In this document: positions 1 to 64,000 of the stretch, piece after piece
How positions within the stretch are numbered: the stretch's first letter is position 1
How the letters are laid out: every line of letters begins with the position of its first letter
From: Chloroflexota bacterium
GTDB lineage: Bacteria; Chloroflexota; Anaerolineae; Anaerolineales; Anaerolineaceae
Direction: 5' to 3'
DNA length: 64,000 nucleotides
Assembly (NCBI GenBank): GCA_012522475.1
Contig: JAAYKH010000030.1
Coordinates: forward strand, 22,063-86,062
Made by a program: the position numbers and the translations under genes
Notes under the pieces: generated by a model
What the model was told of the DNA's origin: nothing
Database searches by the model: none
The model's input: only the letters and a program-made list of their open reading frames with translations

Positions 1-750
1 GTCTTTATGCGCCACCTGGGCATTCAGTGCTGCCAGTTCGGGTTTTTGTTTTAGCAAGGCAATGATCTCAGCGAGTGAAAACTCGGTTGAGGGCTCAAAA
101 TACTTATAAATCTGTTTAATCAAAGCAAAATCTTCAGGTGTATCCACCGTCAGGCGGTATTGACTTAAATCTGGTTCATGCTGAAACACCACAACCTTGA
201 AATACCCTTCTCGCTGATAGAAATAGGGCATGACATGTTCCCGTTCATGTTTTTGGTCAGCCTCGTGCCAGGCACGCGCCAGGTTATCAAGGTTCACCAC
301 CTCGGTATCCATACCGATTGGCGTGGTACGCTTCCAGGGTGGGGGCAGGCGGTTGGCAGCAAAATCAACTTCAGCAGCGAAAAAGCCGCTCACTGTCGAA
401 TCAATCATCCGGGGGTCAATCACAGGACAGTCCCCGGTCAGCCTGACAATCGTTTTAGCATGAAACAACTGAGCTGCCCGGAAATACCGGTCCAGCACAT
501 CGTATGGGTCACCGCGAAAATAAGGGATGCCAAACGCCCGGCATACTTCAGCCACCCGGTCATCTTCCGGGCTGATTGTGGTCGCCACAACAACTTGCCC
601 CAGGGTGTTTGCCCTTCGAGCACGAATCACCTGCTGCACAAGCATTGGCTTTCCACAGATATCCATCAAAACCTTACCGGGCAAACGGCTGGACCCCATG
701 CGCGCCTGGATAATGGCAACAACTGAGGGATCACGTTTTGATATAAACAT
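1..750 (-). CDS. SpsF/PseF-type CMP-nonulosonic acid cytidylyltransferase (3' end runs off window)
   Basis: Not in the ORF track; translated manually from ATG at 750: MFISKRDPSVVAIIQARMGSSRLPGKVL...RLTGDCPVIDP...REHVMPY...YRLTVDTPEDF, typical of the SpsF/NeuA family. Open to position 1. Confidence 0.9.
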   Translation of the reverse strand, partial: MFISKRDPSVVAIIQARMGSSRLPGKVLMDICGKPMLVQQVIRARRANTLGQVVVATTISPEDDRVAEVCRAFGIPYFRGDPYDVLDRYFRAAQLFHAKTIVRLTGDCPVIDPRMIDSTVSGFFAAEVDFAANRLPPPWKRTTPIGMDTEVVNLDNLARAWHEADQKHEREHVMPYFYQREGYFKVVVFQHEPDLSQYRLTVDTPEDFALIKQIYKYFEPSTEFSLAEIIALLKQKPELAALNAQVAHKD

Positions 751-757
751 CGAACCT

Positions 758-1420
758 TCACTCCAGATCTTCAACCCGCAAAGAAGCGACGATGGCATCG
801 TAATTAGAGAGCTGCCCGGTTACTTCCTGCTGATCAGCATTGAACGCTACCAGGTATAACACACCTGATTCTTTAAACACATATGCTACCTGGGTAAGCT
901 CCAGCCCGGCTTCATTGGTGAGGGTGATCCACCGTAAAGTGTCACGCCCGGCAATCGTCAACCGGGTTTCCTGGAGGATTTCAACATTGTATCCAATTAT
1001 CGGGCCCGCCAGGCTCGAAATCAGCCCTAAAGGCATGGCTGCGTAGGTCTCATTTTTGATGACGACAAAGCTGGTTGGAATGACTGCAGCAGTATCGGCA
1101 TCATAACCCCACACAAGAACATCCGCCTGAGTGCTTCCTAAAATTCCTCTCAGATCAGTATCAATAACATCGAGTTCTTCAACAAGGTCGGCCAGTTCAG
1201 CGATAGAGCCACCCACGTAATAAGAATCGGGCACATACAGGGTGATCGTTCCATCCTCAACAAGTCTCTTTTCCTCCCGGTAGCCTGCAGAGAGTGCAGT
1301 AACAGCGGGAACCTCTTCCGCCTGGCGCCGATATGGCAAATTACAGGCCATCCCGGCCAAAACCAATGCGAATATTACGAAAAGAAATGTATATTTTTTT
1401 ATCATTTTTCCGCTAATCAC
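758..1420 (-). CDS. Hypothetical lipoprotein
   Basis: Signal peptide with lipobox LAGMAC; no recognisable catalytic motif. Confidence 0.7.
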   Translation of the reverse strand: MISGKMIKKYTFLFVIFALVLAGMACNLPYRRQAEEVPAVTALSAGYREEKRLVEDGTITLYVPDSYYVGGSIAELADLVEELDVIDTDLRGILGSTQADVLVWGYDADTAAVIPTSFVVIKNETYAAMPLGLISSLAGPIIGYNVEILQETRLTIAGRDTLRWITLTNEAGLELTQVAYVFKESGVLYLVAFNADQQEVTGQLSNYDAIVASLRVEDLE

Positions 1421-1515
1421 AATTCTTCTTTGTTTGCCTGTATCAATTTACGTATTGCATTCTAATGCATTTGCACCTGTTTTGCTACAGACTTGTAATT
1501 ATCCTTTGCACATGA

Positions 1516-2619
1516 TTAACAGGCTGCTCTCCGGGCTAATTGATAGGCATCAAGTAATTTTGGGAAATTTAAAGTCCAATCTGCACGTTCTTCAGCCAGT
1601 TTCCTGGCACGCCTGCCATAAGCAGCCAGGTTCGAATCAGCAGCTAAAGCCAGGATTTTATCAGCCAGCGCATTTACATCGCCGGTGCTGAACAAATGGC
1701 CCACATCGCCGGGCCGGACCCATTCACGATTGCTGGGAATATCTGAAACCAGGGTCGGGCGTCCACAAGCCAGCGCTTCTAACAGGGAAACCGACGAGCC
1801 ATCACAGTGCGAAGCGCTGATAAATAGATCGCCAGCTCCATAAAAACCAGGTAAATCCTCCCGGGTGATTCGACCGGGAAAGTGCACGGCGTCGCCTACA
1901 GGCGCCAAAATCGCCCGAATTTGTTCAGATTGTGGGCCATCTCCAGCCAATAACAGTCTTAAATTGGGATTGCGCTGATAAGCCAGCACAAAGGCTTGCG
2001 CCAGTTCGTCAACGCCATAGGGGACAGACCAGGCACGGTTGCAAAAGAGAACAAAACCCTCTTCCCAGCCCAAAGACTGTCTAAGAGCCTGCCCGGCATT
2101 ATTTGCGTTCCGGGGTGAGAAATGATCTAAATCCACACCCCAGGGGAACAGGATCATTCGCTCATGCGGGAAGCCGTATCCAGCGGCTTGCTCAGCAACC
2201 GTCTGGCAGTCAGCGACCAGGACTGCGCTGCGTGCCAGAGCACAGCGTGTGGCCCATCGCATCCAGGGGCTGCGATCAGCATTACGCAGAAGGTCAAATC
2301 CCCAAGACATGCTTACCAGCGGTTGAAATTTCGCCAGTGCTGCTACTAAGGCCGGCCCCTGGATCGGTCCGGCATGGACCAAGTCTGGTTTTAAATCCAA
2401 CAGGATATCTTCCAGTTGTTTAATGCCTGCTTGCCAGCCATTCCAAAACGACCAATCTGGCTGATTGCCCCCCCAGGTTAATTCTTTAATTCCCTCAGGG
2501 GTCTTCGGTTGGCAGGTGTACATGCGCAGGCTGAACACCTGAAGTGTGGTTCCTGCCAGGGCGGATAAAAACCGTTGATCATGCGGACTATCCTGTGCCG
2601 TGAAGTAAAGAACCCGCAT
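1516..2619 (-). CDS. Glycosyltransferase family 4 (GT-B)
   Basis: C-terminal ADLFISASHCDGSSVSLLEALACGRP (E-x7-E-like) motif; SDIPSNREW. Confidence 0.9.
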   Translation of the reverse strand: MRVLYFTAQDSPHDQRFLSALAGTTLQVFSLRMYTCQPKTPEGIKELTWGGNQPDWSFWNGWQAGIKQLEDILLDLKPDLVHAGPIQGPALVAALAKFQPLVSMSWGFDLLRNADRSPWMRWATRCALARSAVLVADCQTVAEQAAGYGFPHERMILFPWGVDLDHFSPRNANNAGQALRQSLGWEEGFVLFCNRAWSVPYGVDELAQAFVLAYQRNPNLRLLLAGDGPQSEQIRAILAPVGDAVHFPGRITREDLPGFYGAGDLFISASHCDGSSVSLLEALACGRPTLVSDIPSNREWVRPGDVGHLFSTGDVNALADKILALAADSNLAAYGRRARKLAEERADWTLNFPKLLDAYQLARRAAC

Positions 2620-2661
2620 CAGATCTCAATCCTTTTGCTAAGCATGTCAAGGGTCGTTTGA

Positions 2662-3732
2662 CTACTCGCCAAATTGCGTCCATGACAAAGCCTGCCCGCC
2701 TGGTATGTGCACCAAAGCGGTTAACCCGATCACTTTGCCAATTTCATAAGGTAAAATCGCACCCGGTGTAGCTGGCCTGAGAATATCAATCATCTCTCGG
2801 GTTATGATCTCTCCCGGTTCGATTTCTCGGGCTGCCCGCAGGCAGCGTCGCTGGACAATGGCGGTCTCCTGCTCGTTAGCAGCAACAAACTTGTCCCCGG
2901 AGCCCATGGCGCGTTCAAGCTGACGGGTGGCTTTCACCATCGCATCCCAGGTTTCAGGGTTCATAGCAAAAGAATGATCCGGACCGACCCGGTCATTGTC
3001 ATCGGTGAAATGCTTTTCAATCACCCGCGCCCCCAGCGCCACCGCCCCTAGCACCGTCGCATGTCCATGTGTGTGATCCGATAGGCCCAATACAGCATCG
3101 GGGAACATGTTCCGGTAAGTATTGAGAACATTCAAGTGAATGCTATCGAAATTGCTATCTTCAGCAGTATAGTTGGTGTTACATTGCATCAATACCAGCT
3201 GTGGATTAATCTCTAAAATAGCATGTACCGCCCGCTGGACATCACCAATATCCGACGCACCAGTTGCCAGCAACACCGGTTTTCCTTTGCTGGCAATTCG
3301 CTCAACCGCTTCGATCCAGGTAATGTCGCCCGAGCCAATCTTATAAGCCGGCATATACGCATCCAGCCTATCGATAGCTTCAAAATCATAAGGCGACGAG
3401 AAATAATGAATCCCCACTTCATCACAGGTGGCTTTAAGTGCCGGCGTCCACTCAAAGGGAATTGAGGCATCTGCGTAAACTTCAGAAACCGACTTTTTCC
3501 ATTTGGCCTGATGAGAGACCTGGGCATTCATATGAGCAAAACCATAATCCGAAACGATCTTCTGTGCCTGGAAATTTTGAAACTTGGCAGCATCTGCACC
3601 AGCGTCTTTTGCCAAACGGATTAACAACTTGGCTCGTTCCAAACTGCCATCATGGTTGGCAGCAATATCGGCAATAAAATAGGTGGGGTGTGCCGCGCCT
3701 ATCAGGCGTTCAGCAATTTTCAGGTCCATCAT
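2662..3732 (-). CDS. N-acetylneuraminate/pseudaminate synthase family (NeuB/PseI/SpsE) with C-terminal SAF domain
   Basis: IADIAANHDG, AAKFQ, YKIGSGD, GLSDHT, IEKHFT motifs and SAF tail (RRCLRAAREI...LRP). Start placed after the GGAGG RBS. Confidence 0.93.
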   Translation of the reverse strand: MMDLKIAERLIGAAHPTYFIADIAANHDGSLERAKLLIRLAKDAGADAAKFQNFQAQKIVSDYGFAHMNAQVSHQAKWKKSVSEVYADASIPFEWTPALKATCDEVGIHYFSSPYDFEAIDRLDAYMPAYKIGSGDITWIEAVERIASKGKPVLLATGASDIGDVQRAVHAILEINPQLVLMQCNTNYTAEDSNFDSIHLNVLNTYRNMFPDAVLGLSDHTHGHATVLGAVALGARVIEKHFTDDNDRVGPDHSFAMNPETWDAMVKATRQLERAMGSGDKFVAANEQETAIVQRRCLRAAREIEPGEIITREMIDILRPATPGAILPYEIGKVIGLTALVHIPGGQALSWTQFGE

Positions 3733-3765
3733 GCCTCCCAATTAATGAATTGTTTTTTACCCTCA

Positions 3766-4683
3766 TCAAGCTGCAAATATTTGAAGTTTTCTCGGATAAC
3801 CTTCCTGCCAGCGCCGAAATAAACGTGCGATACCAGCGTTTATCGAGGGCAGCGGTCGACCAAGCGCAGCTTGAACTTTATCCGGGTTTAATGCCAGGTT
3901 TAAAGCACGAGGTGCGCCGCGTGTCAGTTCTTGCATCCGGACAGGCTCGATCAAATCAGTGCTGAAACCAAACTGTTCAGCAATCCGTAGGCCAAAATCA
4001 TATTTGCTTAAATGTTCCGGGCTGACCACATGAAAAAGACCCGACAGCTCAACCGCCAACATCTCCAACAGGATCTCTGCCAGGTCCTCCGTATACAGGG
4101 GGCTGAAATAGGTGTCCGTGAAACCTTTGATGGATTTTCCATCACGCAGGTTGTTGAAGAAAAATTCTGCCAGGCTGCGTTTTCCGGTCATGCTCCAACC
4201 AAAGAACACCACCCGGGCAATCACCGCATTAGGGTGCGCTTCATGAACGCGTTGTTCGCCTTCCAGATAAGTTTGGGCGTAAACGCTCAGGGGGTGGGTC
4301 GGCGCGTTTTCGTCATAGCCACCCGTAAAGCCATCAAAGACGGCATCTGTCGAAATATGGATCATTGGAATGCCCCAGCGTGCAGCAGCAGAAGCCAGTT
4401 CAGCGGGGACGTCCCGGTTCATCTGATGTGCCAGCTCGGGTTTGTTCTCTGCCAGGTTCAAATCGGCAATCGCCGCACAATGGATGATAGCTTCAGGCCT
4501 GGTTTTTTCAATCGTGACCAGTGCATCTGCTATTTTAAGCAGGTCGACAGAATAAGTATCAAACGGGACTTCACGCAGGTCATGTTGATTGGTTAAACCG
4601 CTTACCAGGTGGCCCTGGGCAGTCGCAACCAAGCAGAGATTCAAGCCCAAAAGTCCGCTGGCGCCCGTCACCAGCAAACGCAT
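3766..4683 (-). CDS. RmlD-like NAD(P)-dependent sugar-nucleotide 4-keto reductase (extended SDR)
   Basis: GASGLLG, IHISTDAVFDG, P-LSVYAQT. The usual YxxxK Lys reads as Y (YAQTYLEGE). Confidence 0.85.
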   Translation of the reverse strand: MRLLVTGASGLLGLNLCLVATAQGHLVSGLTNQHDLREVPFDTYSVDLLKIADALVTIEKTRPEAIIHCAAIADLNLAENKPELAHQMNRDVPAELASAAARWGIPMIHISTDAVFDGFTGGYDENAPTHPLSVYAQTYLEGEQRVHEAHPNAVIARVVFFGWSMTGKRSLAEFFFNNLRDGKSIKGFTDTYFSPLYTEDLAEILLEMLAVELSGLFHVVSPEHLSKYDFGLRIAEQFGFSTDLIEPVRMQELTRGAPRALNLALNPDKVQAALGRPLPSINAGIARLFRRWQEGYPRKLQIFAA

Positions 4684-4684
4684 A

Positions 4685-5689
4685 TTACAACTCCCCCAAA
4701 CTCAAACCAGTTTCGTTGCTGCTAACCATCGCCTGGATTTCTTCCACGGTCAGCCATTCGGTATTATTGTCACTGGCATAATGGACACCTTCTTCAAGTA
4801 GCGTTCCTTTTTTAGACCAGTCATAACCAAACCACAATGCAGCTTGCGGCTGAACCACATACATATCTTCCAGTTCAACCGTAGAGCGTGCTTCATCCTC
4901 CGAAATCAGCACTTCATGCAGTTTTTCACCCGGGCGTATGCCGATGTTGCGAACTTTCGCTTCCGGGGCAATAGCTTTGGCCAGGTCTGTCATCTTCATG
5001 CTGGGAATTTTAGGTACAAACACCTCACCGCCCTGCATCGTTTCAATGCAGCGGATCACAAACCGCACGCCCTGTTCAAGAGAAATCCAAAAACGGGTCA
5101 TGCGATCATCGGTAAGGGTGATTTCACCTTTTTCCCGCTGTTGGATGAATAACGGCACCACACTGCCTCGTGATCCGACAACATTGCCATAGCGTACACA
5201 GCTGAAACGTGTAGCACGACCGCCGGCATAAGCATTACTCTGAATCATCAACTTCTCGGCTGCCAGCTTGGTAGCGCCGTACAGATTAATCGGGTTAACA
5301 GCCTTATCCGTACTGAGCGCAAGGACTTTCTTAACCCCCGCATCAAGGGCTGCATCTACCACATTACTGCTTCCTAAAATATTTGTTTTAACGGCTTCCA
5401 TCGGGTTATATTCGCAGGCCGGCACCTGTTTGAGCGCTGCCGCGTGAACCACCAGGTCCACACCATTTAAGGCACGGTGCAAGCGGTCCAGATCACGTAC
5501 ATCACCAATAAAATAACGTAATTTAGGATGGTTAAACCCGGACATGCGCATCTCGTGCTGTTTGAGTTCATCTCGGCTGTAAATAATTAACCTGGCCGGG
5601 TTATATTCACTCATAATGACTTCAATAAATTTTTTGCCAAAAGAGCCCGTCCCACCGGTCACCAGTATGTGTTGCTTGGTCCAATCCAT
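4685..5689 (-). CDS. pseB: UDP-N-acetylglucosamine 4,6-dehydratase (inverting)
   Basis: GGTGSFG, IIYSRDELKQ, HAAALKQVPACEYNP, LSTDKAVNPINLYGATK, RYGNVVGSRGSV, MTRFWI, GIRPGEKLHE. Confidence 0.93.
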   Translation of the reverse strand: MDWTKQHILVTGGTGSFGKKFIEVIMSEYNPARLIIYSRDELKQHEMRMSGFNHPKLRYFIGDVRDLDRLHRALNGVDLVVHAAALKQVPACEYNPMEAVKTNILGSSNVVDAALDAGVKKVLALSTDKAVNPINLYGATKLAAEKLMIQSNAYAGGRATRFSCVRYGNVVGSRGSVVPLFIQQREKGEITLTDDRMTRFWISLEQGVRFVIRCIETMQGGEVFVPKIPSMKMTDLAKAIAPEAKVRNIGIRPGEKLHEVLISEDEARSTVELEDMYVVQPQAALWFGYDWSKKGTLLEEGVHYASDNNTEWLTVEEIQAMVSSNETGLSLGEL

Positions 5690-5717
5690 TATATTCTCCT
5701 GGAAGTTTTGCTAAAAA

Positions 5718-6641
5718 TTATACTTCAGATGCGTTTTTTAGCGCTCCCTCAGTCGGCTTGCTGATCAGGATCAGCGGATATTGCCCAATCCGGCCTAATA
5801 GCCTGGGAAAGCATTCTTCCAACCAAAAGATGATTTTCAGCCAGAACTTACCACCCCAATCCGGGTAAATCACAGATCGCAAGAAGGCCACACTGACACT
5901 CCGCCAGACCAGGATTTCAAAGGGTATCTTCTCGGAAAGCAGCTCGATCAAGCCGTCAGCGTCAAATTTCTCCACAAACGTCCCCGCTGGTGAAGGTGGT
6001 CCCACCGGCTGCGCTTTTTCAAGAGCTTTATCAGCCAAGTTCTCAGGCTCGATATCCTCAGCCCCTGCTTGATTGGCCCTTTCATCTCGCCAGGCTCGCA
6101 GACGCTTAATGTAATTCATAAATCTAGCCAGGCCAATCATCAAGGGTGCACGGGTCCAACCATCCACCACCACCATCTGCTGTCCAGGTTTTAGCACACG
6201 GTAAAGCCCCTCGAAAGCCATAAGCTTTTCCCCCAGGGGGACGTGATGAATCGTATGCAAAGCTGAAACACCATCAAAGATTTCCGATTCAAAGGGTAGG
6301 TGAGCGATATCGCCCACCACGTAAAATCCATGTGCGCCCACACGCTTGCGCGCTTCCCTGAGGGCAACAATCGAAATGTCCATGCAAACCCGCGTCCGGT
6401 AGCCTTCAGAATAAGTCAGGTATTCCGGGTATTGAACCGGTCCGGATCCCGCATCCAGATAATATATTCCCTTTTGAGCCAGGTGGCGTTTGACTCGCAT
6501 ATGACAGCGGTGCAGATATTCCTGTGAAACCGGGCGTAAATCCTCATATTGGGCATTCTGATACAGGGTTTCGCCAATGGATTGCCAGCCAACCCGGTTG
6601 TAAAATTCTCGCACAGTCTGTTTAATATGCTCTTCATTCAT
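5718..6641 (-). CDS. Class I SAM-dependent methyltransferase
   Basis: YLDAGSGP motif I, VGDIAHLPF, LHTIHH, YRVLKPG. Start trimmed to MNEEHIK. Confidence 0.85.
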   Translation of the reverse strand: MNEEHIKQTVREFYNRVGWQSIGETLYQNAQYEDLRPVSQEYLHRCHMRVKRHLAQKGIYYLDAGSGPVQYPEYLTYSEGYRTRVCMDISIVALREARKRVGAHGFYVVGDIAHLPFESEIFDGVSALHTIHHVPLGEKLMAFEGLYRVLKPGQQMVVVDGWTRAPLMIGLARFMNYIKRLRAWRDERANQAGAEDIEPENLADKALEKAQPVGPPSPAGTFVEKFDADGLIELLSEKIPFEILVWRSVSVAFLRSVIYPDWGGKFWLKIIFWLEECFPRLLGRIGQYPLILISKPTEGALKNASEV

Positions 6642-6699
6642 GTTGGAAGTAAATACCAGCTTTCTCAAAAAGTATTGGCCGATCGCACAAATCGTTCAT

Positions 6700-8283
6700 T
6701 CACCAGGTCAGTGGTACGCCGGTCAGAGCATCAAAGGTCTGGCCGTATTTTTGTTCACCTTCATCGCTCAACACATACACCATGGGGTAGGTGTGAATAT
6801 CCTTTTTCAAGTCCAAAAGATGCCAGGGAAAGGGCTTCGGGAAGGCAAAGAAAAACAAATAAGCATAACGCCAGGCCAGTTCAACCTGCTCCTGGTTCAA
6901 CCGGGCAGAGGAAAGATCGGCCAGTTTTTCGTCCAGGCTCGAAAAATACATCTCCCAGGTTTCAGGGTCCGTGGTAAACCCGCGGCTCCGGTAATGGGTT
7001 TTGCCAGCAACGATCACAGGGATACCAACCATGGCCGCTTCTAAGCCAACCGTGGTGGAATATACCAGCACCAAGCTGGCGATATCTAAAATATCATAGG
7101 TGTTGACCTTAGCCTGGGCTTCAACCAGGTGAAAATGCTCCGGAAACTCACCAACTGCTTTTTCAACAATGGAAGCCATAGAGGTACCATGCATTAACTG
7201 TTCACCTGGATGCAAACGAATAATTAGTTGTACATCATCACGATCTGAAAAATAACGCAAAGTGCGTACAACCCACTCCTTCATGCTATCGCTAAATTTC
7301 TGTCGCCCCAAGGTTAAACTGTCGCCAAGCACATTGGAAGCCAGCAAAACGATTGGGCGGTCATCAAGGTTGAGGGCTTTCTTCACAGCCGCGCTGCCCT
7401 GGGTGGCTGTTTCCTGCCACTGACGGGTGAAGTTCTGCCAGGTTTTCGAATTCACCCGGGCGGCATACAGGTCGCGCAATGGGTTCAATTGTGCCTCAGT
7501 CAGGGCATCCTTCCCACGTGCTGCCCAAAGTGCGTCTGTATTATTTTTCATGATCTCGGAATCCTGAGCCAGCCAAATACGTTCGCGCTGTTCACTGAAT
7601 TCGAAGGTCACCGTTTGCAAGCCCAAATTCTGTGCAACCTGGTAAACCATACCCATCTCCTGGATGCTGCCATTGGGGACAACAACCACATCAGGTTGAT
7701 AGGTCATCAGCCAGGCGCGTGCATTCAACGCGGCTTCCCGATTGCGCTTGACCCGCTCTTGAAAAAGCGGTTCTTGTTTGTCAATATCCTCCACCTGGAG
7801 TGCGTATTGAGCATCAAAAATACTCACCTGCTCAACAGCCTGTTCCAATTCTGGCGGTAAATGTTTCGAAAAAGGCTTGACATTCAAAAGCGACTGTACC
7901 TTTAAAACCCTGCCCGCCGGGCTGAGTACATCCCGAGCATAAAGGTTTTGGCGTCGCAGATCAAATCTATCAATTGGTTCATCCCAGCTGGCATAGGGCA
8001 TAAAGGACAGAGTCACCTGGTGGCCTCGTCCAGCCAAAGCAACACCCAGTAAAGCCGCATATTCAATCCAATAATGCAGGGTCGCAAAAATAAATACCTT
8101 ATTACCGGTTTCCCGCTGCTGGCGTGCTTCCTCAGCTTGTTGAACCGCTTCGGGGAGCACAGATTCCAAAAGGTTCAGTTTAAAATGTGCCTCCCAGGGC
8201 TTATGGCGCTGCACCAGGTGCCAGTAAAGTTCAGCTGTATAGGGCAGTTGCCCCAGTATTTTCTTAACACTGCACCGCTTCAT
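6700..8283 (-). CDS. Capsule polysaccharide biosynthesis-type protein (KpsS/Capsule_synth-like), candidate ulosonic-acid transferase
   Basis: C-terminal LASNVLGDS...IIRLHPGE...VYSTTVGLEAAMVGIPVIVAG pattern; located in the glycan operon. Confidence 0.6.
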   Translation of the reverse strand: MKRCSVKKILGQLPYTAELYWHLVQRHKPWEAHFKLNLLESVLPEAVQQAEEARQQRETGNKVFIFATLHYWIEYAALLGVALAGRGHQVTLSFMPYASWDEPIDRFDLRRQNLYARDVLSPAGRVLKVQSLLNVKPFSKHLPPELEQAVEQVSIFDAQYALQVEDIDKQEPLFQERVKRNREAALNARAWLMTYQPDVVVVPNGSIQEMGMVYQVAQNLGLQTVTFEFSEQRERIWLAQDSEIMKNNTDALWAARGKDALTEAQLNPLRDLYAARVNSKTWQNFTRQWQETATQGSAAVKKALNLDDRPIVLLASNVLGDSLTLGRQKFSDSMKEWVVRTLRYFSDRDDVQLIIRLHPGEQLMHGTSMASIVEKAVGEFPEHFHLVEAQAKVNTYDILDIASLVLVYSTTVGLEAAMVGIPVIVAGKTHYRSRGFTTDPETWEMYFSSLDEKLADLSSARLNQEQVELAWRYAYLFFFAFPKPFPWHLLDLKKDIHTYPMVYVLSDEGEQKYGQTFDALTGVPLTW

Positions 8284-8289
8284 CGTTAT

Positions 8290-9573
8290 TTATCTTTCAA
8301 CCTTCCCAATCTTCCATGCCAATTTTGGCCGAACCGGTCCAAGGCGTGGTTCAGGCCATTGCGTTCCAGGTGCGCCAGTAGCGTCTACAGTGAATGTAAG
8401 CGCCTTATCGTCCTGAAAATAGCGTTGAATACGATAAGTACTGGCGTTAACACCCAGTATGTAGCGGCCTTCATTCATTAAATCTGGCGGGATTTCACAA
8501 CGACTGATATAGCGTCCCGGGCCGCGGTTCACGTATCTGTCATACAACCGAGCATCGTCCGTATCAAAGCTGGTGAATACAAATTCACCCCGGGTGGTCA
8601 TCATATAAATGCCTACCCGTAATCCGCTGATCTCTTTAGTCAGCTGATAAACCAACTCGATTGAAAAGCCCTCTGCAGCGTTAACAGTATCGACCACTTC
8701 CCCAGCCGGGTTTAATACCCGCAGCGCCACAGGAACAAAGTCAGCGCCATGTAAAATATACGGGTCTTGGTCCCAGTAACGTTCACCTTGTTTTGTCAGC
8801 CCCATATTCAGGTAATGATCCACCGCATCAGGTGTTGGCGCGCGCATCACCATTTTCCCCTGATCAAGAACAATCGTCTCTTGCGTCAACCGCAGGATAG
8901 CAGACATATTATGGCTCACAAACAATACGGCACGGCCTTCCTGGGCCACATCACTCATCTTTCCCAGGCACTTGCGCTGAAATTCGGCATCGCCTACCGC
9001 CAACACTTCATCCACCACCAAAATTTCCGGTTCCAGGTGCGCAGCCACGGCAAAAGCCAACCGTAAATACATGCCGCTGGAGAAGCGCTTGACCGGCGTA
9101 TCGATAAATTTGGCAACTTCAGAAAATTCAACAATTTCGTCGAATTTGCGGTCGATCTCTTCTCGGCGCATACCGAGGATGGCGCCATTCAGGTAGATAT
9201 TCTCCCGACCGGAGAGTTCGGGGTGAAACCCCGTGCCCACCTCCAACAGCGAGCCCACCCGTCCGCGAATCTCGCCAAAGCCAAGCGTGGGATCAGTGAC
9301 CCGCGAGAGAATTTTCAGCAAGGTACTCTTGCCAGCGCCATTCCGACCCACAATGCCCAGCACCTGGCCGCGTTCAACCTCAAAACTGATGTCCTTCAAC
9401 GCCCAAATATACGAAGGGCTGTCATCACGTCCAGTGCTACGTCGTGTAAACAGCCGGCCCGCTCGCTTGACGCTGGTTGTCAGTACATCTCTCAACGTGT
9501 CGGGGCGCTCTTGCAACATCCCAATACGGTACTGTTTGGAGATATTTTCTAAACGAATAACAGGTTCAGGCAT
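8290..9573 (-). CDS. wzt: Polysaccharide ABC exporter ATP-binding subunit with C-terminal Wzt_C domain
   Basis: GRNGAGKST Walker A, LLEVGTGFHPELSGREN, FSSGMYLRLAFAVA, VVDEVLAVGD; extra C-terminal domain of ~170 aa. Confidence 0.93.
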   Translation of the reverse strand: MPEPVIRLENISKQYRIGMLQERPDTLRDVLTTSVKRAGRLFTRRSTGRDDSPSYIWALKDISFEVERGQVLGIVGRNGAGKSTLLKILSRVTDPTLGFGEIRGRVGSLLEVGTGFHPELSGRENIYLNGAILGMRREEIDRKFDEIVEFSEVAKFIDTPVKRFSSGMYLRLAFAVAAHLEPEILVVDEVLAVGDAEFQRKCLGKMSDVAQEGRAVLFVSHNMSAILRLTQETIVLDQGKMVMRAPTPDAVDHYLNMGLTKQGERYWDQDPYILHGADFVPVALRVLNPAGEVVDTVNAAEGFSIELVYQLTKEISGLRVGIYMMTTRGEFVFTSFDTDDARLYDRYVNRGPGRYISRCEIPPDLMNEGRYILGVNASTYRIQRYFQDDKALTFTVDATGAPGTQWPEPRLGPVRPKLAWKIGKVER

Positions 9574-9579
9574 AAATTC

Positions 9580-10440
9580 CTATACAATATCGGCAAAGGT
9601 TTTTTCCATCCGCCGAAAATAATATAAACCGCTTACCAACAAGATCAACACCACCCCGGCAGAGATCAACATGGTCATATCGGGCGGTTCTGTACCCAAC
9701 AATGCCCAGCGAAATCCCTGAATCACCCCTACCATAGGGTTCAACCCATATAATAACCGCCAGGGGCCTGCCGGGATAATATCAATGGGGTAAACAATCG
9801 GAGAAGCATACATCCAAACCTGGATGATGAAGGGCACCATGTGCTGCACATCGCGATATTGCACATTCAACGCCGAAAGCCAGAGCCCAACGGCCAACGC
9901 GGTCAACAACGCCAGCAGGATAATCGGCAACAGCCACAGGTTATTCAGACTGGGCCAATGTCGATAGTAAATCATCACCCCCAGCAGAACCAGAAAAGAT
10001 ACTAAAAAATCCACCAGAGCTGCAAAAACTGTCGACAAAGGAATGGCGAGCCTGGGAAAGTAGATTTTGGTGATCAGGTTGGCATTTCCAACCAGGCTGA
10101 CACTCGACCGCTGCAAGGCCGTGGCAAACAACTGCCAGGGAAGCAGTGCAGACAGGGCAAATAATGGATAGGGCAGATTTTGGGAGGGTGTCTTTAACAA
10201 AATGCCAAAAATCATCGTGAAGATCAACACGGTTAATAATGGCTGCAGCAAAGCCCAGCTAACCCCCAGAATAGCCTGCTTGTACCGCACTTTGATATCA
10301 CGCCAGGTAAGGAAAAAGATCAACTCGCGATAACGCCATAGCTCTCGCAGGTCAAGCCCCAGCCAACCCTTTGCCGGACGCAGAAAGATCACAGGGGTCT
10401 GGTCTTTATTTTCTCGGGTAATTTCCGTCAACTTACACAA
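9580..10440 (-). CDS. wzm: Polysaccharide ABC-2 exporter permease
   Basis: RDIKVRYKQAILG, NLITKIYFPR, YRDVQH, LNPMVGVIQGFRWAL. Confidence 0.93.
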   Translation of the reverse strand: MCKLTEITRENKDQTPVIFLRPAKGWLGLDLRELWRYRELIFFLTWRDIKVRYKQAILGVSWALLQPLLTVLIFTMIFGILLKTPSQNLPYPLFALSALLPWQLFATALQRSSVSLVGNANLITKIYFPRLAIPLSTVFAALVDFLVSFLVLLGVMIYYRHWPSLNNLWLLPIILLALLTALAVGLWLSALNVQYRDVQHMVPFIIQVWMYASPIVYPIDIIPAGPWRLLYGLNPMVGVIQGFRWALLGTEPPDMTMLISAGVVLILLVSGLYYFRRMEKTFADIV

Positions 10441-11394
<954 letters not shown>

Positions 11395-11846
11395 TTAATC
11401 ATACCGATGTTTATCTTAGGTCATTCAATGTTTATCGTCAATCCACAACAATCGGGCAGGCATGCTGCAATTCTCTATTCAGTGGATCTGGTATTCAATA
11501 CAGGTCAGTCAAACGGACAAACTATAGACATTGCGATTCATCGCAGGATGAAATGTTAAATATAGTCCTGTATCATAACAGTGTAACGTACCAGCCTTCC
11601 AGCTGTAATTATATAGCCTAATTTGCGCCTTTGGCAGATTTTCTATCACTCAATCCAGAACTGTGCGTGTATTGAAAACACGCTTTACCGAAACCAATGA
11701 TCAAATTTTTCATTTCAGCCCTTGCAGGCCAAAAGGTATCAGGGTAATCATTGGCCTGAGAACGTAAAGCCTGGTCTTAATTAGGTTTTTTATCAGTTAC
11801 ATAAGTTATTAATTGCGTCATCACCAATTATTTTCTCGATGACCTG

Positions 11847-13859
11847 TTATTTAATTTTATCAATCGGTTTTGGGGCCAGGAGGGATATCTGACCATCATC
11901 GGCAGTAAACACAATCTCATAATACCGATCTATTGGCTTGGCAACGTATTTAACCCATGCATTATTTTCTTCAGCAAAAGGCTTTGTTTGATCTTTTAAT
12001 CCCAAGTGCAGGGGGCTAACAACAATCAAATCAAAGCGTTGTGTTTGGATATCGTTTTGGAATCTTTCTATATACGGCTCATTTTCTGACATTGCCATTT
12101 CCATCAAGAACACTTTCTCATATTCTGGCACCAATTTCACGCCCTCAATCAAACCAAAGGTGAGCAGATGGCGATCTTCGATGAAGAGCACTTCACCAGC
12201 TTCTTGAGTTCTTTGCTCGATTAATACTTGCATCTGTTCTATAACTTGCCAAGCCTTCGTTAAATCTGGGGTTGGATAAGGCCTCAAGGCATTGACGGTA
12301 AACAGAATTGGCAGTAACACAGCCAATAATATCAGTGTTAAAGGTGGATTCATCCGGGTCAATCGGGTCGGGTCATCTGCCGAAAACTGGTTAAATAGAA
12401 CGTAGACAGCCGTTACTGCCAGGAAAACCAGAAAAGCATCCAAATTGTGCAGGTTATTTCCCCCGCCGATCTTTGTGCTGACAACCAGGCCGGCAATTAA
12501 TAAAGCGGCGTGCAGGGTTAACAAAGCCAATAATCGCAGCGGTCGCCAAGCTTGTTTTGCAGTTAATACTCGCCAAAGGATGATAACAAACGCTGGTACA
12601 CTGGCAATCAACAACAGGTTGATTATACCCATGCCATAGGCTTCGTTTGGAAATAAGCGATAGATTAGTAACGGTGATTTAAAACTGGTAACAAAATCTT
12701 CTGCCGGTCGTCCGCTGAGAAAAATATAAGCCAGCGATGATCCAAATGCAATCAGCAAGCCTGAAAATGCAGTCAACACCGGCCAAAGCCAGTATTCCCA
12801 AAAGGATTGTTCATTGAGCGGTTTTTCTAAAATGTACATTGTGGCTGCCAGCATACCTGCCACGGGGAACCAGTTAACACGGCTGAAACCAGCCCATAAG
12901 GATGCCAACACCATTATAAAAAACGACCAGACAAGCTTATCCTTATTAAAGCCTAGCAATACAATAATGATGACTACCATCAAGTGAAAATAAACCGGGC
13001 CTTGAAAGGTAAACAGAGAAAACCAGGCAACAACACCCAGACCAATCCAAAAGTTTGCGGGTTTAATTCTTCTACTTAAAGCAATCCCCCCCGCCAGTGT
13101 CAATCCAATCCACAGCAATACTTGCCAAAGGCGATGACCCCATAACCCCAAACCTGGAATTAGAAATGCAGCAGATTGCATTAAATATCTTGAGGGATGC
13201 AAGGATGACCATGGCACCCGAAAACCATAAATCCTTTGTGAGAAAAATAAAGATGCATCATAAAACCATGTAGTTTCTGACCAGCCGATAGAAAATGGAT
13301 AAGCTTGAATATCAGGAATCCAGTACAGCACCCAAATTGCCAACCCGCACAGGCTGAAACCACCGATTAACGCCGATAAAGGTTTAACTCTTCCAGTGCC
13401 AATCAGCATCAGTGCACACAGCAGACTTAAATGCCCCAAAATAAAAAACTGCATCTGCTGATTCTGGAAGAGAAAAGATCCCTCAAAAAGGGTATGGTAG
13501 ATCAATAAGAAGATCAGAATTGTTACCAGCAACCAGTTTATAAAGCCCAGCTTTTTGAAGAGCTGGATTATTTTACGAGCAAATCGTATTGCTTGCACAC
13601 CAATACGTTGCTCTAGTAAAAATAGGCCTACCAATAAGGTCAGGGCATAAAGAAGTCCCGGCGACAATCTGACTAACATACTCCCCGAAAAACCCAGAAC
13701 AGACCCCAGCCCATAGGTTGCCAACAACGATGGTAAAACACTGATAAGAGTAACCAGTAAAGCCAAGAGGAGATAAACCCGCAGAATTGTCAATTGGCTC
13801 AGTTGAGGGCTTTCTGATGATGCGTTATTATGCAAGTTGATTTTATTCAGAAGAGGCAT
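11847..13859 (-). CDS. Multi-pass membrane protein, GT-C-like glycosyltransferase candidate
   Basis: Many hydrophobic segments; SIGWSETTWFYDAS loop; soluble C-terminal domain; sits in the glycan locus. Confidence 0.5.
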   Translation of the reverse strand: MPLLNKINLHNNASSESPQLSQLTILRVYLLLALLVTLISVLPSLLATYGLGSVLGFSGSMLVRLSPGLLYALTLLVGLFLLEQRIGVQAIRFARKIIQLFKKLGFINWLLVTILIFLLIYHTLFEGSFLFQNQQMQFFILGHLSLLCALMLIGTGRVKPLSALIGGFSLCGLAIWVLYWIPDIQAYPFSIGWSETTWFYDASLFFSQRIYGFRVPWSSLHPSRYLMQSAAFLIPGLGLWGHRLWQVLLWIGLTLAGGIALSRRIKPANFWIGLGVVAWFSLFTFQGPVYFHLMVVIIIVLLGFNKDKLVWSFFIMVLASLWAGFSRVNWFPVAGMLAATMYILEKPLNEQSFWEYWLWPVLTAFSGLLIAFGSSLAYIFLSGRPAEDFVTSFKSPLLIYRLFPNEAYGMGIINLLLIASVPAFVIILWRVLTAKQAWRPLRLLALLTLHAALLIAGLVVSTKIGGGNNLHNLDAFLVFLAVTAVYVLFNQFSADDPTRLTRMNPPLTLILLAVLLPILFTVNALRPYPTPDLTKAWQVIEQMQVLIEQRTQEAGEVLFIEDRHLLTFGLIEGVKLVPEYEKVFLMEMAMSENEPYIERFQNDIQTQRFDLIVVSPLHLGLKDQTKPFAEENNAWVKYVAKPIDRYYEIVFTADDGQISLLAPKPIDKIK

Positions 13860-14096
13860 CTTTATCTTTGACGATTAATGATGAGAGGCTGTCTATGGTG
13901 TTACTTTCAACATTAATTGAATTCGATGAACGGCACGGCTGGTGACATCTCTCAAACATCATTGAACATCCCCCTGGCAGAGGGGGGCGATGTTCGCAAG
14001 CGTATTTATTTGGAGCACTTTACTCAAAGGTCAGCCCGATCCTTGCGCAAAGTGCAATCATTTTTCAAACAAGCAATAATATGTTCGACAGACAAA

Positions 14097-15665
14097 TTAT
14101 AATGACGGGATATGATCTGTCAAGTCACCAGGCGGATGCTTGCGATCCCACAGCCAGCCGCCAACAATAACCCCCAAACTCAAGATAATGATCGCCCCAA
14201 CCATCTCCCACAAACCCAGCCGGGGAAAAAGAGGATAATAACGGCTTAGGTACCACTGGGTGAAAAACAACACAAAGATACCCTCAATTAAAAAAGTTCG
14301 TTTCAACCACCGATCGTGGGTATGCTTCGCAAAAGCCAAAGCCCAGCCTGACACAACTGCCATCCAGGGCAGAAAAAGTGTGCGGTAGCGTGGATTATCC
14401 CATTGGTCCCCTCCTGCACGGGCTGAAGCAATCAAAACCCAACCCCAAATAACAAGAACAAACGCCAGAATCATTTTACGTTGCAGAGACGGCGACAACC
14501 ACCAGGCTCGAAACAAGGCATAGGCTAATAAAGGAAATAGTAAATACCATCCCAAAGCCCTGAAGATGGCTAAACTATGCCATATTAGGGGAGCAGGTGC
14601 GGCTATTCCAGCTGGGAGTACGGGCTGTAAAACCCCATAGATAAAAATAAAGGGGAAGTGCAACCAGGTCGGTAGCTGACTCAGTTGAAATTGAACCCTG
14701 CCTGATTTAGTAATTGTTTGCTTGGCATCCCAATGCAAAACAGAGACCACCCAATCGCGCATAAGCCAAAATCCCAGCAGAATTCCAGCCAGGATCAATG
14801 CCCAGCCCAGTATTTTCATCCATTTTTTCGGCAACTCTGCTGATTTAATGACCCAAAGCCACAAAAACACAGCCCCAAATATCGGCAAAGCTGACCGGAA
14901 AGAAAACAAGAGCAAGCTGATAGTGCTGACCGCAAAGACAACCAGTGCTTTGCGATCTCGCGTTCTTTCCACCCATCGTGAAACCGACCAAAACAGCATG
15001 GTGAAAAACAGGATGATAAAGGGTTCCCGCATTTGCGATGCAGACAATAAAATACTTTCAGGGTAGAGAACCATAATCCAGCCTGCCCAGGTCGCGGCAC
15101 AAGGGCTGAGTTTACGGTTTAAACCCCTTATTAAAAATGGAATACTCAGCGCCATCGCACCGGCTGCCAATATCGTAATTAAAATTGGCCGGTGTTCATC
15201 TGGGCTAATATAGCGGTAAACAAAACTGCTTAACGCCAGCAAACCACCGTATTGATCAACCTCGTATTCTTCACTGAATGCCATTGACAATGGCTGGTCT
15301 GATTGTGCAAGCGCCCAGGCATTGCGATCCCGACGATAGGCGTCCTCAAAGACGTAACAAGCCTGTTGGATATCGATTTCATAACCAAATCGAGGCAAGC
15401 CCCAGGTCAAAATAACACCGTACCCCACCCTCAAGAGGAAAGCCAGAAACATCATTAAAGCCAGCGTCTTTCCAGTGCCGGCCTTCTTCCAAGCAACAAA
15501 TAAGATGCCTGCAACCACAATAATCATCAGCGAAGTTGATAAAAAGCCCCGCCAGAAATCACCCTGCTGCAAAACAGCCTGGATCAGGCCGCCCAGGCCA
15601 AGGCTGGCAAAAAAAACTATTCCGAGATGAGATAGCCATTGAGGACGCTGTTTTCGTTCAACCAT
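14097..15665 (-). CDS. Multi-pass membrane protein, GT-C-like/polymerase-like candidate
   Basis: Hydrophobic helices with an acidic loop (FEDAYRRD...EVDQYGG). Start trimmed to MVERKQ, overlapping the upstream stop. Confidence 0.5.
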   Translation of the reverse strand: MVERKQRPQWLSHLGIVFFASLGLGGLIQAVLQQGDFWRGFLSTSLMIIVVAGILFVAWKKAGTGKTLALMMFLAFLLRVGYGVILTWGLPRFGYEIDIQQACYVFEDAYRRDRNAWALAQSDQPLSMAFSEEYEVDQYGGLLALSSFVYRYISPDEHRPILITILAAGAMALSIPFLIRGLNRKLSPCAATWAGWIMVLYPESILLSASQMREPFIILFFTMLFWSVSRWVERTRDRKALVVFAVSTISLLLFSFRSALPIFGAVFLWLWVIKSAELPKKWMKILGWALILAGILLGFWLMRDWVVSVLHWDAKQTITKSGRVQFQLSQLPTWLHFPFIFIYGVLQPVLPAGIAAPAPLIWHSLAIFRALGWYLLFPLLAYALFRAWWLSPSLQRKMILAFVLVIWGWVLIASARAGGDQWDNPRYRTLFLPWMAVVSGWALAFAKHTHDRWLKRTFLIEGIFVLFFTQWYLSRYYPLFPRLGLWEMVGAIIILSLGVIVGGWLWDRKHPPGDLTDHIPSL

Positions 15666-17004
15666 TAATAACCTGAACCTTCTTTCGTTTCGGTAAAATC
15701 CACACTTCCCACGACCGATAAGCAGCCCACAACACCAAGAAAACCACGACTGTTTGCAGCGGCACCAGAAAGCGCGGATTGTCGCCATGGTCTATTAATG
15801 AGGAGGCCACAGCCGATGCCCAGACGGAACCTGCAAGTATCACATGGTAGGTCGTAATCTCCCATGCTTCCCATAGCCGTTTCGAAACCAAGATTAACAG
15901 GCTGGCAAAAACGAAGGTCAAATTGGCCACAAATAACAAAGCACGCATGCCAAGTATTAAAAGCGGCAACACGGAAGCCAATACTGGTGAGGAAATCCCG
16001 CCAGGGTTCCAGTAAACCGGCGCCCGCCAAAAGAGCCACCAACCCCTCAATACCCGAGAGAGATATTCGCCAGGGTGTGAACGAATCAGATCAATTGAGA
16101 TACTCTGTAACGTGCGTGAAAGCTGGTAAAAGTTTTGTCCGCTGGCCGCCTGCATGGCTGGGATCGCATCCCAGATGGCATTACCCTGGCTGCCTGTGTT
16201 AGCTATACGGGCATCTCGATAGTCCAGGTAGATTTCACGCAATTCAGCATAGTCATCCGGTACTGCCTCAAAATAATATCCAGTATGTTGCACCAGGTGA
16301 TAACCCGTCATGGTCGTCAGGCTAAACATATGATAGTTACTTTGTATCCAGCGCATCCACCCGCCAACCAACAGGATGGCTGGCAATAGCACCGCCACTA
16401 AAGGCTTCCATTGTATGTGGATCTTTTTTTTGTCAAAATTAATACCTAAGCTGAATGCCAGCCAGATCGGCATAAAAACAAACAACGGTCGGGCCAAAGC
16501 CGCCAGCGCGGCTGTTAGCCCAATTCCCAGCCCCAGCCACCAAGAACGGTGTTGGCGATCTTTGAGCCAAATAAATGCACCTAAAAAAGCCATCGTCAAC
16601 CAAAAAGTTGACAGCGTTTCAGTTAATAAATTTGCCTCAAAAAACAACTGCCCCGGGTTCAAGGTATGTGCTAGCGCTGCCAGCCCACCCACATAAGGTT
16701 TACCGCTTGCCCGATAGCCAATATAAAACCAGGCCAGGGTGATTCCTAAACCCAAAACCAATTGAGAGGCATAAACCACCCGATCAGAGCCAAAAAGCGC
16801 TATCCAGACGGGGTAACCTGGTGTACGTGTGCCGTCATAAACCTTAAATCCACCTAAAACAGCCTCAGCCGATCGACGATAACTATATGTATCGCTATAA
16901 GAAACTGGTGGATAACTGATGAACAACCATGCTCTCAGAACGATCGCAACGATCAAAACCATTGCCAACCAGATTAAAAGTCGTTTCTTTACCGGGTTAA
17001 TCAT
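15658..17004 (-). CDS. GT-C (PMT/ArnT-like, GT39/83) membrane glycosyltransferase
   Basis: YSDTYSY loop after TM1, RTPGYP, LLTETLS, ARP, and NPRF motifs typical of PMT_2-like proteins. Confidence 0.65.
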   Translation of the reverse strand: MINPVKKRLLIWLAMVLIVAIVLRAWLFISYPPVSYSDTYSYRRSAEAVLGGFKVYDGTRTPGYPVWIALFGSDRVVYASQLVLGLGITLAWFYIGYRASGKPYVGGLAALAHTLNPGQLFFEANLLTETLSTFWLTMAFLGAFIWLKDRQHRSWWLGLGIGLTAALAALARPLFVFMPIWLAFSLGINFDKKKIHIQWKPLVAVLLPAILLVGGWMRWIQSNYHMFSLTTMTGYHLVQHTGYYFEAVPDDYAELREIYLDYRDARIANTGSQGNAIWDAIPAMQAASGQNFYQLSRTLQSISIDLIRSHPGEYLSRVLRGWWLFWRAPVYWNPGGISSPVLASVLPLLILGMRALLFVANLTFVFASLLILVSKRLWEAWEITTYHVILAGSVWASAVASSLIDHGDNPRFLVPLQTVVVFLVLWAAYRSWEVWILPKRKKVQVING

Positions 17005-17030
17005 TAGCGCAATTTCACCACAAATTTAAT

Positions 17031-18155
17031 TTAAAGCAATCCCTCTAAAGCCCGTTCAGCCCGAGATTGCCAAGTATAAGCCTCAACCGCAGCCCTGGCA
17101 ACTTGCCCTAAAGCCCGGGCCGCGGCAGGATTGGCTTGCAGTTGCTCTAAAGCCATAACCCAGGTCTGCAGGTCATCTGGGGGGCAAAAAATTGCCATTG
17201 AATCGTTCAAGACTTCACGAATTACAGGCAGGTCACTGCTGATGATTGCCCGGCCTGCCGCCATATATTCAAACATTTTCATCGGGCTGGCGATTTTCGC
17301 TGAATCTCCGCCCCCGCTACCAGCAATTTGCCAGCCGTAGGGCATCAGAAGTACGTCTGCCGCCGCTTGATATTGCGGAAGAGCTGCATTACTCACAAAC
17401 CCGGTCAGGGTCAGGTTGTTAAGGCCCTCTGAAAGCACCCTGTGCTTCCAATAATCAACATCAGCAGCCTCGCCCCCAACCCACAGGAATTGCACCTGCG
17501 GCATGGTCTTTGCTAGGTTGAACATCAACGCCATCCCCCGTCCAGCATAAAAGTGCCCGGTGTATCCGGCTGTGAACCGCTCGGGTAAGCCCAGCATCTG
17601 GCGGGCTCGCGAAGCATCGGGTAAGCCCTGGTAACGCTCTAATTCAATGCCGTTGGGTGCGACCTGGATATCCAGGTCCCCCGATTTGAGATCAAAATTA
17701 TCCATCAACACTTGTTTGAGGGCATTGGTGTTGGTCAACAAACGCTGACGCGTTTTCGAGGCAGAAAAACGCCGGAATAACCACGGTCCAACTTTACCCG
17801 TCACACGGTCGTGCAGTTCAAGGACTGTCGGTATCTGGCTCCACAATGCTAATACAGCAACTTGGAGCATCCAGGTATATACGAGATCAGCGCCCATTTT
17901 TTGCGCCTGACCCACGGCTTTAAGGGCAAAGCCATAGCGTTTATGGGCCAGGTTTTCAGGAATCCAAACGATCTCCAAAGGGTGCTGAATCCCATAATGC
18001 GCCTGAAGGTTTTTTGAAGGTGTAGGTTGTTCACCCGGAACGATTAAGGTTACTTGATGCCCTAATTCAGCTAAGGCGTGGGTTGCTTTAACGACCTGAA
18101 GGCTGTTAGCAGCGTTGGATGGAACAAATGAAGCGCTAATGCTGACAATTTTCAT
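17031..18155 (-). CDS. Glycosyltransferase family 4
   Basis: ADVLLMPY...SPMKMFEYMAAGRAIISSDLP. Start trimmed to MKIVSIS. Confidence 0.9.
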   Translation of the reverse strand: MKIVSISASFVPSNAANSLQVVKATHALAELGHQVTLIVPGEQPTPSKNLQAHYGIQHPLEIVWIPENLAHKRYGFALKAVGQAQKMGADLVYTWMLQVAVLALWSQIPTVLELHDRVTGKVGPWLFRRFSASKTRQRLLTNTNALKQVLMDNFDLKSGDLDIQVAPNGIELERYQGLPDASRARQMLGLPERFTAGYTGHFYAGRGMALMFNLAKTMPQVQFLWVGGEAADVDYWKHRVLSEGLNNLTLTGFVSNAALPQYQAAADVLLMPYGWQIAGSGGGDSAKIASPMKMFEYMAAGRAIISSDLPVIREVLNDSMAIFCPPDDLQTWVMALEQLQANPAAARALGQVARAAVEAYTWQSRAERALEGLL

Positions 18156-18455
18156 AATTAATCCGTCGGATTGCGGCGCCAAACTGAGGGTCATTTTTTG
18201 AGATCGGCAAAAAGCAATTCCAACGAATGAAAATATACCACATGAAATCGTTTTTAACCGGCTGCAAAAATGATGTGCTCTCAAAAACTTGAACCCATAT
18301 CAGCAAACCCAAACAAAACGATATATTTTAATCTTATATTTAATATGTCAACAAAGTTTACAGAAATGAAGTAAAATCAACGTTCTAATGACACTTAATA
18401 AATTGCTGAGCGCAACCGCAAAACGGGTGTTTTTAATAACAAATCCATTCACAAG

Positions 18456-19358
18456 ATGAAATATCGAGAATTAAAACAACTTCCCTTTCTATTCCAGATT
18501 CTTATCCTGCTCGGAATGATTCTGCCAAGATGGCTTGGCTTATTAATGGCCAGTATCATTGGAACCGTTATGGGCAGCCTTAAATTATTGCCCCAGAATC
18601 GAGCTATTCGTGCGAATCAATGGGTGATTCATGACCAGCAGCTTTCTAAAAAAGAATTAAGGCAATACCCTCGGATTGTTTTTCGGTCGGTTTCCAAGTG
18701 TTTTTTCGATTATTTCTACTTTCTCACTCGACCAGAAAAATTAGAGGAAATTGTTCATTTCAGCCCCGAGGCACAAGCGGTTATCAAACGCATTGAAAAC
18801 AACGAGCCTTGTGTGATCGTCTGCCCTCACTTGAGTAATTTTGACCTGATGGGCTATGCATTGGCCATCCACAATGTCCGCATCCAGGTGCTATCTTTTC
18901 CAGACCCGGTGGCCACTTATCGCTGGCAAAATCAACTGCGTCATCGAGAAGGAATCGTCGTGACGCCCATGAGTCTGAGCGCATTTCGACAAGCCCGACA
19001 GCGTTTACGCGAAGGAGGCAGTGTGTTGACTGGTCTTGACCGTCCACTTGAAAAGGCTGCTCACGAAAAGTATCAGCCCCAATTCTTCGGGTACCCAACA
19101 CATTTACCGGTTGCGTATGCTCGCATGGCCTTAGAAGCCAATGTGCCTGTATTTGTGTTTGCCGCCGCTTACCTGCCTAATGGTAAATACTATTTGGAGG
19201 GTTCAGCGCCCATCTGGATGGAACCACACGATGACCTTGAAACAGAAATACTGGCAAACGTCCACAAAGTCCTCGATGTCGCTGAAGTGCTGATCAGAAA
19301 ATACCCCCAGCAGTGGGCAATGTTTTATCCTGTATGGCCTCAATTCCTGGGCATATAA
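18456..19358 (+). CDS. Lysophospholipid acyltransferase family (HtrB/PatA-like)
   Basis: PHLSNFD (HxxxxD) catalytic motif; FFGYPT; QWAMFYPVW C-terminus. Confidence 0.85.
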   Translation: MKYRELKQLPFLFQILILLGMILPRWLGLLMASIIGTVMGSLKLLPQNRAIRANQWVIHDQQLSKKELRQYPRIVFRSVSKCFFDYFYFLTRPEKLEEIVHFSPEAQAVIKRIENNEPCVIVCPHLSNFDLMGYALAIHNVRIQVLSFPDPVATYRWQNQLRHREGIVVTPMSLSAFRQARQRLREGGSVLTGLDRPLEKAAHEKYQPQFFGYPTHLPVAYARMALEANVPVFVFAAAYLPNGKYYLEGSAPIWMEPHDDLETEILANVHKVLDVAEVLIRKYPQQWAMFYPVWPQFLGI

Positions 19359-19376
19359 CCAGAAAGGTGAATTTAA

Positions 19377-20093
19377 ATGCCAAAAGTTGAAAAACATAAA
19401 AGAGAAAATAAAATCCTGCTGGGCTTTTTAGAACGACCCGCTCTGCGCTGGCTGGCAGCGCATATGCCCACCTGGGTGACCCCGGACATCCTAACCTGGA
19501 TCGGAATTGGCGCATCTGTTCTAATTTTCGTCAGTTATTGCCTCACCAACATCAGCCCCAATTACCTCTGGTTAGCCAATCTGGGTTTTTTTCTCAACTG
19601 GTTTGGCGATAGTCTGGACGGCACACTGGCGCGTTACCGCAAAATCGAACGTCCGCGTTACGGCTTTCTGATCGATCACTGGATTGATGCCATCAGCACC
19701 CTGTTGATCTTCCTCGGGCTGGGCCTCTCGCCCTATGTTAATTTGCTGGTAGCCAGCCTGGCTGTAATCAGCTATTTATTGGTGTCTATCATGGTGTACC
19801 TGATCACCTATGTGACCGGTATTTTCACCATTACCAACGCTTATATCGGCCCAACAGAAATCCGTCTGCTGGCTGTCATTATCAATATCATCATCTTCTA
19901 TAGCGGTGAGGTTACCTACAACCTGCCATGGGTGGGTGAGACAAGTTTGTTTACCCTGGTCACAGGTGCTCTGGCTTTAATCATGTTCCTCTACTTCATG
20001 ACCAATACTGCCATACAAGCCTACAAATTAAAGCTTTTAGATGAAAAGCGCCTTGAACGAAAACTGGCTAAAGAGCGCGAACAACAGGACTAA
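19377..20093 (+). CDS. CDP-alcohol phosphatidyltransferase
   Basis: DSLDGTLARYR...RYGFLIDHWID signature. Confidence 0.9.
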   Translation: MPKVEKHKRENKILLGFLERPALRWLAAHMPTWVTPDILTWIGIGASVLIFVSYCLTNISPNYLWLANLGFFLNWFGDSLDGTLARYRKIERPRYGFLIDHWIDAISTLLIFLGLGLSPYVNLLVASLAVISYLLVSIMVYLITYVTGIFTITNAYIGPTEIRLLAVIINIIIFYSGEVTYNLPWVGETSLFTLVTGALALIMFLYFMTNTAIQAYKLKLLDEKRLERKLAKEREQQD

Positions 20094-20192
20094 TGCTGGT
20101 CATTTTGCGGCTTTTTTTCGATGCGTATGATGCCGATAAAGTAAACTGCCTGTTCGCCGCACTGCCTATGATGAAAGTGTGAAAACAGTCTG

Positions 20193-21434
20193 ATGATCAA
20201 ATTCTTGCATTTTGCCGACGCCCACATCGATATGGCTAACTTTGGAAAGCAAGACCCGGAAACCGGCCTTCCGCTGCGGGTGATAGATTTTCTGAACTCC
20301 CTGGATGAAATTGTGGAATCTGCCCTCACCGAAAATGTTGACCTGGTGATATTTGCCGGCGACACCTATAAAGACCGCGCGCCCGCGCCCACCTTTCAAC
20401 GTGAATGGGGGAAACGGATCATGCGCCTCTCGCGGGCGGGTATCCTGACGCTCTTGCTGACCGGAAACCACGATATTTCCCCGGCTACAGGCCGTGCCCA
20501 TGCGATCCAGGAGTTTGACACTTTGGATGTTCCCCACGTGCGCGTGGTGCAACATCCTCAATTCCTCACCCCGGCTGACCTGGAGTACCTGTCAGTTCAG
20601 GTGCTGGCTCTGCCCTGGATTTCTCGCACCTGGATGCTAACCAACCTGAATTTTAGCGGGGTGGAACCTGGACAGGTCAATGCAGCTTTAAATACCCATC
20701 TGTTTGAATTGGTAAATACCTGGTTGGAAGAGGCTGACCCTGAGTTGCCAACCATTCTGACCGCACACGCATCCGTCGAAGGCGCAGCTTACGGTTCAGA
20801 GCGCATGGTCATGTTGACTAAAGATCTGGCTCTGCCATCCGAGCTGGTCAAAAACCCAAGGTTTGATTATGTGGCTCTCGGACACATTCATAAAGCTCAA
20901 AATCTGAATGAAGGTGCCCACCCACCCGTCATTTACCCGGGCTCCATCGAACGGGTTAATTTCGGTGAGGCTGGCGATCGTAAATTCTTCGTCACCGGGC
21001 AAATCAGCAAAGGTAACACACAGATCACCTGGCACGAGCTAAAAAACATCCGCCCCTTTCTCGACATCCATATCCAGCTGGAATCGGATCAGGCCATTAA
21101 CCGCACCCTCCAGGAACACCTCCCCCCATCAGAGGAATTGCTGGGCGCTATCCTGCGCATGGTAATCGAATACCCTCGTGAGTGGGAACCCCTGATCGAC
21201 GAAAATGAATTACGCACCCTGACTGCAGGCGCTTTTGAATTTCATTTGGTAAAACGTCCCCATGTAAAAACCCGAGTCCGCCTGCCAAAAGGGCGGACCG
21301 CCAACCAACTGAGTGTCATCGAACTCTTAGATATCTATTGGGAGACCAGCCAAAGCAACCTGGACGAGGACAAGAAGCAGACCTTAATTGATCTTGCTAA
21401 AACGATTATCGCCGAGGTGGGCAGCGAGGGTTGA
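20193..21434 (+). CDS. sbcD: SbcD/Mre11 family nuclease subunit
   Basis: LHFADAH, IFAGD, TGNHD, LTAH, YVALGHIH, YPGSIERVNFGE. Confidence 0.9.
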   Translation: MIKFLHFADAHIDMANFGKQDPETGLPLRVIDFLNSLDEIVESALTENVDLVIFAGDTYKDRAPAPTFQREWGKRIMRLSRAGILTLLLTGNHDISPATGRAHAIQEFDTLDVPHVRVVQHPQFLTPADLEYLSVQVLALPWISRTWMLTNLNFSGVEPGQVNAALNTHLFELVNTWLEEADPELPTILTAHASVEGAAYGSERMVMLTKDLALPSELVKNPRFDYVALGHIHKAQNLNEGAHPPVIYPGSIERVNFGEAGDRKFFVTGQISKGNTQITWHELKNIRPFLDIHIQLESDQAINRTLQEHLPPSEELLGAILRMVIEYPREWEPLIDENELRTLTAGAFEFHLVKRPHVKTRVRLPKGRTANQLSVIELLDIYWETSQSNLDEDKKQTLIDLAKTIIAEVGSEG

Positions 21435-21471
21435 ATATGGGGTTTGGTGAGTTTAGCCCACCCCAAAAAGC

Positions 21472-21500
21472 TTGACACTTAACCCGCTTTTCCGTATAAT
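21472..21500 (+). promoter_or_regulatory. Consensus sigma70 promoter of tRNA-Asn
   Basis: TTGACA (21472-77), 17-bp spacer, TATAAT (21495-500), 11 bp before the tRNA. Confidence 0.9.
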
Positions 21501-21511
21501 ACTTTACGCCT

Positions 21512-21584
21512 TCCTCGATAGCTCAATTGGCAGAGCGAGCGGCTGTTAACCGTTAGGTTCCAGGTTCGAGTCCTGGTCGAGGAG
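21512..21584 (+). tRNA. trnN: tRNA-Asn (GTT), CCA not encoded
   Basis: Acceptor stem TCCTCGA/TCGAGGA; D-arm GCTC-AATTGGCA-GAGC; anticodon loop CTGTTAA; T-arm CCAGG-TTCGAGT-CCTGG. Confidence 0.97.
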
Positions 21585-22105
21585 CTTTTTCTTTTAATGG
21601 TCATTGAAGAGTTTTTTCAGTTTCTATTTAGAAGGAATTACACAAACACCATATCTGACTGTTTTTTTTATCTATTTTGTGCTATCATTAATTCTGGTAG
21701 AATTACAATACCCGATCAATTTGTTTTGAAAGTTCCTCCACCCCTGGCAACGCCGGCTGGGGGTGATTGTTTTAAGCAAGCCCTGGGATGTGTTTGAATT
21801 CTGCCACAAGGTATAATCATAACAGTCCAATAAATACCTGTTGCCATTATTAAACGCTAGAAGCAGTATCAATGAGGTTTTATTGGATGAAGTCAAATTC
21901 AATACCCGCGCTTTTACTGCAGATGGCAGCCTGGCGGAATGCCCACTGCTGAGGTCATCCTGCCCTTCCATCAATTCATCTTGCAGTTGAACAAGCGCTG
22001 AGCCCGACTGCCTGAAAAGCTGAAGCCACAACCAGCAAACACGCGTAAAGCTGCTGGTGGTAGCAAAGTTAAAATTTGTCGATAGGTTTGGAAAAGGAGA
22101 TCGGC

Positions 22106-22804
22106 TTGAGGGACAATCAGGAGACATTAACCTTGCGTATGCTGATGTTGCTGCTGGTATTTGTGATCGGGATGCCTTTGCTGCCTTTGCTGATCTCCTG
22201 GCGTTGGAACTGGTGGGAAGCCTGGGTCAGCGCAGCTATCGCCATCTTCGGCTTTGCCATCAGCCGTTACCTGGCCAGTCGGCGCCATCCGGATTTGCTG
22301 GTTGAGCGCGGGCAATACCTGGAGAACCCCAACCCGGAGCCCTGGGATAAATATCTCTCGCCATTATCATCCTTAGGCGGGGCGTTAATCCCGCTGGTCG
22401 CTGGTCTGGATATGCGTTTTGGCCCATCGGCGCAGTTTGGGTTGGCGTTAAAGATCATCGCCATCCTGCTCATGCTGTCCGGTTATGCGCTGGGCGCCTA
22501 TGCGCTCATCACCAACCGCTATTTCTCCGGGATGGTTCGCATTCAAACCGAACGAGAGCACCACGTGATCAACACAGGCCCCTACCGGTGGGTGCGCCAC
22601 CCCGGATATGCTGGCGCGCTCATCAGCAACTTCGCCGCACCCTTCCTTTTAGGATCCTGGTGGTCTTTGCTGCCGGCCTTATTATTATTGGGGATCATTT
22701 TCTTGCGAACCTCCCTGGAAGATCGATTTCTGCAAGAGAAACTGGCCGGCTACCAGGAATATTCACACAAGGTCCGCTATCGTTTAATTCCAGGAATCTG
22801 GTGA
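22106..22804 (+). CDS. Isoprenylcysteine carboxyl methyltransferase (ICMT/PEMT) family membrane protein
   Basis: NRYFSGMVRIQ...HHVINTGPYRWVRHPGYAG...RTSLEDRFL...Y. TTG start placed after the AAGGAG RBS. Confidence 0.88.
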   Translation: MRDNQETLTLRMLMLLLVFVIGMPLLPLLISWRWNWWEAWVSAAIAIFGFAISRYLASRRHPDLLVERGQYLENPNPEPWDKYLSPLSSLGGALIPLVAGLDMRFGPSAQFGLALKIIAILLMLSGYALGAYALITNRYFSGMVRIQTEREHHVINTGPYRWVRHPGYAGALISNFAAPFLLGSWWSLLPALLLLGIIFLRTSLEDRFLQEKLAGYQEYSHKVRYRLIPGIW

Positions 22805-22873
22805 GATAGAAAAGGTCAATATGGGCGCATATTTTATAACTGAACACCAAGCCATTTTAAAATACGGCTAAGG

Positions 22874-23389
22874 ATGAAACGAATGATCAATGCTTTTCTC
22901 TTCTGGTTGTGGCGGGTTCTTCCTTTCCCGGGTTTTATCCGGGAAGGGATTATCTGGTTTCTTAATCCGAAGTACCTGGTTGCTGTCGATGCTTTAATCG
23001 TTAACGACGATAACGCTTGTTTACTGTTCAATCACCCCTATCGACAAAAATACACCTGGGGACTTCCCGGCGGTTATTTAAAAAGGGGCGAACATCCAGA
23101 AAACGCCATTAAAAGAGAAGTCTTCGAAGAGTCGGGGTTGGATATCCACGTTATCAGGTTGATCGATGTGGATATGAAAGAGAGTCATCCCCGGATCACA
23201 CTGGTGTATTCAGAAGAAATCGTCGGGGAATTAAAATTCACACCCTCCCCAGAGGTGTCTGAAATTAGCTATTTCCCGATTGATCAATTGCCAGGCTTAT
23301 TTCCCAATCAGAGAGCGCTTATTCACAAACATTGCTACCAGGTAGATGCTACAACGACAAAGGCGCCCCACGGAGCGCCTTTACTCTGA
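22874..23389 (+). CDS. NUDIX hydrolase
   Basis: Nudix box PGGYLKRGEHPENAIKREVFEESG. Confidence 0.9.
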   Translation: MKRMINAFLFWLWRVLPFPGFIREGIIWFLNPKYLVAVDALIVNDDNACLLFNHPYRQKYTWGLPGGYLKRGEHPENAIKREVFEESGLDIHVIRLIDVDMKESHPRITLVYSEEIVGELKFTPSPEVSEISYFPIDQLPGLFPNQRALIHKHCYQVDATTTKAPHGAPLL

Positions 23390-23414
23390 ATTACACCGGT
23401 TGTATTGATCAGTT

Positions 23415-24419
23415 TTACGGCATTTTATTATCGAAGGATTGCAGGGCCTTCATGTAATTCGCACGTTCGAAAACGGCCGGATTTTCCACATGTTTTTGGC
23501 TCATGCTGCCGCGCATGCGCTCAACTGAGATGTGATCATAGGCACTCATCCAATTCTCCATCTCTGCCAGCATCTCTCTTGCTCTGCCCAGGCCATTTGC
23601 CACAAACTCCGATGCCACCATGGCTACATTGGCACCAACCATAACAGCTTTGACCAGATCGACACCGGTATGGACGCCCGACGTCAGCGCCAGATCTGCT
23701 TTCACCCGTCCATAAAGGATGGCTGTCCAGCGCAGCGGCAATAATAATTCCACCGATGTAGAAAGATTCAGTGTAGGGTCAACTTCCATCTCTTCGATGT
23801 CAATATCGGGTTGAATGAAGCGATTAAAGAGCACCAGGCCCTGTGCTCCAGCACCAACAAGGCGCTGTGCCAGGTTTGGAAGTGCCGTGTAAAAGGGGCT
23901 CAATTTAACGGAAACGGGGACTTCAACATGTGCATACACTGCCTTCACCAGGTCAATCAGGTTATCTTCCAACTCACTGGCGCTCACCTCCGGGCTGGTT
24001 GGCAAATAATAGATATTTAACTCCAGGGCGTCCGCGCCAGCTTGAGCCATCTTTTGCGCGTATTCCACCCAGCCAGAATTGGATACGCCATTCAAACTGG
24101 CAATAATGGGAATTTCCACCGCTTCTTTATATTTTCGAATCTTTTCCAGGTATTCATCTGGGCCGACATTGTAACGATCAAGGGCAGGAAAATAGCTCAG
24201 TGACTCAGCATAACGTTCTGTGCCATGTTCCATAAAATAATTAAAGGCCAGGCTGTCATGGGTGATCTGCTCTTCAAACAACGAATACATGACGACCGCG
24301 CTGATCCCTGCATGTTCCATTTTCTTAACCGTGCTCAGTTTTTTCGAAAACGCAGAAGCCGCCGCCACAAGAGGATTCTTGAGCTCGAGTCCTAAATAAT
24401 GTGTTTTCAAGTCCGTCAT
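23415..24419 (-). CDS. Dihydroorotate dehydrogenase-like FMN protein (PFOR-associated type)
   Basis: LKNPLVAAAS, PIIASLNG, ELN, VSVKLSP, GLVLFNRF, SGVHTG; lacks the ELNxSCP cysteine. Confidence 0.85.
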   Translation of the reverse strand: MTDLKTHYLGLELKNPLVAAASAFSKKLSTVKKMEHAGISAVVMYSLFEEQITHDSLAFNYFMEHGTERYAESLSYFPALDRYNVGPDEYLEKIRKYKEAVEIPIIASLNGVSNSGWVEYAQKMAQAGADALELNIYYLPTSPEVSASELEDNLIDLVKAVYAHVEVPVSVKLSPFYTALPNLAQRLVGAGAQGLVLFNRFIQPDIDIEEMEVDPTLNLSTSVELLLPLRWTAILYGRVKADLALTSGVHTGVDLVKAVMVGANVAMVASEFVANGLGRAREMLAEMENWMSAYDHISVERMRGSMSQKHVENPAVFERANYMKALQSFDNKMP

Positions 24420-24461
24420 CAGTCCTCCAATTCGTATTAAGTGTAACGTGTCAAATTAACC

Positions 24462-24495
24462 ATAAATGGTGATGAGCATGCTCATCACCATTTAT
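24462..24495. repeat. 34-bp perfect palindrome between nifJ and the DHOD-like gene
   Basis: ATAAATGGTGATGAGCATGCTCATCACCATTTAT equals its own reverse complement. Confidence 0.97.
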
Positions 24496-24530
24496 TATAC
24501 TGTTTTTAACGATCAAACGGTTAGAAGCGC

Positions 24531-27500
24531 TTATTCTTCAGCTTCAGGCTCGGGTTTTTGGTAATGCATATCCGCCATTTGCTGGTAAAGGGTCCAGCGG
24601 CTGGCTGCATCCTGCTTGGCCTTCTCCATCAGCATTTCTGCGCGTGCCTCATTGCTCTGCAGGAGCATGCGGAAACGGGTTTCGTTATAAGCATAATCTT
24701 CCACCGGTATGGTGGGCTCTTTAGCGTCGATTGTCAATGGGTTTTTGCCTTCAGCACCCAATTCCGGGTTGTAGCGGTACAGAGGCCATACACCAGATTT
24801 TACAGCCAGTTCTTGCTGCTGAAGTCCCAGTCGCATATCGATGCCATGGGCAATACAGTGGCTGTAGGCAATGATTAACGACGGTCCTTCGTAGGCCTCA
24901 GCTTCCCGGATGGCTTGCAGGGTCTGGCGATCGTTAGCGCCCATAGCAATGCGAGCTACGTAAGTATATCCATAAGACATCGCCATCATGCCTAAATCTT
25001 TCTTGGGGAGGTTCTTACCGTCCGCGGCAAACTTGGCCACGGCTGCCCTGGGTGTTGCCTTGGAGGACTGACCGCCAGTGTTGGAATAAACTTCAGTATC
25101 CAGTACGAGGATATTAACATCTCGACCAGAAGCCAAAACATGGTCCAAACCACCGTAGCCGATATCATAAGCCCAGCCATCACCACCAAAGATCCACACA
25201 CTCTTACGGACCAGATAATCAGCAATGGGAAGCAAGTTGCGGGCTTCAGGCAGATCCAGTTTTTCTAATTTTGCCTTGAGTTGTTCAACACGTTCGCGCT
25301 GAGCTTCCAGTTCTTCTTCTGTTTTCTGGCTGGCATTCAGGATGGATTCGGCCAGATCGCGGCCAACCTGATCGGCCAATTTTTCCAGCAGCTCACTTCC
25401 GTATTCAACCAATTTATCGATCGTCAGGCGCATGCCCAAACCAAATTCGGCGTTGTCCTCAAACAACGAGTTCGACCAGGCCGGCCCGCGTCCATCAGTA
25501 TTGACGGCATAAGGCGTGGTTGGTAAGTTGGCGCCATAAATAGATGAACAGCCCGTAGCATTTGCAACCACCATGCGATCGCCAAACAATTGCGTCACCA
25601 GGCGGATGTAAGGTGTTTCACCACATCCTGCACAAGCGCCCGAGAACTCGAACAGGGGTTGCAAAAGCTGCGAGTTCTTAACAGTGTGTGCTGAAAAACT
25701 CTTACGATCGGGATAGGGAATCGAACTAAAGAAGTCCCAATTCTCAGCTTCCTGCTCTCGCAATGGCGGCTGGGGTGTCATATTGATCGCCTTACGGCTG
25801 GGGTTTTCTTTATCTTTAGCGGGGCAGTTTTCCACGCACAATCCACAGCCAGTGCAGTCTTCCGGGGCCACCTGGACGGTGAAAGCCCATCCATCCCTGA
25901 ATTCTCTGAATTTGGCATTGGTATGTTTGAAAGTTTCTGGTGCCTCGCCCAGGTAAGAATCTTCGTAGACCTTCGTACGAATGGCAGCATGCGGGCAGAC
26001 AAAGGCACATTTGCCGCACTGGATACAAAGATCAGGTTCCCACACCGGGATTTCGAGCGCCACATTGCGTTTTTCCCATTGAGTGGTGGCAGTGGGGAAG
26101 GTGCCGTCGACAGGCATTTCGCTGACGCGCACATTGTCGCCATCACGATCGATGATCTTACCGAGCACCTCGCGCACATACTCTGGCGCTTCTGCCGGTA
26201 CAGGGGGTTTCATGGGAATGGTGCTGGTGACCTTGTTGGGAATGTCAACCTTGAACATATGCTCCAGGGCACTATCTACAGCCGCAAAGTTTTGCTTAAT
26301 AACCGCTTCGCCGCGTTTTCCATAGGTCTCTTCGATGGACTTCTTGATCTGATCAATGGCCTGCTCCCTGGGGAGGATACCGCTGATTGCAAAGAAACAG
26401 GTCTGCATGATGGTATTGATACGCTGACCCATATTGGTCTTGTTAGCAACTTCGTAAGCGTCGATGATGTAGAATTGTAGATCCTTTTCAATCAAGGCTT
26501 CCTGAACCTTGGTCGGCAGGTGATCCCAGATCTCGTCCGGGCCATACAGGCTGTTGAGCAGGAAGATCCCTTTGGGTCGCAAGTATTTAAGCATGTCAAA
26601 TTTCTCAAGGAAACTAAATTGATGACATGCCAGAAAACTGGCTTCATTTTCAGCAATCAGGTAAGGTGCTCGAATCGGCCTTGGTCCAAAGCGGAGATGC
26701 GAAACAGTGACTGCGCCCGATTTCTTAGAATCGTACTGGAAGTACCCCTGAGCAAAGTTTTCGGTCTCTTCACCAATAATTTTGATGGAGTTTTTGTTAG
26801 CACTGACGGTGCCATCTGCGCCAAGCCCGAAGAACATTGCCTGGATTACATCTTTTCCTAAAATTTCGTAAGTGGGGTCCCAATCCAGGCTGGTGTGGGT
26901 AACATCGTCAATAATGCCAACGGTGAAGTGATTCTTTGGTGCCTCTTTACCCATCTCGTTGTAAATACCTTTGACCATCGCCGGAGTGAATTCTTTGGAA
27001 GAAAGACCATACCGACCACCGATGACCTTGGGCAGGGTTTCAAAAGGCGCAATTCCCGTTTCGAAGCCCTCTTTAACAGCATTCACCACGTCCAGGTAAA
27101 GCGGTTCGCCGCCTGCCCCGGGTTCCTTGGTCCGATCGAGCACGGCGATCACTTTCACTGTGCTGGGGAGCGCTTCCATCAGGTGCTTTGTTGAGAAGGG
27201 ACGATAAAGCCTAACAGCAACGACGCCAACCTTCTCACCCGCTTCAATCAGCATATTGGCGGTCTCTTCCACAGTTTCAACACCGGAGGCCATCACCACG
27301 ATCACGCTTTCAGCATCAGGGGCGCCCACATAGTCAAACAGGTGGTAAGAACGTCCAACTCGCTCGGCAAATTGGTCCATCACCTCCTGAACAATGTCGG
27401 GGGTTTTTTCGTAAAATGGATTGACCGTTTCACGCCCCTGGAAGAACACGTCGGGGTTCTGGGCCGTGCCGCGAAGCACCGGGCGGTCAGGTGTCAGGGC

Positions 27501-28124
27501 ACGTGCACGATGCTGAGCAACCAGCTCATCATCAATCAATGCCCGCAGATCATCTTCATCCAGACGTTCAATTTTGTTGATCTCGTGGGAGCTTCGGAAA
27601 CCATCAAAAAAGTGCAGGAAGGGTACCCGGCTACGCAGGGTAGCTGCCTGGGCGATCAACGTCATATCCTGTGCCTGCTGTACAGAATCGCTGGACAGCA
27701 GCGCAAACCCTGTTGCGCGTACCGCGGTGATATCAGAATGGTCACCAAAGATCGACAGCGCCTGTGCAGCTATTGAACGTGCCGAAACATTAAACACCGT
27801 TGATGTCAGCTCGCCGGCGATTTTATACATATTGGGAATCATCAAAAGCAAACCCTGAGAGGCCGTGAAGGTGGTGGTTAAACCACCTGCTTGCAGTGCA
27901 CCGTGCACCGCACCTGCAGCACCGCCTTCAGACTGCATTTCTGTCACATTCGGGACAGTTCCCCAAATGTTCTTAATGCCTTCAGCAGCCCATTCATCGG
28001 CAAATTCGCCCATGCCAGATGAAGGTGTGATAGGGTAGATCGCAATGATTTCGTTCAGTCGATACGCAACCCAAGCCGCAGCTTCATTGGCATCTGTCAT
28101 TATCATTTGACGTGTCATAAACAA
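24531..28124 (-). CDS. nifJ: Pyruvate:ferredoxin/flavodoxin oxidoreductase (homodimeric type)
   Basis: YPITPSS, EMQSEGGAAG, TTFTASQGLLLMIPN, two CxxCxxC ferredoxin motifs, FEFSGACAGCGE, GGDGWAYDIG TPP motif. Confidence 0.97.
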   Translation of the reverse strand: MFMTRQMIMTDANEAAAWVAYRLNEIIAIYPITPSSGMGEFADEWAAEGIKNIWGTVPNVTEMQSEGGAAGAVHGALQAGGLTTTFTASQGLLLMIPNMYKIAGELTSTVFNVSARSIAAQALSIFGDHSDITAVRATGFALLSSDSVQQAQDMTLIAQAATLRSRVPFLHFFDGFRSSHEINKIERLDEDDLRALIDDELVAQHRARALTPDRPVLRGTAQNPDVFFQGRETVNPFYEKTPDIVQEVMDQFAERVGRSYHLFDYVGAPDAESVIVVMASGVETVEETANMLIEAGEKVGVVAVRLYRPFSTKHLMEALPSTVKVIAVLDRTKEPGAGGEPLYLDVVNAVKEGFETGIAPFETLPKVIGGRYGLSSKEFTPAMVKGIYNEMGKEAPKNHFTVGIIDDVTHTSLDWDPTYEILGKDVIQAMFFGLGADGTVSANKNSIKIIGEETENFAQGYFQYDSKKSGAVTVSHLRFGPRPIRAPYLIAENEASFLACHQFSFLEKFDMLKYLRPKGIFLLNSLYGPDEIWDHLPTKVQEALIEKDLQFYIIDAYEVANKTNMGQRINTIMQTCFFAISGILPREQAIDQIKKSIEETYGKRGEAVIKQNFAAVDSALEHMFKVDIPNKVTSTIPMKPPVPAEAPEYVREVLGKIIDRDGDNVRVSEMPVDGTFPTATTQWEKRNVALEIPVWEPDLCIQCGKCAFVCPHAAIRTKVYEDSYLGEAPETFKHTNAKFREFRDGWAFTVQVAPEDCTGCGLCVENCPAKDKENPSRKAINMTPQPPLREQEAENWDFFSSIPYPDRKSFSAHTVKNSQLLQPLFEFSGACAGCGETPYIRLVTQLFGDRMVVANATGCSSIYGANLPTTPYAVNTDGRGPAWSNSLFEDNAEFGLGMRLTIDKLVEYGSELLEKLADQVGRDLAESILNASQKTEEELEAQRERVEQLKAKLEKLDLPEARNLLPIADYLVRKSVWIFGGDGWAYDIGYGGLDHVLASGRDVNILVLDTEVYSNTGGQSSKATPRAAVAKFAADGKNLPKKDLGMMAMSYGYTYVARIAMGANDRQTLQAIREAEAYEGPSLIIAYSHCIAHGIDMRLGLQQQELAVKSGVWPLYRYNPELGAEGKNPLTIDAKEPTIPVEDYAYNETRFRMLLQSNEARAEMLMEKAKQDAASRWTLYQQMADMHYQKPEPEAEE

Positions 28125-28341
28125 TTCTCCTTTAGAATGTTTTTAATTCTTTGTCTGTTTTCAAAACCCCGGGATCCTCCCGGAATGCTTAGTTACACAC
28201 AAGCAACGTTTGGTTTAATCCAAGTGTTAAGTATAACCGGTTTGCAAAACTTGATGATGTAATATCCTTCACATTTCGCGTTGTAACCTGTCACATTCAT
28301 CATCCGGAAAACGATTGTCAAACTATTTTAGCGCTGGGTCT

Positions 28342-28899
28342 TTAAAAATCAGTTGTGTTTAGTTGCCCGGGGTTGATAAACGGCATGGCCATTAAAAGTG
28401 CGGCCAGCGTTTTTCCATCCTGGATTTCTCCCGCAAGCGCTTTTTCAAAGGTCATTTCTACGGACATAGTGATCAGATTCAAAAATTCATCTTCATCCGG
28501 TTCCAGAGGCGAAAGAAAGAGGTCTCTGGCCAGAAAAATATACATATATTCATCGGTATATCCGGGCGCCAAATAAAAGCCACCCAAGGGGATGATGCTT
28601 TGCGCATCCATGCCGATTTCTTCGCGGATTTCTCGGCGGGCAGTTTCCAGGGGGGCTTCACCTTCTTCCAGCACGCCTGCCGGCAGTTCAAGCAACAGGG
28701 CATCCGCACCGACCCGGTGTTGCGTCACAAAGTAAACCTGGCCTTTTGCATCAACGGGAACAACTGTCACCGAATCGCCATGCTCTACCAATTCGTAGTT
28801 GCGTTCACGTCCGTCGGGCAAACGCACATGGACTTTTGAAATATCAAAAATTGGCCCAGAATACACTTTTTCTCTATAAAGTGAGTGATGGTTCATCAT
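28342..28899 (-). CDS. ADP-ribose pyrophosphatase-type NUDIX hydrolase
   Basis: ELPAGVLEEGEAPLETARREIREEIG; PDEDEFL; IQDGKT. Confidence 0.88.
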   Translation of the reverse strand: MMNHHSLYREKVYSGPIFDISKVHVRLPDGRERNYELVEHGDSVTVVPVDAKGQVYFVTQHRVGADALLLELPAGVLEEGEAPLETARREIREEIGMDAQSIIPLGGFYLAPGYTDEYMYIFLARDLFLSPLEPDEDEFLNLITMSVEMTFEKALAGEIQDGKTLAALLMAMPFINPGQLNTTDF

Positions 28900-29023
28900 C
28901 CTCCTCAGAACGTTAATCGTCAGGCCGAATTATGATAAGCCGACAGAAAGATCGCTGCGTTTTAACAAATCTGAATCGCAGCGATTAAATCTCGTGATTA
29001 TCTTTTATAACGGCACCGCGAGA

Positions 29024-29632
29024 TCATGGAATCTCAAGGGTCTGCCCTGTGGACAGCGAATAAGGTTCTTCCAACTGGTTGATAGCGATAATCGCCTCAG
29101 GCGAGACCGAACCATAAAAACAAGCGATGGAGTAGATGGTCTCACCTGCCCTGACGGTATGTGTGGTTGGGTGGGGCTGCAGCGAACGAGTACCTTCGCC
29201 CCAGGTGCCGGTCTGTGGGATCTTCAGGGTGGTACCCGGTTCTAAAAGTGTGTTGGGACTCAGGTTATTCAAGCTTAACAAATCTGCCGGGTCAACGTCA
29301 AAACGGCGGGCAATGCAGAACGGAAACTCACCTTCCTGAAGCGTATATTCCGCAGGGCGGGTTAATGTTGGCACCATAATCGTCGGCGTTGGTGCCTCCG
29401 TAGGTTCAAAGAAGTCCTCAATCAATTCCTCTTCCAGCTGACTGCCGGGTCCCTCCGTTCCCAAAAGCCCTCCGGCTATGCCCTCTGATGGACTGGTGAC
29501 GATGACGATCGGTGTGGTCCTCACGCCATCTTCAGGGATTTCGGGGGCTTTTGAGGCGGGCAGTTTGCAACCCATCAGCACCAAAGTCAACAGGGTCATA
29601 CTTATGAAAATTGCAATCATCTTCTTCTGCAT
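29024..29632 (-). CDS. Lipoprotein with two LysM domains
   Basis: Lipobox LVLMGC; YTLQEGE..FCIARRF..L..LN and HTVRAGETIYSIA..IN LysM repeats. Confidence 0.9.
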   Translation of the reverse strand: MQKKMIAIFISMTLLTLVLMGCKLPASKAPEIPEDGVRTTPIVIVTSPSEGIAGGLLGTEGPGSQLEEELIEDFFEPTEAPTPTIMVPTLTRPAEYTLQEGEFPFCIARRFDVDPADLLSLNNLSPNTLLEPGTTLKIPQTGTWGEGTRSLQPHPTTHTVRAGETIYSIACFYGSVSPEAIIAINQLEEPYSLSTGQTLEIP

Positions 29633-29881
29633 GAGAACATCTCCTTTTCAGGTAAATGTTAAATGAAAGGATAATAATTATCTGAATAACCTGATAATAC
29701 GATGGTAGCATAAACTTTTTTAAGCGTCAAGCATATCGCGTTAAGCAGCGCTTGTGATTAATAATTTACCGGATGTTACTGGCTAAAAACAAGGGGAAAA
29801 TCTGGATAAACTAAAAATAATACGTTCTGTTAAGAAATATTTTACTTTTTCAGGATATGATCATAGAAAAAAGATTAGACG

Positions 29882-31078
29882 ATGAAAACGAAAAACCTTA
29901 AATTCTGGCTTGTAATAATCACACTGATACTGTCAACCCTGGCCTGCGGCATCCCCGGGATGGCCCTTCCCTTCACAGCGGAGAAGGAAGAACAGGCTCC
30001 TGAAACCCTTGTTGCGCCACTCGTGCCAAAAGAAGAAGCCCCACCCACAACATTGATTATCCCCAACGAAGTTCTGCTGCAAGATAGTCTGGTTCAGCTA
30101 TATGAAACGGTCAGCCCGGGCGTGGTATCCATTCAAGTCTATTCCAATTTAGGGTCAGGGCTCGGCTCTGGTTTTGTGATCGACACCGAAGGTCATATTG
30201 TGACCAACTATCACGTCGTCGAAGTCGCTCAAGAGGTTGAAGTCCATTTTCAAAGCGGGCTCAAAGTTTACGGAAACGTGGTCGGCGTAGATCTGGATTC
30301 TGATCTGGCTGTAATCAAAGTGGATGCAGATCCGGGTGAGCTGCACCCGCTCTCCCTGGGCGACTCAGATCAGCTGCGCGTTGGTCAAACCGTGGTCGCA
30401 ATTGGTAATCCCTTCGGCTTGAGCGGGACAATGACGGTAGGAATCGTTTCTGCGCGAGGTCGGACATTAGAATCCATTCGTCAGACCGAAACCGGCGCCT
30501 TCTTTTCCGCCGGCGACCTAATCCAAACCGACGCCACAATCAATCCTGGTAATTCGGGCGGGCCCCTGTTGAACCTCAATGGCGAAGTCATCGGCATCAA
30601 CCGAGCCCTGCAAACCGGGGGGTTGAATATCGTCGGGTCATCATCTAACACGGGCATCGGCTTTGCAGTTTCATCCAATATCCTCAAGTTGGTTGTGCCA
30701 ACCCTTAAAAAAGGCGAGACCTATAATTACCCCTATTTAGGGCTCTCCAGTCTGCAATCGTTAAGCCTGGCACAGGCTGAGCTCCTGGAATTACCCAGGG
30801 CCACCGGCGCCTATGTTGTTGAAATTGTCTCAGGCGGCCCAGCGGATAAGGCGGGCTTGCGGGCTGGCACTCAGGCCACGTCTGTCGCCGGGTTATATGC
30901 TGGCGGCGATATGATCATCCGGGCGGATGATCTGGATATCCTGGAATTCAGCGAACTGCTCAGTTATTTGATGCTCAATAAAAAGCCGGGCGACACAATC
31001 GATGTCGTGGTTTTACGCAATGGCGAGGAACAAACCCTGACCATTACCCTGGGTGAACGTCCTTCACCCAGGCCATAA
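29882..31078 (+). CDS. HtrA/DegP trypsin-like serine protease with PDZ domain, lipoprotein
   Basis: GSGFVID..HIVTNYHVV, DLAVI, IQTDATINPGNSGGPL; C-terminal PDZ; lipobox STLAC. Confidence 0.95.
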   Translation: MKTKNLKFWLVIITLILSTLACGIPGMALPFTAEKEEQAPETLVAPLVPKEEAPPTTLIIPNEVLLQDSLVQLYETVSPGVVSIQVYSNLGSGLGSGFVIDTEGHIVTNYHVVEVAQEVEVHFQSGLKVYGNVVGVDLDSDLAVIKVDADPGELHPLSLGDSDQLRVGQTVVAIGNPFGLSGTMTVGIVSARGRTLESIRQTETGAFFSAGDLIQTDATINPGNSGGPLLNLNGEVIGINRALQTGGLNIVGSSSNTGIGFAVSSNILKLVVPTLKKGETYNYPYLGLSSLQSLSLAQAELLELPRATGAYVVEIVSGGPADKAGLRAGTQATSVAGLYAGGDMIIRADDLDILEFSELLSYLMLNKKPGDTIDVVVLRNGEEQTLTITLGERPSPRP

Positions 31079-31266
31079 TCCATTAAATAACGACGGGCTC
31101 AGGGGCTTTTCAGTCCAGGTTTCCTTTTTGAGGAGACGCTGTATTTTCGACATTAAGCCGTAGATACGCTAAAATTAATTAACCGGTTATTCCTGGCGGT
31201 CAATTGACATATAACTCTTGTTAACAACATCTACTTCAAAATTCTACAATACCGATGGAGGCAAGC

Positions 31267-32364
31267 ATGTTTTCCGAAAAAGACCTGAGTGAGCTTTTGG
31301 ATTATTCATCTCAGAGTGGCGTTCTGAGTGTTTATCTGAACACAAATCCCGTAGAGGTCCAAGCTGATACGGCAAAAATCCAGCTTCGCAACCTGTTAAA
31401 GACGATCGATCTTGTAGAAGACGTCCAGGCTGTTGAGCGGTACGTCGACCTGGAATACGATTGGTCATCCAAAGGGGTGATTGTGTTTTCAGATCAGCGC
31501 GGGGGCTTTTTCAAGGCTTATCAACTGGATATATCTGTACCTGATCGGGCTTTTTTGGGTCAACAACCCGTCATCCGTCCATTGGTCCAGTTAATGGAAA
31601 CTTACACAGGCTGGGGCGTGGTTTTAGTCGATAAACAGAGCGCCCGACTGTTTTCATTTAACCTGGGGGCACTGGTTGAAAGTGAGAGCATTCTTGGCGA
31701 TGAGGTCAAGCAGACCAAGAGGGGTGGCGGGGATACGATGTTCGGAAGGGGAAGCAGCTTAGACGCGAGCGGCAAGGTAGAAAGCATCATTGAGCGCAAT
31801 ACCAAAACCATCGTTGAATACGCCGCCAGTTTTTTCAAACAGCACCACATCCGCCGCATTTTAATTGGCGGCTCAGAAGAGAATATCGTTCGGTTCAAAG
31901 AAGCGCTGCCCAAGGCATGGCAATCACTGATCGTGGGCAATTTCCCGATTAGCATGACCGCCGGACACCCGGAAATACAAGGGCAAACCAGTCAGGCGGT
32001 CCTGGAATCACAAAGGAAAATCAACCGGAGATTGATTAACCAGGCCGTTACCCTGACAGCCAAAGGGGTCAATGGCGTAACCGGTCTGATTGATACGCTG
32101 AACGCCATCCACGAAGGTCGCGTAAAAATCCTGTTGGTATCACCAGATTTTGAACAAGCTGGCTTTCGCTGTGAAGGCTGCGGTTACCTGGCCGTGCAGG
32201 ACGTGAAAACCTGTCCCTTCTGTAACGGGAACTTCAAGCGCATTGATGACGCGGTTGAGATGGCTGTTCGCGAAACCCTGAGAAATAACGCTGAAGTGAA
32301 GGTGATTGGCGATGATCCCGCCTTGACGCAGGCCGGACAGATCGTCGCGATTTTACGGTATTGA
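31267..32364 (+). CDS. Bacterial archaeo-eukaryotic release factor (aeRF1-like; baeRF/Vms1-type) protein with Zn ribbon
   Basis: VLSVYL N-domain; VLVDKQSARLF; RILIGG; eRF1_3-like GLIDTLNAIHEGRVKILLV; CEGC/CPFC; C-terminal GQIVAILRY. Confidence 0.8.
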   Translation: MFSEKDLSELLDYSSQSGVLSVYLNTNPVEVQADTAKIQLRNLLKTIDLVEDVQAVERYVDLEYDWSSKGVIVFSDQRGGFFKAYQLDISVPDRAFLGQQPVIRPLVQLMETYTGWGVVLVDKQSARLFSFNLGALVESESILGDEVKQTKRGGGDTMFGRGSSLDASGKVESIIERNTKTIVEYAASFFKQHHIRRILIGGSEENIVRFKEALPKAWQSLIVGNFPISMTAGHPEIQGQTSQAVLESQRKINRRLINQAVTLTAKGVNGVTGLIDTLNAIHEGRVKILLVSPDFEQAGFRCEGCGYLAVQDVKTCPFCNGNFKRIDDAVEMAVRETLRNNAEVKVIGDDPALTQAGQIVAILRY

Positions 32365-32370
32365 ACACGA

Positions 32371-32652
32371 ACCCCGCTAATCAACGATGCTCGGGAGCCG
32401 TGCTGGCAGGGGCGAATCTCATCCCTTGGGAAAGGAAGGGTTGTTGCATAGCAAGTCCCTTCGCATGGTAGCACTTCCCAGGTGCACTTGGAAGAAGAGC
32501 GGGGTAAGAATCAGCGGAACCGCTGTGATCGTCTTCCAGGATGATCTACAGGTCTAACCAGTAGAGATGTTGTACCCTATAAGAATGGCTGCAGACCTGA
32601 GCAATAACTGCCCGAAATGGTCTCCACGACACAAAATGTGCTTTGCGAAGGG
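32371..32652 (+). ncRNA. Unassigned highly structured RNA candidate with partial c-di-AMP (ydaO/yuaA) riboswitch-like elements
   Basis: Stems: ACCCCGCT(32371-78)/AGCGGGGT(32498-505); CCCTTCGCA(32457-65)/TGCGAAGGG(32644-52); CAGCG-GAAC-CGCTG; GATCGTC/GATGATC; CAGGTCT/AGACCTG. G-U pairs favour the + strand. GGGGCGAATC at 32409-18. Confidence 0.55.
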
Positions 32653-32776
32653 TTCCCAATTGATTCGATTTTTTAATTCACACGTGCTTGATAAACAATT
32701 GTTTTTCATTATGCCAATCGCCCAAATTGGGTTGAAATAAGTATAATAATGGTCTTATAAGCCATATTGAGGAGCA

Positions 32777-33937
32777 ATGAAAAAGATTTTACTGGTTAGC
32801 ACCCTGGCGATTCTCATCAGCATATCAACTGGCGGGGTTTACGCACAAAACACAGCAGGGCTTACAGGCAATGCTTATTTTGAGCTGCCCCTGTGCCTGC
32901 CCGGCATGCCCGATGACGGGACATGCCTGATGCTCGGGCCTGCCCAGGTTGTCGTAGTGCTGAAGGCCTCGGGTTTTAGCTATCCACCCAGGGGGTTGCC
33001 AGCAGCCACGCCGCCTTCTGAGATGGGCATCATGCCCGTGTTTATTGCTCAAATCAATTTACCTGAAGACCAGCCAGCCCCCATTTACGAAAGTTATTTT
33101 AATGCTGTAGCAGGCACAAATCCGGTTAGCTATATCGCTACAGGGCGGATGCGTTATATCAGTTACAACGAACGTCGGGATGATAATAAGGGAAACGTCT
33201 ATGTTCAGTTAACATCAGGTGGCTGGACCCGTGCGTCGCCAGCAGCTTACCCAAAATTTCAGGGGTTAGAATTTTACGAGAACCCAAAAAACGATTTCGG
33301 CTGGGTGATTGAAGAATCTGAATCCTATATAGCGCCTTCTTTTAACGCGAAAACAACGGGGATCACCTACACTAAATACAGCCAGATCCAGGTTTACGAT
33401 ACAGTCGAAGCTGAAGGTTATTTATGGTATCAAATTGCCCCCGGGGAGTGGGTCAGCAGCCACAAAGCCAGGGTGGTCAACTTACGGCCGGATCCACCGG
33501 AGGGTGTTGCTGCCAATCGTTGGATTGAACTGGACCTTTTCCAGAAAACTATCATGGCTTATGAAGATGGTCAACTGCTGTTTGCAACCCTGACGACCAC
33601 GGGCATTGAGCCCTTCTACACCAAGCCGGGCGTCTTCACCATTTATGAAAAGAAGGCTTTAGCCGATATGTACGGCTCTTTTGAGGCCGATCGCTCCGAT
33701 TATTACTATTTTCAGGACGTCCCCTGGCAAATGTACTATGACGAAGCCCGTGCCATCCATACCGCTTATTGGCACACATTTTTTGGGCATGAAGGGTCGC
33801 ATGGCTGCGTGAACCTCTCCCCCGGTGATGCCCTGTGGATGTTCCTGTGGGCCGATGAGGGCGACTATGTCTGGGTGCACGACCCCAGCGGCAGAACGCC
33901 TACCGATCCCAGTTTATATGGGCCGGGCGCTCCTTAA
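32777..33937 (+). CDS. L,D-transpeptidase (YkuD) family, exported
   Basis: Signal peptide; WIELDLFQKTIMAYE, TKPGVF, AIHTAYWH...GSHGCVN catalytic His/Cys. Confidence 0.9.
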   Translation: MKKILLVSTLAILISISTGGVYAQNTAGLTGNAYFELPLCLPGMPDDGTCLMLGPAQVVVVLKASGFSYPPRGLPAATPPSEMGIMPVFIAQINLPEDQPAPIYESYFNAVAGTNPVSYIATGRMRYISYNERRDDNKGNVYVQLTSGGWTRASPAAYPKFQGLEFYENPKNDFGWVIEESESYIAPSFNAKTTGITYTKYSQIQVYDTVEAEGYLWYQIAPGEWVSSHKARVVNLRPDPPEGVAANRWIELDLFQKTIMAYEDGQLLFATLTTTGIEPFYTKPGVFTIYEKKALADMYGSFEADRSDYYYFQDVPWQMYYDEARAIHTAYWHTFFGHEGSHGCVNLSPGDALWMFLWADEGDYVWVHDPSGRTPTDPSLYGPGAP

Positions 33938-34055
33938 TCACCCTTGTAAATAAATATTTTATAGACCTGCCCCCCTGAAAGAAGGGCAATGATTGAGAAC
34001 GGAAGACGGGTGCTAACTTGCACCCTGATTCCAGTTCCCTTATCCCCCGTTCAGA

Positions 34056-34424
34056 TTAACGCGCCGGCATATCCCGGCTCGCCACCACATCAATTCCAGT
34101 TCCGAGCGCATCAGCCAGCAAAACCTGGTCGATTTTTACCGGCGCCGAAACTTCAACCTGCCGCAAAGCCTGTGCCAGACGCGGAATCAGAGGCTTAGGA
34201 AAGGCGCTGCGCGTGTAGACCGGCACCAGCGGGTGCAAACCGCCGTTAACCCGTACGGTTGAAGCAACCATGCGGCGCGGGTCCCCCAGCTCACTAATCG
34301 CATATTCCTGGCCCCGTTTGCAGCCGCTATTATGAACTTCAATAACCTCACTTCCCGCGTGTTTGACCCTTAACAAACACCCTTGCGGACAGGTTACACA
34401 GATGATTTCACTGATTTCTGCCAC
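34056..34424 (-). CDS. DUF1667 metal-binding protein (G3PDH-associated)
   Basis: CVTCPQGC...GCKRG..YA..E...PRRMV.STVRV. Confidence 0.88.
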   Translation of the reverse strand: MAEISEIICVTCPQGCLLRVKHAGSEVIEVHNSGCKRGQEYAISELGDPRRMVASTVRVNGGLHPLVPVYTRSAFPKPLIPRLAQALRQVEVSAPVKIDQVLLADALGTGIDVVASRDMPAR

Positions 34425-34457
34425 GTTGATTACCTCTCATTAATCTTTACGTTTACT

Positions 34458-35732
34458 TTACCGCCTGCGGACATTAACGGTAAGTCCGGTAGCCTTCTGA
34501 ACCAGTTCATAGGCTTGGGGCCTGATTGCCAGGGTCAGGATTTCTCCCGGGCGGGCATAGGCCCCTGCCTTCTTCGCCACCACCTCGCCATTCTGGTCTT
34601 CAACTGTCACCAGGACACGTTCTTCAATCGGGGCGATGGCACGCATCTGTAATCGTACCTGCTCCTCGGCCAGTCGAGCTTTGTCCAGCTTGTGAGGTAC
34701 CACGTAGCGAATGTTCTCACCAGCCGTCAAGGGGATGTGTTCACCGGGTTCAACATGTTTATCCCGGGCAAAGGCTGCCGCACCCTTCCCGGCCACATAA
34801 CCGGCCTCGGTAACCCAATCCACCAGGTCGTACACATGTACAACATTGCCAGCGGCAAAAATACCAGGGACATTGGTCATAAAACGATCATCCACAAAAG
34901 GCCCATTGGTCACCGGGTCCAATAGAACACCCGCCTGTTTGGAAAGCTCATTTTCCGGAATCAAACCCACAGAAAGCAGGAGTGTATCACAGGGGATCAC
35001 CTCTCGTGTGCCGGGGATTGGCTGCCAGGCTTCATCCACACTGACGGCTTCAATCGCTTCCACCCGGTCTTTTCCAATAATCCGGTTGACGGTGCGTTGT
35101 TTTTCCAGGATGATTCCGTAATCCAGCAGGCACTGTACATAGTTGCGCGTCAGGCCCGTCAGATAAGGCATAATCTCGAGGACGCGTTCAACCTTTGCAC
35201 CTTCAATCGTTAGCCGTCGCGCCATAATCATGCCGATATCACCGGAGCCCAGTATGACAAATTTCTCACCAGGCATAAAGCCCTCAACATTGACAAAGCG
35301 CTGAGCCGTGCCGGCAGTGTACACACCTGCCGGGCGAGAACCGGGTAATAAAATTTGGGCCCGGGTACGTTCCCGGCAGCCCATCGCCAAGACAATCGCA
35401 CGCGTCCTGAGTTCAAGGTAGCCCAATCCTTTGTTGATGGCGTAAATCGTCCGTTCGGGGGTGATATCCAACACCATTGTGTCCATCAGGGTTTCAACGC
35501 CATGTCCCCGCACGTCATCGATGAAGTGCTGAGCATAAGCGGGGCCGGGCAGGTCTTCGTTGAACAATTCCAGCCCGAATCCATTGTGGATGCATTGCAA
35601 CAGGATGCCGCCCAACTCTACATCCCGCTCGATCACCAGGACATGTTCTGCACCGTTTTCTTTGGCGGCAATTGCCGCAGCCAGCCCGCCAGGGCCGCTG
35701 CCGATGACGACAACATCATAGTCCCGTTTCAT
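34458..35732 (-). CDS. FAD/NAD(P)-dependent oxidoreductase (G3PDH-associated subunit)
   Basis: GSGPGGLAAA, GGILLQCIHNGFG, AMGCRERTR, ILGSGDIGMIMARR, IFAAGNV. Confidence 0.88.
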   Translation of the reverse strand: MKRDYDVVVIGSGPGGLAAAIAAKENGAEHVLVIERDVELGGILLQCIHNGFGLELFNEDLPGPAYAQHFIDDVRGHGVETLMDTMVLDITPERTIYAINKGLGYLELRTRAIVLAMGCRERTRAQILLPGSRPAGVYTAGTAQRFVNVEGFMPGEKFVILGSGDIGMIMARRLTIEGAKVERVLEIMPYLTGLTRNYVQCLLDYGIILEKQRTVNRIIGKDRVEAIEAVSVDEAWQPIPGTREVIPCDTLLLSVGLIPENELSKQAGVLLDPVTNGPFVDDRFMTNVPGIFAAGNVVHVYDLVDWVTEAGYVAGKGAAAFARDKHVEPGEHIPLTAGENIRYVVPHKLDKARLAEEQVRLQMRAIAPIEERVLVTVEDQNGEVVAKKAGAYARPGEILTLAIRPQAYELVQKATGLTVNVRRR

Positions 35733-37246
35733 ATCAACGCCTCCATGTTCAGATAATCCTGATCAACAGCCTTGGTCGAACGGTAAAGGAATTCCGACTG
35801 TCCACCCTTTTTAGTGACCTCCTCCGGAGTTTTCGCCAACGCCTCTGCAAGGATTGCCACAACGCGGGGTATGTCAAATCCGCCCTGGCAGCGTCCGGTG
35901 CCCAACCAGGTGCGTCGTTTGAGGGCATCGTAGGTGGTTGCCGGGATAGGCGCGTGGATTTCAGCTAAAATTTCACCTTCTGTGACCATTTCACAGCGAC
36001 AAATAATACGTCCATAAGCCGGGTTTTTGGCGATCAACGCGGCTTGTTCCTCGCGGCTCAGATTGCGAAACACCGGCCGGGGGGCGCGCACCGGGTTCCA
36101 GTCCGGTTTTTCCTGCAAATTTTCACCGGCGTTCTGCAGTAATTCAATCACTTTAAGCGCAATAGCGGGTGCTGCCGTAAATCCAGGAGATTCAATGCCG
36201 CCCAGGTTCACCAACCCGGAAACGTTGTTCGGAATTTCAATGATGAAATCCTGGTTGTAGTTCAGCGCCGGGTCTGGCGAGGGAGCGTTCCCGGTGGCAC
36301 GCAAACCGGCAAATTGAGCAATGATATGTTTACGAGAAATTGTCGGGATTAATGTATTACCACCCTCCCAAATCTCCTGGAGGCCCTCTGTGGTTGTATC
36401 TTTATTCTCTTTTGAATCCACAAAATTGGCATTCGGCCCCACAATGACATTACCGTGCAGTGTTCCTGATACCGTGATGCCCTTCCCCTTATCCGTTGGG
36501 GTCAGGAATATCACCGTGGTTTGGGTCAGCTGGAACTCGGCTTGATCCAGGATTACGTATTCACCACGTCGTGGGCGGATAATAAATTCGGGGCGCACGC
36601 CGGCTTTGTGCATAACCTCATCAGCATACAATCCGGCCGCATTGCTCGCCCAGCGGCAATGGAAGTCTCCCTGGTTGGTGCGCACACCGATGATCTGGTT
36701 GCCTTCCATCAAAAAGTCCTCAAAGGCGGTACCGCACATCAGTTCCACACCATTCATCACCGCGTTTTCTGCCGCTGCCACCGTGGCGGCAAAGGGGTCT
36801 CCAATGGCGCCGCTGGGCACCCACAAAGCAGCAACAATGTCCGGGCAGATTAATGGCTCTCGCCGGCGCATCTCGGTACCGCTGATGATCTCAATCTCCG
36901 CCACGCCATTACGCTGACCGCGTGCTAGCAACTCTTCCAGCACCTGTACTTCTTCCGCAGTGACCGCGACCACATAATCACCACAGCGGCTGTAACCGAT
37001 TCCCAACTCCTGAGATAAAACCGGCCACATCTCAACCGCCATCACATTGGTCAGGGCTTTGTTCGAGCCAGGGATAGGATCATAACCTGCATGGAGGATG
37101 GCAGAGTTCGCCGAACTGGCTCCCATACCAATATTAGCCTCTTTTTCAATCAGCAAAATATCCAGTTGATATTTGGATAAGAAACGCGCTACCAGGCTGC
37201 CGACAATGCCGGCACCGATGATGATCACATCATATTTTTTGGGCAT
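35729..37246 (-). CDS. FAD-dependent oxidoreductase, glycerol-3-phosphate dehydrogenase (GlpA/LhgO-like) with C-terminal BFD-like [2Fe-2S] domain
   Basis: GAGIVG, SANSAILHAG, GIESPGFTAAP, ICRCEMVTEGEI...GRCQGGF (last Cys reads D: GGFDIP). Confidence 0.85.
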   Translation of the reverse strand: MPKKYDVIIIGAGIVGSLVARFLSKYQLDILLIEKEANIGMGASSANSAILHAGYDPIPGSNKALTNVMAVEMWPVLSQELGIGYSRCGDYVVAVTAEEVQVLEELLARGQRNGVAEIEIISGTEMRRREPLICPDIVAALWVPSGAIGDPFAATVAAAENAVMNGVELMCGTAFEDFLMEGNQIIGVRTNQGDFHCRWASNAAGLYADEVMHKAGVRPEFIIRPRRGEYVILDQAEFQLTQTTVIFLTPTDKGKGITVSGTLHGNVIVGPNANFVDSKENKDTTTEGLQEIWEGGNTLIPTISRKHIIAQFAGLRATGNAPSPDPALNYNQDFIIEIPNNVSGLVNLGGIESPGFTAAPAIALKVIELLQNAGENLQEKPDWNPVRAPRPVFRNLSREEQAALIAKNPAYGRIICRCEMVTEGEILAEIHAPIPATTYDALKRRTWLGTGRCQGGFDIPRVVAILAEALAKTPEEVTKKGGQSEFLYRSTKAVDQDYLNMEALI

Positions 37247-37389
37247 AGCAACCTCCGTTTATGAATAGTTCGCCCAACATAATTAATTTTAGAAATTATA
37301 CTCGGGTTTATGTGACCAGCTACATTACCATAGGCAGTAGATTGATATTTTTCACAGAAAAGATGCTGGCTAGAAAAATAATTACTTGC

Positions 37390-38142
37390 TCAGGGGTTAA
37401 TCGTCAACGGCAGGCTGTCCAAGATAGCATCCACCCCTGGGAAACCCGTCGGTTGTCGGATAATCAATCGCATCTCCTGGGCTTCACGAAAAGATGGAAG
37501 CGCCAGGCGAACCTCAAAAGCCTGGGGGGTGCCGGGCACATCCACTGCCAGCTGTCGACTAACAAGCGCCGCGCCGCGCTCGTTGAGCACCTCAAAGACA
37601 ATTGGGTTGTGGTTCACCGGAGTAACAGTCCCCACAATGTCTAGCGCGGGTTCGTTGACCACAGCTCCAGGTTTGGGTTCGATGACCGTCAGCCAGGGTT
37701 CACTGGCAAACTGAACGCGGATCTGATCATCGCCGCTGCTCGCAAGGCTCAGCTCGATTGATCGCAACGCCAGCGGTCGATGTAAGCCATCCTGAGTTGC
37801 AATCGTAAGGATAGCCGAACTGGTTTCTAACGGGATTTCAAACATCAGGTTTGTGGAAAACTCAATTGCCGTATCACCGGTAACATCAACGCTGATTAAC
37901 TGCCTCGCCAGCACATTCTGCTTCCGGTCAACGAGCGTCAGCCTGACCAGGCCATCTTCGCCCGGGTAAATCGATGCATTAATTTCAATCGGTGAGGTCA
38001 CCAATGAATTTTCCCCAGGGGTGTACACTGTAATCAGTTGTACAGGCAGCACACTTGCAGAAAGTGCAAGCAATAAGGCCAAACTCAGTGTAATAAGCAA
38101 AAGACGGCAATCTTGCATACAGGAATTATACAACCAATGCAA
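37390..38142 (-). CDS. Hypothetical exported protein with two Ig-like repeats
   Basis: N-terminal hydrophobic segment; beta-rich repeats (VYTPGENSLVTSPI / VIEPKPGAVV). Confidence 0.5.
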   Translation of the reverse strand: MHWLYNSCMQDCRLLLITLSLALLLALSASVLPVQLITVYTPGENSLVTSPIEINASIYPGEDGLVRLTLVDRKQNVLARQLISVDVTGDTAIEFSTNLMFEIPLETSSAILTIATQDGLHRPLALRSIELSLASSGDDQIRVQFASEPWLTVIEPKPGAVVNEPALDIVGTVTPVNHNPIVFEVLNERGAALVSRQLAVDVPGTPQAFEVRLALPSFREAQEMRLIIRQPTGFPGVDAILDSLPLTINP

Positions 38143-38200
38143 TCGATAGCCACTTTATTGATTTCATTCGTAACGTTGCCTGTTTCTCTTAGGAAATAAT

Positions 38201-38233
38201 AAAAACAGGGCAGCCGCTGAACGCGACTGCCCT
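38201..38233 (-). terminator. Rho-independent terminator after the M32 peptidase
   Basis: Minus strand AGGGCAGTCGC-GTTCA-GCGGCTGCCCT followed by GTTTTT. Confidence 0.85.
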
Positions 38234-38254
38234 ATCTTCCATGCTCACAACTCT

Positions 38255-39775
38255 TTAAAGATCATAAATTTCTGCGTACTTCTTCCGCAGGTAAGCCATG
38301 TAAGGCTCCGGGGTAATCTTGCTGCCCGTCGCTTTAATCATGATTTCCTGAGGGTCATATTTTGCGCCATATTGATGGACGTGCTCACGCATCCACGCCA
38401 GGATGGTATCAAATTTTGCCTGTGCGATTTCATCCGGGACATTGGGATGCTCTTGCAACAATTTTTCCCACAATTGCACTGAAGCCAAGTTACCCAACGC
38501 ATAAGTGGGAAAATAACCGATCATCCCACCGCTCCAGTGGATATCCTGTAACACACCTCTGGCATCATCCGGCGGCGTAATACCGAGATAATCCTGCATC
38601 TTGTTATTCCAGATCTCCGGAAGGTCGCCGACATTGATAGTCCCTTCCATTAAGCCAATTTCAATTTCCAGCCGCAGCATAATATGCATATTGTAGGTGG
38701 CTTCATCGGCTTCAACTCGAATAAAGGAAGGCTCAACCCGGTTAATGCCGCGGTAAAAATCTGCCAGGCTGACCTCAGCCAGGTATTCAGGGAAGAGCAT
38801 CTGGAAGGATGGGTAGAAGTACGTCCAAAATTCTTTACTACGACCGATGATATTTTCCCACAAGCGGGATTGGGATTCGTGAATAGCCAGCGAAGCCGCA
38901 CCGCCAAGAGGATGGCGTTTATACTTTTCAGAAACACCCTGAGCATACATGGCGTGCCCCGATTCGTGCATTGTACTAAACAACGCTGAGCCAACATCGT
39001 CCTTTAGGTAACGAGTGGTGATGCGCACATCGCCCAGTCCAAATCCGGTTGTAAAGGGGTGCGGCGCCACATCCATGCGCCCGCGCTGCCAATCATAGCC
39101 AAAGCAGGTGATCACATGGCGTCCAAACAGATCCTGATAGTCCTCTTTATAGGGTTGCTTAATAAAAGAATTGTCGGGTAGTTCCTTTTCGGTAATTGCC
39201 TGTAATAGCTCAACCTGTTGTGGTCTGAGTTTGTCAAAGATTTCTTTGACGTCGGCTGTTTTCATGCCAGGTTCAAAGTCGTCAAGCAGTGGGTCGTAAA
39301 TATGGTCGTAGGGTTGAAACAGTTCAACGTATTGTTTACGCAGGTCGACGATCGTCTCCAGATGCGGCTTAAATATCGAAAAATCAGACCGGGCTTTAGC
39401 CTGCACCCAGGCCTCATGCGCCATGGTTTGTGCTTTGATAGATTCCATCAATAATGGCAAGGGCACTTTAACTTGTTTTTCATAATTCCTTTTGATGACT
39501 TTGACCGAGCGTGCCACGTCCGTTTCCGCATTCAAGTCCCCAATTTCATCCTCAAGATCAGCAATTAATTGACCAAACTCCTCGGTGGCGAATTTTTCGT
39601 GCAAAATGCGCCCCAAAGCAGCAGATTGCAAACCACGTTCCTCAGCACCCCCGGGCGGCATGTAGACTTGCTGATCCCATCCCAATAATGCCATAATGCC
39701 TTCGAGGTCTGAAAATTCTGCCACTCGTTCGAATAATGCTTGCATTTTTGGTGAATACTCTGTTTTCCCTGACAT
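38255..39775 (-). CDS. Carboxypeptidase M32 (Taq type)
   Basis: LLGWDQ, HPFTT, MHESGHAMY (HExxH), HESQSRLWEN, IRVEADE, QDIHWSGG..GYFPTYALG. Confidence 0.95.
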   Translation of the reverse strand: MSGKTEYSPKMQALFERVAEFSDLEGIMALLGWDQQVYMPPGGAEERGLQSAALGRILHEKFATEEFGQLIADLEDEIGDLNAETDVARSVKVIKRNYEKQVKVPLPLLMESIKAQTMAHEAWVQAKARSDFSIFKPHLETIVDLRKQYVELFQPYDHIYDPLLDDFEPGMKTADVKEIFDKLRPQQVELLQAITEKELPDNSFIKQPYKEDYQDLFGRHVITCFGYDWQRGRMDVAPHPFTTGFGLGDVRITTRYLKDDVGSALFSTMHESGHAMYAQGVSEKYKRHPLGGAASLAIHESQSRLWENIIGRSKEFWTYFYPSFQMLFPEYLAEVSLADFYRGINRVEPSFIRVEADEATYNMHIMLRLEIEIGLMEGTINVGDLPEIWNNKMQDYLGITPPDDARGVLQDIHWSGGMIGYFPTYALGNLASVQLWEKLLQEHPNVPDEIAQAKFDTILAWMREHVHQYGAKYDPQEIMIKATGSKITPEPYMAYLRKKYAEIYDL

Positions 39776-39826
39776 AAGACACCTCATTTCCGAATTATTA
39801 AATCAATTCCGCCGCCAAGCTTTTAG

Positions 39827-40768
39827 TTAAACCACCCGCCAGCGCAAAGGTTTTTCTTCAAGAGCAGCCAGCACTTCCGAAACAAGATCATGACCTGCCC
39901 GCAATTGTGCTTCTTTGGTTTGTGCGCCGATATGGGGCGTAGCCACCACCCTGGGGTGTGTTGATAAGGGATCTCCCGCAATAGGCGGTTCCACTTCGAA
40001 TACATCCAAAGCAGCACCAGCCACCTTTCCACTTTCGAGAGCTTCCAGCAAAGCGTTTCCCTCAATCACGCCTCCCCGGGATGTGTCAATGATCAGAACG
40101 CCATCCTTCATTTTATTGATAGATTCAGCATTGACCATATAATGCGTCGATGTCGTATGCGGCACGTGTATGGTAATTATATCCGATTGTTTTAGCAGTT
40201 CGTCAAAGGAAACTGAATTAACGCCAAGGCTCTGAATATCTTTTTCTGGGGAAGGGTAAGCATAAGTTAGCACTTTCATCCCAAAGGCTAAAGATCGTCT
40301 GCAGACCGCTTTAGCAATATTACCAAAACCTAAGATCCCCAAAGTTTTCCGATAAAGTTCAGTGCCAATCAAGTCTTTTTTAAGCCACTGTTCTGCCTTC
40401 ATCCCGGCATCAGCCCTGGGAATATCGCGAATCAGGCTTAACATCAACCCCATGGTTAGTTCTGCAACCGAGATTGTGGTTGAAACGGGGGTGTTAACCA
40501 CCGTGACACCCTGTGTCTCAGCTGCGATTAAATCAATATTATCCACACCCACACCCAACCGACCGATCACTTTAAGGTTTTTAGCGATAGAGATTACTTC
40601 TTGTGTGATCTTTGTGCGACCACGAATGACAATCGCATCTATTTCAGAGATCACCTCTACCAGCTCTTCTTGTGAAATTCCTTTTTTATCAATTAACTCA
40701 ACTGCAGCAAGCAAGTCCGGGTCATTGATTTCTGAAAGGCCGTCTGTAAGCAGGACTTTCCAACACAT
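39827..40768 (-). CDS. serA: D-3-phosphoglycerate dehydrogenase / D-2-hydroxyacid dehydrogenase (no ACT domain)
   Basis: IGRLGVGVDNID, GILGFGNIA, SDIITIHVP, IDTSRGG, ALDVFEVEP, TPHIGAQTKEAQ. Confidence 0.8.
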   Translation of the reverse strand: MCWKVLLTDGLSEINDPDLLAAVELIDKKGISQEELVEVISEIDAIVIRGRTKITQEVISIAKNLKVIGRLGVGVDNIDLIAAETQGVTVVNTPVSTTISVAELTMGLMLSLIRDIPRADAGMKAEQWLKKDLIGTELYRKTLGILGFGNIAKAVCRRSLAFGMKVLTYAYPSPEKDIQSLGVNSVSFDELLKQSDIITIHVPHTTSTHYMVNAESINKMKDGVLIIDTSRGGVIEGNALLEALESGKVAGAALDVFEVEPPIAGDPLSTHPRVVATPHIGAQTKEAQLRAGHDLVSEVLAALEEKPLRWRVV

Positions 40769-40899
40769 AATAAAAAATACTCCTAGCGTTTGATTTTAAG
40801 AACAACTTTCCATTTTACCCTAACTTAAACGCAGGTTTTCTCAAAAATAAAAAAACCTTGTTTACTCATAGAGAAATAATAATGTTGTGGATTAACATA

Positions 40900-42786
40900 C
40901 TAAGGTGTGAAGTTTTTGCCCAAAACCCTGGCCTCACCGCGGCGCATGGTAACCCCCATCTGATCCAAATATTCCAAAACAGCCACCGCATACTTGCGGC
41001 TGGTATCAAATTGATCTCTCAACTCCGCCAGGGTGATGCTTTCTTTTTGTTGAATTTGGCTGATCACAAATTGGCGCATCTCAGCCATAGCTTGGGGCAG
41101 GAATAGAATATCTTCGCCAATCCAAAGTAGTTTTCCTAACGAGATCAATGAAGTCAATAGCTCATCTCCGACAATATCTCGGCTCTGTTTGTACGAAGGG
41201 GGCGCATAGGCGTGGGCTTCAAAATCCTTTAACAGGTGCTCGATTTTTACTTCTTGTTCAACCGTAAAACGGATGCTGTGCTGGCTTAGCCACAAATCAG
41301 CGCCGGATTCAACCAGGATGCCCTCACCTGACAGGTGTGCCAGGAGGCTGTCGAAATCTCTGGCCGTTAAGCTCATCTGTGATTTAAGGCGCTCTCTCGG
41401 CATACCCTGCCTTAAGGGGTATTGCTGGTGATATTCATTTAATCTGGCGACCAGGTTTTCCCTGATCCGATCAAAACTCGCCCTCGTTAAGATCATGCGC
41501 CCACCCCTGATCAGAATCAACTCACCCCGGTCAATCAGTCCATCAACAGCCAATTGTGCCTGGTTTTGTTCCAACCCGCTGTTTGCCAAAAGATTCTGAA
41601 GCGAACTGGGCCCCAACTTCAGCGCCGTTTGCAGCAAAATATCTTCGGGTGTTCCCATCAATAAATGTTCTAATGCTTCTAAACGTTCTTGATTAAAGCG
41701 ACGATGTCGACGTGTGGGATGTGCATCCACAACCTGCCCCCCCCCAATGGTTGCAGGGGGAGATGGACGTCGCAGGATGAAACGATCACCGCGCAGTGCA
41801 ACGAGCGGTTTCTGCAGCATCAGTTGCAAAAAGGCTTCACCACCAGGGGGGCATTCCTGCATTCCCAGCACACGCACCCTGGCCATGACCTCAGCCGCAC
41901 CCAGGAAAAGCTTAACCTCCATATTGTGCTTCAACGGCGCGCTGGCATCTGGCAGTATTTTACAATACACGTCAATCATCTTGGTGGTCTGATAATCCCC
42001 TGGGTGAACGACCACATCGCCCCGGATGACCTCATCCACACTGACCCCGCTGATGTTGACCGCTGTTCGCCCTCCTGGCAGGGCTTTTTGTTCAGCCTGT
42101 TTATGCGTTTGCAATCCACGGATTCGACCTTTAATGCCGCGCGGTAAAATTTCAACTTCATCGCCAACGGATAGTTGCCCGTCAAGCAATGTCCCGGTCA
42201 AAATTGTGCCAAACCCTGGCAGCGTAAAGACCCGGTCTACCGGTAAGCGCGGGCGGCCCAAATCTAGACGGTGAGGATGTCGTTTGTTGACCTCTTGCAG
42301 AGAATTCACCAGGGTTTCGATCCCCTGGCCCGTCTTCGCACTGACCCTGATGATTGGCGCCTGCTCGAGAACAGTCCCTGACAGCACCACACGTAGATCT
42401 TCCTCCACCAGGTCAAGCCAATCCGTATCCTGGATCAAATCGATTTTTGTGAGTGCTACCACACCAGCAGGAATTTGAAGCAAGTTAACAATTGCCAAAT
42501 GTTCGCTGGTCTGCGGCATCACGCCTTCATCAGCAGCAACCACAAACAACACCGCATCAATTCCCCCAACGCCTGCCAGCATGTTTTCGATAAAATCACG
42601 ATGGCCCGGAACATCGACAATTCCTATTTCATTACCATCAGGCAGCGTGATCCAGGCAAAACCCAGCTCAATGCTCAATTCCCGGTCTTGCTCTTCTTTT
42701 AACCGATCCGGGTTAATCCCGGTTATCCGGTTGATGAGGCTCGATTTTCCATGATCAACATGGCCAGCGGTGCCTATAACCTGCAC
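40900..42786 (-). CDS. selB: Selenocysteine-specific elongation factor
   Basis: GTAGHVDHGKS, DRLKEEQDRELSIELGFA, DVPGHRDFIENMLAG; C-terminal winged helices ending TSRKYAVAVLEYLD. Confidence 0.95.
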   Translation of the reverse strand: MQVIGTAGHVDHGKSSLINRITGINPDRLKEEQDRELSIELGFAWITLPDGNEIGIVDVPGHRDFIENMLAGVGGIDAVLFVVAADEGVMPQTSEHLAIVNLLQIPAGVVALTKIDLIQDTDWLDLVEEDLRVVLSGTVLEQAPIIRVSAKTGQGIETLVNSLQEVNKRHPHRLDLGRPRLPVDRVFTLPGFGTILTGTLLDGQLSVGDEVEILPRGIKGRIRGLQTHKQAEQKALPGGRTAVNISGVSVDEVIRGDVVVHPGDYQTTKMIDVYCKILPDASAPLKHNMEVKLFLGAAEVMARVRVLGMQECPPGGEAFLQLMLQKPLVALRGDRFILRRPSPPATIGGGQVVDAHPTRRHRRFNQERLEALEHLLMGTPEDILLQTALKLGPSSLQNLLANSGLEQNQAQLAVDGLIDRGELILIRGGRMILTRASFDRIRENLVARLNEYHQQYPLRQGMPRERLKSQMSLTARDFDSLLAHLSGEGILVESGADLWLSQHSIRFTVEQEVKIEHLLKDFEAHAYAPPSYKQSRDIVGDELLTSLISLGKLLWIGEDILFLPQAMAEMRQFVISQIQQKESITLAELRDQFDTSRKYAVAVLEYLDQMGVTMRRGEARVLGKNFTP

Positions 42787-42806
42787 GTGAGTTTTTCTCC
42801 AGAGTG

Positions 42807-43997
42807 TTAACTTTTAAAGATCTTATTATAATTTTCAATGGATTCGCGCAATGCCATCAACTGGTTTTGCATGCGCTTAACATCATCCTTGGCCACCTGA
42901 TCGAAGGCTTCACTCAGTGTCTTAATCAAGTCTTCCAGGCTGGCAATCCGCTCGCCAAAACCTTCCAGGTCTCGGTTCATCTCACGGTGTTGTTCATCCT
43001 GGGCCAGGGTGTAGTTAGACCAGCGTTTCTGATCATCGGATTTGAAAGTCGTCCACTCCTGGCGAAAACGGTCTTCATTCAACCGCTGCACCTCGGTGAT
43101 CTCATTCACCCGGCGATCAAAACGTTGCGTAACCTCATCTAGGGCTTCGAGCGATTTATTGACCCCAGCATGTGTTGCTTCTAATTTGGTGATTTCGCCT
43201 TCTAAATCATGGGTAATGGTTTCAATCTTCTCAAAGCGATCAGACCACGCCCTGAAAGTGCGATCACGATCAACCTGAGCGACATTAATTTTTTCAATAA
43301 AAGCGGTTTGCGCTTCTTGTCGTTCCGATTCGGCATCCATCAATTCCTTGATGCGAATTTCAAGTTTGCGCACATTGTCGCCTGCCAGGTCTTGTTTTTC
43401 TCGCGCCTCGTTCAAACGTTTACGCAAGGCCGCCGTTTCACCCTGCAAATCGGTTAACCGTTTGGTCTCCTGACGCAAGTTTTCCTCCGTTATCTTTAAG
43501 GAGCGTTTATATTCCTCATCAAAGCGTGTCATATCGTTGATCTGAGCTTTTAATTCTTCAATCAACCTGGCCAGGCGAAAGTCTTCCTCTTTGCGTTCTT
43601 CCAGAAGTTCAGAAATTTGATCGATTCCTGCTACTTTTTTTTGCACCCCAATCACATCTAAATTAATGTCTTCAATCTGCTGAGTATGCTTTTCAGTTTG
43701 TAAGGATTTTTCAATCGTTGAATTTTTTACGTCATCGACTTGCCGGGATAAATCGGTGCGGACATTGCTGATATCAACTTCAAACTGGTTCACGCGCGCC
43801 ACAAGAGCATTAATACGTGAAATTTCATTTTCCAAATCAGACAAACGCATCCTCAAAGACGCGTTCTCTGTTGAGAGGTTTTCAATATTGTTTTGTAGGG
43901 TTGCCAGCATTGTTTTGTCGTCTCGACGTTCATTGTCAAGCCATTCAACACGCTGCTTAAGTTGTGACAAATTCGCGATGTCATCCATAATTTTCAC
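42807..43997 (-). CDS. Long coiled-coil hypothetical protein
   Basis: Almost entirely helical, E/K/R/Q/L-rich heptad pattern; no TM segment or NTPase motif. Confidence 0.75.
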   Translation of the reverse strand: MKIMDDIANLSQLKQRVEWLDNERRDDKTMLATLQNNIENLSTENASLRMRLSDLENEISRINALVARVNQFEVDISNVRTDLSRQVDDVKNSTIEKSLQTEKHTQQIEDINLDVIGVQKKVAGIDQISELLEERKEEDFRLARLIEELKAQINDMTRFDEEYKRSLKITEENLRQETKRLTDLQGETAALRKRLNEAREKQDLAGDNVRKLEIRIKELMDAESERQEAQTAFIEKINVAQVDRDRTFRAWSDRFEKIETITHDLEGEITKLEATHAGVNKSLEALDEVTQRFDRRVNEITEVQRLNEDRFRQEWTTFKSDDQKRWSNYTLAQDEQHREMNRDLEGFGERIASLEDLIKTLSEAFDQVAKDDVKRMQNQLMALRESIENYNKIFKS

Positions 43998-44134
43998 CTA
44001 TCATCAATGGGGTTTACAATCTCCTCCTGCACATATTGGGGTACAGGCAGTGATCCTGCACTAGCATTATACAAGAAAACCAGATTCTTCGTTCAAGGTT
44101 GAATAACCTGAATCAGGCGCTATCCCTCATTATT

Positions 44135-45550
44135 TTATTGTAAATGAGGGAAAGCAGTCAAGATATCGATTAATCCTGTAAAAAACTTACCCGGAAACAA
44201 GCCAAACGCCATTAATACAACCATCATTATGATGATCGGCGCATAGTGAGGAAGTTTTTCTTGAACATGCCAAATTTGATCATTTTCATTTTCACTTGGG
44301 TGGTAGAAGCTCAACAGCAGCCGAATTGAAAATAAAAATAAACCCAGGCTTCCAAAAAGGCTCCACACACCCAAACTGATGCTCTCAGATGCAGCCTGAG
44401 AGAGCAGAACAATTTTAATTGGGAAAGACGCCAAAAGTGGCAAGCCGGCAATACTCAGTTGAGCTAAAATTAATCCGGATGAAAGCCAAGGCGTCCTGCG
44501 TGCTGCACCTTGAATTGTTCCCAGACCGATTGAGGCGCCGTAATGAGTTTCGAGTCGAGCCAGGGTATAGCCCCATAACCAATACCCTAAAGCTCTTACC
44601 GGGAACATCATCAGCATCCAATGCAGGCCTCCCGAAGCGGCTAAACCAATAGCTAATAAAGAGTAACCCGTTTCAACCAGTATCGAAAACCCAAAGGCCC
44701 GTTTAAGCTCTTCCTGAACCGCAGTTGACACCCCGCCAAAAACAATCATCATCACACCGGTTAACCTGATGATATTAAAAATGGCTTCAGATGTTCTGAG
44801 AAATCCGTACCGATTGAGAAAATTTAATCCAAATACCAGAATGCCGGTAGGCAGAATAAACAATAAAAAACTAAATACCGTCGGATGACTGTGTTCGCTG
44901 ACCATAGGCACCCAGCTATGGAAAGGAAATACAGCCAGCCAGATAGCAAACCCAAGGCCTAAGACAACCGCACTTTGACCGATCAACGGGCTTTCAGGCG
45001 GCAGGGTAACCACCCCGGTTAACAACCATCCAGCAATCAGGATAAAGGGCATGGCAATGGTCATCAACCCAAGATAGCGCAAAACACCAGAGTGTTCACT
45101 TTTAACAGGGAACGTTATCATCGGAACAGAAACAAGAACTGCGGTTTCAATCAGCAAGGCAGCGTAAAGAAAGGGCTCAACGCCCAAAGCCGCTGTCAGA
45201 GCAGCAGTGATAATCAAGCTTGTCGGACGAAATGACTTTGGAACACTTTGGAGGTTGCTACTCAGCAACCACAAGCCCGTTGTCCCGTATAAAAAAGCAA
45301 CCATCGGAAGCATGGCAGACACCAAGGTGATTTTACGTCCAAAAAAGTTTAAACTTTCTTCTATGGAAATCGTCAACGGACCAAGCGAAAGGATCAGTTC
45401 CTGTGGTAAATAGGCTGCCAACAAAGCCAGTCCAAAAGTAAATACACAGGCAATAATCAGGCTTAATTGGCGGCGTTCAGCTGTAAGTGTGCAGACAACG
45501 GCTACCACCATGGGAACAATGACCCAGATGAGCGGCGTACTCAGCGTCAT
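44135..45550 (-). CDS. NuoN/MrpD-like proton-conducting membrane subunit (degenerate)
   Basis: FPFHSWVP, LKRAFGFSILVETG, SIAGLPLLASFPIK antiporter-fold motifs. Confidence 0.7.
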   Translation of the reverse strand: MTLSTPLIWVIVPMVVAVVCTLTAERRQLSLIIACVFTFGLALLAAYLPQELILSLGPLTISIEESLNFFGRKITLVSAMLPMVAFLYGTTGLWLLSSNLQSVPKSFRPTSLIITAALTAALGVEPFLYAALLIETAVLVSVPMITFPVKSEHSGVLRYLGLMTIAMPFILIAGWLLTGVVTLPPESPLIGQSAVVLGLGFAIWLAVFPFHSWVPMVSEHSHPTVFSFLLFILPTGILVFGLNFLNRYGFLRTSEAIFNIIRLTGVMMIVFGGVSTAVQEELKRAFGFSILVETGYSLLAIGLAASGGLHWMLMMFPVRALGYWLWGYTLARLETHYGASIGLGTIQGAARRTPWLSSGLILAQLSIAGLPLLASFPIKIVLLSQAASESISLGVWSLFGSLGLFLFSIRLLLSFYHPSENENDQIWHVQEKLPHYAPIIIMMVVLMAFGLFPGKFFTGLIDILTAFPHLQ

Positions 45551-46167
45551 TGCTGTTCTTCTTCCTGAATAACGCTGTCAGCTTCTTCGGCGGATACCAT
45601 CATAGACACACCTACAACTGCCATGCCTAGGGTTACAACAGCCAATAAGCCAGTTAATAATGTGGAAAGCTCCAAAGCAGCATAGATCACTTCAAAACCT
45701 GTCAGAAAGGTTAACAATCCGATAATAACTGGAAAAGGCTTTGAATTTAACCCCAATTGCATCAGTGCCATCCCCATCATAATCAATCCACCCTGGATGA
45801 TTAACAAATCAACATCAGGGAATACTCGGCGCTGCAAAGGGGGCGCTAAAATAAAAATCAGCACGATCATCAACAATCCAGATAACCCCTTAAAAAACAG
45901 GTTGGCAACATTTTCCGGCTGCAGCTCTTCCCGGCTGCAACGCAAACTGGTAAATACCATCACTGCCGTTGCCATCCATCCTGAAATTAATTTTACAATG
46001 GCCATATTAATCGGCCAGGAGAGTAAGACCAACACAAAAGCGCCTAAGTATTGAGCGCCTAAAGCTAGGGCAATAATACGCCAATCCCTGAAAATTAAAA
46101 CGATCATGACGGACAGCACAATTGCAATCAATGCCAATTTGGATATCACTTGCATCTTAGTTGACAC
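45547..46167 (-). CDS. Small multi-pass membrane protein (HyfE/NuoJK-like, tentative)
   Basis: About 6-7 TM helices; IIGLLTFLTGFE segment; coupled by overlaps to both neighbours. Confidence 0.45.
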   Translation of the reverse strand: MSTKMQVISKLALIAIVLSVMIVLIFRDWRIIALALGAQYLGAFVLVLLSWPINMAIVKLISGWMATAVMVFTSLRCSREELQPENVANLFFKGLSGLLMIVLIFILAPPLQRRVFPDVDLLIIQGGLIMMGMALMQLGLNSKPFPVIIGLLTFLTGFEVIYAALELSTLLTGLLAVVTLGMAVVGVSMMVSAEEADSVIQEEEQQ

Positions 46168-47779
46168 CCCCGCCCGTTAACAGGCTGATCAATAACGCCA
46201 AGGTTAACACCGTCCATAGGATGCCCCCCTCACCCTCAAAAATCGATGAGAACACCTTTAAAATCTGGCCGAAGAAATAATATAATTTCCAGGCCACCCA
46301 GTAAACCCACTCTAAACGGAATACCGGTTCAATACGTGGCAAGAGCCAGTCCGACACTTTTTTAATCGTGCTGTTGGCAGGTAACTGAAAATAGGGAGGG
46401 GAGATCCCAAAGCGTCGAGCAAGGATGAGCGCGGTTAGAATCAATATGTTACTAAGCAACGCCACCCACCAAACGCCCAAGGTGAACGCCCCTGGCCAGC
46501 CGAAGAAACCCAATATGATCATCGTTTGAAGAATCAGGATCAGTCCAATCGGGAAAACCACGCGCTCCCAGGGCTCTAGCACACCCGCTTCGACACCGGG
46601 TTTGAGTGCATGCTCCAGATAGCCCAAAACCATTAACCCGTGGACAATGATTAATAAAATTGTCCACAGCGTGAAACCGCCCCCAAGCAAACCAGACCAG
46701 CCCGAAGCGACCGGGGTAAAAGGCAGTCCCAAAAAACACAATGCACCAATCAGCAGTAAGAAATTAGTGGGTTGAATACGCGGATAATAAAGAAATAATA
46801 GACTGCCAGGCAAAATTAAAGCCATTCCCCAGGGAATACTGGACTGTGGCACCCCGTTCAACACCGACACCGTCGCAAAGCTCGACCAGGCGATAATCCA
46901 ATATTGCCGACCCTCTATCTCATTCACTGCTACCAACCAGCGAGAAGCTGCATAAATAGCTGCAAGCGTTAACAAGCCCGTTACCAAAGTTTTCCAATAA
47001 CCAGCCTCCGGCAAGAGCGCCTCGCCTGGTAAACGAGCCAGGAGCGTCAGGCTGGCTGCAACCGGTGTCAAACGCAAAACATTCCCGGCGCCTCTGCGTA
47101 AAACAGGCTCTCTGAGAAAGGGCAGGTTGAGGGGAATTACCCCCAGGCGCAATCCCGCTGCCATTAAGAAAATAAAGCCTGCAGGGTACGGCGCTTGTGC
47201 AAAATCGAAATTTCCATTAGCAGCCCATCCCAGCATGGTCCCTAAGAACAACAGCAAAATCGATGCCAAACGCACCCCGTAGGCAATGATGATCCGTTGG
47301 TTAAATTGTGTTGTTTCTTGAAGAGACAATAAAAGGAATAATTCCAGCAGGTCTACCAACACCCAGGCGGTCATCATGGTTAGGCTTGTACCTGATTGAA
47401 CGGCAAGCAACCCCAGCGCGATTATGACCAGGCTTGCAGCCCAAGCACGTGGTCTGCTATCAAAATGAGTGCGCGCGGCATCTGTGAAAACCATGGCCAA
47501 AAACACGGTGATCAATGCCAATGCATACGGCCAAGATTGATAGTCCAGTAACAGAGAAAGCTTTCCGACCTGGTTCAGGCTGGGGTGATCCCAGGAGAAT
47601 AAGGCTACGGTTGTGGGTAAGCGCAGCCTGGAGAAGATAATTATCATCCAGGCAAGAATGCCTGCTGTTACCGTAATCAACCAGCTTGTCCCGTATCGCG
47701 GATGAACCAGGTCCAATATAAAAACAGCCAGGCAGGCAATTAATAAAAATCCAATCGGGGCGAGGATTAACATAGCCAA
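46157..47779 (-). CDS. Highly divergent NuoL/M/N-like antiporter-fold membrane protein
   Basis: LSLLLDYQSW, AWVLVDLLE, AAGLRLGVIPL, LGLPFTP remnants of the antiporter fold. Confidence 0.5.
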   Translation of the reverse strand: MAMLILAPIGFLLIACLAVFILDLVHPRYGTSWLITVTAGILAWMIIIFSRLRLPTTVALFSWDHPSLNQVGKLSLLLDYQSWPYALALITVFLAMVFTDAARTHFDSRPRAWAASLVIIALGLLAVQSGTSLTMMTAWVLVDLLELFLLLSLQETTQFNQRIIIAYGVRLASILLLFLGTMLGWAANGNFDFAQAPYPAGFIFLMAAGLRLGVIPLNLPFLREPVLRRGAGNVLRLTPVAASLTLLARLPGEALLPEAGYWKTLVTGLLTLAAIYAASRWLVAVNEIEGRQYWIIAWSSFATVSVLNGVPQSSIPWGMALILPGSLLFLYYPRIQPTNFLLLIGALCFLGLPFTPVASGWSGLLGGGFTLWTILLIIVHGLMVLGYLEHALKPGVEAGVLEPWERVVFPIGLILILQTMIILGFFGWPGAFTLGVWWVALLSNILILTALILARRFGISPPYFQLPANSTIKKVSDWLLPRIEPVFRLEWVYWVAWKLYYFFGQILKVFSSIFEGEGGILWTVLTLALLISLLTGGGVN

Positions 47780-47789
47780 CTGAAATAAA

Positions 47790-49211
47790 TCATTTTAGGA
47801 TTTCACCCTCGCTTCGCTGTAAATAACGCCCTCCACCGGGTTTGCCATACCAGTTTTCGCCATCGACGATCTTCTGTCCGCGCAGAAATACCATCACTGG
47901 AAAGCCCCTGAGCTGCCATCCTTCATACAGGTTGTGGTCCGTGCGATGGTGCGCAACCTTAACCCCATAGGTAATCTCCTTATTGGGGTCCCACAGAGCG
48001 ACATCTGCATCTGCGCCAGGGAACAAGCTACCTTTCTTTGGATAAAGTCCAAAAATTCTGGCGGGGTTGGTGCAATGCATCGCGACGAATTGGTTGGGGG
48101 TTAACCGCCCGCTGCCCACCCCTTCCGTCCACAAAATCGGCATGCGGTCAGCCACACCGGGCAGGCCATTCGGGACCTTTGTAAAATTATTCTGCCCGAG
48201 TTCTTTACCCGGAATAGCCACGGGTTGCCCTTCGTACAAAATCGGGCGGGTGCCGTCAAAGAAGAAGGGGCAGTGATCCGTGGATATTACCGAGATGATT
48301 GAGCCTGAAACGCCCTCCCACAGGCGGAGGTTATCCCCGCGCTTGCGCATGGGCGGTGAGCAAATCCATTTTGCACCATCATCGCGGCGCAAGTCATTCT
48401 CGGTGAAGAAGAGATACTGCGGGCAAGTTTCCCCCATTATTTTCAAGCCGCGTTGCCGGGCATAATCCAGCTGATCCACCTCGCCAGCCGTGTTCATATG
48501 CACCAGGTAAAGCGGTGCATCACCTGCCTGGGCTGCCAGCGCAGCAACGCGCAGGGAGGCCTCAACTGCACCCCATGCAGGCCTGGTTTTAGCGTGAAAA
48601 TAGGGTTCCGTATTACCCGCGGCCAGGGCTTCATCGATCAAAATGTCGATAATATCGCCGTTCTCCGCGTGCACCATGGTCAAAATACCTGCAGCCCGGG
48701 CCAGGCGCATTACTCGAAAGATCTCACCATCGAATAAACGCAGACGGTTATTGTATGCCGTAAACACCTTCAGGCTGGTGATCCCTAAATCAGGCAGTGA
48801 AAAAATCTCTTTAGCCACTTCCTGATCAAAGCGGGTGATATTCATGTGGAATCCATAATCTACAGAAGCTTTTGGGTCAGCCTTAGCACGCCAGCGGGTG
48901 ATATTTTCCGCCAAGGTGCCTTCATCCTGGGGCACAAAGTCGATCACGGTTGTGGTGCCGCCAAAAGCAGCTGCCTTTCCGCCAGTGTAATGATCATCTG
49001 AAGAGACGGTATCGAACATGGGCAAATCGAGATGCACATGCGGGTCAACGCCACCTGGCAGCACAAACAAATTCGTAGCATCAACCACCTCTGCATTAGG
49101 ATGGGTCAGGTCTTTTCCAATCAGGTTAATCTGCTCGCCTTCAATCACAATATCTGCGATAAAGGTTTCGCTTGCGGTGATCAGGGTGCCGTTTTTAATG
49201 ATTGTTGCCAT
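47790..49211 (-). CDS. hydA: Dihydropyrimidinase / D-hydantoinase
   Basis: PGGVDPHVHLD, AAAFGGTTT, TSLKVFTAY (carbamylated Lys), VHAENG, LVHM, CSPP, STDHCPF, NPARIFGLYPKKG. Confidence 0.93.
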   Translation of the reverse strand: MATIIKNGTLITASETFIADIVIEGEQINLIGKDLTHPNAEVVDATNLFVLPGGVDPHVHLDLPMFDTVSSDDHYTGGKAAAFGGTTTVIDFVPQDEGTLAENITRWRAKADPKASVDYGFHMNITRFDQEVAKEIFSLPDLGITSLKVFTAYNNRLRLFDGEIFRVMRLARAAGILTMVHAENGDIIDILIDEALAAGNTEPYFHAKTRPAWGAVEASLRVAALAAQAGDAPLYLVHMNTAGEVDQLDYARQRGLKIMGETCPQYLFFTENDLRRDDGAKWICSPPMRKRGDNLRLWEGVSGSIISVISTDHCPFFFDGTRPILYEGQPVAIPGKELGQNNFTKVPNGLPGVADRMPILWTEGVGSGRLTPNQFVAMHCTNPARIFGLYPKKGSLFPGADADVALWDPNKEITYGVKVAHHRTDHNLYEGWQLRGFPVMVFLRGQKIVDGENWYGKPGGGRYLQRSEGEILK

Positions 49212-49367
49212 TGCATTCGCTCCTGGTACTCATCATACAAATGGGTATAGCTATGATTTTAGCAGATTATGCCTTAAAAGAAAAAGTCGGTTCTTAAATT
49301 TGTTGAATTCGGTCAATTTAAAAACGAAATAAATTATGCGTTAATTTTTTTCATATCTTCTAATGGA

Positions 49368-49395
49368 TTGACTTAATTGCTGAATGGGGTACTAT
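49368..49395 (+). promoter_or_regulatory. Putative sigma70 promoter of the cold-shock gene
   Basis: TTGACT, 16 bp, TACTAT; implies a ~150-nt 5' leader. Confidence 0.6.
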
Positions 49396-49550
49396 CTTTA
49401 TTGTAGTTAAGTCAATTTTGGTAATCGAAGGTAAACTTCGTGAAAGGTGATAACCGTCCAGACTTGCGGAGACTGGTCGGTTTTTTGTCACCAAACCAAC
49501 AGTGGCTTACGAATTAACTGTTTTAGTAACACAAAAAGGAAATATTTGGA

Positions 49551-49760
49551 ATGTCTGAAAAAGAAATTGGAACCGTAAAATGGTTCAACGACGCAAAAGG
49601 TTATGGTTTTATCGCTCGTCAAGCAGGCGATGATGTGTTTGTACATCACACTGCCATCTTGGGAAGTGGCTTTAAATCTTTGCGTGAAGAACAACAGGTT
49701 GAATTCTCCGTAGAACAGGGCCCCAAAGGCCTGCAAGCTGTTGAAGTGCAACCCCTGTAA
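49551..49760 (+). CDS. cspA: Cold-shock protein
   Basis: [24 protein letters not shown]1/RNP2 motifs. Confidence 0.95.
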
Positions 49761-49790
49761 GCCCCTAGGGCATCATTACTCAATAGAGAT

Positions 49791-49828
49791 TCCGGCCAGT
49801 TTTCCGCAACCTGGCCGGATTTGTTTTT
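49791..49828 (+). terminator. Rho-independent terminator after csp
   Basis: TCCGGCCAG-loop-CTGGCCGGA then TTTGTTTTT. Confidence 0.85.
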
Positions 49829-49836
49829 AAAATCTA

Positions 49837-50391
49837 TCAGCTGGTAATTTTTCCTAAAAGCGCCAGTATTGCCGGGTCCAGCAGTGAGGCGGGTAATTTT
49901 TGTGCCCGGTATTCATGCGCCCTGAGTGCACGCTCTCGCAGGGTGTGCCAGAGCACCTCGCGCTCATCCTGAGATTTAATCACCAGGTCGTTGATCGTCT
50001 GGGCGCCCGGGAACATCTCACCCGTGGTGTAAAAAAAGGTAATCCGCTTCCAATCCGTGGCCGGGATGGGTTTTTCCAGGCGTTGTAGGGGGCCAATTTG
50101 TAATTTAAAGTATTCTTCATCAGCTCGGGGATGGTCGGGTTCATCGCGGATCAAGTCACGCCGCCGGGTGAGTTCATGGCCGAGAAGTTCAGCCACGTAT
50201 GCAATCTGCCAGCGACCAGTATCTCCGAAAGATTTTGTTTGGTAAAAGGCCAGGTAATCAACTGAGATGACCTTGGGCGCATTTTTAAGCGGGATGCGAT
50301 ACCAACCAAACAAACGTGCGATATCAAAATCGCGTTGTGTGGGGAGGATTGCCACCAAAATTAAAGCGGTTTCGGGCAAGAGGCTGCTCAT
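49837..50391 (-). CDS. Conserved hypothetical protein, EVE/PUA-like fold candidate
   Basis: GWYRIP, YLAFYQ, IAYVAE, YFKLQIGPL...PI pattern resembles EVE-type domains. Confidence 0.5.
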   Translation of the reverse strand: MSSLLPETALILVAILPTQRDFDIARLFGWYRIPLKNAPKVISVDYLAFYQTKSFGDTGRWQIAYVAELLGHELTRRRDLIRDEPDHPRADEEYFKLQIGPLQRLEKPIPATDWKRITFFYTTGEMFPGAQTINDLVIKSQDEREVLWHTLRERALRAHEYRAQKLPASLLDPAILALLGKITS

Positions 50392-50761
50392 GGATCTCCC
50401 TGTGTTTTTTATCAGTATGCGAATTTTATCATAAAAGATGTGTGAGAGGCGAATGGCACTTAAGTAATTAATGCCATTTAAGCCATTGAATGATAAATAG
50501 TTTTTACAAAGCTGGATCTATGCTGTTTAACGAATCAAAGATCAGTTTTTTCGCCAAACACAGAATGAATTGCATTTCGACAATTAAAATTAGCGGTGCC
50601 ATCGTTCGGAACAGTGGAAATGGGTAATTATCAGCACAACAGGGTGTGCCTTTTACTTTGACACACCCTGGTACCCAGTTTATCGTTATAAATTAAGTGA
50701 TTAAACAGCCCCTAAGGGGAACCCAAATTACATATTATCCACCGCTAAGCATTCTCCAATG

Positions 50762-52228
50762 CTAGAGCAGCCCGACCAGGTCATTAAATTCCATGATCTT
50801 GGCATCCACCTCGGGGATTTGTTCCTGAAGCTCGGTCCAAAAATCACGGTCATACCACATTTCCTGGATCTCTTCAAAGGTCTTACCCTGCTGCTCAACC
50901 CAGGTGTAGTACTTCAGGTTGTGAACGCATTTCTTACCCAGGTAGGTTAACTCTTCCATGTTGTCTGTGGTGACGCTTTTCAACCAGCGGGCGTCATCGA
51001 TGGCAGCCTGCCTTTCAGAGTATGGGCCCATTTCATCGTGCAGTTCAGCCAGGCGGCTTTCATAAAGCTCCATACTGTCGGTCAACATCGTTACAACAAT
51101 ATCGTTTTCCGTCAGCTCCAGGTATTTCGCCATTTTAATCGCGCTCAGCAGATTTAATATGCTCAATAAACCCAGTAAATCGAGGTTTTCAACCAAATCT
51201 TCCGGCACCCCGACATCGACCAGATAAGCCTTCCCTTCGGGCTCGTTAAACAAGCGCGCCAGGTTGACAATCGCATTATCGTCTTCTGCGACGATGAAAT
51301 CCGTGTTGGCTACGTTATAAATCCAGGGAACGTGCTTGTCGCCAATGCCCTCAACGCGATGCGCACCAAAGCCATTATTCAGCAGCGTTGGGCATTGCAG
51401 GGCTTCAACCGCGGCAATGAAACTGGACGGGTAAAGCTGCTTCATGTAATCGCCGCTGGCGATCGTGCCTGCTGAACCGGTGGCTGAAACCATGCCCCGA
51501 TACACATTGTTTGGTCCAGCAATTTTATTAACCAGCTCTTCCATGGCATGGCCGGTTATGTCGTAATGCCACTGATAATTGCCAAACTCATCAAACTGGT
51601 TGAAGATCATCACATCCTGGCCCGAATTGCGCAATTCCCAGGTTTTATCGAAGATTTCCTTTACATTGGATTCAGATCCAGGGGTCCTGATGACTTCACC
51701 AGCGATATTCTTCAGCCACTCAAAACGCTCCTGGCTCATCTCCTCGGGCAAAATCGCAATCGATTCGCAAGCCAGCAATGCTGAATCGTACGCACCGCCA
51801 CGACAATAATTGCCCGTGGAAGGCCAGACGGCTTTTTGCTGGGTGGGGTCAAATTGTCCCGTTACCAAACGCGGCGCCAAACAAGCGTAGGCGGCGCCAA
51901 CTTTATGAGAACCGGTTGGGAACCACTTGCCCACCAGCGCCACAATTCGGGCAGGCGTACCGGTCAGGCTTTCGGGGAATTCTAAGTAATTCACCCCGCC
52001 AAATAAACCCCCACTGGATACGGGCTCATTATGCCAAGTGATACGAAATAGGTTTCGAGGGTGCAGATCCCACAAACCAATCCCTTTTAGTTCATCTTTG
52101 ATCTTATCTGGCACCTGGCTCGGGTTTCGCATTTGTTCAAAAGTGGGAAAGATGATATTTTGCTGGCGAACCCGTTGAACAGTTTGCTCAAGTCGACCCG
52201 GATACATGGTTAAATCTACTTTTGTCAT
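50762..52228 (-). CDS. Fold-type II PLP-dependent enzyme (cysteine synthase-like, long form)
   Basis: FPTGSHKVGAA (PLP Lys), WPSTGNYCRGG, NQF, SATGSAGT, HRVEGIG. Confidence 0.85.
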   Translation of the reverse strand: MTKVDLTMYPGRLEQTVQRVRQQNIIFPTFEQMRNPSQVPDKIKDELKGIGLWDLHPRNLFRITWHNEPVSSGGLFGGVNYLEFPESLTGTPARIVALVGKWFPTGSHKVGAAYACLAPRLVTGQFDPTQQKAVWPSTGNYCRGGAYDSALLACESIAILPEEMSQERFEWLKNIAGEVIRTPGSESNVKEIFDKTWELRNSGQDVMIFNQFDEFGNYQWHYDITGHAMEELVNKIAGPNNVYRGMVSATGSAGTIASGDYMKQLYPSSFIAAVEALQCPTLLNNGFGAHRVEGIGDKHVPWIYNVANTDFIVAEDDNAIVNLARLFNEPEGKAYLVDVGVPEDLVENLDLLGLLSILNLLSAIKMAKYLELTENDIVVTMLTDSMELYESRLAELHDEMGPYSERQAAIDDARWLKSVTTDNMEELTYLGKKCVHNLKYYTWVEQQGKTFEEIQEMWYDRDFWTELQEQIPEVDAKIMEFNDLVGLL

Positions 52229-52308
52229 TCAGCCTCTCCTTGTTAATTGATCTAATAAGCATGCATCTCATAATTCCAACCGTGATGGATGGAATTAAAA
52301 ACTCACTT

Positions 52309-53259
52309 TTATTCTTTGCTGTCTGGTAGATCTTCAGGCGCTTCTGCTACAATGTACAACGGCCGGTTCTTAGCCTCGTCATAAATTCGCCCGATATATT
52401 CGCCAATGAAGCCCAAGCTGATCAACTGCACCCCGCCCAAAAACAGCACCATGACCACCGTCGTCGCCTGCCCTAGGAGGGCTGTGCCGGTGAGCAAACG
52501 CAGGGTAGCTACCACGGGAATCGCCAGAACGCTCAACCCTGCTGCAATAAAACCGATATAAGTAGCCATCTGAAGGGGAAAGTAAGAGAAGCCAGTAACG
52601 GCATTCAAAGCCAGTTTGAGCATCTTTTTGAAAGGATATTTGGTTTCACCGGCAACCCGCGATTGCCTTTTATAGCTAACCCCTACCTGTCTGAAGCCCA
52701 CCCAAGCTGACATTCCACGCAGGAAGCGGTGCTTTTCGCGCATTTGCTGCATCACCTGCACCACTTTTCGATCCATCAAGCGGAAATCGCCGGTATCTAA
52801 GGGGATTTCCACATCCGTGATGCGGTAGATGAGCCGATAAAACAACGCGGCTGTAGTGCTTTTGAACCAGGTTTCGCCTTCGCGCTCTTCGCGCACGGCA
52901 TATACAACCTCGTAACCTTCGCGCCATTTGGCAATTAAATCAAGAATCACCTCCGGCGGGTCTTGCAAATCGGCGTCGATAATGATCACCGCGTCACCGC
53001 GACAGTAATCGATACCGGCGGAGACCGCAATTTGGTGCCCAAAATTTCGAGCGAAGATCACCGGACGCACCCGCGGGTCGTTCTCGGCCAGTTTCCGCAT
53101 CAGCTCGGTAGAGCCATCTGTGGAACCATCATCGATCAGGATTAACTCCCAGGGTTCGCCAGTACTTTCCATAACACTCTTAACTCGCTGATACAGTTCA
53201 GGAATACTTTCCAGCTCGTTAAAAATGGGTGCAATAACAGTAAAGGTCGGCATGGTCAT
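52309..53259 (-). CDS. GT2 polyprenyl-phosphate glycosyltransferase (GtrB/YkoT-like)
   Basis: [39 protein letters not shown]; two C-terminal TM helices. Confidence 0.93.
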
Positions 53260-54503
53260 CTAAGCTCCTTTATGACTGCTTCAAGGGTTGGTTCAATGAT
53301 AGGCGCGGTAGGGACAGCCCGCATAACAGCGTTAACGTCTTTAAGTCCGCTGCCGGTATTAAGCACCAAGACTGGCTCATCGGGTTCAACAATTTTTTCA
53401 GCAACCGCTTTGACCAGGCCGGCATAAGCAGTTGACGCAGCGGGTTCGGCAAAGATACCAACTCGGCCCAGTTCAGCAATAGCCCCCAGAATAGCTTCAT
53501 CGGGAACAGTCAGGTAGGTACCGCCAGTTTCACACGCTGCTCGCACCGCCCGCACCCCGTCGCGCGGCAGGTCTACAGAGATGCTGTCCGCCAGGGTCGT
53601 CGAGCGGACAGCGCGAATCTCTTCATCGCCGCGCTGAAAAGCATTGGCGATGGCCGCTGAACCTGTAGATTGTACACCAATGATGCGCGGCATTCTTGCC
53701 ATCCAGCCCAGGGCCATCAGGTCTTTAAATCCCTTGTGTATGCCAGAAATGATATTGCCATCTCCTACGGGAATAAAGACAGCCAGGTTTTTACTATCCG
53801 CAGGCAAACGGCACATAACTTGTTCCCAAATTTCAAAGGCGGCGGTTTTTTTACCTTCAGCTGTGAAGGGATTAAACCCGGTATTGCGATTATACCAGCT
53901 CAGGGCTTGCGTTACTTCGATGCTCAAATCAAAAGCCTGGTCGTAATTCCCATCCACCAGCAAAACCCGGGCGCCAAAGCCAATCAACTGTGCAATTTTA
54001 GCGGGTGGGGCAGTTTTCGGGGCAAAAATAACCGCTTTTGTTCCTGACGCGGCTGCCATGCCTGCCAATGCTGAACCGGCATTGCCGGTTGAGGCAGCCA
54101 CGATAACCTCGGCGCCAATTTCAGCAGCGCGGGCCACCACAATGGCACTGGCCCGGTCTTTGAAGGAGGCGGTGGGGTTCGGGCTCTCGTCTTTAATCCA
54201 CAAACGTTGCAATCCCAGTTGTTGTGCCAGGCGAGCGGGCTTATAGACAGGTGTCCATCCAACCCGACGCAAGGGCGTTCCCAGGTTTCCCGGATCGCTC
54301 ACGGGTAATACATTTAAATAACGCCACAGCGATGCCTCTGGCAGATGCATGAAATTCTGAGTATTGTATTGGGCATTAATGGCTTTGTAATCAAGAATAA
54401 CATTCAGGTTCCCGCCATCCTTAGGGCAAGTGTAGGTCACCGCTTCAGGTTCATACTCAGCTCCGCATAAGGAACAGGTGAAATGTGAAAATTTATGTTT
54501 CAT
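53256..54503 (-). CDS. Threonine synthase-like fold-type II PLP enzyme
   Basis: N-terminal Zn ribbon CSLC..CPKD; GWTP; [14 protein letters not shown]; ASTGNAG; PVGDGN; EPAAS; NTGSGLK. Start trimmed to MKHKF. Confidence 0.88.
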
Positions 54504-54583
54504 TGGGTTCCCGGTTGTTATCTTTCGTTTCAATATAAGCTGCATGAGCTGTCACCGTAAAGTGACAACCCATGAATACGCCT

Positions 54584-55531
54584 TTAAGGAACAATCCATG
54601 TGCCAGTCTTGCCTTCAAGGGCATCGCTGATGTGTTTCGGATCAGTGATCAGGGCTTTCTTGCCGCCCTCTTCAAAGTATTTGATGACCGCCTGAATTTT
54701 CGGCAGCATACTACCCGAAGCAAAATGCCCGGCTTCAATATACTGTTTGGCCTCCCCAACGGTCATCCTATCCAGGAAAACCTGGTTTGGCTGATTGTAA
54801 TGTAAGGCAACTTTTTCTACAGCAGTGCTGATGATAAATAAATCTGCTTTGATATGAGACGCGATAATGGCTGCACTGAAGTCTTTGTCGATGACGGCTT
54901 CAATCCCCCTGATATAGCCGGCTTCGTCTTCAATGACGGGGATACCGCCACCGCCCACAGCAACCACAATGGTACCGGCGTGGATGAGTATGTCAATCAC
55001 GTTGGCTTCAACAATATGGGTTGGAAGTGGCGATGGCACCACCCGACGCCATCCACGGCCAGCATCTTCCACAACAGCCCAGCCTTCATTCCCAACCCGC
55101 CGTTTAGCTTCATCTTCATCCATAAAGGAGCCAATGGGCTTGGTGGGGTTCTGAAAGGCCGGGTCATTTCGATTGACAATCGTTTGAGTCACCACCGTTG
55201 CCACATCTTTTACCATGCCGCGTCGTTTAAATTCATTGTAAAGCGCGTTTTCGAACATATACCCAATCGCACCCTGGGTATCTGCGCCGCAGTAATCCAG
55301 TGGGACTTCATGCAGTTCGTGTGCAGCGAGCTCCGAGCGGCGCAAAATGAATCCGACCTGGGGACCATTACCATGTGTTACAACCACATCCCATCCCTTT
55401 TGAATCATGTCTACAATGTGTGTCATCGTGTCATTAGCAGCATTGTACTGATCCTGAACGGATTGATGGCTTTTATCTTTGATTAATGCATTGCCACCCA
55501 CGGCGATAACAGCAATACCTTGTCTTTCCAT
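54584..55531 (-). CDS. arcC: Carbamate kinase (YqeA/ArcC)
   Basis: AVGGNAL, THGNGPQVG, PTKPIG, GWRRVVPSP, GGGGIPV, EAVIDKD, GSMLPK. Confidence 0.95.
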   Translation of the reverse strand: MERQGIAVIAVGGNALIKDKSHQSVQDQYNAANDTMTHIVDMIQKGWDVVVTHGNGPQVGFILRRSELAAHELHEVPLDYCGADTQGAIGYMFENALYNEFKRRGMVKDVATVVTQTIVNRNDPAFQNPTKPIGSFMDEDEAKRRVGNEGWAVVEDAGRGWRRVVPSPLPTHIVEANVIDILIHAGTIVVAVGGGGIPVIEDEAGYIRGIEAVIDKDFSAAIIASHIKADLFIISTAVEKVALHYNQPNQVFLDRMTVGEAKQYIEAGHFASGSMLPKIQAVIKYFEEGGKKALITDPKHISDALEGKTGTWIVP

Positions 55532-55567
55532 ATGATGTTGTGTTCCTGTTCAATAATATTTTTTAAT

Positions 55568-56548
55568 TTAAGCCATCGTCAGAGCCATGACAGCTTTTTG
55601 CGCGTGCAGCCGGTTCTCTGCTTCGTCGAAGACCACAGACTGCGGCCCATACAGAACGCCATCCGTCACCTCGATATCGCGGTCGGCAGGCAAGGGATGC
55701 ATGTAAATGGCATCATCTTTAGCCAGGGCCATTTTCCGCTCATCAGTAATCCAGCTCTCATATTTGTTCGTCACCCGGGTAATTTCATCAGGGTCAGTGA
55801 CTTTCACCAGAGGACCCCAGGATTTAGCGTAAACTATATCTGCGTCTTTAAAACCCTCTTCCATGCTGTCGACAACATCAAAGCCGGTCTTGTACTTGCG
55901 GGCCTGTTCGAGTGCTTGGTCCATAATTTCAGGCATCAATTCAAACTCTGGTGGGTGAGCCAAAACTACATCCAAACCAAAACGGGGCATCTGCAGAATG
56001 AGGGATTGCGGAACAGAAATGGGTTTGGAGTATGAAGACGCGTACGCCCAGGAAACAACGATCTTCTTGCCACGCAAATTGCGGCCTTTCTTTTCCCAGA
56101 TGGTCATCAGGTCTGCTAAACACTGCGGGGGATGGTAGACATCACATTGCATGCTCAACAAGGGAACCCGTGCAGCTTCTGCCACCTGGTTGAGGTACTG
56201 GTTGCCAACGCCCCAATCGCAGTGACGAATCGCAATGCCGTCAAAAAAACGACCGAGGATCTCGCCAATCTCTCTCTCGGTATCGCCATGGGAGATTTGA
56301 GTGGTCTGCGATTCAATAAAAGCAGCATGGCCACCCAGTTGCGCCATACCCGCCTCGAAACTGCAGCGAGTGCGCGTGCTGGAAAAAAAGAACAATAAGC
56401 CTAGAACCTTATCGCGCAGATAAGCATGCGGTTGACCAAGAGCACGCTTCATCTTCAGGTCAAAAGCAACATCTAAAACAGTTTCGACTTCTTCTTTACT
56501 GAAGTCAAGGTCGCTGATTAAATCTCGTCCACGTAAGTTTGTGATCAT
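55568..56548 (-). CDS. ygeW: YgeW-type carbamoyltransferase
   Basis: SSTRTR, HPPQCLAD, WAYASSYSKPISVPQS (YgeW-type loop), YAKSW, MHPLP (not HCLP). Confidence 0.75.
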   Translation of the reverse strand: MITNLRGRDLISDLDFSKEEVETVLDVAFDLKMKRALGQPHAYLRDKVLGLLFFFSSTRTRCSFEAGMAQLGGHAAFIESQTTQISHGDTEREIGEILGRFFDGIAIRHCDWGVGNQYLNQVAEAARVPLLSMQCDVYHPPQCLADLMTIWEKKGRNLRGKKIVVSWAYASSYSKPISVPQSLILQMPRFGLDVVLAHPPEFELMPEIMDQALEQARKYKTGFDVVDSMEEGFKDADIVYAKSWGPLVKVTDPDEITRVTNKYESWITDERKMALAKDDAIYMHPLPADRDIEVTDGVLYGPQSVVFDEAENRLHAQKAVMALTMA

Positions 56549-56609
56549 TTAGGTCTCCTTATTATTTTAGTAAAATTCTCATAATCGTTTTTGAACTAAG
56601 TGTTGATTA

Positions 56610-57342
56610 TCAGGTCTGAAAATTGCCAATTTTTCTGACAACGCATAACTTGAAATATCCGGGAAGAAAATAGCTGTATGAGAAATCGACCGGGATACGC
56701 TCGGTATTAAACAGCACACCAGAAAGGAGCAGCAAAGTATCGCCCCGTCTAACGTCCAGCGCTTTGGCAATTTCTGGGGGCGCGTGGATTGCGCTGATTT
56801 CCGTCCTCGATTCCGACAGGCCCGGATTCAAAACCTGGTTTAACAAGTCCAGTATCGATCCCGTGAACTGCTCTTCGATTATCTCAAGCGCAATGACATG
56901 TTCCGGGAGGATATCGATCAAATACGCCACAGGCACACTTTCAGCCCTGATCACACGGTTAACCTTATAAATAGGTGCGGCCAACCTCAATTTGGAGTTT
57001 TTCGGCGTGAATCTCATCGGCACTCGATCGGGTGATATCTAAAGCGCCCATGGTCACATCAAGACCAATTTTCTTGGCCAGTGTTTCAATGCTTTCTAAT
57101 GCTTCAAGCCCGGTTTCAAAAATATGGGTCGGCTTAACAACAAAGGTTCCTAAACCCTGCCTGCGTCTTAGAAACCCCTGGCTTTCAAAGGTTCGCATCA
57201 CTTCGCGCAAAGTGGCCCGTGATACGCCTAAGTCGGCAGCAAGTTGGGGTTCTGAGGGCAGTTTCGTCCCTTTAGGAGCGTTTTCAATAATTTCCCTCAG
57301 GTCGTTTTGCAATCGGTGATATGTCGAAAGATCTGAATTCAT
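56610..57342 (-). pseudogene. GntR/HutC-type regulator (wHTH + UTRA) split by a one-base frameshift near 56980
   Basis: KLPSEPQLAADLGVSRATLRE HTH in one frame and UTRA (APIYKVNRV...PVAYLID) in another. Deleting one G at 56979-80 restores EVG-APIYK. Confidence 0.85.
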
Positions 57343-57414
57343 ATTTTTGTGCAGCAGCAATTTAAAAACAATGGTCTTTCAGTGGTTTTGCTAAGCCATC
57401 CTTAACTATTTAGA

Positions 57415-58632
57415 TTATTGTGATTTTTCATTAATCAAATGGCTGATCAGGGCATAAAATTCAGTGGCCTTGACCACATCATCCAAATTCACACTATCCA
57501 TATTGGTGTGGGCAGTTTCTTCATCGCCAGGCCCAAAGCCAATCGATGGAATTCCGGCTTTCCCAGCCCAATAGATGCCATTGGTGGAAAAATTCCATTT
57601 GTCTGCGGGAGCATCCTCTAACCCAATCAAGGTGCGAGTTTCAAGGCCCGCTTGAACAAGATAATGATCTTCGTCTAAAGCCCAAGCAGGGAAGTATTTA
57701 TCAACCGGGAACACAAAACCTGTATAGGATGGTTCATCGTAAAAGAGTTCTTCAAGCGCGATCGCGTCGGAAAGTTCTAGGGGTATCAACGCCTGGATTT
57801 GGGCATAAGCTTCTTCTTTTGTTTCGCCGAAGGTTAATCGTCGGTCGATATAGATCACCGCTTCATCGGGAACGGCATTGATGGACGGTGTTTTAACAAC
57901 CATATCCGATACGGTAATTTTTCCATGTCCCAAAAATTCGTCATCCCCTAATTCAGGTTCAAGGTCTCGGATGCCCGCAATGATGGGCAACAATTGGTAA
58001 ATCGCGTTGACCCCCAGGTGGTTCGAAGCGGCATGTGCCGAACGACCTTTAGAGGTGATCTTTAACTCAACCCGGCCTTTATGCCCACGGTAAACCAGCA
58101 TTTTGGTGGGTTCCCCGATGATAGCATAATCTGGTTTCACACCGGGGTCTACTTCCACAAAGGTGTTCGGGGCAATTCCATCACACCATTCTTCCATGTT
58201 GCCAAAGTAATAAGCAGTCCAGCCATCCAATAATCCTAAATCTCGGGCAATGGCCATGCCGTAAACCATACCCGGTGTAGACCCCTTCTCATCACAAGCG
58301 CCGCGGGCAAAAAGAACCCCATCTTCGACTTTTCCGACAAATGGATCCCATCCCCATGATTCAGGGTCGCCAATTCCAACCGTATCGATATGTGAATCAA
58401 ACACGATTACGCGTTCGCCATCCCCAATGCGCCCCAGGATATTGCCCATCTTATCAAAACGGACTTCATCGAATTTTAATCTCCTCATTTCCTCGGCAAT
58501 GCGTTCGCCGACCGGGCCAATCTGAGATTCCATGCTGGGAATAGCAACGATGTCCCTTAGAAACTGGAGGATTTCCGCCCGTTGCTCTTCGACCTTACTT
58601 TGGATTTTACTGACAATTGTCGAGTCAACCAT
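57415..58632 (-). CDS. ygeY: YgeY family M20 hydrolase
   Basis: FDSHIDTVG, GRG-like ARGACDEKG, MEEWCDG, GEPT..VYRGHKGR, FSTNG, GFGPGDE. Confidence 0.88.
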   Translation of the reverse strand: MVDSTIVSKIQSKVEEQRAEILQFLRDIVAIPSMESQIGPVGERIAEEMRRLKFDEVRFDKMGNILGRIGDGERVIVFDSHIDTVGIGDPESWGWDPFVGKVEDGVLFARGACDEKGSTPGMVYGMAIARDLGLLDGWTAYYFGNMEEWCDGIAPNTFVEVDPGVKPDYAIIGEPTKMLVYRGHKGRVELKITSKGRSAHAASNHLGVNAIYQLLPIIAGIRDLEPELGDDEFLGHGKITVSDMVVKTPSINAVPDEAVIYIDRRLTFGETKEEAYAQIQALIPLELSDAIALEELFYDEPSYTGFVFPVDKYFPAWALDEDHYLVQAGLETRTLIGLEDAPADKWNFSTNGIYWAGKAGIPSIGFGPGDEETAHTNMDSVNLDDVVKATEFYALISHLINEKSQ

Positions 58633-58711
58633 TTTAACTATTTCTCCTTTATAGTTTTTTATTTTACAAAACAGGAACCCTATATTAACAAGTCATCATA
58701 CAAATGCTCGA

Positions 58712-60100
58712 TCAATCTCCGGTTAATAAACGTTTCGCAGCCTGGTTGTGTTTCTTCACCAAAGTCGGAACGTTAACGGTCATCAATTCGCCATCTTTGA
58801 CGATTATTTTTCCGCCGACAATGTTGATGTCCACCTTTTGAGGGGCACAGAACAAAGCCGCGGCCACAGGGTCGTGTAGGGCGCCGGCATAATCCAGGCG
58901 GTCGAGGTTAATGGCAAACAAGTCGGCACACTTTCCTACCGCCAGCGAGCCAATATCCTCCCGCCCCAGCACGGCAGCCCCTCCCCGGGTGGCAATTTCA
59001 AGCGCTTGCCGGGCAGTCATCAGCGGCGGCGCATCCTCACCAGACCTTGAAGCGCCCCCCAGCCCGGCGTTTAATCGGGCCAGCAACATTGCCAGGCGTG
59101 CCTCACCTAAAAGGTGAGAACTATCGTTGCTGGATGAACCATCCACCCCCAATCCAACCTTGACGCCCCTGGTCAACATTTCCAAAATAGGCGCAATTCC
59201 CGAAGCCAGGCGCATATTGGAACCGGGGCAGTGGGCCACACCACAACCTGTGTCGGCATATAACTGAATCTCTGCATCGTTCACATGCACACTGTGCGCA
59301 AACCACACATCCTCACCAATCCAGCCGACCTCCTGCATATAAGCCACCGGGCGGTGCCCGAATTTTTCAATACAGAAGTCCTCTTCATCCTGGGTTTCTG
59401 CCAGGTGCGTGTGTAAATGCACCCCGTATTCACGCGCCAGCAAAGCCGATTGTCGCATCAATTCGCCAGTCACACTGAAGGGTGAACAGGGCGCCAGCAC
59501 AACTTGCACCATGGAACCCGGTGAAGGGTCATGGTAGGTTTCAATCAAACGCTGGCTGTCTTTGAGGATATCCTCCTCCGAATCCACCACGCTATCCGGC
59601 GGCAGCCCCCCGGCAGATTCACCCAGGCTCATCGAACCGCGTGAGGCGTGCAAGCGCAAACCGATCTCAGCCGCCCCCATAATTTGGTCATCCAGCCGGG
59701 AGCCATTTGGAAACAGGTAAAGGTGGTCAGACGCCGTCGTACAGCCTGAAAACGCCAGTTCGGCCAGTGCCGTTTGGGTTGAGATGAAAATATCTTCCGG
59801 CCCCATCCGGGCCCAGATCGGGTACAAAGTTACCAGCCAGTTGAACAGGTTGGCATTTTGAGCCTTGGGCACAGCCCGGGTCAACGTTTGATAGAAATGG
59901 TGATGCGTGTTAACAAAGCCCGGAAAAACAATATGCCCGCAGAGATCGAGATCTTCGTCGACCTCTGCGGGCATATCCGTTAATGCGCCAATCGCTTGAA
60001 TGAAACCATCCTTTATGTAAAGGTTGGTGTTTTGCAGCTCCTGGCGTTGGTCATCCATCGTGACCAAGATTTCAATATTTTTTATTCTTAAGGTTGACAT
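58712..60100 (-). CDS. 8-oxoguanine deaminase / SsnA-AtzB family amidohydrolase
   Basis: PGFVNTHHHFYQTLTR, SDHLY, RGSMS, PCSPFSV, HTHLAET, WFAHSVH, HCPGSNMRLASG, GVDGSSSND. Confidence 0.88.
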   Translation of the reverse strand: MSTLRIKNIEILVTMDDQRQELQNTNLYIKDGFIQAIGALTDMPAEVDEDLDLCGHIVFPGFVNTHHHFYQTLTRAVPKAQNANLFNWLVTLYPIWARMGPEDIFISTQTALAELAFSGCTTASDHLYLFPNGSRLDDQIMGAAEIGLRLHASRGSMSLGESAGGLPPDSVVDSEEDILKDSQRLIETYHDPSPGSMVQVVLAPCSPFSVTGELMRQSALLAREYGVHLHTHLAETQDEEDFCIEKFGHRPVAYMQEVGWIGEDVWFAHSVHVNDAEIQLYADTGCGVAHCPGSNMRLASGIAPILEMLTRGVKVGLGVDGSSSNDSSHLLGEARLAMLLARLNAGLGGASRSGEDAPPLMTARQALEIATRGGAAVLGREDIGSLAVGKCADLFAINLDRLDYAGALHDPVAAALFCAPQKVDINIVGGKIIVKDGELMTVNVPTLVKKHNQAAKRLLTGD

Positions 60101-60235
60101 AAGCATCCATCTTTTTTAGTGAGTTAGCTAGATATTTAGTCAACCTAATTTTATCGAAAGAACGTGTTATCGTCAATTGTCTGACAAATTTAAAAATGCA
60201 CAACCCTTGATTCTTTAAGGGTGCAACGCCCCCGG

Positions 60236-61981
60236 TTACGAGCCGCAATATATATTTTGTTTAATTGTCTCAATGGCCTCATCAACCGACATAACCCAGC
60301 GCTCATCTTGTGTACGCCGCTTGAATTCAAAGCCCCCTCCCGTCAGCGAACGATCAGAGATGGTCACGCGCAACGGAATGCCAATCAGATCCGCATCATT
60401 GAACTTGACACCGGCGCGTTCATTCCGATCATCATACAACGGTTCCAATCCAGATTTAATTAATGCTTGGTAGAAGGTCTCAGCTTCTTTTTCTACAGAG
60501 CCGTCCTTGCTCCCCAATACCACCAGGTGTACCGGGTACGGCGTTATCGAGTCAGGCCAGATCAAACCCTGCGAATCGTGGTGTTCTTCGGCCACACAGG
60601 CCATCAATCTGCCCACATCGATCCCATAAGACCCCATGAGGATTGAGTGAGGTTGCCCGGCCTCATCCAGGTATGAGGCCCCCACGGCATCAGTATAACA
60701 GCTACCCAATTTGAAAATATTGCCCACTGTAACACCACATTGGGCCTTCAGCCGCCCCCCGCAATGCGGGCAGTGCGCGCCGTCCTCAGCCATAACAATA
60801 TCCGCGACAATGTCCGCCTGGTAATCCCGTCCCAGGTTGGTATTGCATAAGTGGTAACCTGGCTCATTCGCCCCGGCTACCAGGTTGGGCGCCCTTAAAA
60901 GCAAGTCATCAGCTACAACCCAGACTTTTTCACGCTCAATGCCAACCGGTGAGCCATATCCCGGACTGGCGCCAATGGCTGCAATTTCAACATCTGTCGC
61001 CGGCACCAGGTTTATAACGTTACCCTTTCCAGCTGCACTTAACGCGTTGCTCAATTTAGTTTCATTTAAGGTCATATCGCCCCGTAAGACGGCAAACACC
61101 ATACGGGGTGAGGGGTCTTCAGCCACTTCTGCCATTAAAAAGATCGCTTTCGCAGTTTTCGCCGGAGAAATACCCAGGTAAGCCGCCAACTCAGCAATCG
61201 TAGACGCCCCGGGCGTGGCAACTTTTTCCAGTGGTTGCAGCTCCTCAACCTCCGGATCAGGTTTTCTAAAAACAGCCACCTGGCGATTGGCTGCGTAATC
61301 ACATTGTGTGCAAAACAACAACGTCTCTTCGCCCCCAGGCGTCAGGTAGATATATTCGTGTGCCTCCAGCCCTCCCATCCTGCCCGCATCCGCCCCCACC
61401 GCCCTGACAGGTAAACCACAGCGATTAAAGATACGGAAGTAAGCTTCGTAATGTGCTTGGTATTGGCGATCCAACCCCTCTCGGTCGCGGTCCAGGCTGT
61501 AGCTGTCCAGCGTGGTAAATTCCCGAGCTCGAATCAACCCCGCCCGCGGTCGGGAATCATCCCTGAATTTGTCCTGAATGTGATAGAGCAGCTGGGGCAG
61601 CTGCCGGTATGATTGAATCTCTCGCCGTGTCAGGTGAGCCACCGCAGCCTCGAAAGCTGCAGCCAAAACCATGTCATGGTCGCTGCGATCTTTAAACCGA
61701 ACTGTCACATCATCCATTTGGCTCAGGCGGCTACCCTGCTGCCCGATATCCGCCGGCTGTACCAACGGCATTTTGAGTTCCTGGCCCCCAATCGCCGCCA
61801 TTTCCTCGCGCATGATGTTTTCAATGCGGGTCAACACCCGCTGAGCCCGAGGTAAATGGGCATAGATACCCGGCGCCAACGGGCGAATAAAACCTGCTCT
61901 GAGCAATAATTGATGGCTGGCGATCTCCACTTCGGAAGGCGCATCGCGCAGGGTTGTCCCGAACAGCTTCGACATGCGCAT
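60236..61981 (-). CDS. Prolyl-tRNA synthetase paralog (type IIa with INS editing domain), aminoacylation motifs degenerate
   Basis: Overall ProS architecture, but THEE->AFEA, WxESGRW->GQQGSRL, MKD->TLD, GxEVG->GVTVG, GIGxxR->GIDVGR. Confidence 0.85.
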   Translation of the reverse strand: MRMSKLFGTTLRDAPSEVEIASHQLLLRAGFIRPLAPGIYAHLPRAQRVLTRIENIMREEMAAIGGQELKMPLVQPADIGQQGSRLSQMDDVTVRFKDRSDHDMVLAAAFEAAVAHLTRREIQSYRQLPQLLYHIQDKFRDDSRPRAGLIRAREFTTLDSYSLDRDREGLDRQYQAHYEAYFRIFNRCGLPVRAVGADAGRMGGLEAHEYIYLTPGGEETLLFCTQCDYAANRQVAVFRKPDPEVEELQPLEKVATPGASTIAELAAYLGISPAKTAKAIFLMAEVAEDPSPRMVFAVLRGDMTLNETKLSNALSAAGKGNVINLVPATDVEIAAIGASPGYGSPVGIEREKVWVVADDLLLRAPNLVAGANEPGYHLCNTNLGRDYQADIVADIVMAEDGAHCPHCGGRLKAQCGVTVGNIFKLGSCYTDAVGASYLDEAGQPHSILMGSYGIDVGRLMACVAEEHHDSQGLIWPDSITPYPVHLVVLGSKDGSVEKEAETFYQALIKSGLEPLYDDRNERAGVKFNDADLIGIPLRVTISDRSLTGGGFEFKRRTQDERWVMSVDEAIETIKQNIYCGS

Positions 61982-61984
61982 TGT

Positions 61985-62455
61985 CTATTCCATCTCCTGG
62001 CGACCGTTTTCTTCGGCTGGCTGTTCCAGTTTATCAGGTTCATCGCCGGGTAAATCAGAAAGATCAATCTTTTCTTCCATGGTCACCTTGCCCCGCAAAA
62101 AAGCACCCTCATTAGTGGAAATTGATTGAATAATCACATCACCATACACCCGTCCGGTGGCACGAATTTCTAATTTTTCCGCGACAATCTGTCCGCTTAC
62201 CGACCCCGCCACAATCACCGTCCCCGCTTTAAGCACCTTGCAGGTCACCCTGCCAGTCTCACCAATTGTGACCAATCCGCGCACAGCAACTTCGCCTTCC
62301 AAGGCACCTTCAATGCGAACACCGCCTTTTCCGCGCAGATCACCTTTCCAGCTGATACCAGGCCCCAGTACCGAGGTCACCCGTTCAACCGGCTTGATTG
62401 AGGAAACGTCAGGAGTAGATTTCTTTTTTGCAAACATACGCTCACTGCCTTTCAT
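61985..62455 (-). CDS. Bactofilin (polymer-forming cytoskeletal protein)
   Basis: SVLGPGISWKGDL..GGVRIEG..V.I.ETGRV..VIVAGSVSGQI..LEIRATGRVYGDV. Start is 62455 or 62437. Confidence 0.92.
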   Translation of the reverse strand: MKGSERMFAKKKSTPDVSSIKPVERVTSVLGPGISWKGDLRGKGGVRIEGALEGEVAVRGLVTIGETGRVTCKVLKAGTVIVAGSVSGQIVAEKLEIRATGRVYGDVIIQSISTNEGAFLRGKVTMEEKIDLSDLPGDEPDKLEQPAEENGRQEME

Positions 62456-62501
62456 GGTAGATGCGTTTATTTTGTTGTTAACCAAGATTTCGAAAGCTGG
62501 T

Positions 62502-63614
62502 TCAGCGCCTTGGCGGCCAGATCGTTCCAGCAGGAACAATTCCGTCCTCGGGCACATCTGCTTTGACAGTTGCCCCGTTGCCAATGCGCGCCCGTTCGCC
62601 TATACGCACATTCAGGTTGACCGTGGCACGCATGCCAACCAGGGCTGCTTCGCCCACCTTCACACCGCCAGCCAGGGTTGCCCCCGGCGAAAGGTTGACA
62701 AAAGGCGCCAACTCACAATCATGTGAGATAATCACGCCAGTATTGATCAGGCAGCCAAAACCAACCCGAACCCTGATCCCAATGTACGCCAAGGGGAAAA
62801 CCTGAATACCATCATCCAGAACCGCGCTTTCTTCTAAAAAAGCGGTGCGGTGAACCACCGTGGGGCAATGGAAACCCGTTTCTGCCAAGCGTTCATACAC
62901 CTGCAAACGGGCTGGTAAATCGCTGATCCCACCCACACCATTTACCGCCAGGCGAACCCCATCCTGAGTCAGTTTACTCAGTTTTTCTCCCCCCCCTAAC
63001 ACGGACAACCCATCGATCTGCATGCCCGGCTGTAAGCCATCATCCAGGAAGCCAAGCAGCTCGTAATTTCCGGAATGGCGTATCAGGGCAGCTAATGAAC
63101 TGCCATGCCCACCTCCACCGTAAATCACCAGCCGTTTTTCTCCTTCCGGGATGGCTGCTCTGGCTGCCGGTTGATCCGCAGAAATAAGCGCCAGAACCAT
63201 TTCTCGGGTTACCAGAACACCCTGCGGTAACCCTTCCAGCGTCAGGCCCTTCGCCAGGGCTAATTCATGCGCCGGCTCGGTGATGCGTAAACCCGGCAGT
63301 GAGGGTTGTCCCCCGCCTTCTCTAAACAGGACATCTGCCCAGGGTGGCAGAGATGGGTCTTTGGCGTCAGGCGCAGCACCAATGTACCCCAGCACATCGC
63401 CTGCCTGCAAAGTGTCGCCTTCTTCATACAGCATCCCCACGAGATAACCGCTGGATTCTGCTCGAATTTCACCGGTAGATTTGGTTGTTTCGATCACTGC
63501 AACCATCTCTCCCCGGGTTATCACCGCTCCTTCTTTGACCGCCAGCGAAACAAGCAGGGCTTCTGGTTCGTTGGGGTTTACCAACGGGATTTTGATCGGG
63601 ATCAGTTTATCCAT
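62502..63614 (-). CDS. Fusion: lipoyl domain + E3/E1-binding (PSBD)-like segment + PglD/NeuD sugar acyltransferase
   Basis: VIETTKSTGEI lipoyl motif; RITEPAHELA..KGL..VTREMV PSBD-like; LVIYGGGGHG Rossmann domain; hexapeptide repeats with INTGVIISHDC. Confidence 0.85.
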   Translation of the reverse strand: MDKLIPIKIPLVNPNEPEALLVSLAVKEGAVITRGEMVAVIETTKSTGEIRAESSGYLVGMLYEEGDTLQAGDVLGYIGAAPDAKDPSLPPWADVLFREGGGQPSLPGLRITEPAHELALAKGLTLEGLPQGVLVTREMVLALISADQPAARAAIPEGEKRLVIYGGGGHGSSLAALIRHSGNYELLGFLDDGLQPGMQIDGLSVLGGGEKLSKLTQDGVRLAVNGVGGISDLPARLQVYERLAETGFHCPTVVHRTAFLEESAVLDDGIQVFPLAYIGIRVRVGFGCLINTGVIISHDCELAPFVNLSPGATLAGGVKVGEAALVGMRATVNLNVRIGERARIGNGATVKADVPEDGIVPAGTIWPPRR

Positions 63615-64000
63615 GATGAAACACCATTTCTCTTACTCGGGCAATGATATCTTCGTCACCGGGCAGGGATGCCAATTCAAGGTCAGGCGCCACAGGGATT
63701 ACACCCTCCCTGGCGGCCAGGCGTCCCGCTTGTTTTAAGTTTGTCCCCAGTTCCTCTGCCGTTCGTGCGACCACCTCCGCACCCCAACCCAATGAGAAAG
63801 TGCCTTCCTCAACCGTGAGCAAGCGGCCTGTGCACCTCACAGAGTCGAACACTTCCTTCAATTCAAAGGGCGCCAGCTGGGTAGGTACCAACAATTCACA
63901 GAAAATTTCCATTTCATAAGCCAGTTTGCGCATCGCACCAAGCGCCAAATGAGCCATATAGCCATAAGCTGCCAGGGTCAGTGTTGCTTGTGGCGCTGAT
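63607..64000 (-). CDS. 2-oxoacid dehydrogenase E1 beta / transketolase C-terminal domain (5' end outside window)
   Basis: Frame open to the window end: ATLTLAAYGYM...TGRLLTVEEG..GWGAEV..RLAA..IPVA..LE..LP. Confidence 0.85.
   Translation of the reverse strand, partial: SAPQATLTLAAYGYMAHLALGAMRKLAYEMEIFCELLVPTQLAPFELKEVFDSVRCTGRLLTVEEGTFSLGWGAEVVARTAEELGTNLKQAGRLAAREGVIPVAPDLELASLPGDEDIIARVREMVFHHG

What the first reader, a model, noticed from the sequence alone, without database searches (positions are those of the whole stretch)
1..5689. Nonulosonic-acid pathway with a ketoreductase where the PseC aminotransferase normally sits
Seen: pseB is followed at 1 bp by an RmlD-like reductase, then a NeuB/PseI synthase, a GT4, a lipoprotein and an SpsF-type cytidylyltransferase. 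No DegT/PseC aminotransferase or PseH acetyltransferase lies in this stretch. Known: PseB makes a UDP-4-keto-6-deoxy-HexNAc that PseC aminates, giving the 7-amino group of pseudaminic acid. Inference: reducing the 4-keto group instead would give a 5-acylamino-3,5,9-trideoxy-nonulosonic acid with a 7-OH (fusaminic-acid-like), a rare sugar. The reductase also has YxxxY in place of the SDR YxxxK, so its chemistry may be atypical or that residue may be an error.
Basis: partly seen in the sequence, partly recalled or inferred. Interest (0 to 1): 0.6.

Follow-up and report, generated by a model that had tools for sequence, protein, structure and literature searches.

The report
Amination-free sialic-acid-like sugar gene set
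This sludge bacterium (Anaerolineales) carries a conserved but uncharacterised gene set that looks like the pseudaminic-acid pathway with a reductase in place of the amino-adding enzymes, so it probably makes a rare one-nitrogen, 9-deoxy sialic-acid-like sugar; the odd Tyr in the reductase occurs only in this assembly, not in the enzyme family.

Summary
On the minus strand lie PseB (4685-5689), an RmlD-like reductase 1 bp downstream (3766-4683), a NeuB+SAF synthase (2662-3741), a GT4 (1516-2619), a small secreted protein and a cytidylyltransferase. There is no DegT, PseH or PseG here.

Nothing in the genome reaches the PseC, PseG or PseH cut-offs, and the only NeuC-like hit is a non-hydrolysing WecB. 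The three DegT genes sit on other contigs in unrelated contexts. No DegT lies within 10 kb of the reductase in 80 related loci.

Canonical PseC-PseG-PseI clusters in other Anaerolineae were found by the same searches. The synthase forms its own clade. It lacks the PseI Phe/Ser signature and co-occurs with the reductase in 13 of 13 genomes among 301 sampled.

The best reading (about 0.55) is an amination-free route to a 7-hydroxy, 9-deoxy nonulosonic acid. A KpsC-like transferase would add it to a Wzm/Wzt-exported glycan. Stereochemistry is unknown and the UDP-sugar hydrolase is unidentified, with GT4 as the candidate.

The YxxxY motif is not a family trait. All 80 genomic relatives and a 96%-identical homologue have Lys. 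Three other metagenomes read AAA at that codon, and the likely source run has no contig there.

This scan has noted the same cassette on other genomes (26 notes hold the search words).

The parts
9580..10440 (-). Wzm, ABC-2 permease of the glycan exporter
   Evidence: PF01061 E = 8.5e-24, with Wzm/KpsM-type NCBIfam hits. It is first in the conserved gene order.
8290..9573 (-). Wzt, the exporter ATPase, with a C-terminal Wzt_C glycan-binding domain
   Evidence: PF00005 plus PF14524 (Wzt_C, residues 284-399). Best NCBIfam hits are TagH and Wzt.
6700..8283 (-). p527, a KpsC/KpsS-like GT-B protein. It is the candidate CMP-ulosonic-acid transferase that adds the sugar to the glycan.
   Evidence: PF05159 Capsule_synth E = 1e-6. 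R356, H358, P359 and E361 (an HP motif) are invariant in 17 homologues. The AF2 model has pLDDT 92. The best structural matches are the KpsC beta-Kdo transferases 6MGB (Z 15.8, rmsd 4.5 over 287 residues) and 6MGD (Z 15.5), then WbbB 5FA0 (Z 13.0). The Atlas neighbours are Capsule_synth clusters.
5718..6668 (-). SAM-dependent methyltransferase (MT316). It probably tailors or caps the glycan.
   Evidence: PF08241 E = 7e-15. It is present in most related loci but absent from the minimal modules of distant families.
4685..5689 (-). PseB, the inverting UDP-GlcNAc 4,6-dehydratase
   Evidence: TIGR03589 scores 505 against a cut-off of 408, whereas FnlA scores 254 against 730. It scores 391 bits to H. 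pylori FlaA1 2GN4.
3766..4683 (-). Red, an RmlD-family NAD(P)H 4-ketoreductase paralogue, the proposed replacement for PseC and PseH
   Evidence: PF04321 E = 1.4e-55. It falls below the rmlD equivalog cut-off, 181 against 224. The true RmlD and RmlC are on contig C6. It co-occurs with the NeuB-A clade.
4267..4269 (-). Codon 139 of Red: TAT (Tyr), where the family has the catalytic Lys
   Evidence: Searches show the codon. Lys stands here in 80 of 80 related loci and in the 96%-identical P0002. Runs X2-X4 read TTT on the + strand, which is AAA Lys. The best-holder run X1 has no contig over 4248-4388.
2662..3741 (-). NeuB-A, a nonulosonic-acid synthase of a distinct clade (NeuB + SAF domains)
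   Evidence: PF03102 and PF08666 match. It falls below both equivalog cut-offs: NeuB 271 against 400, PseI 239 against 340. Its signature is IADI, KIGSGD and QCNTNY, whereas eight bona fide PseI read KIASFE and KCTSAYP. The clade has 100/100 support and a stem of 1.41.
1516..2619 (-). GT4-fold protein. It is either a glycosyltransferase or the functional stand-in for the missing UDP-sugar hydrolase PseG.
   Evidence: GT4 Pfam domains match. It lies next to NeuB-A even in the minimal modules of distant families. It has D-x7-E in place of E-x7-E. The hydrolase role is inference only.
758..1420 (-). p220, a small secreted or lipoprotein-like protein. It is poorly conserved and probably accessory.
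   Evidence: No family hit even at E = 5. Identity in relatives is only 19-62%, and it is often absent.
1..798 (-). CMPs, a CTP_transf_3 (SpsF/KdsB-like) cytidylyltransferase and the proposed CMP-sugar synthetase. Its last 9 codons lie before window position 1.
   Evidence: PF02348 E = 1e-31. PseF scores 41 against a cut-off of 206. It is conserved in the module.

Best explanation
The stretch is the sugar-making core of a Wzm/Wzt-exported surface-glycan locus shared by Anaerolineales.

Proposed route:
1. PseB turns UDP-GlcNAc into UDP-2-acetamido-2,6-dideoxy-L-arabino-hexos-4-ulose. The enzyme's family membership is shown here; its activity is not tested.
2. The RmlD-like reductase reduces the 4-keto group instead of PseC aminating it. 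This gives a UDP-6-deoxy-HexNAc such as 6-deoxy-L-AltNAc (inferred).
3. UDP is removed by an enzyme not yet identified. The adjacent GT4-fold protein is the best candidate (inferred).
4. The NeuB-A synthase condenses the free sugar with PEP. The product would be a 5-acetamido-3,5,9-trideoxy-non-2-ulosonic acid with a 7-OH (inferred).
5. The CTP_transf_3 enzyme makes the CMP-sugar.
6. The KpsC-like p527 transfers it to the glycan.

A Gfo/Idh/MocA oxidoreductase that travels with the module may set or invert a stereocentre.

The Tyr at the catalytic Lys position of the reductase is an assembly error or a strain-level change in this MAG. It is not a different chemistry.
For: Identity of the parts:
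- PseB passes its equivalog cut-off and is close to H. pylori FlaA1.
- Red is an RmlD paralogue. The real rml genes are on contig C6.

Absence of the canonical enzymes:
- Nothing in the genome reaches the PseC, PseG or PseH cut-offs, and the only NeuC-like hit is a non-hydrolysing WecB. The genome is 98.6% complete.
- The three DegT genes lie elsewhere. One is beside FdtA/GT2/GtrA, one beside a GH4 and a BadF-type ATPase, and one beside unrelated genes.
- No DegT lies within 10 kb of Red in 80 related loci.
- The best PseC-like gene, DegT_C14, is widespread in the class. It is missing from 5 of the 8 sampled genomes of the neighbouring family (f2), all of which carry the cluster; one of those five is a complete single-contig genome.
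- PseG is absent from 5 cluster-bearing genomes, two of them single-contig.

Positive control:
- Five Anaerolineae genomes with bona fide PseI all have PseC and PseG over cut-off on the same contig, PseG next to PseI and PseC 2-5 kb away.

Coupling of Red and NeuB-A:
- Among 301 sampled genomes, NeuB-A orthologues (61% identity or more) occur in 13. All 13 also have Red, and every other NeuB homologue is at most 39% identical.
- PseB-Red-NeuB-GT4-GFO-CMPs stays contiguous in one distant family, and PseB-Red-NeuB-GT4 in a second whose contig ends there; in both, Red is only 35-36% identical.

Distinctness of the synthase:
- NeuB-A is a separate clade.
- It lacks the Pse-specific Phe and Ser (discriminating positions taken from PMC7371886).

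Transfer step:
- p527 resembles CMP-Kdo-dependent KpsC and WbbB and keeps an HP motif. The motif's role in binding the CMP-sugar is described in PMC2169525.

Chemical precedent:
- The F. nucleatum 25586 O-antigen contains both L-6dAltNAc and a 5-amino-3,5,9-trideoxy-nonulosonic acid (PMC13014188).
Against: - No product has been detected. The whole case rests on gene content, synteny and phylogeny.
- The step that releases the sugar from UDP has no assigned enzyme.
- NeuB-A has Gly (as in Neu and Leg enzymes) where PseI has Phe at the C2-specificity position. Its substrate may therefore not be L-altro configured.
- A variant lineage has the NeuB-A orthologue (65% identical) directly after a DegT aminotransferase. 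The clade therefore does not always go without an amination step.
- Every cluster-bearing genome checked has at least one DegT gene somewhere, so a trans-acting aminotransferase cannot be strictly excluded.
- In this assembly the reductase lacks its catalytic Lys.
Confidence: 0.55

Rival explanations
1. PseB and Red only make a UDP-6-deoxy-HexNAc (for example 6-deoxy-L-AltNAc or a relative). A glycosyltransferase such as GT4 puts that sugar directly into the glycan. NeuB-A and the cytidylyltransferase act on an unrelated sugar such as ManNAc or mannose.
For: - RmlD-like 4-reductases acting on UDP-4-keto-6-deoxy-L-HexNAc as donor-sugar enzymes are known. An example is WbvR in the L-RhaNAc pathway (from my own knowledge).
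- No UDP-sugar hydrolase is present.
- NeuB-A has the Gly typical of manno-type substrates.
- The whole locus is syntenic, so adjacency alone is weak evidence.
- In L073 the PseB-Red pair ends the cluster, with no NeuB within 10 kb.
Against: - Red and NeuB-A co-occur 13 of 13 and stay adjacent across distant families, while other genes come and go.
- There is no NeuC-type enzyme to supply free ManNAc, since the only 2-epimerase is a non-hydrolysing WecB.
- A second synthase with a phosphatase already covers a Kdn- or Neu-type sugar.
- NeuB-A fails the NeuB equivalog cut-off.
- The genome of L073 does have NeuB-A on another contig.
Confidence: 0.25
2. This is an ordinary pseudaminic or legionaminic-type pathway. 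Its aminotransferase, acetyltransferase and hydrolase are encoded elsewhere in the genome, and Red has a side role.
For: - PseB is a true orthologue.
- An unlinked DegT scores 301 bits to PseC.
- All cluster-bearing genomes checked hold at least one DegT.
- A variant lineage links a DegT to NeuB-A.
Against: - No PseC, PseG or PseH reaches its cut-off in the genome.
- The same searches find all of them beside PseI in other Anaerolineae.
- The distribution of DegT_C14 is uncoupled from the cluster.
- NeuB-A lacks the PseI signature and clade.
Confidence: 0.08
3. In this particular strain the K139Y change is real and the reductase is dead, so the module is decaying here even though it works in relatives.
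For: - The codon is TAT in the assembly.
- A second defect lies nearby: an in-frame TAA in the fcl-like gene at 10687-10689.
Against: - All other genes of the locus are intact.
- Three changed bases within four letters, at about 4x word depth in the Logan assembly, together with a gap in that independent assembly of the best-holder run exactly over this place, fit an assembly or strain-mixing artefact.
Confidence: 0.1

Closest known systems
CMP-pseudaminic acid pathway (PseB, PseC, PseH, PseG, PseI, PseF) of Helicobacter pylori and Campylobacter jejuni
   Same: - It starts with an orthologous inverting UDP-GlcNAc 4,6-dehydratase.
- It ends with a NeuB-family synthase and a cytidylyltransferase.
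- The genes are clustered.
   Different: - PseC, PseH and PseG are absent from the whole genome, and an RmlD-like reductase sits after PseB.
- The synthase is outside the PseI clade and lacks its Phe/Ser signature.
- The cytidylyltransferase is SpsF/KdsB-like, not PseF.
- The predicted product has one nitrogen and a 7-OH.
[quoted passage not shown]
   Same: It is the only described natural sugar of the predicted class (5-amino, 7-hydroxy, 9-deoxy). It occurs next to the sugar expected from reducing the PseB product.
   Different: - It is known only as a chemical structure. I found no paper on its genes.
- The stereochemistry and N-acyl group of the sugar made here are unknown.
- I could not reach a Fusobacterium genome to compare loci.
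UDP-L-RhaNAc / UDP-L-QuiNAc pathway (WbvB, WbvR, WbvD) and UDP-L-FucNAc pathway (FnlA/B/C)
   Same: A UDP-GlcNAc 4,6-dehydratase is followed by a 4-ketoreductase, and WbvR is RmlD-like.
   Different: - The dehydratase here is PseB-type, not FnlA/WbvB-type (254 bits against a cut-off of 730).
- Those pathways have no NeuB synthase or cytidylyltransferase.
KpsC/KpsS and WbbB beta-Kdo transferases in ABC-transporter-dependent glycan systems
   Same: - p527 has their fold and an HP motif.
- It sits beside Wzm and a Wzt that carries a glycan-binding C-terminal domain.
   Different: - Sequence similarity is marginal (E about 0.25 to KpsC).
- The protein is larger, at 527 aa.
- The donor would be a CMP-nonulosonate rather than CMP-Kdo.

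Membership tests
Canonical CMP-pseudaminic acid pathway | PseB inverting UDP-GlcNAc 4,6-dehydratase | tested here: met
   TIGR03589 scores 505 against a cut-off of 408. It scores 391 bits to FlaA1 2GN4.
Canonical CMP-pseudaminic acid pathway | PseC 4-aminotransferase | tested here: not met
   The best genome hit scores 296-301 against a cut-off of 423.5, on another contig. None lies in 80 related loci. As a positive control, PseC scores 462-495 bits on the same contig as PseI, 2-5 kb away, in 5 other Anaerolineae.
Canonical CMP-pseudaminic acid pathway | PseH N-acetyltransferase | tested here: not met
   The best genome hit scores 59.7 against a cut-off of 93.1 and is unlinked.
Canonical CMP-pseudaminic acid pathway | PseG UDP-sugar hydrolase | tested here: not met
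   No hit at E <= 0.01 in this genome or in 5 cluster-bearing relatives. As a positive control, PseG scores 224-245 bits in 5 PseI-bearing genomes.
Canonical CMP-pseudaminic acid pathway | PseI synthase (equivalog score, Phe/Ser signature, clade) | tested here: not met
   It scores 239 against a cut-off of 340. It has Gly and Thr where 8 PseI have Phe and Ser. It forms a separate clade with 100/100 support.
Canonical CMP-pseudaminic acid pathway | PseF cytidylyltransferase | tested here: not met
   TIGR03584 scores 41 against a cut-off of 206. The general CTP_transf_3 domain is present.
RmlD, dTDP-4-dehydrorhamnose reductase | Equivalog-level score and a role in an rmlABCD set | tested here: not met
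   It scores 181 against a cut-off of 224. A true RmlD (296 bits) and RmlC (255 bits) lie on contig C6.
Extended SDR reductases | Catalytic Thr/Ser-Tyr-Lys triad | tested here: inconclusive
   T112 and Y135 are present. Position 139 is Tyr in this assembly but Lys in 80 of 80 relatives. Three other runs read AAA, and the source-like run has no contig there.
NeuB family (sialic/nonulosonic acid synthases) | NeuB TIM-barrel plus SAF domain with metal-binding His residues | tested here: met
   PF03102 E = 1e-71 and PF08666 E = 2e-8. The His of DHT and of KHFT align with H215 and H236 of N. meningitidis NeuB.
N-acetylneuraminate synthase (NeuB_NnaB equivalog) | Equivalog score plus a NeuC hydrolysing epimerase partner | tested here: not met
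   It scores 271 against a cut-off of 400. The only Epimerase_2 protein is a non-hydrolysing WecB, 464 bits.
FnlA/WbvB-type L-HexNAc pathways | FnlA-type 4,6-dehydratase/5-epimerase | tested here: not met
   TIGR04130 scores 254 against a cut-off of 730.
ABC-transporter-dependent (Wzm/Wzt) glycan assembly | ABC-2 permease plus an ATPase with a Wzt_C domain in the same operon | tested here: met
   PF01061, PF00005 and PF14524 match. The pair is conserved at the head of the locus.
Retaining beta-Kdo transferases (KpsC/KpsS GT107, WbbB GT99), considered for p527 | GT-B fold closest to KpsC/WbbB, plus an HP motif | tested here: inconclusive
   The top structural matches are KpsC at Z 15.8 and 15.5, and generic GT-B proteins follow at Z 14.0. 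The HP motif is invariant. Capsule_synth E = 1e-6. The donor sugar is untested.

The most novel reading that the evidence does not exclude
Anaerolineales build a lineage-wide envelope glycan that carries two different nonulosonic acids.
- One is a 7-hydroxy-9-deoxy sugar made by a reductase route. In that route a GT4-fold protein has taken over the UDP-sugar hydrolase role of PseG. The co-travelling Gfo/Idh/MocA oxidoreductase inverts a centre such as C4, giving the fusaminic (gluco) configuration.
- If so, this gene set would be the first genetic basis for fusaminic-type sugars and a new kind of nucleotide-sugar hydrolase.
Probability: 0.2. Interest if true: 0.7.

Novelty: new variant of a known kind. 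Interest (0 to 1): 0.55.

Why it matters
Nonulosonic acids shape how microbes are recognised by phages, by immune lectins and by each other. Only the Neu, Leg and Pse routes have known genes. A reductase-based route would do three things:
- It would explain how one-nitrogen 9-deoxy sugars of the fusaminic type arise.
- It would give gene markers to find them in genomes.
- It would point to a characteristic surface sugar of Anaerolineales, abundant filamentous bacteria of anaerobic digesters and sludge whose envelope chemistry is almost unknown.

It also gives a short, testable enzyme set (PseB, Red, GT4, NeuB-A, cytidylyltransferase) for chemoenzymatic synthesis of such sugars.

Tried and rejected
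- I could not fetch the DNA of the 96%-identical homologue P0002 or the contexts of database hits.
- **Codon 139 in the source run.** Run X1, the best holder and probable source, has no Logan contig over 4248-4388. Codon 139 could therefore be neither confirmed nor refuted there.
- **Red as the cell's RmlD.** Rejected, because a bona fide rml set is on contig C6.
- **DegT_C14 as a trans-acting PseC.** Rejected on distribution.
- **p314 as the missing hydrolase.** This is the conserved 314-aa protein beyond position 1. Rejected, because its predicted fold and neighbours are GT-A/GT2-like.
- **p527 as a hydrolysing 2-epimerase.** It has a weak Epimerase_2 hit (E = 3e-4). Its model fits KpsC better than the 2-epimerases, Z 15.8 against about 11.
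- **GT4 as the hydrolase, tested by presence in the variant lineage.** Orthologues are present but unlinked in 4 of 5 genomes, which does not discriminate.
- **Literature.** Searches for a biosynthetic route to fusaminic acid, L-6dAltNAc or nonulosonic acids in Anaerolineae found no such paper.
- **Fusobacterium comparison.** I could not reach a Fusobacterium genome with the tools left.
- **Reference sequences in the tree.** PDB reference sequences (NmNeuB, CjPseI, BsSpsE) could not be put in the tree, because only tool-delivered sequences may be used. PseI references were taken from Anaerolineae genomes by HMM cut-off instead.

Full report
**What is there**

The window is G000:C85:22063-86062 of a 2.26-Mb, 89-contig, 98.6%-complete genome. 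Its closest relatives are Brevefilum and Anaerolineaceae MAGs from digesters and sludge.

All genes of the finding lie on the minus strand:
- Wzm, 9580-10440.
- Wzt with a Wzt_C domain, 8290-9573.
- A 527-aa Capsule_synth-like protein (p527), 6700-8283.
- A methyltransferase, 5718-6668.
- PseB, 4685-5689.
- An RmlD-like reductase (Red), 3766-4683, starting 1 bp after the PseB stop.
- A NeuB+SAF synthase (NeuB-A), 2662-3741.
- A GT4, 1516-2619.
- A 220-aa secreted-type protein, 758-1420.
- A CTP_transf_3 cytidylyltransferase, 1-798, which ends 27 nt before the window starts.

PseB is a real orthologue. It passes the TIGR03589 cut-off (505 against 408) and scores 391 bits to H. pylori FlaA1, against about 230 to the CapE/FnlA type. 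Red is RmlD-family but below the rmlD cut-off. NeuB-A is below both the NeuB and the PseI cut-offs.

**Beyond position 1**

The contig continues for 22 kb before the window.

Downstream of the cytidylyltransferase come, in order:
- a 571-aa membrane protein;
- a methyltransferase;
- a 314-aa protein with a GT-A-like predicted fold;
- a GT2;
- a Gfo/Idh/MocA oxidoreductase;
- a CotH/LRR gene on the other strand.

After those lies a second nonulosonate module:
- an SDR;
- a cytidylyltransferase fused to a KdsC-type phosphatase;
- a 291-aa NeuB without a SAF domain, 32% identical to NeuB-A;
- a second Capsule_synth-like protein.

No DegT-family gene lies on this contig, and no PseH- or PseG-like gene was found in the flanks examined.

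Genome-wide results:
- PseC: best hit 296-301 bits against a cut-off of 423.5.
- PseG: no hit.
- PseH: best hit 60 against 93.
- The single Epimerase_2 protein is a non-hydrolysing WecB.

The three DegT genes are on other contigs. One sits with FdtA, a GT2 and GtrA. One sits with a GH4 and a BadF-type ATPase. One has unrelated neighbours.

**Conservation**

The reductase family is large and well conserved. A scan of species-representative genomes returned 80 loci, all Anaerolineae.

Most of the longer loci share most of this order: Wzm-Wzt-p527-MT-PseB-Red-NeuB-GT4-(p220)-CMPs-(p571)-MT-p314-GT2-GFO-SDR-CMPs/phosphatase-NeuB2. None of them has a DegT within 10 kb of Red.

In a sample of 301 Anaerolineae genomes:
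- Red homologues occur in 14 genomes.
- NeuB-A orthologues (61% identity or more) occur in 13.
- All 13 genomes with NeuB-A also have Red.
- The one Red-only genome is 87% complete, and its Red sits at a contig end.
- Every other NeuB homologue is at most 39% identical.

In two distant families Red is only 35-36% identical. In one (L108) the module is still contiguous as Wzt-PseB-Red-NeuB-GT4-GFO-CMPs. In the other (L109) Wzm-Wzt-PseB-Red-NeuB-GT4 runs to the contig end. PseB, Red, NeuB-A and GT4 therefore travel together as a unit, with GFO and CMPs where the contig allows, independent of the rest of the locus.

**Controls**

The same HMM searches work in this class.
- Eight sampled genomes carry a PseI over the cut-off.
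- In the five checked, PseC (462-495 bits) and PseG (224-245 bits) lie on the same contig as PseI: PseG adjoins it and PseC is 2-5 kb away.
- None of those eight genomes has Red.

The best PseC-like gene of this genome, DegT_C14, has orthologues in many families without the module. It is missing at E <= 1e-60 from 5 of the 8 sampled genomes of the neighbouring family (f2), all of which carry the module; one of those five is a single-contig genome. PseG is also absent from five module-bearing genomes, two of them single-contig.

Red is not the cell's RmlD. A true RmlD (296 bits) and RmlC (255 bits) are on contig C6.

**The synthase**

A maximum-likelihood tree of 37 NeuB homologues puts NeuB-A in a clade with 100/100 support on a long stem (1.41). 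It is apart from the PseI clade (100/100) and from the NeuB2 clade.

A published structural comparison names two discriminating positions (PMC7371886). At those positions the eight PseI read K-I-A-S-F-E and K-C-T-S-A-Y-P, with Phe and Ser. NeuB-A reads K-I-G-S-G-D and Q-C-N-T-N-Y, with Gly and Thr. NeuB-A also has Asp where the others have the conserved Glu of I-A-E-I.

The same signature is seen in about 16 of the top 50%-identity cluster representatives worldwide.

The Gly is typical of Neu and Leg enzymes. The substrate's C2 configuration may therefore differ from the L-altro sugar of the Pse route. This is a caveat on the stereochemistry, not on the class of product.

**The YxxxY motif**

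The motif is real in this assembly (codon TAT at 4267-4269), but it is not a family trait.
- Lys is present in 119 of 120 database homologues, including one that is 96% identical.
- Lys stands at this position in 80 of 80 genomic relatives.
- Contigs of three other metagenome runs from different studies carry close relatives that read TTTT where the window reads ATAA at 4267-4270. On the minus strand that is ACA AAA (Thr-Lys) instead of ACT TAT.
- The best-holder run, 100% identical elsewhere and probably the source, has no contig across 4248-4388. Word depth there is about 4.

Three changed letters within four at such a spot fit an assembly or strain-mixing error at least as well as a real mutation. 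If the change is real, it would probably cripple the enzyme rather than alter its chemistry.

A second blemish lies nearby. The fcl-like gene (10441-11394) has an in-frame TAA at 10687-10689.

**The transfer and export side**

p527 and its paralogue beyond the window share an invariant R-x-H-P-x-E. The HP motif binds the CMP-sugar in bacterial sialyltransferases (PMC2169525).

An AlphaFold model of p527 has pLDDT 92. Its best matches are:
- KpsC beta-Kdo transferases, Z 15.8 and 15.5 at rmsd 4.4-4.5;
- generic GT-B enzymes, Z 14 or lower at rmsd 7-9;
- WbbB, Z 13.0.

This fits a CMP-ulosonate transferase placed beside a Wzt that carries a glycan-binding domain. The margin over generic GT-B folds is small.

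**Mechanism proposed**

- Shown: the family identities of the parts, the absence of PseC, PseH and PseG, the coupling of Red with a distinct NeuB clade, and the conservation of the module.
- Inferred: Red reduces the 4-keto product of PseB, UDP is then removed, NeuB-A condenses the 6-deoxy-HexNAc with PEP, and the result is a 5-acetamido-3,5,9-trideoxy-nonulosonate with a 7-OH. This is then CMP-activated and transferred.

The GT4-fold protein always flanks NeuB-A, much as PseG flanks PseI. It is the best candidate for the hydrolase, but nothing here tests that.

The only known natural sugar of this class is the fusaminic-type acid of F. nucleatum 25586. It occurs with L-6dAltNAc, the sugar expected from reducing the PseB product (PMC13014188). 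By my reading of the configurational names, that acid is the C4 epimer of the Pse skeleton. The co-travelling Gfo oxidoreductase could supply such an inversion, but this is speculation.

**Complications**

- A variant lineage (L036, L046, L050, L076) has p527-PseB-(GT2)-Red-GFO-CMPs.
- In two of its genomes (G002 and G005) the NeuB-A orthologue lies elsewhere, directly after a generic DegT that scores 212 bits to PseC. Some members of the clade may therefore use an aminated substrate.
- In L073 the cluster ends after Red, and NeuB-A is on another contig.
- Every module-bearing genome checked has at least one DegT somewhere.

**Comparison with what is known, and novelty**

The module works like a Pse pathway with the middle replaced. 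It fails five of the six membership tests for that pathway. It is also not an FnlA/WbvB-type L-HexNAc pathway.

I found no paper on the genes for fusaminic-type sugars, or on nonulosonic acids in Anaerolineae. I rate it a new variant of a known kind.

Earlier notes of this scan describe the same cassette on other genomes (26 notes hold the search words) and reach the same reading. I saw them only after forming mine. They are not independent evidence.

Specific to this window:
- the strain-only K139Y change;
- the two-module layout;
- the explicit PseI-versus-NeuB-A signature, with in-class positive controls.

Noticed in passing
L004:6100-10695 (= G000:C85:8199-12794, before window position 1): There is a second, different nonulosonate module in the same locus. 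It holds an SDR, a cytidylyltransferase fused to a KdsC-type phosphatase, a 291-aa NeuB without a SAF domain, and a second KpsC-like protein (535 aa). It looks like a Kdn- or Neu-9-phosphate type route, so the glycan may carry two nine-carbon acids.
   Followed up: partly
L004:11215-14169 (+): A 984-aa CotH-kinase/LRR/Fn3-associated protein is inserted on the opposite strand between the Gfo oxidoreductase and the SDR. In most relatives those two genes are adjacent, so this is a strain- or genus-specific insertion.
   Followed up: no
window 10441-11394 (-): A GDP-L-fucose-synthase-like gene (Fcl, 211 bits) is split by an in-frame TAA at 10687-10689. The reading frame continues with the conserved C-terminal part. 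It is either a pseudogene or an assembly error.
   Followed up: partly
L106:8058-10415 (G002:C9) and L107:90-2351 (G005:C28): In a variant Anaerolineales lineage the NeuB-A orthologue (65% identical) sits directly after a DegT aminotransferase and away from PseB-Red. This hints at an aminated version of the sugar in those genomes.
   Followed up: partly
L004:591-1265 (-): A third CTP_transf_3 cytidylyltransferase (224 aa; PseF 78 bits, below the cut-off) lies further along the same contig.
   Followed up: no
window 11847-13859 (-): A 670-aa polytopic membrane protein with no Pfam hit lies just upstream of the glycan locus. It may be a GT-C-like or polymerase-type protein.
   Followed up: no
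L094:5599-8620 (G000:C78): There is a separate small sugar module of GtrA, DegT, FdtA and GT2. It looks like a 3-amino-3,6-dideoxyhexose route onto a polyprenyl carrier and is unrelated to the finding.
   Followed up: no

Follow-up and report, generated by a model that had tools for sequence, protein, structure and literature searches.

In a Brevefilum-like Anaerolineae bacterium, we found that a gene cluster at positions 47790-60106 of the window (the whole stretch of DNA analysed here, 64,000 nucleotides) probably encodes the lower, ATP-yielding half of the anaerobic route that breaks down uric acid reductively (the 2,8-dioxopurine pathway), with lineage-specific substitute enzymes. We put the probability of this reading, which draws on protein families, the gene content of the genome, conserved gene order and co-occurrence, at roughly 0.7. 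The arrangement of the genes is not chance, since their order is kept across 80 related loci and the carbamate kinase gene adjoins that of the carbamoyltransferase (CT) in 74 of them. An earlier sequence-only reading of this DNA had proposed a rearranged urate/purine route yielding carbamoyl phosphate and ATP. This core inference gained support from the genome inventory, from class-wide co-occurrence and from linkage to ssnA or ygfK in relatives; the interpretation as a whole is partly supported. The genes that it listed are all present where it had placed them, on the minus strand except for the cold-shock gene csp, which exists but is not co-oriented with the others. A glycosyltransferase gene (GT2) and the ORF of a 184-aa protein had escaped it (Table 1).

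Table 1. Features of the cluster and of its surroundings, in window positions. Scores are in bits, given against the model cut-off where there is one.
Feature	Position	Strand	Basis
PFOR	24531-28124		
D-hydantoinase/dihydropyrimidinase (HyuA-type)	47790-49211	-	TIGR02033 494 > 393
Cold-shock protein, csp	49551-49760	+	PF00313 92.7
Conserved 184-aa protein, PUA-like (ASCH/YTH) predicted fold	49837-50391	-	AF2 model
PLP2, CysK/CBS-like fold-type II PLP enzyme, 488 aa	50762-52228	-	PF00291, weak match
GT2, polyprenyl-phosphate-type glycosyltransferase; C-terminal segments hydrophobic and TM-like	52309-53259	-	PF00535 122; PgfS/ArnC-like
ThrC-like fold-type II PLP enzyme, N-terminal zinc ribbon	53256-54545	-	TIGR00260 174 > 167; NF006050 263 < 303
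Carbamate kinase	54584-55531	-	TIGR00746 386 > 358; NF009007 395 > 266
CT, OTCace-fold, short (326 aa), YgeW-like	55568-56548	-	PF02729 and PF00185
GntR/HutC-type regulator (HTH and UTRA)	56610-57360	-	PF00392 on 56965-57360; PF07702 on 56610-57023
YgeY-family M20 amidohydrolase	57415-58632	-	TIGR03526 476 > 321.5; NF009555 434 > 321
8-oxoguanine-deaminase-family amidohydrolase	58712-60106	-	NF006055 671 > 532
Candidate cluster promoter, sigma-70-like TTGACG-17-TAAAAT	60148-60176	-	Best pair upstream of the first gene; weak

The family calls for YgeY, carbamate kinase, the hydantoinase and the 8-oxoguanine deaminase all passed curated model cut-offs. In the profile search CT remained below every NCBIfam cut-off, including those of the YgeW equivalog models (TIGR03316, 195 against 500; NF005538, 204 against 453), and the name ygeW given to it by the sequence-only reading was not upheld. 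Compared with the structures 3Q98 from E. coli and 2YFK from E. faecalis, both described as knotted carbamoyltransferase YgeW, CT has the same carbamoyl-phosphate motifs (STRTR and HPxQ) and also the YgeW-specific motifs WAYxxSYxKPxSVPQ, YxKSWxP, QIxHGxTxRE and GxGNxY. It differs from YgeW in its length (326 against about 396 aa), lacking the insertions that follow the GNAY motif and KSWAP, and in its OTC-like C-terminal helix (AENRLHAQKA); HPLP stands in place of HCLP. In a maximum-likelihood tree, CT and canonical YgeW fall inside one clade of 19 rows with a support of 99/96, where the placement of CT as sister to canonical YgeW is weakly supported (82/40). Judged by its sequence, CT is a short YgeW-like paralogue and no YgeW equivalog. 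Its identity over the 80 related loci is about 80%, and only two of these are not labelled Chloroflexota/Anaerolineae.

The carbamate kinase gene starts 36 nt past the CT stop, and in many Anaerolineae the YgeY gene directly abuts that of the CT ortholog. A high-scoring YgeY and/or CT2, a second, ATCase-like transferase found in relatives, is present in 61 of the 63 genomes with a CT ortholog, which fits a substrate bearing two ureido groups. The regulator gene is split over two frames, with a frameshift near 56975-56995 (a tblastn alignment of the orthologue from locus L023, intact at 245 aa, changes frame at residues 114-121), and is a single intact ORF in about 60 related loci. At 45 of the 80 related loci, a gene for the 8-oxoguanine-deaminase-family amidohydrolase precedes that of the regulator on the upstream side. 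As a stand-in for SsnA we rejected this enzyme: it scores 128 against 455 with the SsnA model TIGR03314, and the true SsnA is encoded on contig C86. The promoter call is weak because shuffled sequence contains, in total, at least as many promoter-like sites as the region does. The hydantoinase, whose closest solved structures are dihydropyrimidinases and D-hydantoinases, is the only one of its type in the host genome. The opposite-strand csp lies between its gene and the main run, and the hydantoinase gene appears to be co-transcribed with three membrane-protein genes rather than with that run. This separation counts against the urate reading.

The pathway genes of the host genome are spread over at least three contigs. 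The absence of ygfK and xdh from the window had been pointed out before, with a genome-wide search for these genes and ssnA suggested; xdh and ssnA were found on C86, while ygfK was not found anywhere in the genome, a truncated-looking search result aside: the YgfK model matched one gene, GltD-like and partial, on C7. SsnA (C86:69118-70473) passes its model with 461.5 against 455.5. Two of the four Xdh Mo-domain genes of the genome belong to the C86 operon, which is of the selenium type and joined to F420 genes, containing also YqeB, YqeC-MocA, an LLM F420 oxidoreductase, CofD, NpdG and SsnA. An XdhD-like Fe-S/Mo fusion, under the TIGR03313 cut-off (696 against 1102), and a small YgfM-like FAD subunit are encoded on C86 as well. 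The likely YgfK substitute is the luciferase-like, F420-dependent reductase encoded beside ssnA, a replacement that had already been proposed (Li et al. 2025, PMC12507026). DpaL/YgeX was found on C29 (NF006058, 490 against 276). The model search of the host genome returned no YgeW equivalog.

We propose the following route, each step of which is drawn from homology and context. Purine bases would be converted to urate by the selenium-dependent xanthine dehydrogenases of C86 and the 8-oxoguanine-deaminase-family enzyme of the window, through which 8-oxoguanine (or guanine-type bases) may enter the urate pool. Urate would be reduced to 2,8-dioxopurine by the XdhD-like Mo/Fe-S enzyme with its YgfM-like subunit and dearomatised by the luciferase-like reductase, which would depend on F420H2 and is encoded next to NpdG and CofC/D/E. 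SsnA would open the six-membered ring and the hydantoinase the ring of ureidomethyl-hydantoin, giving 2,3-diureidopropionate. From this compound or from the mono-ureido product, CT may remove one ureido group by phosphorolysis, and carbamate kinase would use the carbamoyl phosphate and ADP to form ATP, NH3 and CO2. The other (alpha-N) ureido group would be hydrolysed by YgeY to leave 2,3-diaminopropionate, which DpaL and/or the CysK-like and ThrC-like enzymes of the cluster could convert to pyruvate for PFOR.

The two PLP enzymes of the cluster had been noticed in the sequence-only reading, and their presence and their link to the pathway stand; as YgeX homologues they were rejected, the true DpaL being the one on C29. 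Since DpaL is also there, the two look redundant in the host genome. The closest solved structures of the ThrC-like enzyme are threonine synthases. The AF2 model of PLP2 (pLDDT 79.5) finds CysK, beta-cyanoalanine synthase and CBS as top PDB folds with a TM of about 0.75, and there is a weak match to the SbnA family. PLP2 is the best candidate in the class for the conversion of diaminopropionate or albizziin to pyruvate. The 184-aa protein is without match in the Pfam and NCBIfam searches, and its AF2 model (pLDDT 80) gives weak Foldseek matches to ASCH and YTH domains (E 5e-4, TM 0.43-0.53), a predicted fold with which it possibly binds a base or nucleoside. Its ORF sits between PLP2 and ssnA in three relatives (G028, G038, G080).

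Among 151 Anaerolineae genomes, the CT family and SsnA are each present in 112, PLP2 and the ThrC-like enzyme each in 116 and the hydantoinase in 109, together with SsnA in 101; CT, SsnA, PLP2 and hydantoinase all occur in 85 and none of the four in 24, although these genomes are related to each other and not independent, so that the statistical support is lower than such counts suggest. DpaL was found in 2 of the 151 and YgfK in 29, a YgeW equivalog in none. The ThrC-like enzyme and SsnA are both present in 107 genomes, one without the other in 9 and 5, and both missing in 30; the same figures for PLP2 are 105, 11, 7 and 28. Hence the two PLP enzymes, although not homologous to YgeX, track with the pathway. 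PLP2 abuts ygfK or ssnA in many genomes, and both PLP enzymes are directly beside one of these genes in G041, G047, G089, G053 and G028, the first three having ThrC-like, PLP2, ygfK and ssnA contiguous. G028 carries the co-oriented run YgeY-CT-CK-ThrC-GT2-PLP2-o184-SsnA-NpdG-CofE-CofD-CofC-LLM, and G120 the order SsnA-YgfK-..-PLP2-ThrC-CT-CT2. Related loci also encode an adenine deaminase and an ABC importer of the BMP type, to which annotations usually assign nucleosides as substrates.

It may be argued that the stretch does not belong to a single pathway throughout, and that ThrC-like, GT2 and PLP2 (with the 184-aa ORF) are genes of amino-acid biosynthesis or the envelope lying beside CT, carbamate kinase and YgeY by inherited gene order. 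The ThrC-like gene passes a thrC model and is the sole threonine-synthase candidate of the host genome, where it may have a housekeeping role; GT2 resembles a membrane enzyme that transfers polyprenyl-phosphate sugars and has no obvious part in purine breakdown, and most relatives have an ABC transporter between these genes and carbamate kinase. However, no thrB was detected in the host genome, and the ThrC-like enzyme and PLP2 were not found in about 35 genomes of the class, complete ones among them, besides tracking SsnA and neighbouring ygfK or ssnA. We consider this explanation unlikely, while the objection is fair for GT2: here its gene and the ThrC-like gene share 4 nt, and in about 41 of the 80 loci it separates ThrC-like from PLP2, being missing at that position in others. 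A little less probable is the breakdown of pyrimidines or of free hydantoins and N-carbamoyl amino acids, with the hydantoinase acting as a dihydropyrimidinase on dihydrouracil, the M20 enzyme as beta-ureidopropionase or CT on N-carbamoyl-beta-alanine, and carbamate kinase forming ATP. The family of the hydantoinase and its nearest solved relatives would allow it, and beta-alanine synthases are among the M20 enzymes. Yet CT has the YgeW substrate motifs, and the genes to which the cluster is linked are specific for purines (SsnA, YgfK, the Se-Xdh operon and the deaminases of adenine and 8-oxoguanine). With one weak DHO_dh-family gene and only the partial GltD-like gene on C7, the genome has no obvious dihydropyrimidine dehydrogenase of the PydA/PreAT type. 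SsnA itself has been described as related to PydB (Li et al. 2025, PMC12507026), which speaks for pyrimidines.

Two further explanations carry much less weight. The membrane GT2, two PLP enzymes of the beta-replacement type and the weak SbnA match of PLP2 could point to an anabolic module, in which carbamate kinase makes carbamoyl phosphate, CT builds a ureido compound and the PLP enzymes and GT2 process it for the envelope or a secondary metabolite. Carbamate-kinase-like enzymes do run in the synthetic direction in some archaea. Such a module is very improbable given the linkage and co-distribution with catabolic genes (Xdh, SsnA, YgfK, deaminases, importers), a regulator of the GntR/UTRA type typical of catabolic operons, and the dispensability of GT2 in many versions of the cluster. 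CT orthologues are publicly annotated as ornithine or N-acetylornithine carbamoyltransferase, and the P. furiosus OTC gives CT its best overall PDB score, as would suit an arginine/citrulline (arginine deiminase) or agmatine/putrescine route with CT as catabolic OTC or putrescine carbamoyltransferase beside carbamate kinase. The sequence-only reading had itself raised an arginine-pathway enzyme as the alternative, and the evidence came out against it: the ornithine motifs DxxxSMG and HCLP are absent from CT, the OTC, AOTC and PTC models are all under cut-off, a classical OTC with both motifs is encoded on C41, and no arcA was found in the genome. This route is therefore extremely improbable. 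The arginine deiminase pathway would share with the proposed urate pathway the passage from a ureido group through carbamoyl phosphate to substrate-level ATP, in a different gene context.

The reductive urate pathway was worked out in 2025 with gut bacteria (Liu et al. 2025, bioRxiv 10.1101/2025.04.24.650524; Li et al. 2025, PMC12507026; commentary PMC12990295). The set of E. coli and Clostridium sporogenes comprises XdhD-YgfM or XdhAC, YgfK, SsnA, HyuA, YgeW, YqeA, YgeY and YgeX in these reports. Here, SsnA, the HyuA-type hydantoinase, YgeY, carbamate kinase and DpaL are all above their family cut-offs, and the selenium-type Xdh maturation set (YqeB, YqeC-MocA) and the XdhD-like fusion with a small FAD subunit are also present. 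The common logic would be the removal of one ureido group by phosphorolysis with gain of ATP and of the other by hydrolysis. In contrast to that set, the short YgeW-like enzyme takes the place of YgeW, F420-dependent LLM reductase genes stand beside ssnA with no YgfK found, the genes are dispersed over contigs, the cluster includes two extra PLP enzymes, GT2 and the PUA-like protein, and a frameshifted GntR/UTRA regulator is present.

In outline the pathway is not new, since a Chloroflexota variant in which an F420 'luciferase-family' reductase replaces YgfK/UacX was noted from an SsnA sequence-similarity network (Li et al. 2025, PMC12507026). Our genome is of the same lineage and has the same ssnA neighbourhood with LLM, NpdG and Cof genes. 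In that study YgeW and YgeX were scored at the Pfam level only (PF00185 and PF00291), and it does not report non-orthologous carbamoyltransferase or PLP substitutes, the second ATCase-like transferase, GT2 or the PUA-like protein. Judged by its distribution, the ThrC-like/PLP2 pair probably takes over from DpaL across most of the class.

The anaerobic pathway of urate degradation was solved only in 2025, in gut bacteria. XdhD-YgfM (or XdhAC) gives 2,8-dioxopurine, which YgfK then reduces; HyuA yields 2,3-diureidopropionate, from which YgeW together with the kinase YqeA takes off one ureido group and YgeY the other, and YgeX yields pyruvate (PMC12990295; bioRxiv 10.1101/2025.04.24.650524; PMC12507026). 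The outline of the pathway in Chloroflexota is already known, since Li et al. reported that SsnA is common there and that an F420 'luciferase-family' reductase replaces YgfK/UacX; in that study YgeW and YgeX were scored at the Pfam level only, and TIGR02033 (IPR011778) was the marker for HyuA (PMC12507026). Our analysis adds that, as judged from sequence, lineage-specific substitutes serve as transferase and PLP enzymes and that YgeY alternates with a second, ATCase-like transferase (CT2). With all of its functions predicted, the cluster is a lineage-specific variant of the known pathway.

The cluster genes at 47790-60106 were confirmed on the minus strand, with their families as matched by curated models, and are transcribed from the amidohydrolase towards the hydantoinase. 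The assignments of ygeY, carbamate kinase and hydA held, and PFOR is indeed encoded nearby. The sequence-only reading had described a co-oriented run, which is correct for the main genes, but csp lies on the plus strand and the GT2 gene had been overlooked. The gene read as 8-oxoguanine-deaminase-like belongs to that family but is not SsnA (TIGR03314, 127.8 against a cut-off of 455.5).

Features of the window (nucleotide positions within the window; model scores in bits against the model's cut-off)
Feature	Position	Strand	Model and score
Amidohydrolase, 8-oxoguanine deaminase family	58712-60106	minus	NF006055, 671 > 532
YgeY	57415-58632	minus	TIGR03526, 475.6 > 321.5
GntR regulator, HTH and UTRA halves in different frames	56610-57360	minus	
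Carbamoyltransferase (CT), 326 aa	55568-56548	minus	
Carbamate kinase	54584-55531	minus	TIGR00746, 386 > 358.25
Threonine-synthase-like (ThrC-like) PLP enzyme, N-terminal zinc ribbon	53256-54545	minus	
GT2 glycosyltransferase, hydrophobic TM-like C-terminal segments	52309-53259	minus	
CysK-like PLP enzyme (PLP2), 488 aa	50762-52228	minus	
184-aa ORF	49837-50391	minus	no family match
csp	49551-49760	plus	
D-hydantoinase/dihydropyrimidinase (HyuA)	47790-49211	minus	TIGR02033, 494.3 > 393.25
Membrane module, three genes	44135-47779	minus	
SelB	40900-42786	minus	TIGR00475, 357 > 242
PFOR	24531-28124		
DHO_dh-family gene	23415-24419	minus	PF01180, 45.9 (weak)
proS	60236-61981		

The carbamate kinase gene starts 36 nt past CT, the GT2 and ThrC-like genes overlap by 4 nt, and the hydantoinase gene is the sole copy in the genome. 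Using an intact 245-aa orthologue from a related locus (L023) as tblastn query, we placed the frame switch of the GntR gene at residues 114-121, near window position 56975-56995; either a genuine mutation or a fault in the assembly may have caused it. Neither Pfam nor NCBIfam matched the 184-aa ORF, even at E = 0.01, and the predicted fold of its product is weakly PUA-like (ASCH/YTH). An 87-aa ORF at 49488-49751 was rejected as the opposite-strand shadow of csp. Promoter and terminator scans of the region gave counts not above those of shuffled sequence, and no convincing operator emerged from searches for inverted repeats. The hydantoinase gene stops 10 nt ahead of a 540-aa ORF, which is followed by overlapping genes for membrane proteins of 206 aa and 471 aa (NuoN/MrpD-like). 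Because of the 10-nt spacing and the overlapping genes, the hydantoinase appears to share a transcript with this membrane module of three genes. Two related loci (L040 and L048) have these three genes behind the hydantoinase as well, and in a third (L028) the hydantoinase is followed by a 538-aa homologue. SelB, encoded 5 kb from the cluster, would fit a selenium-using organism.

We compared 80 related loci, all but two of which are labelled Chloroflexota/Anaerolineae, with CT 78-89% identical; by the CT gene, the closest are from Brevefilum and other Anaerolineaceae MAGs. Their common order is [FolD], 8-oxoguanine deaminase, adenine deaminase, GntR, CT2, CT, carbamate kinase, [BMP-type ABC importer], ThrC-like, GT2, PLP2 and [184-aa ORF, hydantoinase], with brackets as used for this order. 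The window holds a trimmed form without CT2, adenine deaminase and importer, with YgeY instead of CT2; it is the single-transferase and YgeY form of the cluster. YgeY adjoins CT orthologues in many genomes. One genome (G028) has a single co-oriented run of YgeY, CT, carbamate kinase, ThrC-like, GT2, PLP2, 184-aa ORF, SsnA, NpdG, CofE, CofD, CofC and a luciferase-like F420 oxidoreductase, which joins gene sets that are split over two contigs (C85, which carries the window at 22063-86062, and C86) in the source genome. In G120 the order is SsnA-YgfK-...-PLP2-ThrC-CT-CT2, and in G041, G047 and G089 the genes (SsnA-)YgfK-PLP2-ThrC are in direct contact.

CT had been named ygeW from the sequence alone. 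It stays under every curated cut-off (OTC 244/306, AOTC 233/288, YgeW 195/500, PTC 192/500), including the YgeW equivalog models TIGR03316 (194.8 < 500) and NF005538 (203.9 < 453) and the ornithine carbamoyltransferase model TIGR00658 (234.6 < 280.85), and its top overall PDB score is to the OTC of P. furiosus. The failed cut-offs and this PDB match would make CT unrelated to YgeW, a view that was overturned by a residue alignment with 3q98 and 2yfk and by a tree. The ornithine-site motifs of OTC are replaced in CT (DxxxSMG by YAKSWGPL and HCLP by HPLP). The YgeW-type second-substrate motifs (WAYxxSYxKPxSVPQ and YPKSWAP) are present as WAYASSYSKPISVPQ and YAKSWGP and are invariant across 15 CT orthologues. 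In the alignment with YgeW of E. coli (3Q98) and its E. faecalis homologue (2YFK), four blocks that distinguish YgeW from OTC read WAYASSYSKPISVPQ in CT and WAYSPSYGKPLSVPQ in YgeW, DADIVYAKSWGP and DADIVYPKSWAP, QISHGDTERE and QIAHGETVRE, and GVGNQYL and GAGNAYM, respectively. With 326 aa CT is 70 residues shorter than YgeW, a carbamoyltransferase with a trefoil knot (about 390-400 aa), the YgeW-specific insertions being gaps in the alignment.

In the maximum-likelihood tree of 96 sequences (50%-identity representatives and references), CT belongs to a clade of seven with support of 100/98. The direct sister link between this clade and the canonical YgeW clade is weak (82/40); both lie inside a clade of 19 with support of 99/96, and a single branch has all sequences with YgeW motifs (12/12) on the same side. 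Because of the common motif blocks and the tree placement, we regard CT as a short-form YgeW-like transferase outside the curated YgeW equivalog, and its function is probably YgeW-like. The identity of about 80% across the class had raised the possibility that CT is a housekeeping arginine enzyme. This was rejected, since orthologues of at least 65% identity occur in only 63 of 151 Anaerolineae genomes, the ornithine motifs are absent, and the source genome encodes a classical OTC with DxWxSMG and HCLP on contig C41; arginine deiminase was not found in this genome, and an ATCase is encoded on C35. In three genomes (G041:C125, G083:C9 and G120:C121), the gene directly upstream of a hydantoinase gene encodes a second CT paralogue with about 52% identity to the CT of the window; G083 and G120 also have the main CT orthologue.

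The source assembly (2.26 Mb, 98.6% complete) has no YgeW equivalog. The genome-wide search for xdh, ygfK and ssnA proposed by the sequence-only reading located ssnA and Xdh genes on C86, but not YgfK. SsnA (C86:69118-70473; TIGR03314, 461.5 > 455.5) closes a long co-oriented run (C86:53393-70473), which also comprises a YqeC-MocA fusion, YqeB, an Xdh Mo subunit, a FAD and 2Fe-2S subunit, XdhC, a 1004-aa XdhD-like Fe-S and Mo fusion, a 257-aa FAD subunit, a thioesterase, a luciferase-like F420-dependent oxidoreductase, CofC, CofD, CofE and NpdG. YqeB serves in selenium-dependent Mo-cofactor maturation. The names of XdhC, the 257-aa subunit, the thioesterase, CofC and CofE come from reading the sequences; the remaining members were confirmed by NCBIfam, except for both Xdh Mo subunits and the FAD/2Fe-2S subunit, whose matches to Xdh models are below the cut-offs. 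The best model for the 1004-aa fusion was TIGR03313 (696 < 1102), and the 257-aa ORF, for which no NCBIfam family matched, is YgfM-like by eye. The presence of F420 biosynthesis genes (CofC/D/E) inside a purine-catabolic run is unusual. DpaL/YgeX, the diaminopropionate ammonia-lyase, is encoded on C29 (NF006058, 490 > 276).

A YgfK/UacX dearomatising reductase was not found in the genome, the top match to the YgfK model scoring 280 against a cut-off of 835. This match, on C7, was considered as a possible truncated YgfK and rejected when its sequence was read; it is a 768-aa fusion of FNR-like and GltD-like (GltD/Nfn-like) parts. The F420 oxidoreductase encoded beside ssnA is a candidate substitute for YgfK. 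In Brevefilum relatives (loci L026-L031 and L092), a PyrK-like 2Fe-2S protein and a PyrD/DHO_dh-like protein were seen by eye between proS and the 8-oxoguanine deaminase; as a pair they are similar to the C. difficile reductase of UacX type. The pair is missing from the window, where proS abuts the deaminase, and tblastn of the whole source genome gave no homologue. The only DHO_dh-family match in the whole genome is the weak one beside PFOR, presumably the organism's PyrD.

In one evenly drawn set of 151 Anaerolineae genomes, reused for every gene family, CT relatives (E <= 1e-60) and SsnA were each found in 112 genomes, the hydantoinase in 109, PLP2 and the ThrC-like enzyme each in 116, YgfK in 29, CT2 in 26, DpaL in 2 and YgeW at its equivalog cut-off in none; related genomes are not independent, and the counts are descriptive of a pattern rather than a test in the statistical sense. 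CT, SsnA, PLP2 and hydantoinase each occur in 72-77% of the genomes, all together in 85 (56%), and all four are absent from 24. Where a CT orthologue is present (63 genomes), it is accompanied by a high-scoring YgeY alone in 36, by CT2 alone in 17, by both in 8 and by neither in 2. This alternation is predicted for a substrate with two ureido groups. The genomes with YgfK have mostly distant CT relatives (46-52% identical), which in some genomes (G022, G094, G005, G004, G044 and G150) lie beside a 39%-identical partner, while a CT orthologue and YgfK occur together in only 5 of the 151. The distant CTs with YgfK and the rare overlap of CT orthologues with YgfK suggest that the class has two forms of the pathway.

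Because of their physical linkage with pathway genes in relatives, we conclude that both PLP enzymes belong to the pathway, though neither is a DpaL/YgeX homologue: the ThrC-like enzyme reaches 32 bits with the DpaL models (TIGR03528, TIGR01747), and PLP2 has no match. The AF2 model of PLP2 (pLDDT 79.5) is nearest to CysK, beta-cyanoalanine synthase and CBS. These enzymes use alpha-amino acids that carry a leaving group at the beta position, and the chemistry suggested by the model would fit diaminopropionate or albizziin. The nearest relatives of the ThrC-like enzyme are genuine threonine synthases, and its gene is the only match to the threonine synthase model in the genome, as would be expected of a plain housekeeping threonine synthase. 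This explanation is weakened, however, by the distribution of the family, for which about 35 Anaerolineae genomes gave no match and which goes along with SsnA (107 genomes with both, 9 and 5 with a single one, 30 with neither), and by the lack of a match to thrB (homoserine kinase, TIGR00191) in the source genome. Threonine auxotrophy of the organism or a dual role of the ThrC-like enzyme may be the explanation. DpaL is present together with both PLP enzymes in this genome.

Overall, the interpretation of the cluster as a rearranged urate pathway is partly supported. A further proposal, which we regard as speculative and rather doubtful, is that the end of the Anaerolineae pathway is chemically unlike that of E. 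coli. ThrC-like and CysK-like PLP enzymes, a PUA-like protein and often GT2 would then take the place of DpaL, with the PLP enzymes carrying out a beta-elimination or beta-replacement on a C3 ureido or amino acid such as albizziin itself. The short YgeW-like transferase would have a distinct substrate or regio-specificity, and lineages that also have CT2, the ATCase-like enzyme, would gain two ATP per urate by phosphorolysis of both ureido groups.

Our data suggest that a rebuilt version of the urate pathway is widespread among the Anaerolineae, fermenters that abound in digesters, sediments and the subsurface. The variant provides a natural experiment on which ureido group a YgeW-type enzyme attacks and on the need for DpaL. 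A YgeW-like transferase of 326 aa and an F420-linked reductase are its predicted compact alternatives to the known enzymes. If the urate interpretation is right, purines from dead biomass would be an ATP-yielding substrate for the Anaerolineae that carry it.

Follow-up and report, generated by a model that had tools for sequence, protein, structure and literature searches.

The open reading frame at 60236..61981 (minus strand) of the 64-kb window, that is, the whole stretch of 64 000 nucleotides that was analysed, encodes a protein of 581 amino acids with the architecture of a bacterial-type (P-type) prolyl-tRNA synthetase (ProRS) and a degenerate synthetic site. On balance, we favor the view that a bacterium of the Brevefilum lineage carries here its ancestral proS, of bacterial type, and that this gene would have lost aminoacylation and persisted as an editing-only enzyme, a 'ProRS-ed' candidate. 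The proofreading and anticodon domains are still under selection, so the most likely reason for its survival is a role as a full-length proofreader that acts on mis-charged tRNAPro.

The reading frame has no internal stops and matches the Pfam families tRNA-synt_2b, tRNA_edit, and HGTP_anticodon. It scores 618.6 bits with NCBIfam NF006625 (cutoff 558) and 516.9 with TIGR00409 (cutoff 306.7), and its closest PDB sequence is the ProRS of E. faecalis (2j3l, E = 3e-130). An AF2 model (pLDDT 77) gave 2j3l, 2j3m, 5znj, and 8w8j as the best structures in Foldseek, with TM scores of 0.63–0.71, consistent with a ProRS fold. Across INS, the editing domain, the pLDDT is about 90–94, and some stretches of the catalytic core have low values; given the shallow alignment and the monomeric model, we do not interpret these as disorder. 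A preliminary description of this DNA had reported a full-length ProRS-type protein without stops or frameshifts, and the intact frame and the scores above the NCBIfam ProRS cutoff bear this out. That description was wrong in calling the protein a paralog, since at least 15 related genomes have canonical proS in the syntenic slot that this frame occupies. The common gene order is E1beta-like, lipoyl-acyltransferase, bactofilin, proS, 8-oxoG-deaminase-like, YgeY, GntR, OTC, AAK. The shared slot identifies the gene as the ancestral proS, degenerated in place. The described coupling to the bactofilin gene (61985..62584, minus strand) is correct insofar as the bactofilin stop lies 3 bp upstream of the ATG of the ProRS-like gene, which has a GGAG 12 nt ahead of it. 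However, the adjacency is ancestral, being found also beside canonical proS, and is thus uninformative about a new function.

The synthetic site was compared with 118 homologs from Brevefilum and other Anaerolineales, 66–75% identical and all canonical. The N-terminal part of the catalytic core (residues 1–225, 61307..61981, on the minus strand like all the features below), with motifs 1 and 2, the TXE loop, and the proline-binding loop, has changes in 19 of 98 near-invariant columns. In the W-loop (codons 79–86, 61724..61747), (V/I/L)WQETGRW has become IGQQGSRL, with the substitutions W80G, T83G, and W86L. In the class IIa TXE loop (codons 108–112, 61646..61660), M-T-H-E-E is replaced by A-A-F-E-A, and the stretch LAMTHEEV of the relatives reads LAAAFEAA; the Thr is gone, and the first Glu is retained. 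This Thr, Thr111 in MtbProRS, hydrogen-bonds the proline amino group (PMC13629369). Alignment with the relatives shows a change of M to T at codon 157 (61511..61513), from REFTMLD to REFTTLD; the counterpart in MtbProRS, Met159, lines the ribose pocket (PMC13629369). The proline-binding loop (codons 197–201, 61379..61393) carries S197A and M201R.

In the C-terminal part of the catalytic core (residues 406–475, 60557..60766), which holds the GxExG strand and motif 3, 2 of 29 near-invariant columns are changed. At codon 418 (60728..60730), where 232 of 234 relatives have Glu, GVEVG has become GVTVG by a change of E to T, and the corresponding Glu422 of MtbProRS makes contact with the ribose and is a ligand of the metal on the alpha-phosphate (PMC13629369). 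In motif 3, alignment with the relatives gives a change of G to D at codon 455 (60617..60619), from GIGVGR to GIDVGR, and the corresponding Gly459 also contacts the ribose (PMC13629369). The lost residues thus map to Thr111, Met159, Glu422, and Gly459 of MtbProRS. Arg140 of motif 2, Phe155, and Arg458 of motif 3 are still present, and motif 2 is kept as FRDD...REF, in which D142, instead of E, is lineage-typical. The preliminary description of a dismantled synthetic site therefore holds for the W-loop, TXE, GxExG, and motif 3 changes alike, and only part of its change from MKD to TLD is particular to this protein: the M to T step is specific, whereas K to L is typical of the lineage, the relatives having MLD or MKD. 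From these substitutions the protein is predicted to be unable to form Pro-AMP, and because the arginines of motifs 2 and 3 and Phe155 are kept, it may still bind a nucleotide to some extent.

The rest of the protein is very different in this respect. The INS editing domain (residues 226–405, 60767..61306), inserted between motifs 2 and 3 and matching PF04073 with 65 bits over residues 256–383, has a single change, A343G, in 49 near-invariant columns. KTAK is present, and TAK(278)AIF, G-Y-G-S-P, and GANEPGYH(377) align with invariant columns of the 234 relatives. The lysine at codon 278 (61148..61150) aligns with that of IIKSVLF in E. faecalis and, by alignment, is equivalent to K279 of E. coli. 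The GXXXP loop (codons 341–345, 60947..60961) is G-Y-G-S-P, where the relatives have G-Y-A-S-P, and GANEPGYH (codons 370–377, 60851..60874) includes the conserved INS histidine, 377, by alignment. Thus, all three conserved elements of the INS catalytic site (K279, GXXXP, and H369 in E. coli) are found in the ProRS-like protein. The anticodon-binding domain (residues 476–581, 60239..60556) gives an HGTP_anticodon match of 64 bits and is unchanged in all 25 near-invariant columns. Both domains are therefore as intact as they had first appeared. INS lacks intrinsic tRNA specificity and depends on the anticodon domain of ProRS, and pre-formed Ala-tRNAPro is deacylated by the full-length enzyme (PMC3973320; PMC11295145).

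The uneven loss is significant when the whole protein is considered. The 234 canonical ProRS of Anaerolineae define 201 near-invariant columns, and the ProRS-like protein deviates in 22 of them, as compared with a mean of 0.77 and a maximum of 6 for the canonical proteins. The catalytic core accounts for 21 of the 22 deviations, INS for 1, and the anticodon domain for none, so that 21/127 core columns are changed and 1/74 in INS and the anticodon domain together (Fisher p = 6e-4). In Tajima relative-rate tests, the catalytic core has evolved 2.3–10 times faster than in the sister, with p from 5e-3 to 6e-8. This applies to the N-terminal part (2.3–10 times the sister branch) as well as the C-terminal part (3–5.5 times). 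By contrast, the INS rate is about that of the sister, and for the anticodon domain the difference is not significant.

The window species is present in about 20 metagenomic runs, and the gene could be followed in other strains. An ENA digester contig, L001 (99.7% nucleotide identity), has the same lesions, and so do Logan contigs from several independent metagenomes of different studies, with no indels. This rules out read error, a check set beforehand. Variant codons across the metagenome strains were 19 synonymous and 11 nonsynonymous, giving a pN/pS of 0.18 (binomial p = 4e-6), with 0.24 for the catalytic core, and no indels were seen among the strains examined. These values show that the whole frame is under purifying selection; the preliminary description had supposed that it was under selection. 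Several former active-site codons (86, 109, 113, 116, and 415) are polymorphic within the species; codon 86 is L, or W in the strain of run X4. The nonsynonymous variants are concentrated near motif 3, assemblies are interrupted in the W-loop/TXE region, and L001 has a stop at codon 75, inside a highly divergent contig end. The gene was also seen in one run labelled 'METAGENOMIC RNA-Seq', where its coverage is even and DNA-like; this does not, in our view, prove transcription. The degenerate state is limited to one species-level lineage, with the nearest relatives at 75% identity, and scans of genomes and metagenome contigs gave relatives at or below 75% identity and no intermediate forms. Searches for exact copies of the ProRS-like, deaminase, and YgeY proteins of the window yielded just two short metagenome contigs.

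A second clade of Anaerolineae proteins, with five members (P0241–P0244 and P0246), has the same pattern. Changed near-invariant columns number 13–24 of 98 in the N-terminal catalytic part, 0–1 of 49 in INS, 4–8 of 29 in the C-terminal catalytic part, and 0 of 25 in the anticodon domain. The INS motifs are intact, the motif-2 Arg is gone in three members, and the position equivalent to codon 418 is V or A in all five. Over INS and the anticodon domain, these proteins are 54–58% identical to the query, and the Brevefilum relatives are 73–76% identical. The dN/dS within the clade is 0.14–0.16 overall, with 0.12–0.25 for the catalytic core, 0.11–0.15 for INS, and 0.04–0.07 for the anticodon domain. 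Judged by these sequences, loss of the synthetic site is a change that arose at least twice independently in Anaerolineae. The query and the second clade have 14 changed positions in common, and at 9 of them one or more clade members have the same replacement as the query (Q34P, W80G, W86L, G90D, M93T, M108A, T109A, M157T, and D219E); V152A recurs in P0244 and P0246. All of these parallel changes are single-nucleotide steps.

If the gene no longer supports charging, which enzyme would make Pro-tRNAPro? No further ProRS, nor any other class IIa synthetase, was found in the 64-kb window by a profile search of all its six-frame reading frames. A eukaryote/archaeon-type (E-type) ProRS that lacks an editing domain is common among the Anaerolineae, often beside the P-type gene, and in such tandem loci the P-type copy is still canonical in its motifs. 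One E-type contig follows the depth of a sister Brevefilum species in three samples, with ratios of 0.79, 0.82, and 0.75, and this covariance of coverage suggests that the sister has an E-type ProRS. Among run contigs found with an Anaerolineae E-type gene, many were low-depth Anaerolineae contigs, and none was assignable to the window species; an E-type peptide reconstructed for the abundant Brevefilum had no exact match among 120 matches. No Brevefilum-type canonical proS at 80% or higher nucleotide identity was found in runs X1 and X3, where the window species has a depth of about 4x, which weakly disfavours a recently duplicated canonical copy in that organism. The tRNA and Rfam scans of the window gave only tRNA-Asn. 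The lack of a special tRNAPro nearby argues against an enzyme/tRNA pairing like that of ProRSx, which is thus disfavoured.

The simplest objection, that the lesions are a sequencing or assembly artefact, has nothing in its favor other than the odd end of L001, and it is hardly credible when the lesions turn up again in a separate ENA assembly and in Logan contigs from several runs of different studies. It is very improbable that the protein is the working, perhaps the only, ProRS of the cell, with an unorthodox active site. The score above the NCBIfam equivalog cutoff, the lack of a second ProRS in the window, and the motif-2 and motif-3 arginines would fit such an enzyme, but the lost TXE Thr, the lost metal- and ribose-binding Glu, and the motif-3 Gly changed to Asp are invariant or nearly so in the 234 relatives, the same positions differ between strains, and the independent clade with the same lesions also lacks the universal motif-2 Arg. 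A young pseudogene, redundant and so recently without function that a stop or frameshift is still to come, is distinctly unlikely. It would account for a degenerate state confined to a single lineage of species level, whose next relatives are 75% identical, the nonsynonymous variants near motif 3, the stop at the L001 contig end, and the assembly breaks in the W-loop/TXE stretch. However, if the decay were neutral, INS and the anticodon domain should be affected as strongly as the core, contrary to the counts of 1/49 and 0/25 as against 21/127 in the core. Furthermore, the low pN/pS and the absence of indels hold in several strains, the 581 codons are free of stops and frameshifts in spite of about 25% amino acid divergence, and the independent clade has kept the architecture through speciation with low dN/dS.

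Less easily set aside, although we still think it rather unlikely, is a new function, instead of or besides deacylation, in which the remodelled pocket has a new ligand or substrate or the protein is a tRNAPro-binding regulator or sequestering factor. The kept motif-2 Arg, Phe155, and motif-3 Arg are in line with this, as are the purifying selection on the catalytic core in both lineages and the identical replacements, V152A included. On the other hand, the former active-site positions vary within the species and among the members of the second clade, which looks like drift rather than a newly fixed pocket; the parallel changes are all single-nucleotide steps, and three members of the second clade have lost the motif-2 Arg. 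A related idea, unlikely in our estimate, is that the old pocket was adaptively remodelled and that the identical substitutions in two lineages (Q34P, W80G, W86L, M108A, T109A, V152A, M157T, and D219E) mark selection. Either the aminoacylation site would have been actively closed, so that the tRNA 3' end goes only to INS, or a new ligand would be bound, making the protein a sensor or an enzyme that acts on another substrate. The proteins would then not be relics but would form a new 'ProRS-ed' class, full-length and anticodon-guided, that recurs and is selected for.

Trans-editing specific for tRNAPro, which had been among the functions put forward earlier, is the reading that best fits a lost synthetic site next to conserved INS and anticodon domains. 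In the mechanism we propose, the anticodon domain would bind tRNAPro through G35/G36, and the catalytic core would serve only as the dimeric scaffold joining the anticodon domain to INS. INS would then hydrolyze Ala-tRNAPro in trans. This Ala-tRNAPro would come from a separate editing-less ProRS, most likely of the E-type common in Anaerolineae. Charging and proofreading would thus be divided between two genes, as for crenarchaeal ThrRS-cat and ThrRS-ed.

How does the protein compare with known systems? It resembles canonical P-type ProRS (E. faecalis 2J3L, E. coli) in its three-part architecture and fold (Foldseek TM 0.69–0.71, 39% identity), the genomic slot that proS has in the relatives, and its intact INS motifs and anticodon domain; it differs in the replacement of the TXE Thr, the GxExG Glu, the motif-3 Gly, both W-loop Trp, and residues of the proline-binding loop. 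Dual systems have P-type and E-type ProRS side by side, in the tandem Anaerolineae loci and in Bacillus thuringiensis with its active P-type BtProRS1 and active E-type BtProRS2 (PMC11229370). Such coexistence is the presumed starting state here, but the P-type synthetic site is lost in the window species, whereas both B. thuringiensis enzymes are active. ProXp-ala (PrdX) shares with the proposed function the hydrolysis of Ala-tRNAPro in trans, a setting with a ProRS that presumably lacks INS, and a homologous PF04073 domain. However, ProXp-ala has a single domain and reads G72/A73 of the acceptor stem, while the 581-residue ProRS-like protein has three domains and would use its own anticodon-binding domain to recognize the anticodon. 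According to a 2024 review, the members of the INS superfamily other than INS are all single-domain proteins (PMC11295145).

An old precedent for the same outcome is the split crenarchaeal ThrRS, in which ThrRS-cat aminoacylates and ThrRS-ed edits in trans (PMC3592468; PMC11295145). In both cases, synthesis and proofreading would be split over two synthetase-derived genes, and the editor keeps an anticodon-binding domain. The present protein belongs to another synthetase family, with the INS/YbaK superfamily fold instead of the ThrRS editing domain, and is bacterial, not archaeal; it reflects recent, repeated in-place decay of a full-length enzyme, and its partner enzyme is only presumed. ProRSx of Streptomyces and HisZ are likewise synthetase-derived proteins outside the standard role. 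HisZ, a catalytically inactive HisRS paralog, is a regulatory subunit with no editing domain, and ProRSx is a noncanonical active duplicate with a new tRNA, so neither is an editing-only full-length ProRS.

Proteins of this kind score above the curated cutoffs for ProRS, and their database entries read 'proline--tRNA ligase'. This annotation would lead to wrong conclusions about the translation apparatus, to faulty marker-gene logic, and to a misguided choice of targets for ProRS inhibitors in these lineages. The gene offers a natural experiment on the dependence of INS on the other parts of ProRS, since the anticodon domain and the core scaffold outlast catalysis, in agreement with INS borrowing its tRNA specificity from the anticodon domain. 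If our proposal is true, a bacterial aminoacyl-tRNA synthetase has become, at its original locus and on at least two independent occasions, a dedicated proofreader after a second synthetase took over charging.

The ProRS-like ORF at 60236..61981 (-) encodes 581 aa uninterrupted, and its lack of stops or frameshifts agrees with the preliminary description. Pfam places in this protein (the query) a tRNA-synt_2b class II core, the PF04073 editing domain inserted within it, and an HGTP anticodon-binding domain; the INS region is taken as residues 226-405 and the anticodon-binding region as 476-581. The query scores 618.6 bits against the NCBIfam bacterial ProRS equivalog NF006625 (cutoff 558), and the closest PDB sequence, E. 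faecalis ProRS 2j3l (E = 3e-130), aligns with it end-to-end. The AlphaFold2 model has a mean pLDDT of 77, with about 90-94 for INS, and TM scores of 0.63-0.71 to ProRS structures including 2j3l. By architecture, the query is a bacterial-type (P-type) ProRS.

Among database proteins, the 118 nearest to the query come from Brevefilum and Anaerolineales. They are 66-75% identical to it, are labelled proline--tRNA ligase, and have canonical motifs without exception; apart from the query, just one metagenome protein (P0001, 98% identical to it) deviates. The W-loop, (V/I/L)WQETGRW in canonical relatives, is IGQQGSRL in the query, the TXE loop LAMTHEEV is LAAAFEAA, the end of motif 2 is REFTTLD instead of REFTMLD, the GxExG strand GVEVG is GVTVG, and motif 3 is GIDVGR instead of GIGVGR. 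The motif 2 change had been read as MKD to TLD; M to T is indeed query-specific, but K to L is not, as relatives carry MLD or MKD. In MtbProRS, Thr111 of the TXE loop hydrogen-bonds to the proline amino group, Met159 lines the ribose pocket, and Glu422 makes a ribose contact and ligates the metal on the α-phosphate; all of these are lost in the query, and the motif-3 Gly459, a ribose contact, is Asp (PMC13629369). The query does keep Arg and Phe of motif 2, Arg of motif 3, and the first Glu of the TXE loop.

In a reference set of 234 canonical Anaerolineae P-type ProRS, 201 columns are at least 98% invariant. The query is off at 22 of these, while the canonical proteins are off at a mean of 0.77 and a maximum of 6 (n = 234). 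The altered columns are 19/98 in the N part of the catalytic core (residues 1-225), 2/29 in its C part (406-475), 1/49 in INS (A343G), and 0/25 in the anticodon-binding domain, or 21/127 in the core versus 1/74 in INS plus anticodon-binding domain (Fisher p = 6e-4). Thus, the lesions are genuine and far above the chance level, and the original reading of a dismantled synthetic site beside intact editing and anticodon domains holds. A separate Brevefilum-clade P-type ProRS (L093:9998-11773, Ga0272443_10003968) is otherwise canonical, with the sole lesion E418K at the metal/ribose Glu; this could be an early stage of the same degeneration, or an error.

The gene had been called a paralog. However, the gene order E1beta-like, lipoyl-hexapeptide acyltransferase, bactofilin, proS, 8-oxoguanine-deaminase-like, YgeY, GntR, OTC, amino-acid kinase is the same in Brevefilum and other Anaerolineaceae genomes, and because this conserved slot holds a canonical proS there, the query gene is the ancestral proS. 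Since bactofilin is next to canonical proS in relatives, the 3-bp bactofilin-proS spacing pointed out earlier is ancestral synteny and uninformative on a new role. Neighbour proteins are 83-92% identical to those of the closest relative and the ProRS-like protein 74%. Tajima relative-rate tests show excess change on the query branch, confined to the catalytic core: 2.3-10x the sister rate in the N part (p from 5e-3 to 6e-8) and 3-5.5x in the C part, with 0.8-2.0x in INS and 1.4-2.3x in the anticodon-binding domain, neither significant.

The acyltransferase gene (62502-63614 (-)) is an unusual fusion of a biotin/lipoyl-attachment domain to a PglD/NeuD-type hexapeptide acyltransferase and comes after the E1beta-like gene (63607-63957 (-)), a transketolase C-terminal domain match; across Anaerolineaceae, this pair is kept upstream of bactofilin-proS. 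A selenium-linked cluster (40900-42786 and 53256-60106 (-)) contains SelB, a YgeY-family hydrolase, an 8-oxoguanine-deaminase/SsnA-like amidohydrolase, a GntR regulator, an OTC-like carbamoyltransferase, an amino-acid (carbamate-type) kinase, and a PLP enzyme, and resembles a ygeW-ygeX-ygeY type purine-catabolism neighbourhood. Strong positive AT skew (0.17-0.25) is seen at 11847-15788 and 44135-47779, with long ORFs that have no Pfam match (11847-13859, 14097-15788, and 46157-47779). A single-chain pyruvate:ferredoxin oxidoreductase of 1197 aa (24531-28124 (-)) is consistent with an anaerobic fermenter, and tRNA-Asn (21512-21585) is the sole RNA gene found in the window.

L001, a contig from a separate ENA assembly of an anaerobic digester, matches the window at 99.7% identity over 7.8 kb, lesions included, and about 20 runs from numerous studies (digesters, bioreactors, wastewater) yield Logan contigs with the query sequence. 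Alignment of four of these runs shows no indel, and the only lesion codons that vary, between strains, are 86 and 109. A sequencing or assembly artefact, with the substitutions as read errors, is therefore rejected, its probability being practically nil. The first 100 nt of L001 (L001:1-100) differ from window 61699-61798 (codons 64-94) at 14 positions, including Q75stop and L86M, against 10 differences over the other 7.7 kb. In runs X1 and X3, Logan contigs end in the same stretch (61656-61727), and codon 86 encodes the ancestral Trp in the X4 strain. Either this stretch is hypervariable between strains or the end of the L001 contig is chimeric.

Strain variants in four metagenomes, read from assembled contigs, which mask rare alleles, comprise at least 19 synonymous and at least 11 nonsynonymous codons, giving pN/pS = 0.18 (binomial p = 4e-6 vs neutrality). 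Among the variants listed, pN/pS is 0.24 in the N part of the core, 0.11 in INS, and 0.09 in the anticodon-binding domain. Former active-site codons are polymorphic: 86 (L, with one strain having the ancestral W), 109 (A or V), 113 (A or V), 116 (H or Y), and 415 (C or Y). Such variation is expected from a loosening of constraint on these residues, with the fold itself still constrained. The suggestion that the gene is under selection is thus borne out.

A screen of 161 Anaerolineae P-type loci for degenerate proteins gave a second one, at L153:10001-11749, and a homolog search with it gave five distinct proteins (clade 2: P0241-P0244 and P0246; loci include L165-L168), 72-92% identical among themselves and deposited as 'proline--tRNA ligase'. 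In 5/5, the Glu418 position is V or A, and TXE, W-loop, proline-binding-loop, and motif-3 residues are altered; in three members, M or Q replaces the motif-2 Arg that is universal in class II. The INS lysine, GXXXP, and GANExxH are retained throughout. Near-invariant columns are altered at 13-24/98 in the N core, 4-8/29 in the C core, 0-1/49 in INS, and 0/25 in the anticodon-binding domain. Over INS plus anticodon-binding domain, clade 2 has 54-58% identity with the query and 67-70% with its own canonical relatives, and identity between the query and Brevefilum proteins is 73-76%. Because each lineage is closer to its own canonical relatives than to the other, the sequences indicate that synthetic-site loss arose independently at least twice.

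Canonical pairs are more identical in the core than in INS plus anticodon-binding domain (e.g., 86 vs 79%), and within clade 2 the core is mostly the less identical (84 vs 92%). At unsaturated dS (0.2-0.5), dN/dS within clade 2, compared with canonical pairs, is 0.14-0.16 versus 0.085-0.12 overall, 0.12-0.25 versus 0.05-0.13 in the catalytic core, 0.11-0.15 versus 0.08-0.24 in INS, and 0.04-0.07 versus 0.11-0.22 in the anticodon-binding domain. Selection has therefore maintained the dead-site state over a long time. Of the 22 altered query positions, 14 are altered in clade 2 too, and at 9 of the 14 one or more members (from P0242-P0244 and P0246) have the query's replacement: Q34P, W80G, W86L, G90D, M93T, M108A, T109A, M157T, and D219E. 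V152A also recurs, in P0244 and P0246. All these identical replacements are single-nucleotide steps and reflect either parallel drift or selection.

What charges tRNAPro? No second ProRS was found within the 64-kb window. E-type ProRS (TIGR00408 match; core, anticodon, and ProRS-C domains, no editing domain) is widespread in Anaerolineae, and in several loci (L058, L163/L164, L169-L172) its gene adjoins canonical P-type proS or sits one gene off, with a 131-nt gap or a single intervening ClC-channel gene. Directly downstream E-type genes are at L058:11835-13289, L163/L164:3001-4443, and L169:10001-11443, and also in L170-L172, L122, L147, and L034. Dual ProRS thus seems common in Anaerolineae; in B. 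thuringiensis, P- and E-type ProRS coexist and both are active (PMC11229370). An abundant sister Brevefilum whose P-type gene is canonical occurs in three metagenomes; there its P-type contig has depths of 639, 44, and 77 and one E-type contig 505, 36, and 58, an E/P ratio of 0.75-0.82 that is steady over a 15-fold range. This depth covariance, in a sister species and three samples, suggests that the genus Brevefilum carries both types.

We lean, at somewhat better than even chance, towards the query being an editing-only ProRS acting in trans. The pseudo-synthetase and trans-editor reading first put forward gains support at the sequence level: activation-site residues are lost, INS and the anticodon-binding domain are retained under selection, and a second lineage shows the same pattern. 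A remodelled pocket with a new ligand or a regulatory role is rather unlikely, and the replacements recurring in clade 2 might bear on it either way. A young pseudogene is quite unlikely; the intact reading frame and its low pN/pS speak against it. That the query is still an active ProRS is very improbable: the motif-2 and motif-3 Arg remain, and the proline, ribose, and metal contacts are gone.

The substrate hydrolysed by INS is Ala-tRNAPro; INS does not itself discriminate between tRNAs and relies on the ProRS anticodon domain to recognise G35/G36, pre-formed Ala-tRNAPro given in trans is deacylated by full-length ProRS, and organisms with an INS-less ProRS use the trans-editor ProXp-ala (PMC3973320, PMC11295145). 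Every member of the INS superfamily except INS itself is single-domain (2024 review, PMC11295145), reviews of duplicated synthetases have ProRSx as the sole entry for ProRS, and we found no literature describing a ProRS that is full-length yet catalytically dead. Functionally, the crenarchaeal split of ThrRS-cat and ThrRS-ed (PMC3592468) is the nearest precedent. In the proposed mechanism, charging would have been taken over by an E-type ProRS, and the activation site of the P-type enzyme would have drifted or been shut. The core scaffold and anticodon domain would be retained because INS needs them to find tRNAPro, and the P-type enzyme may then have been kept for proofreading only.
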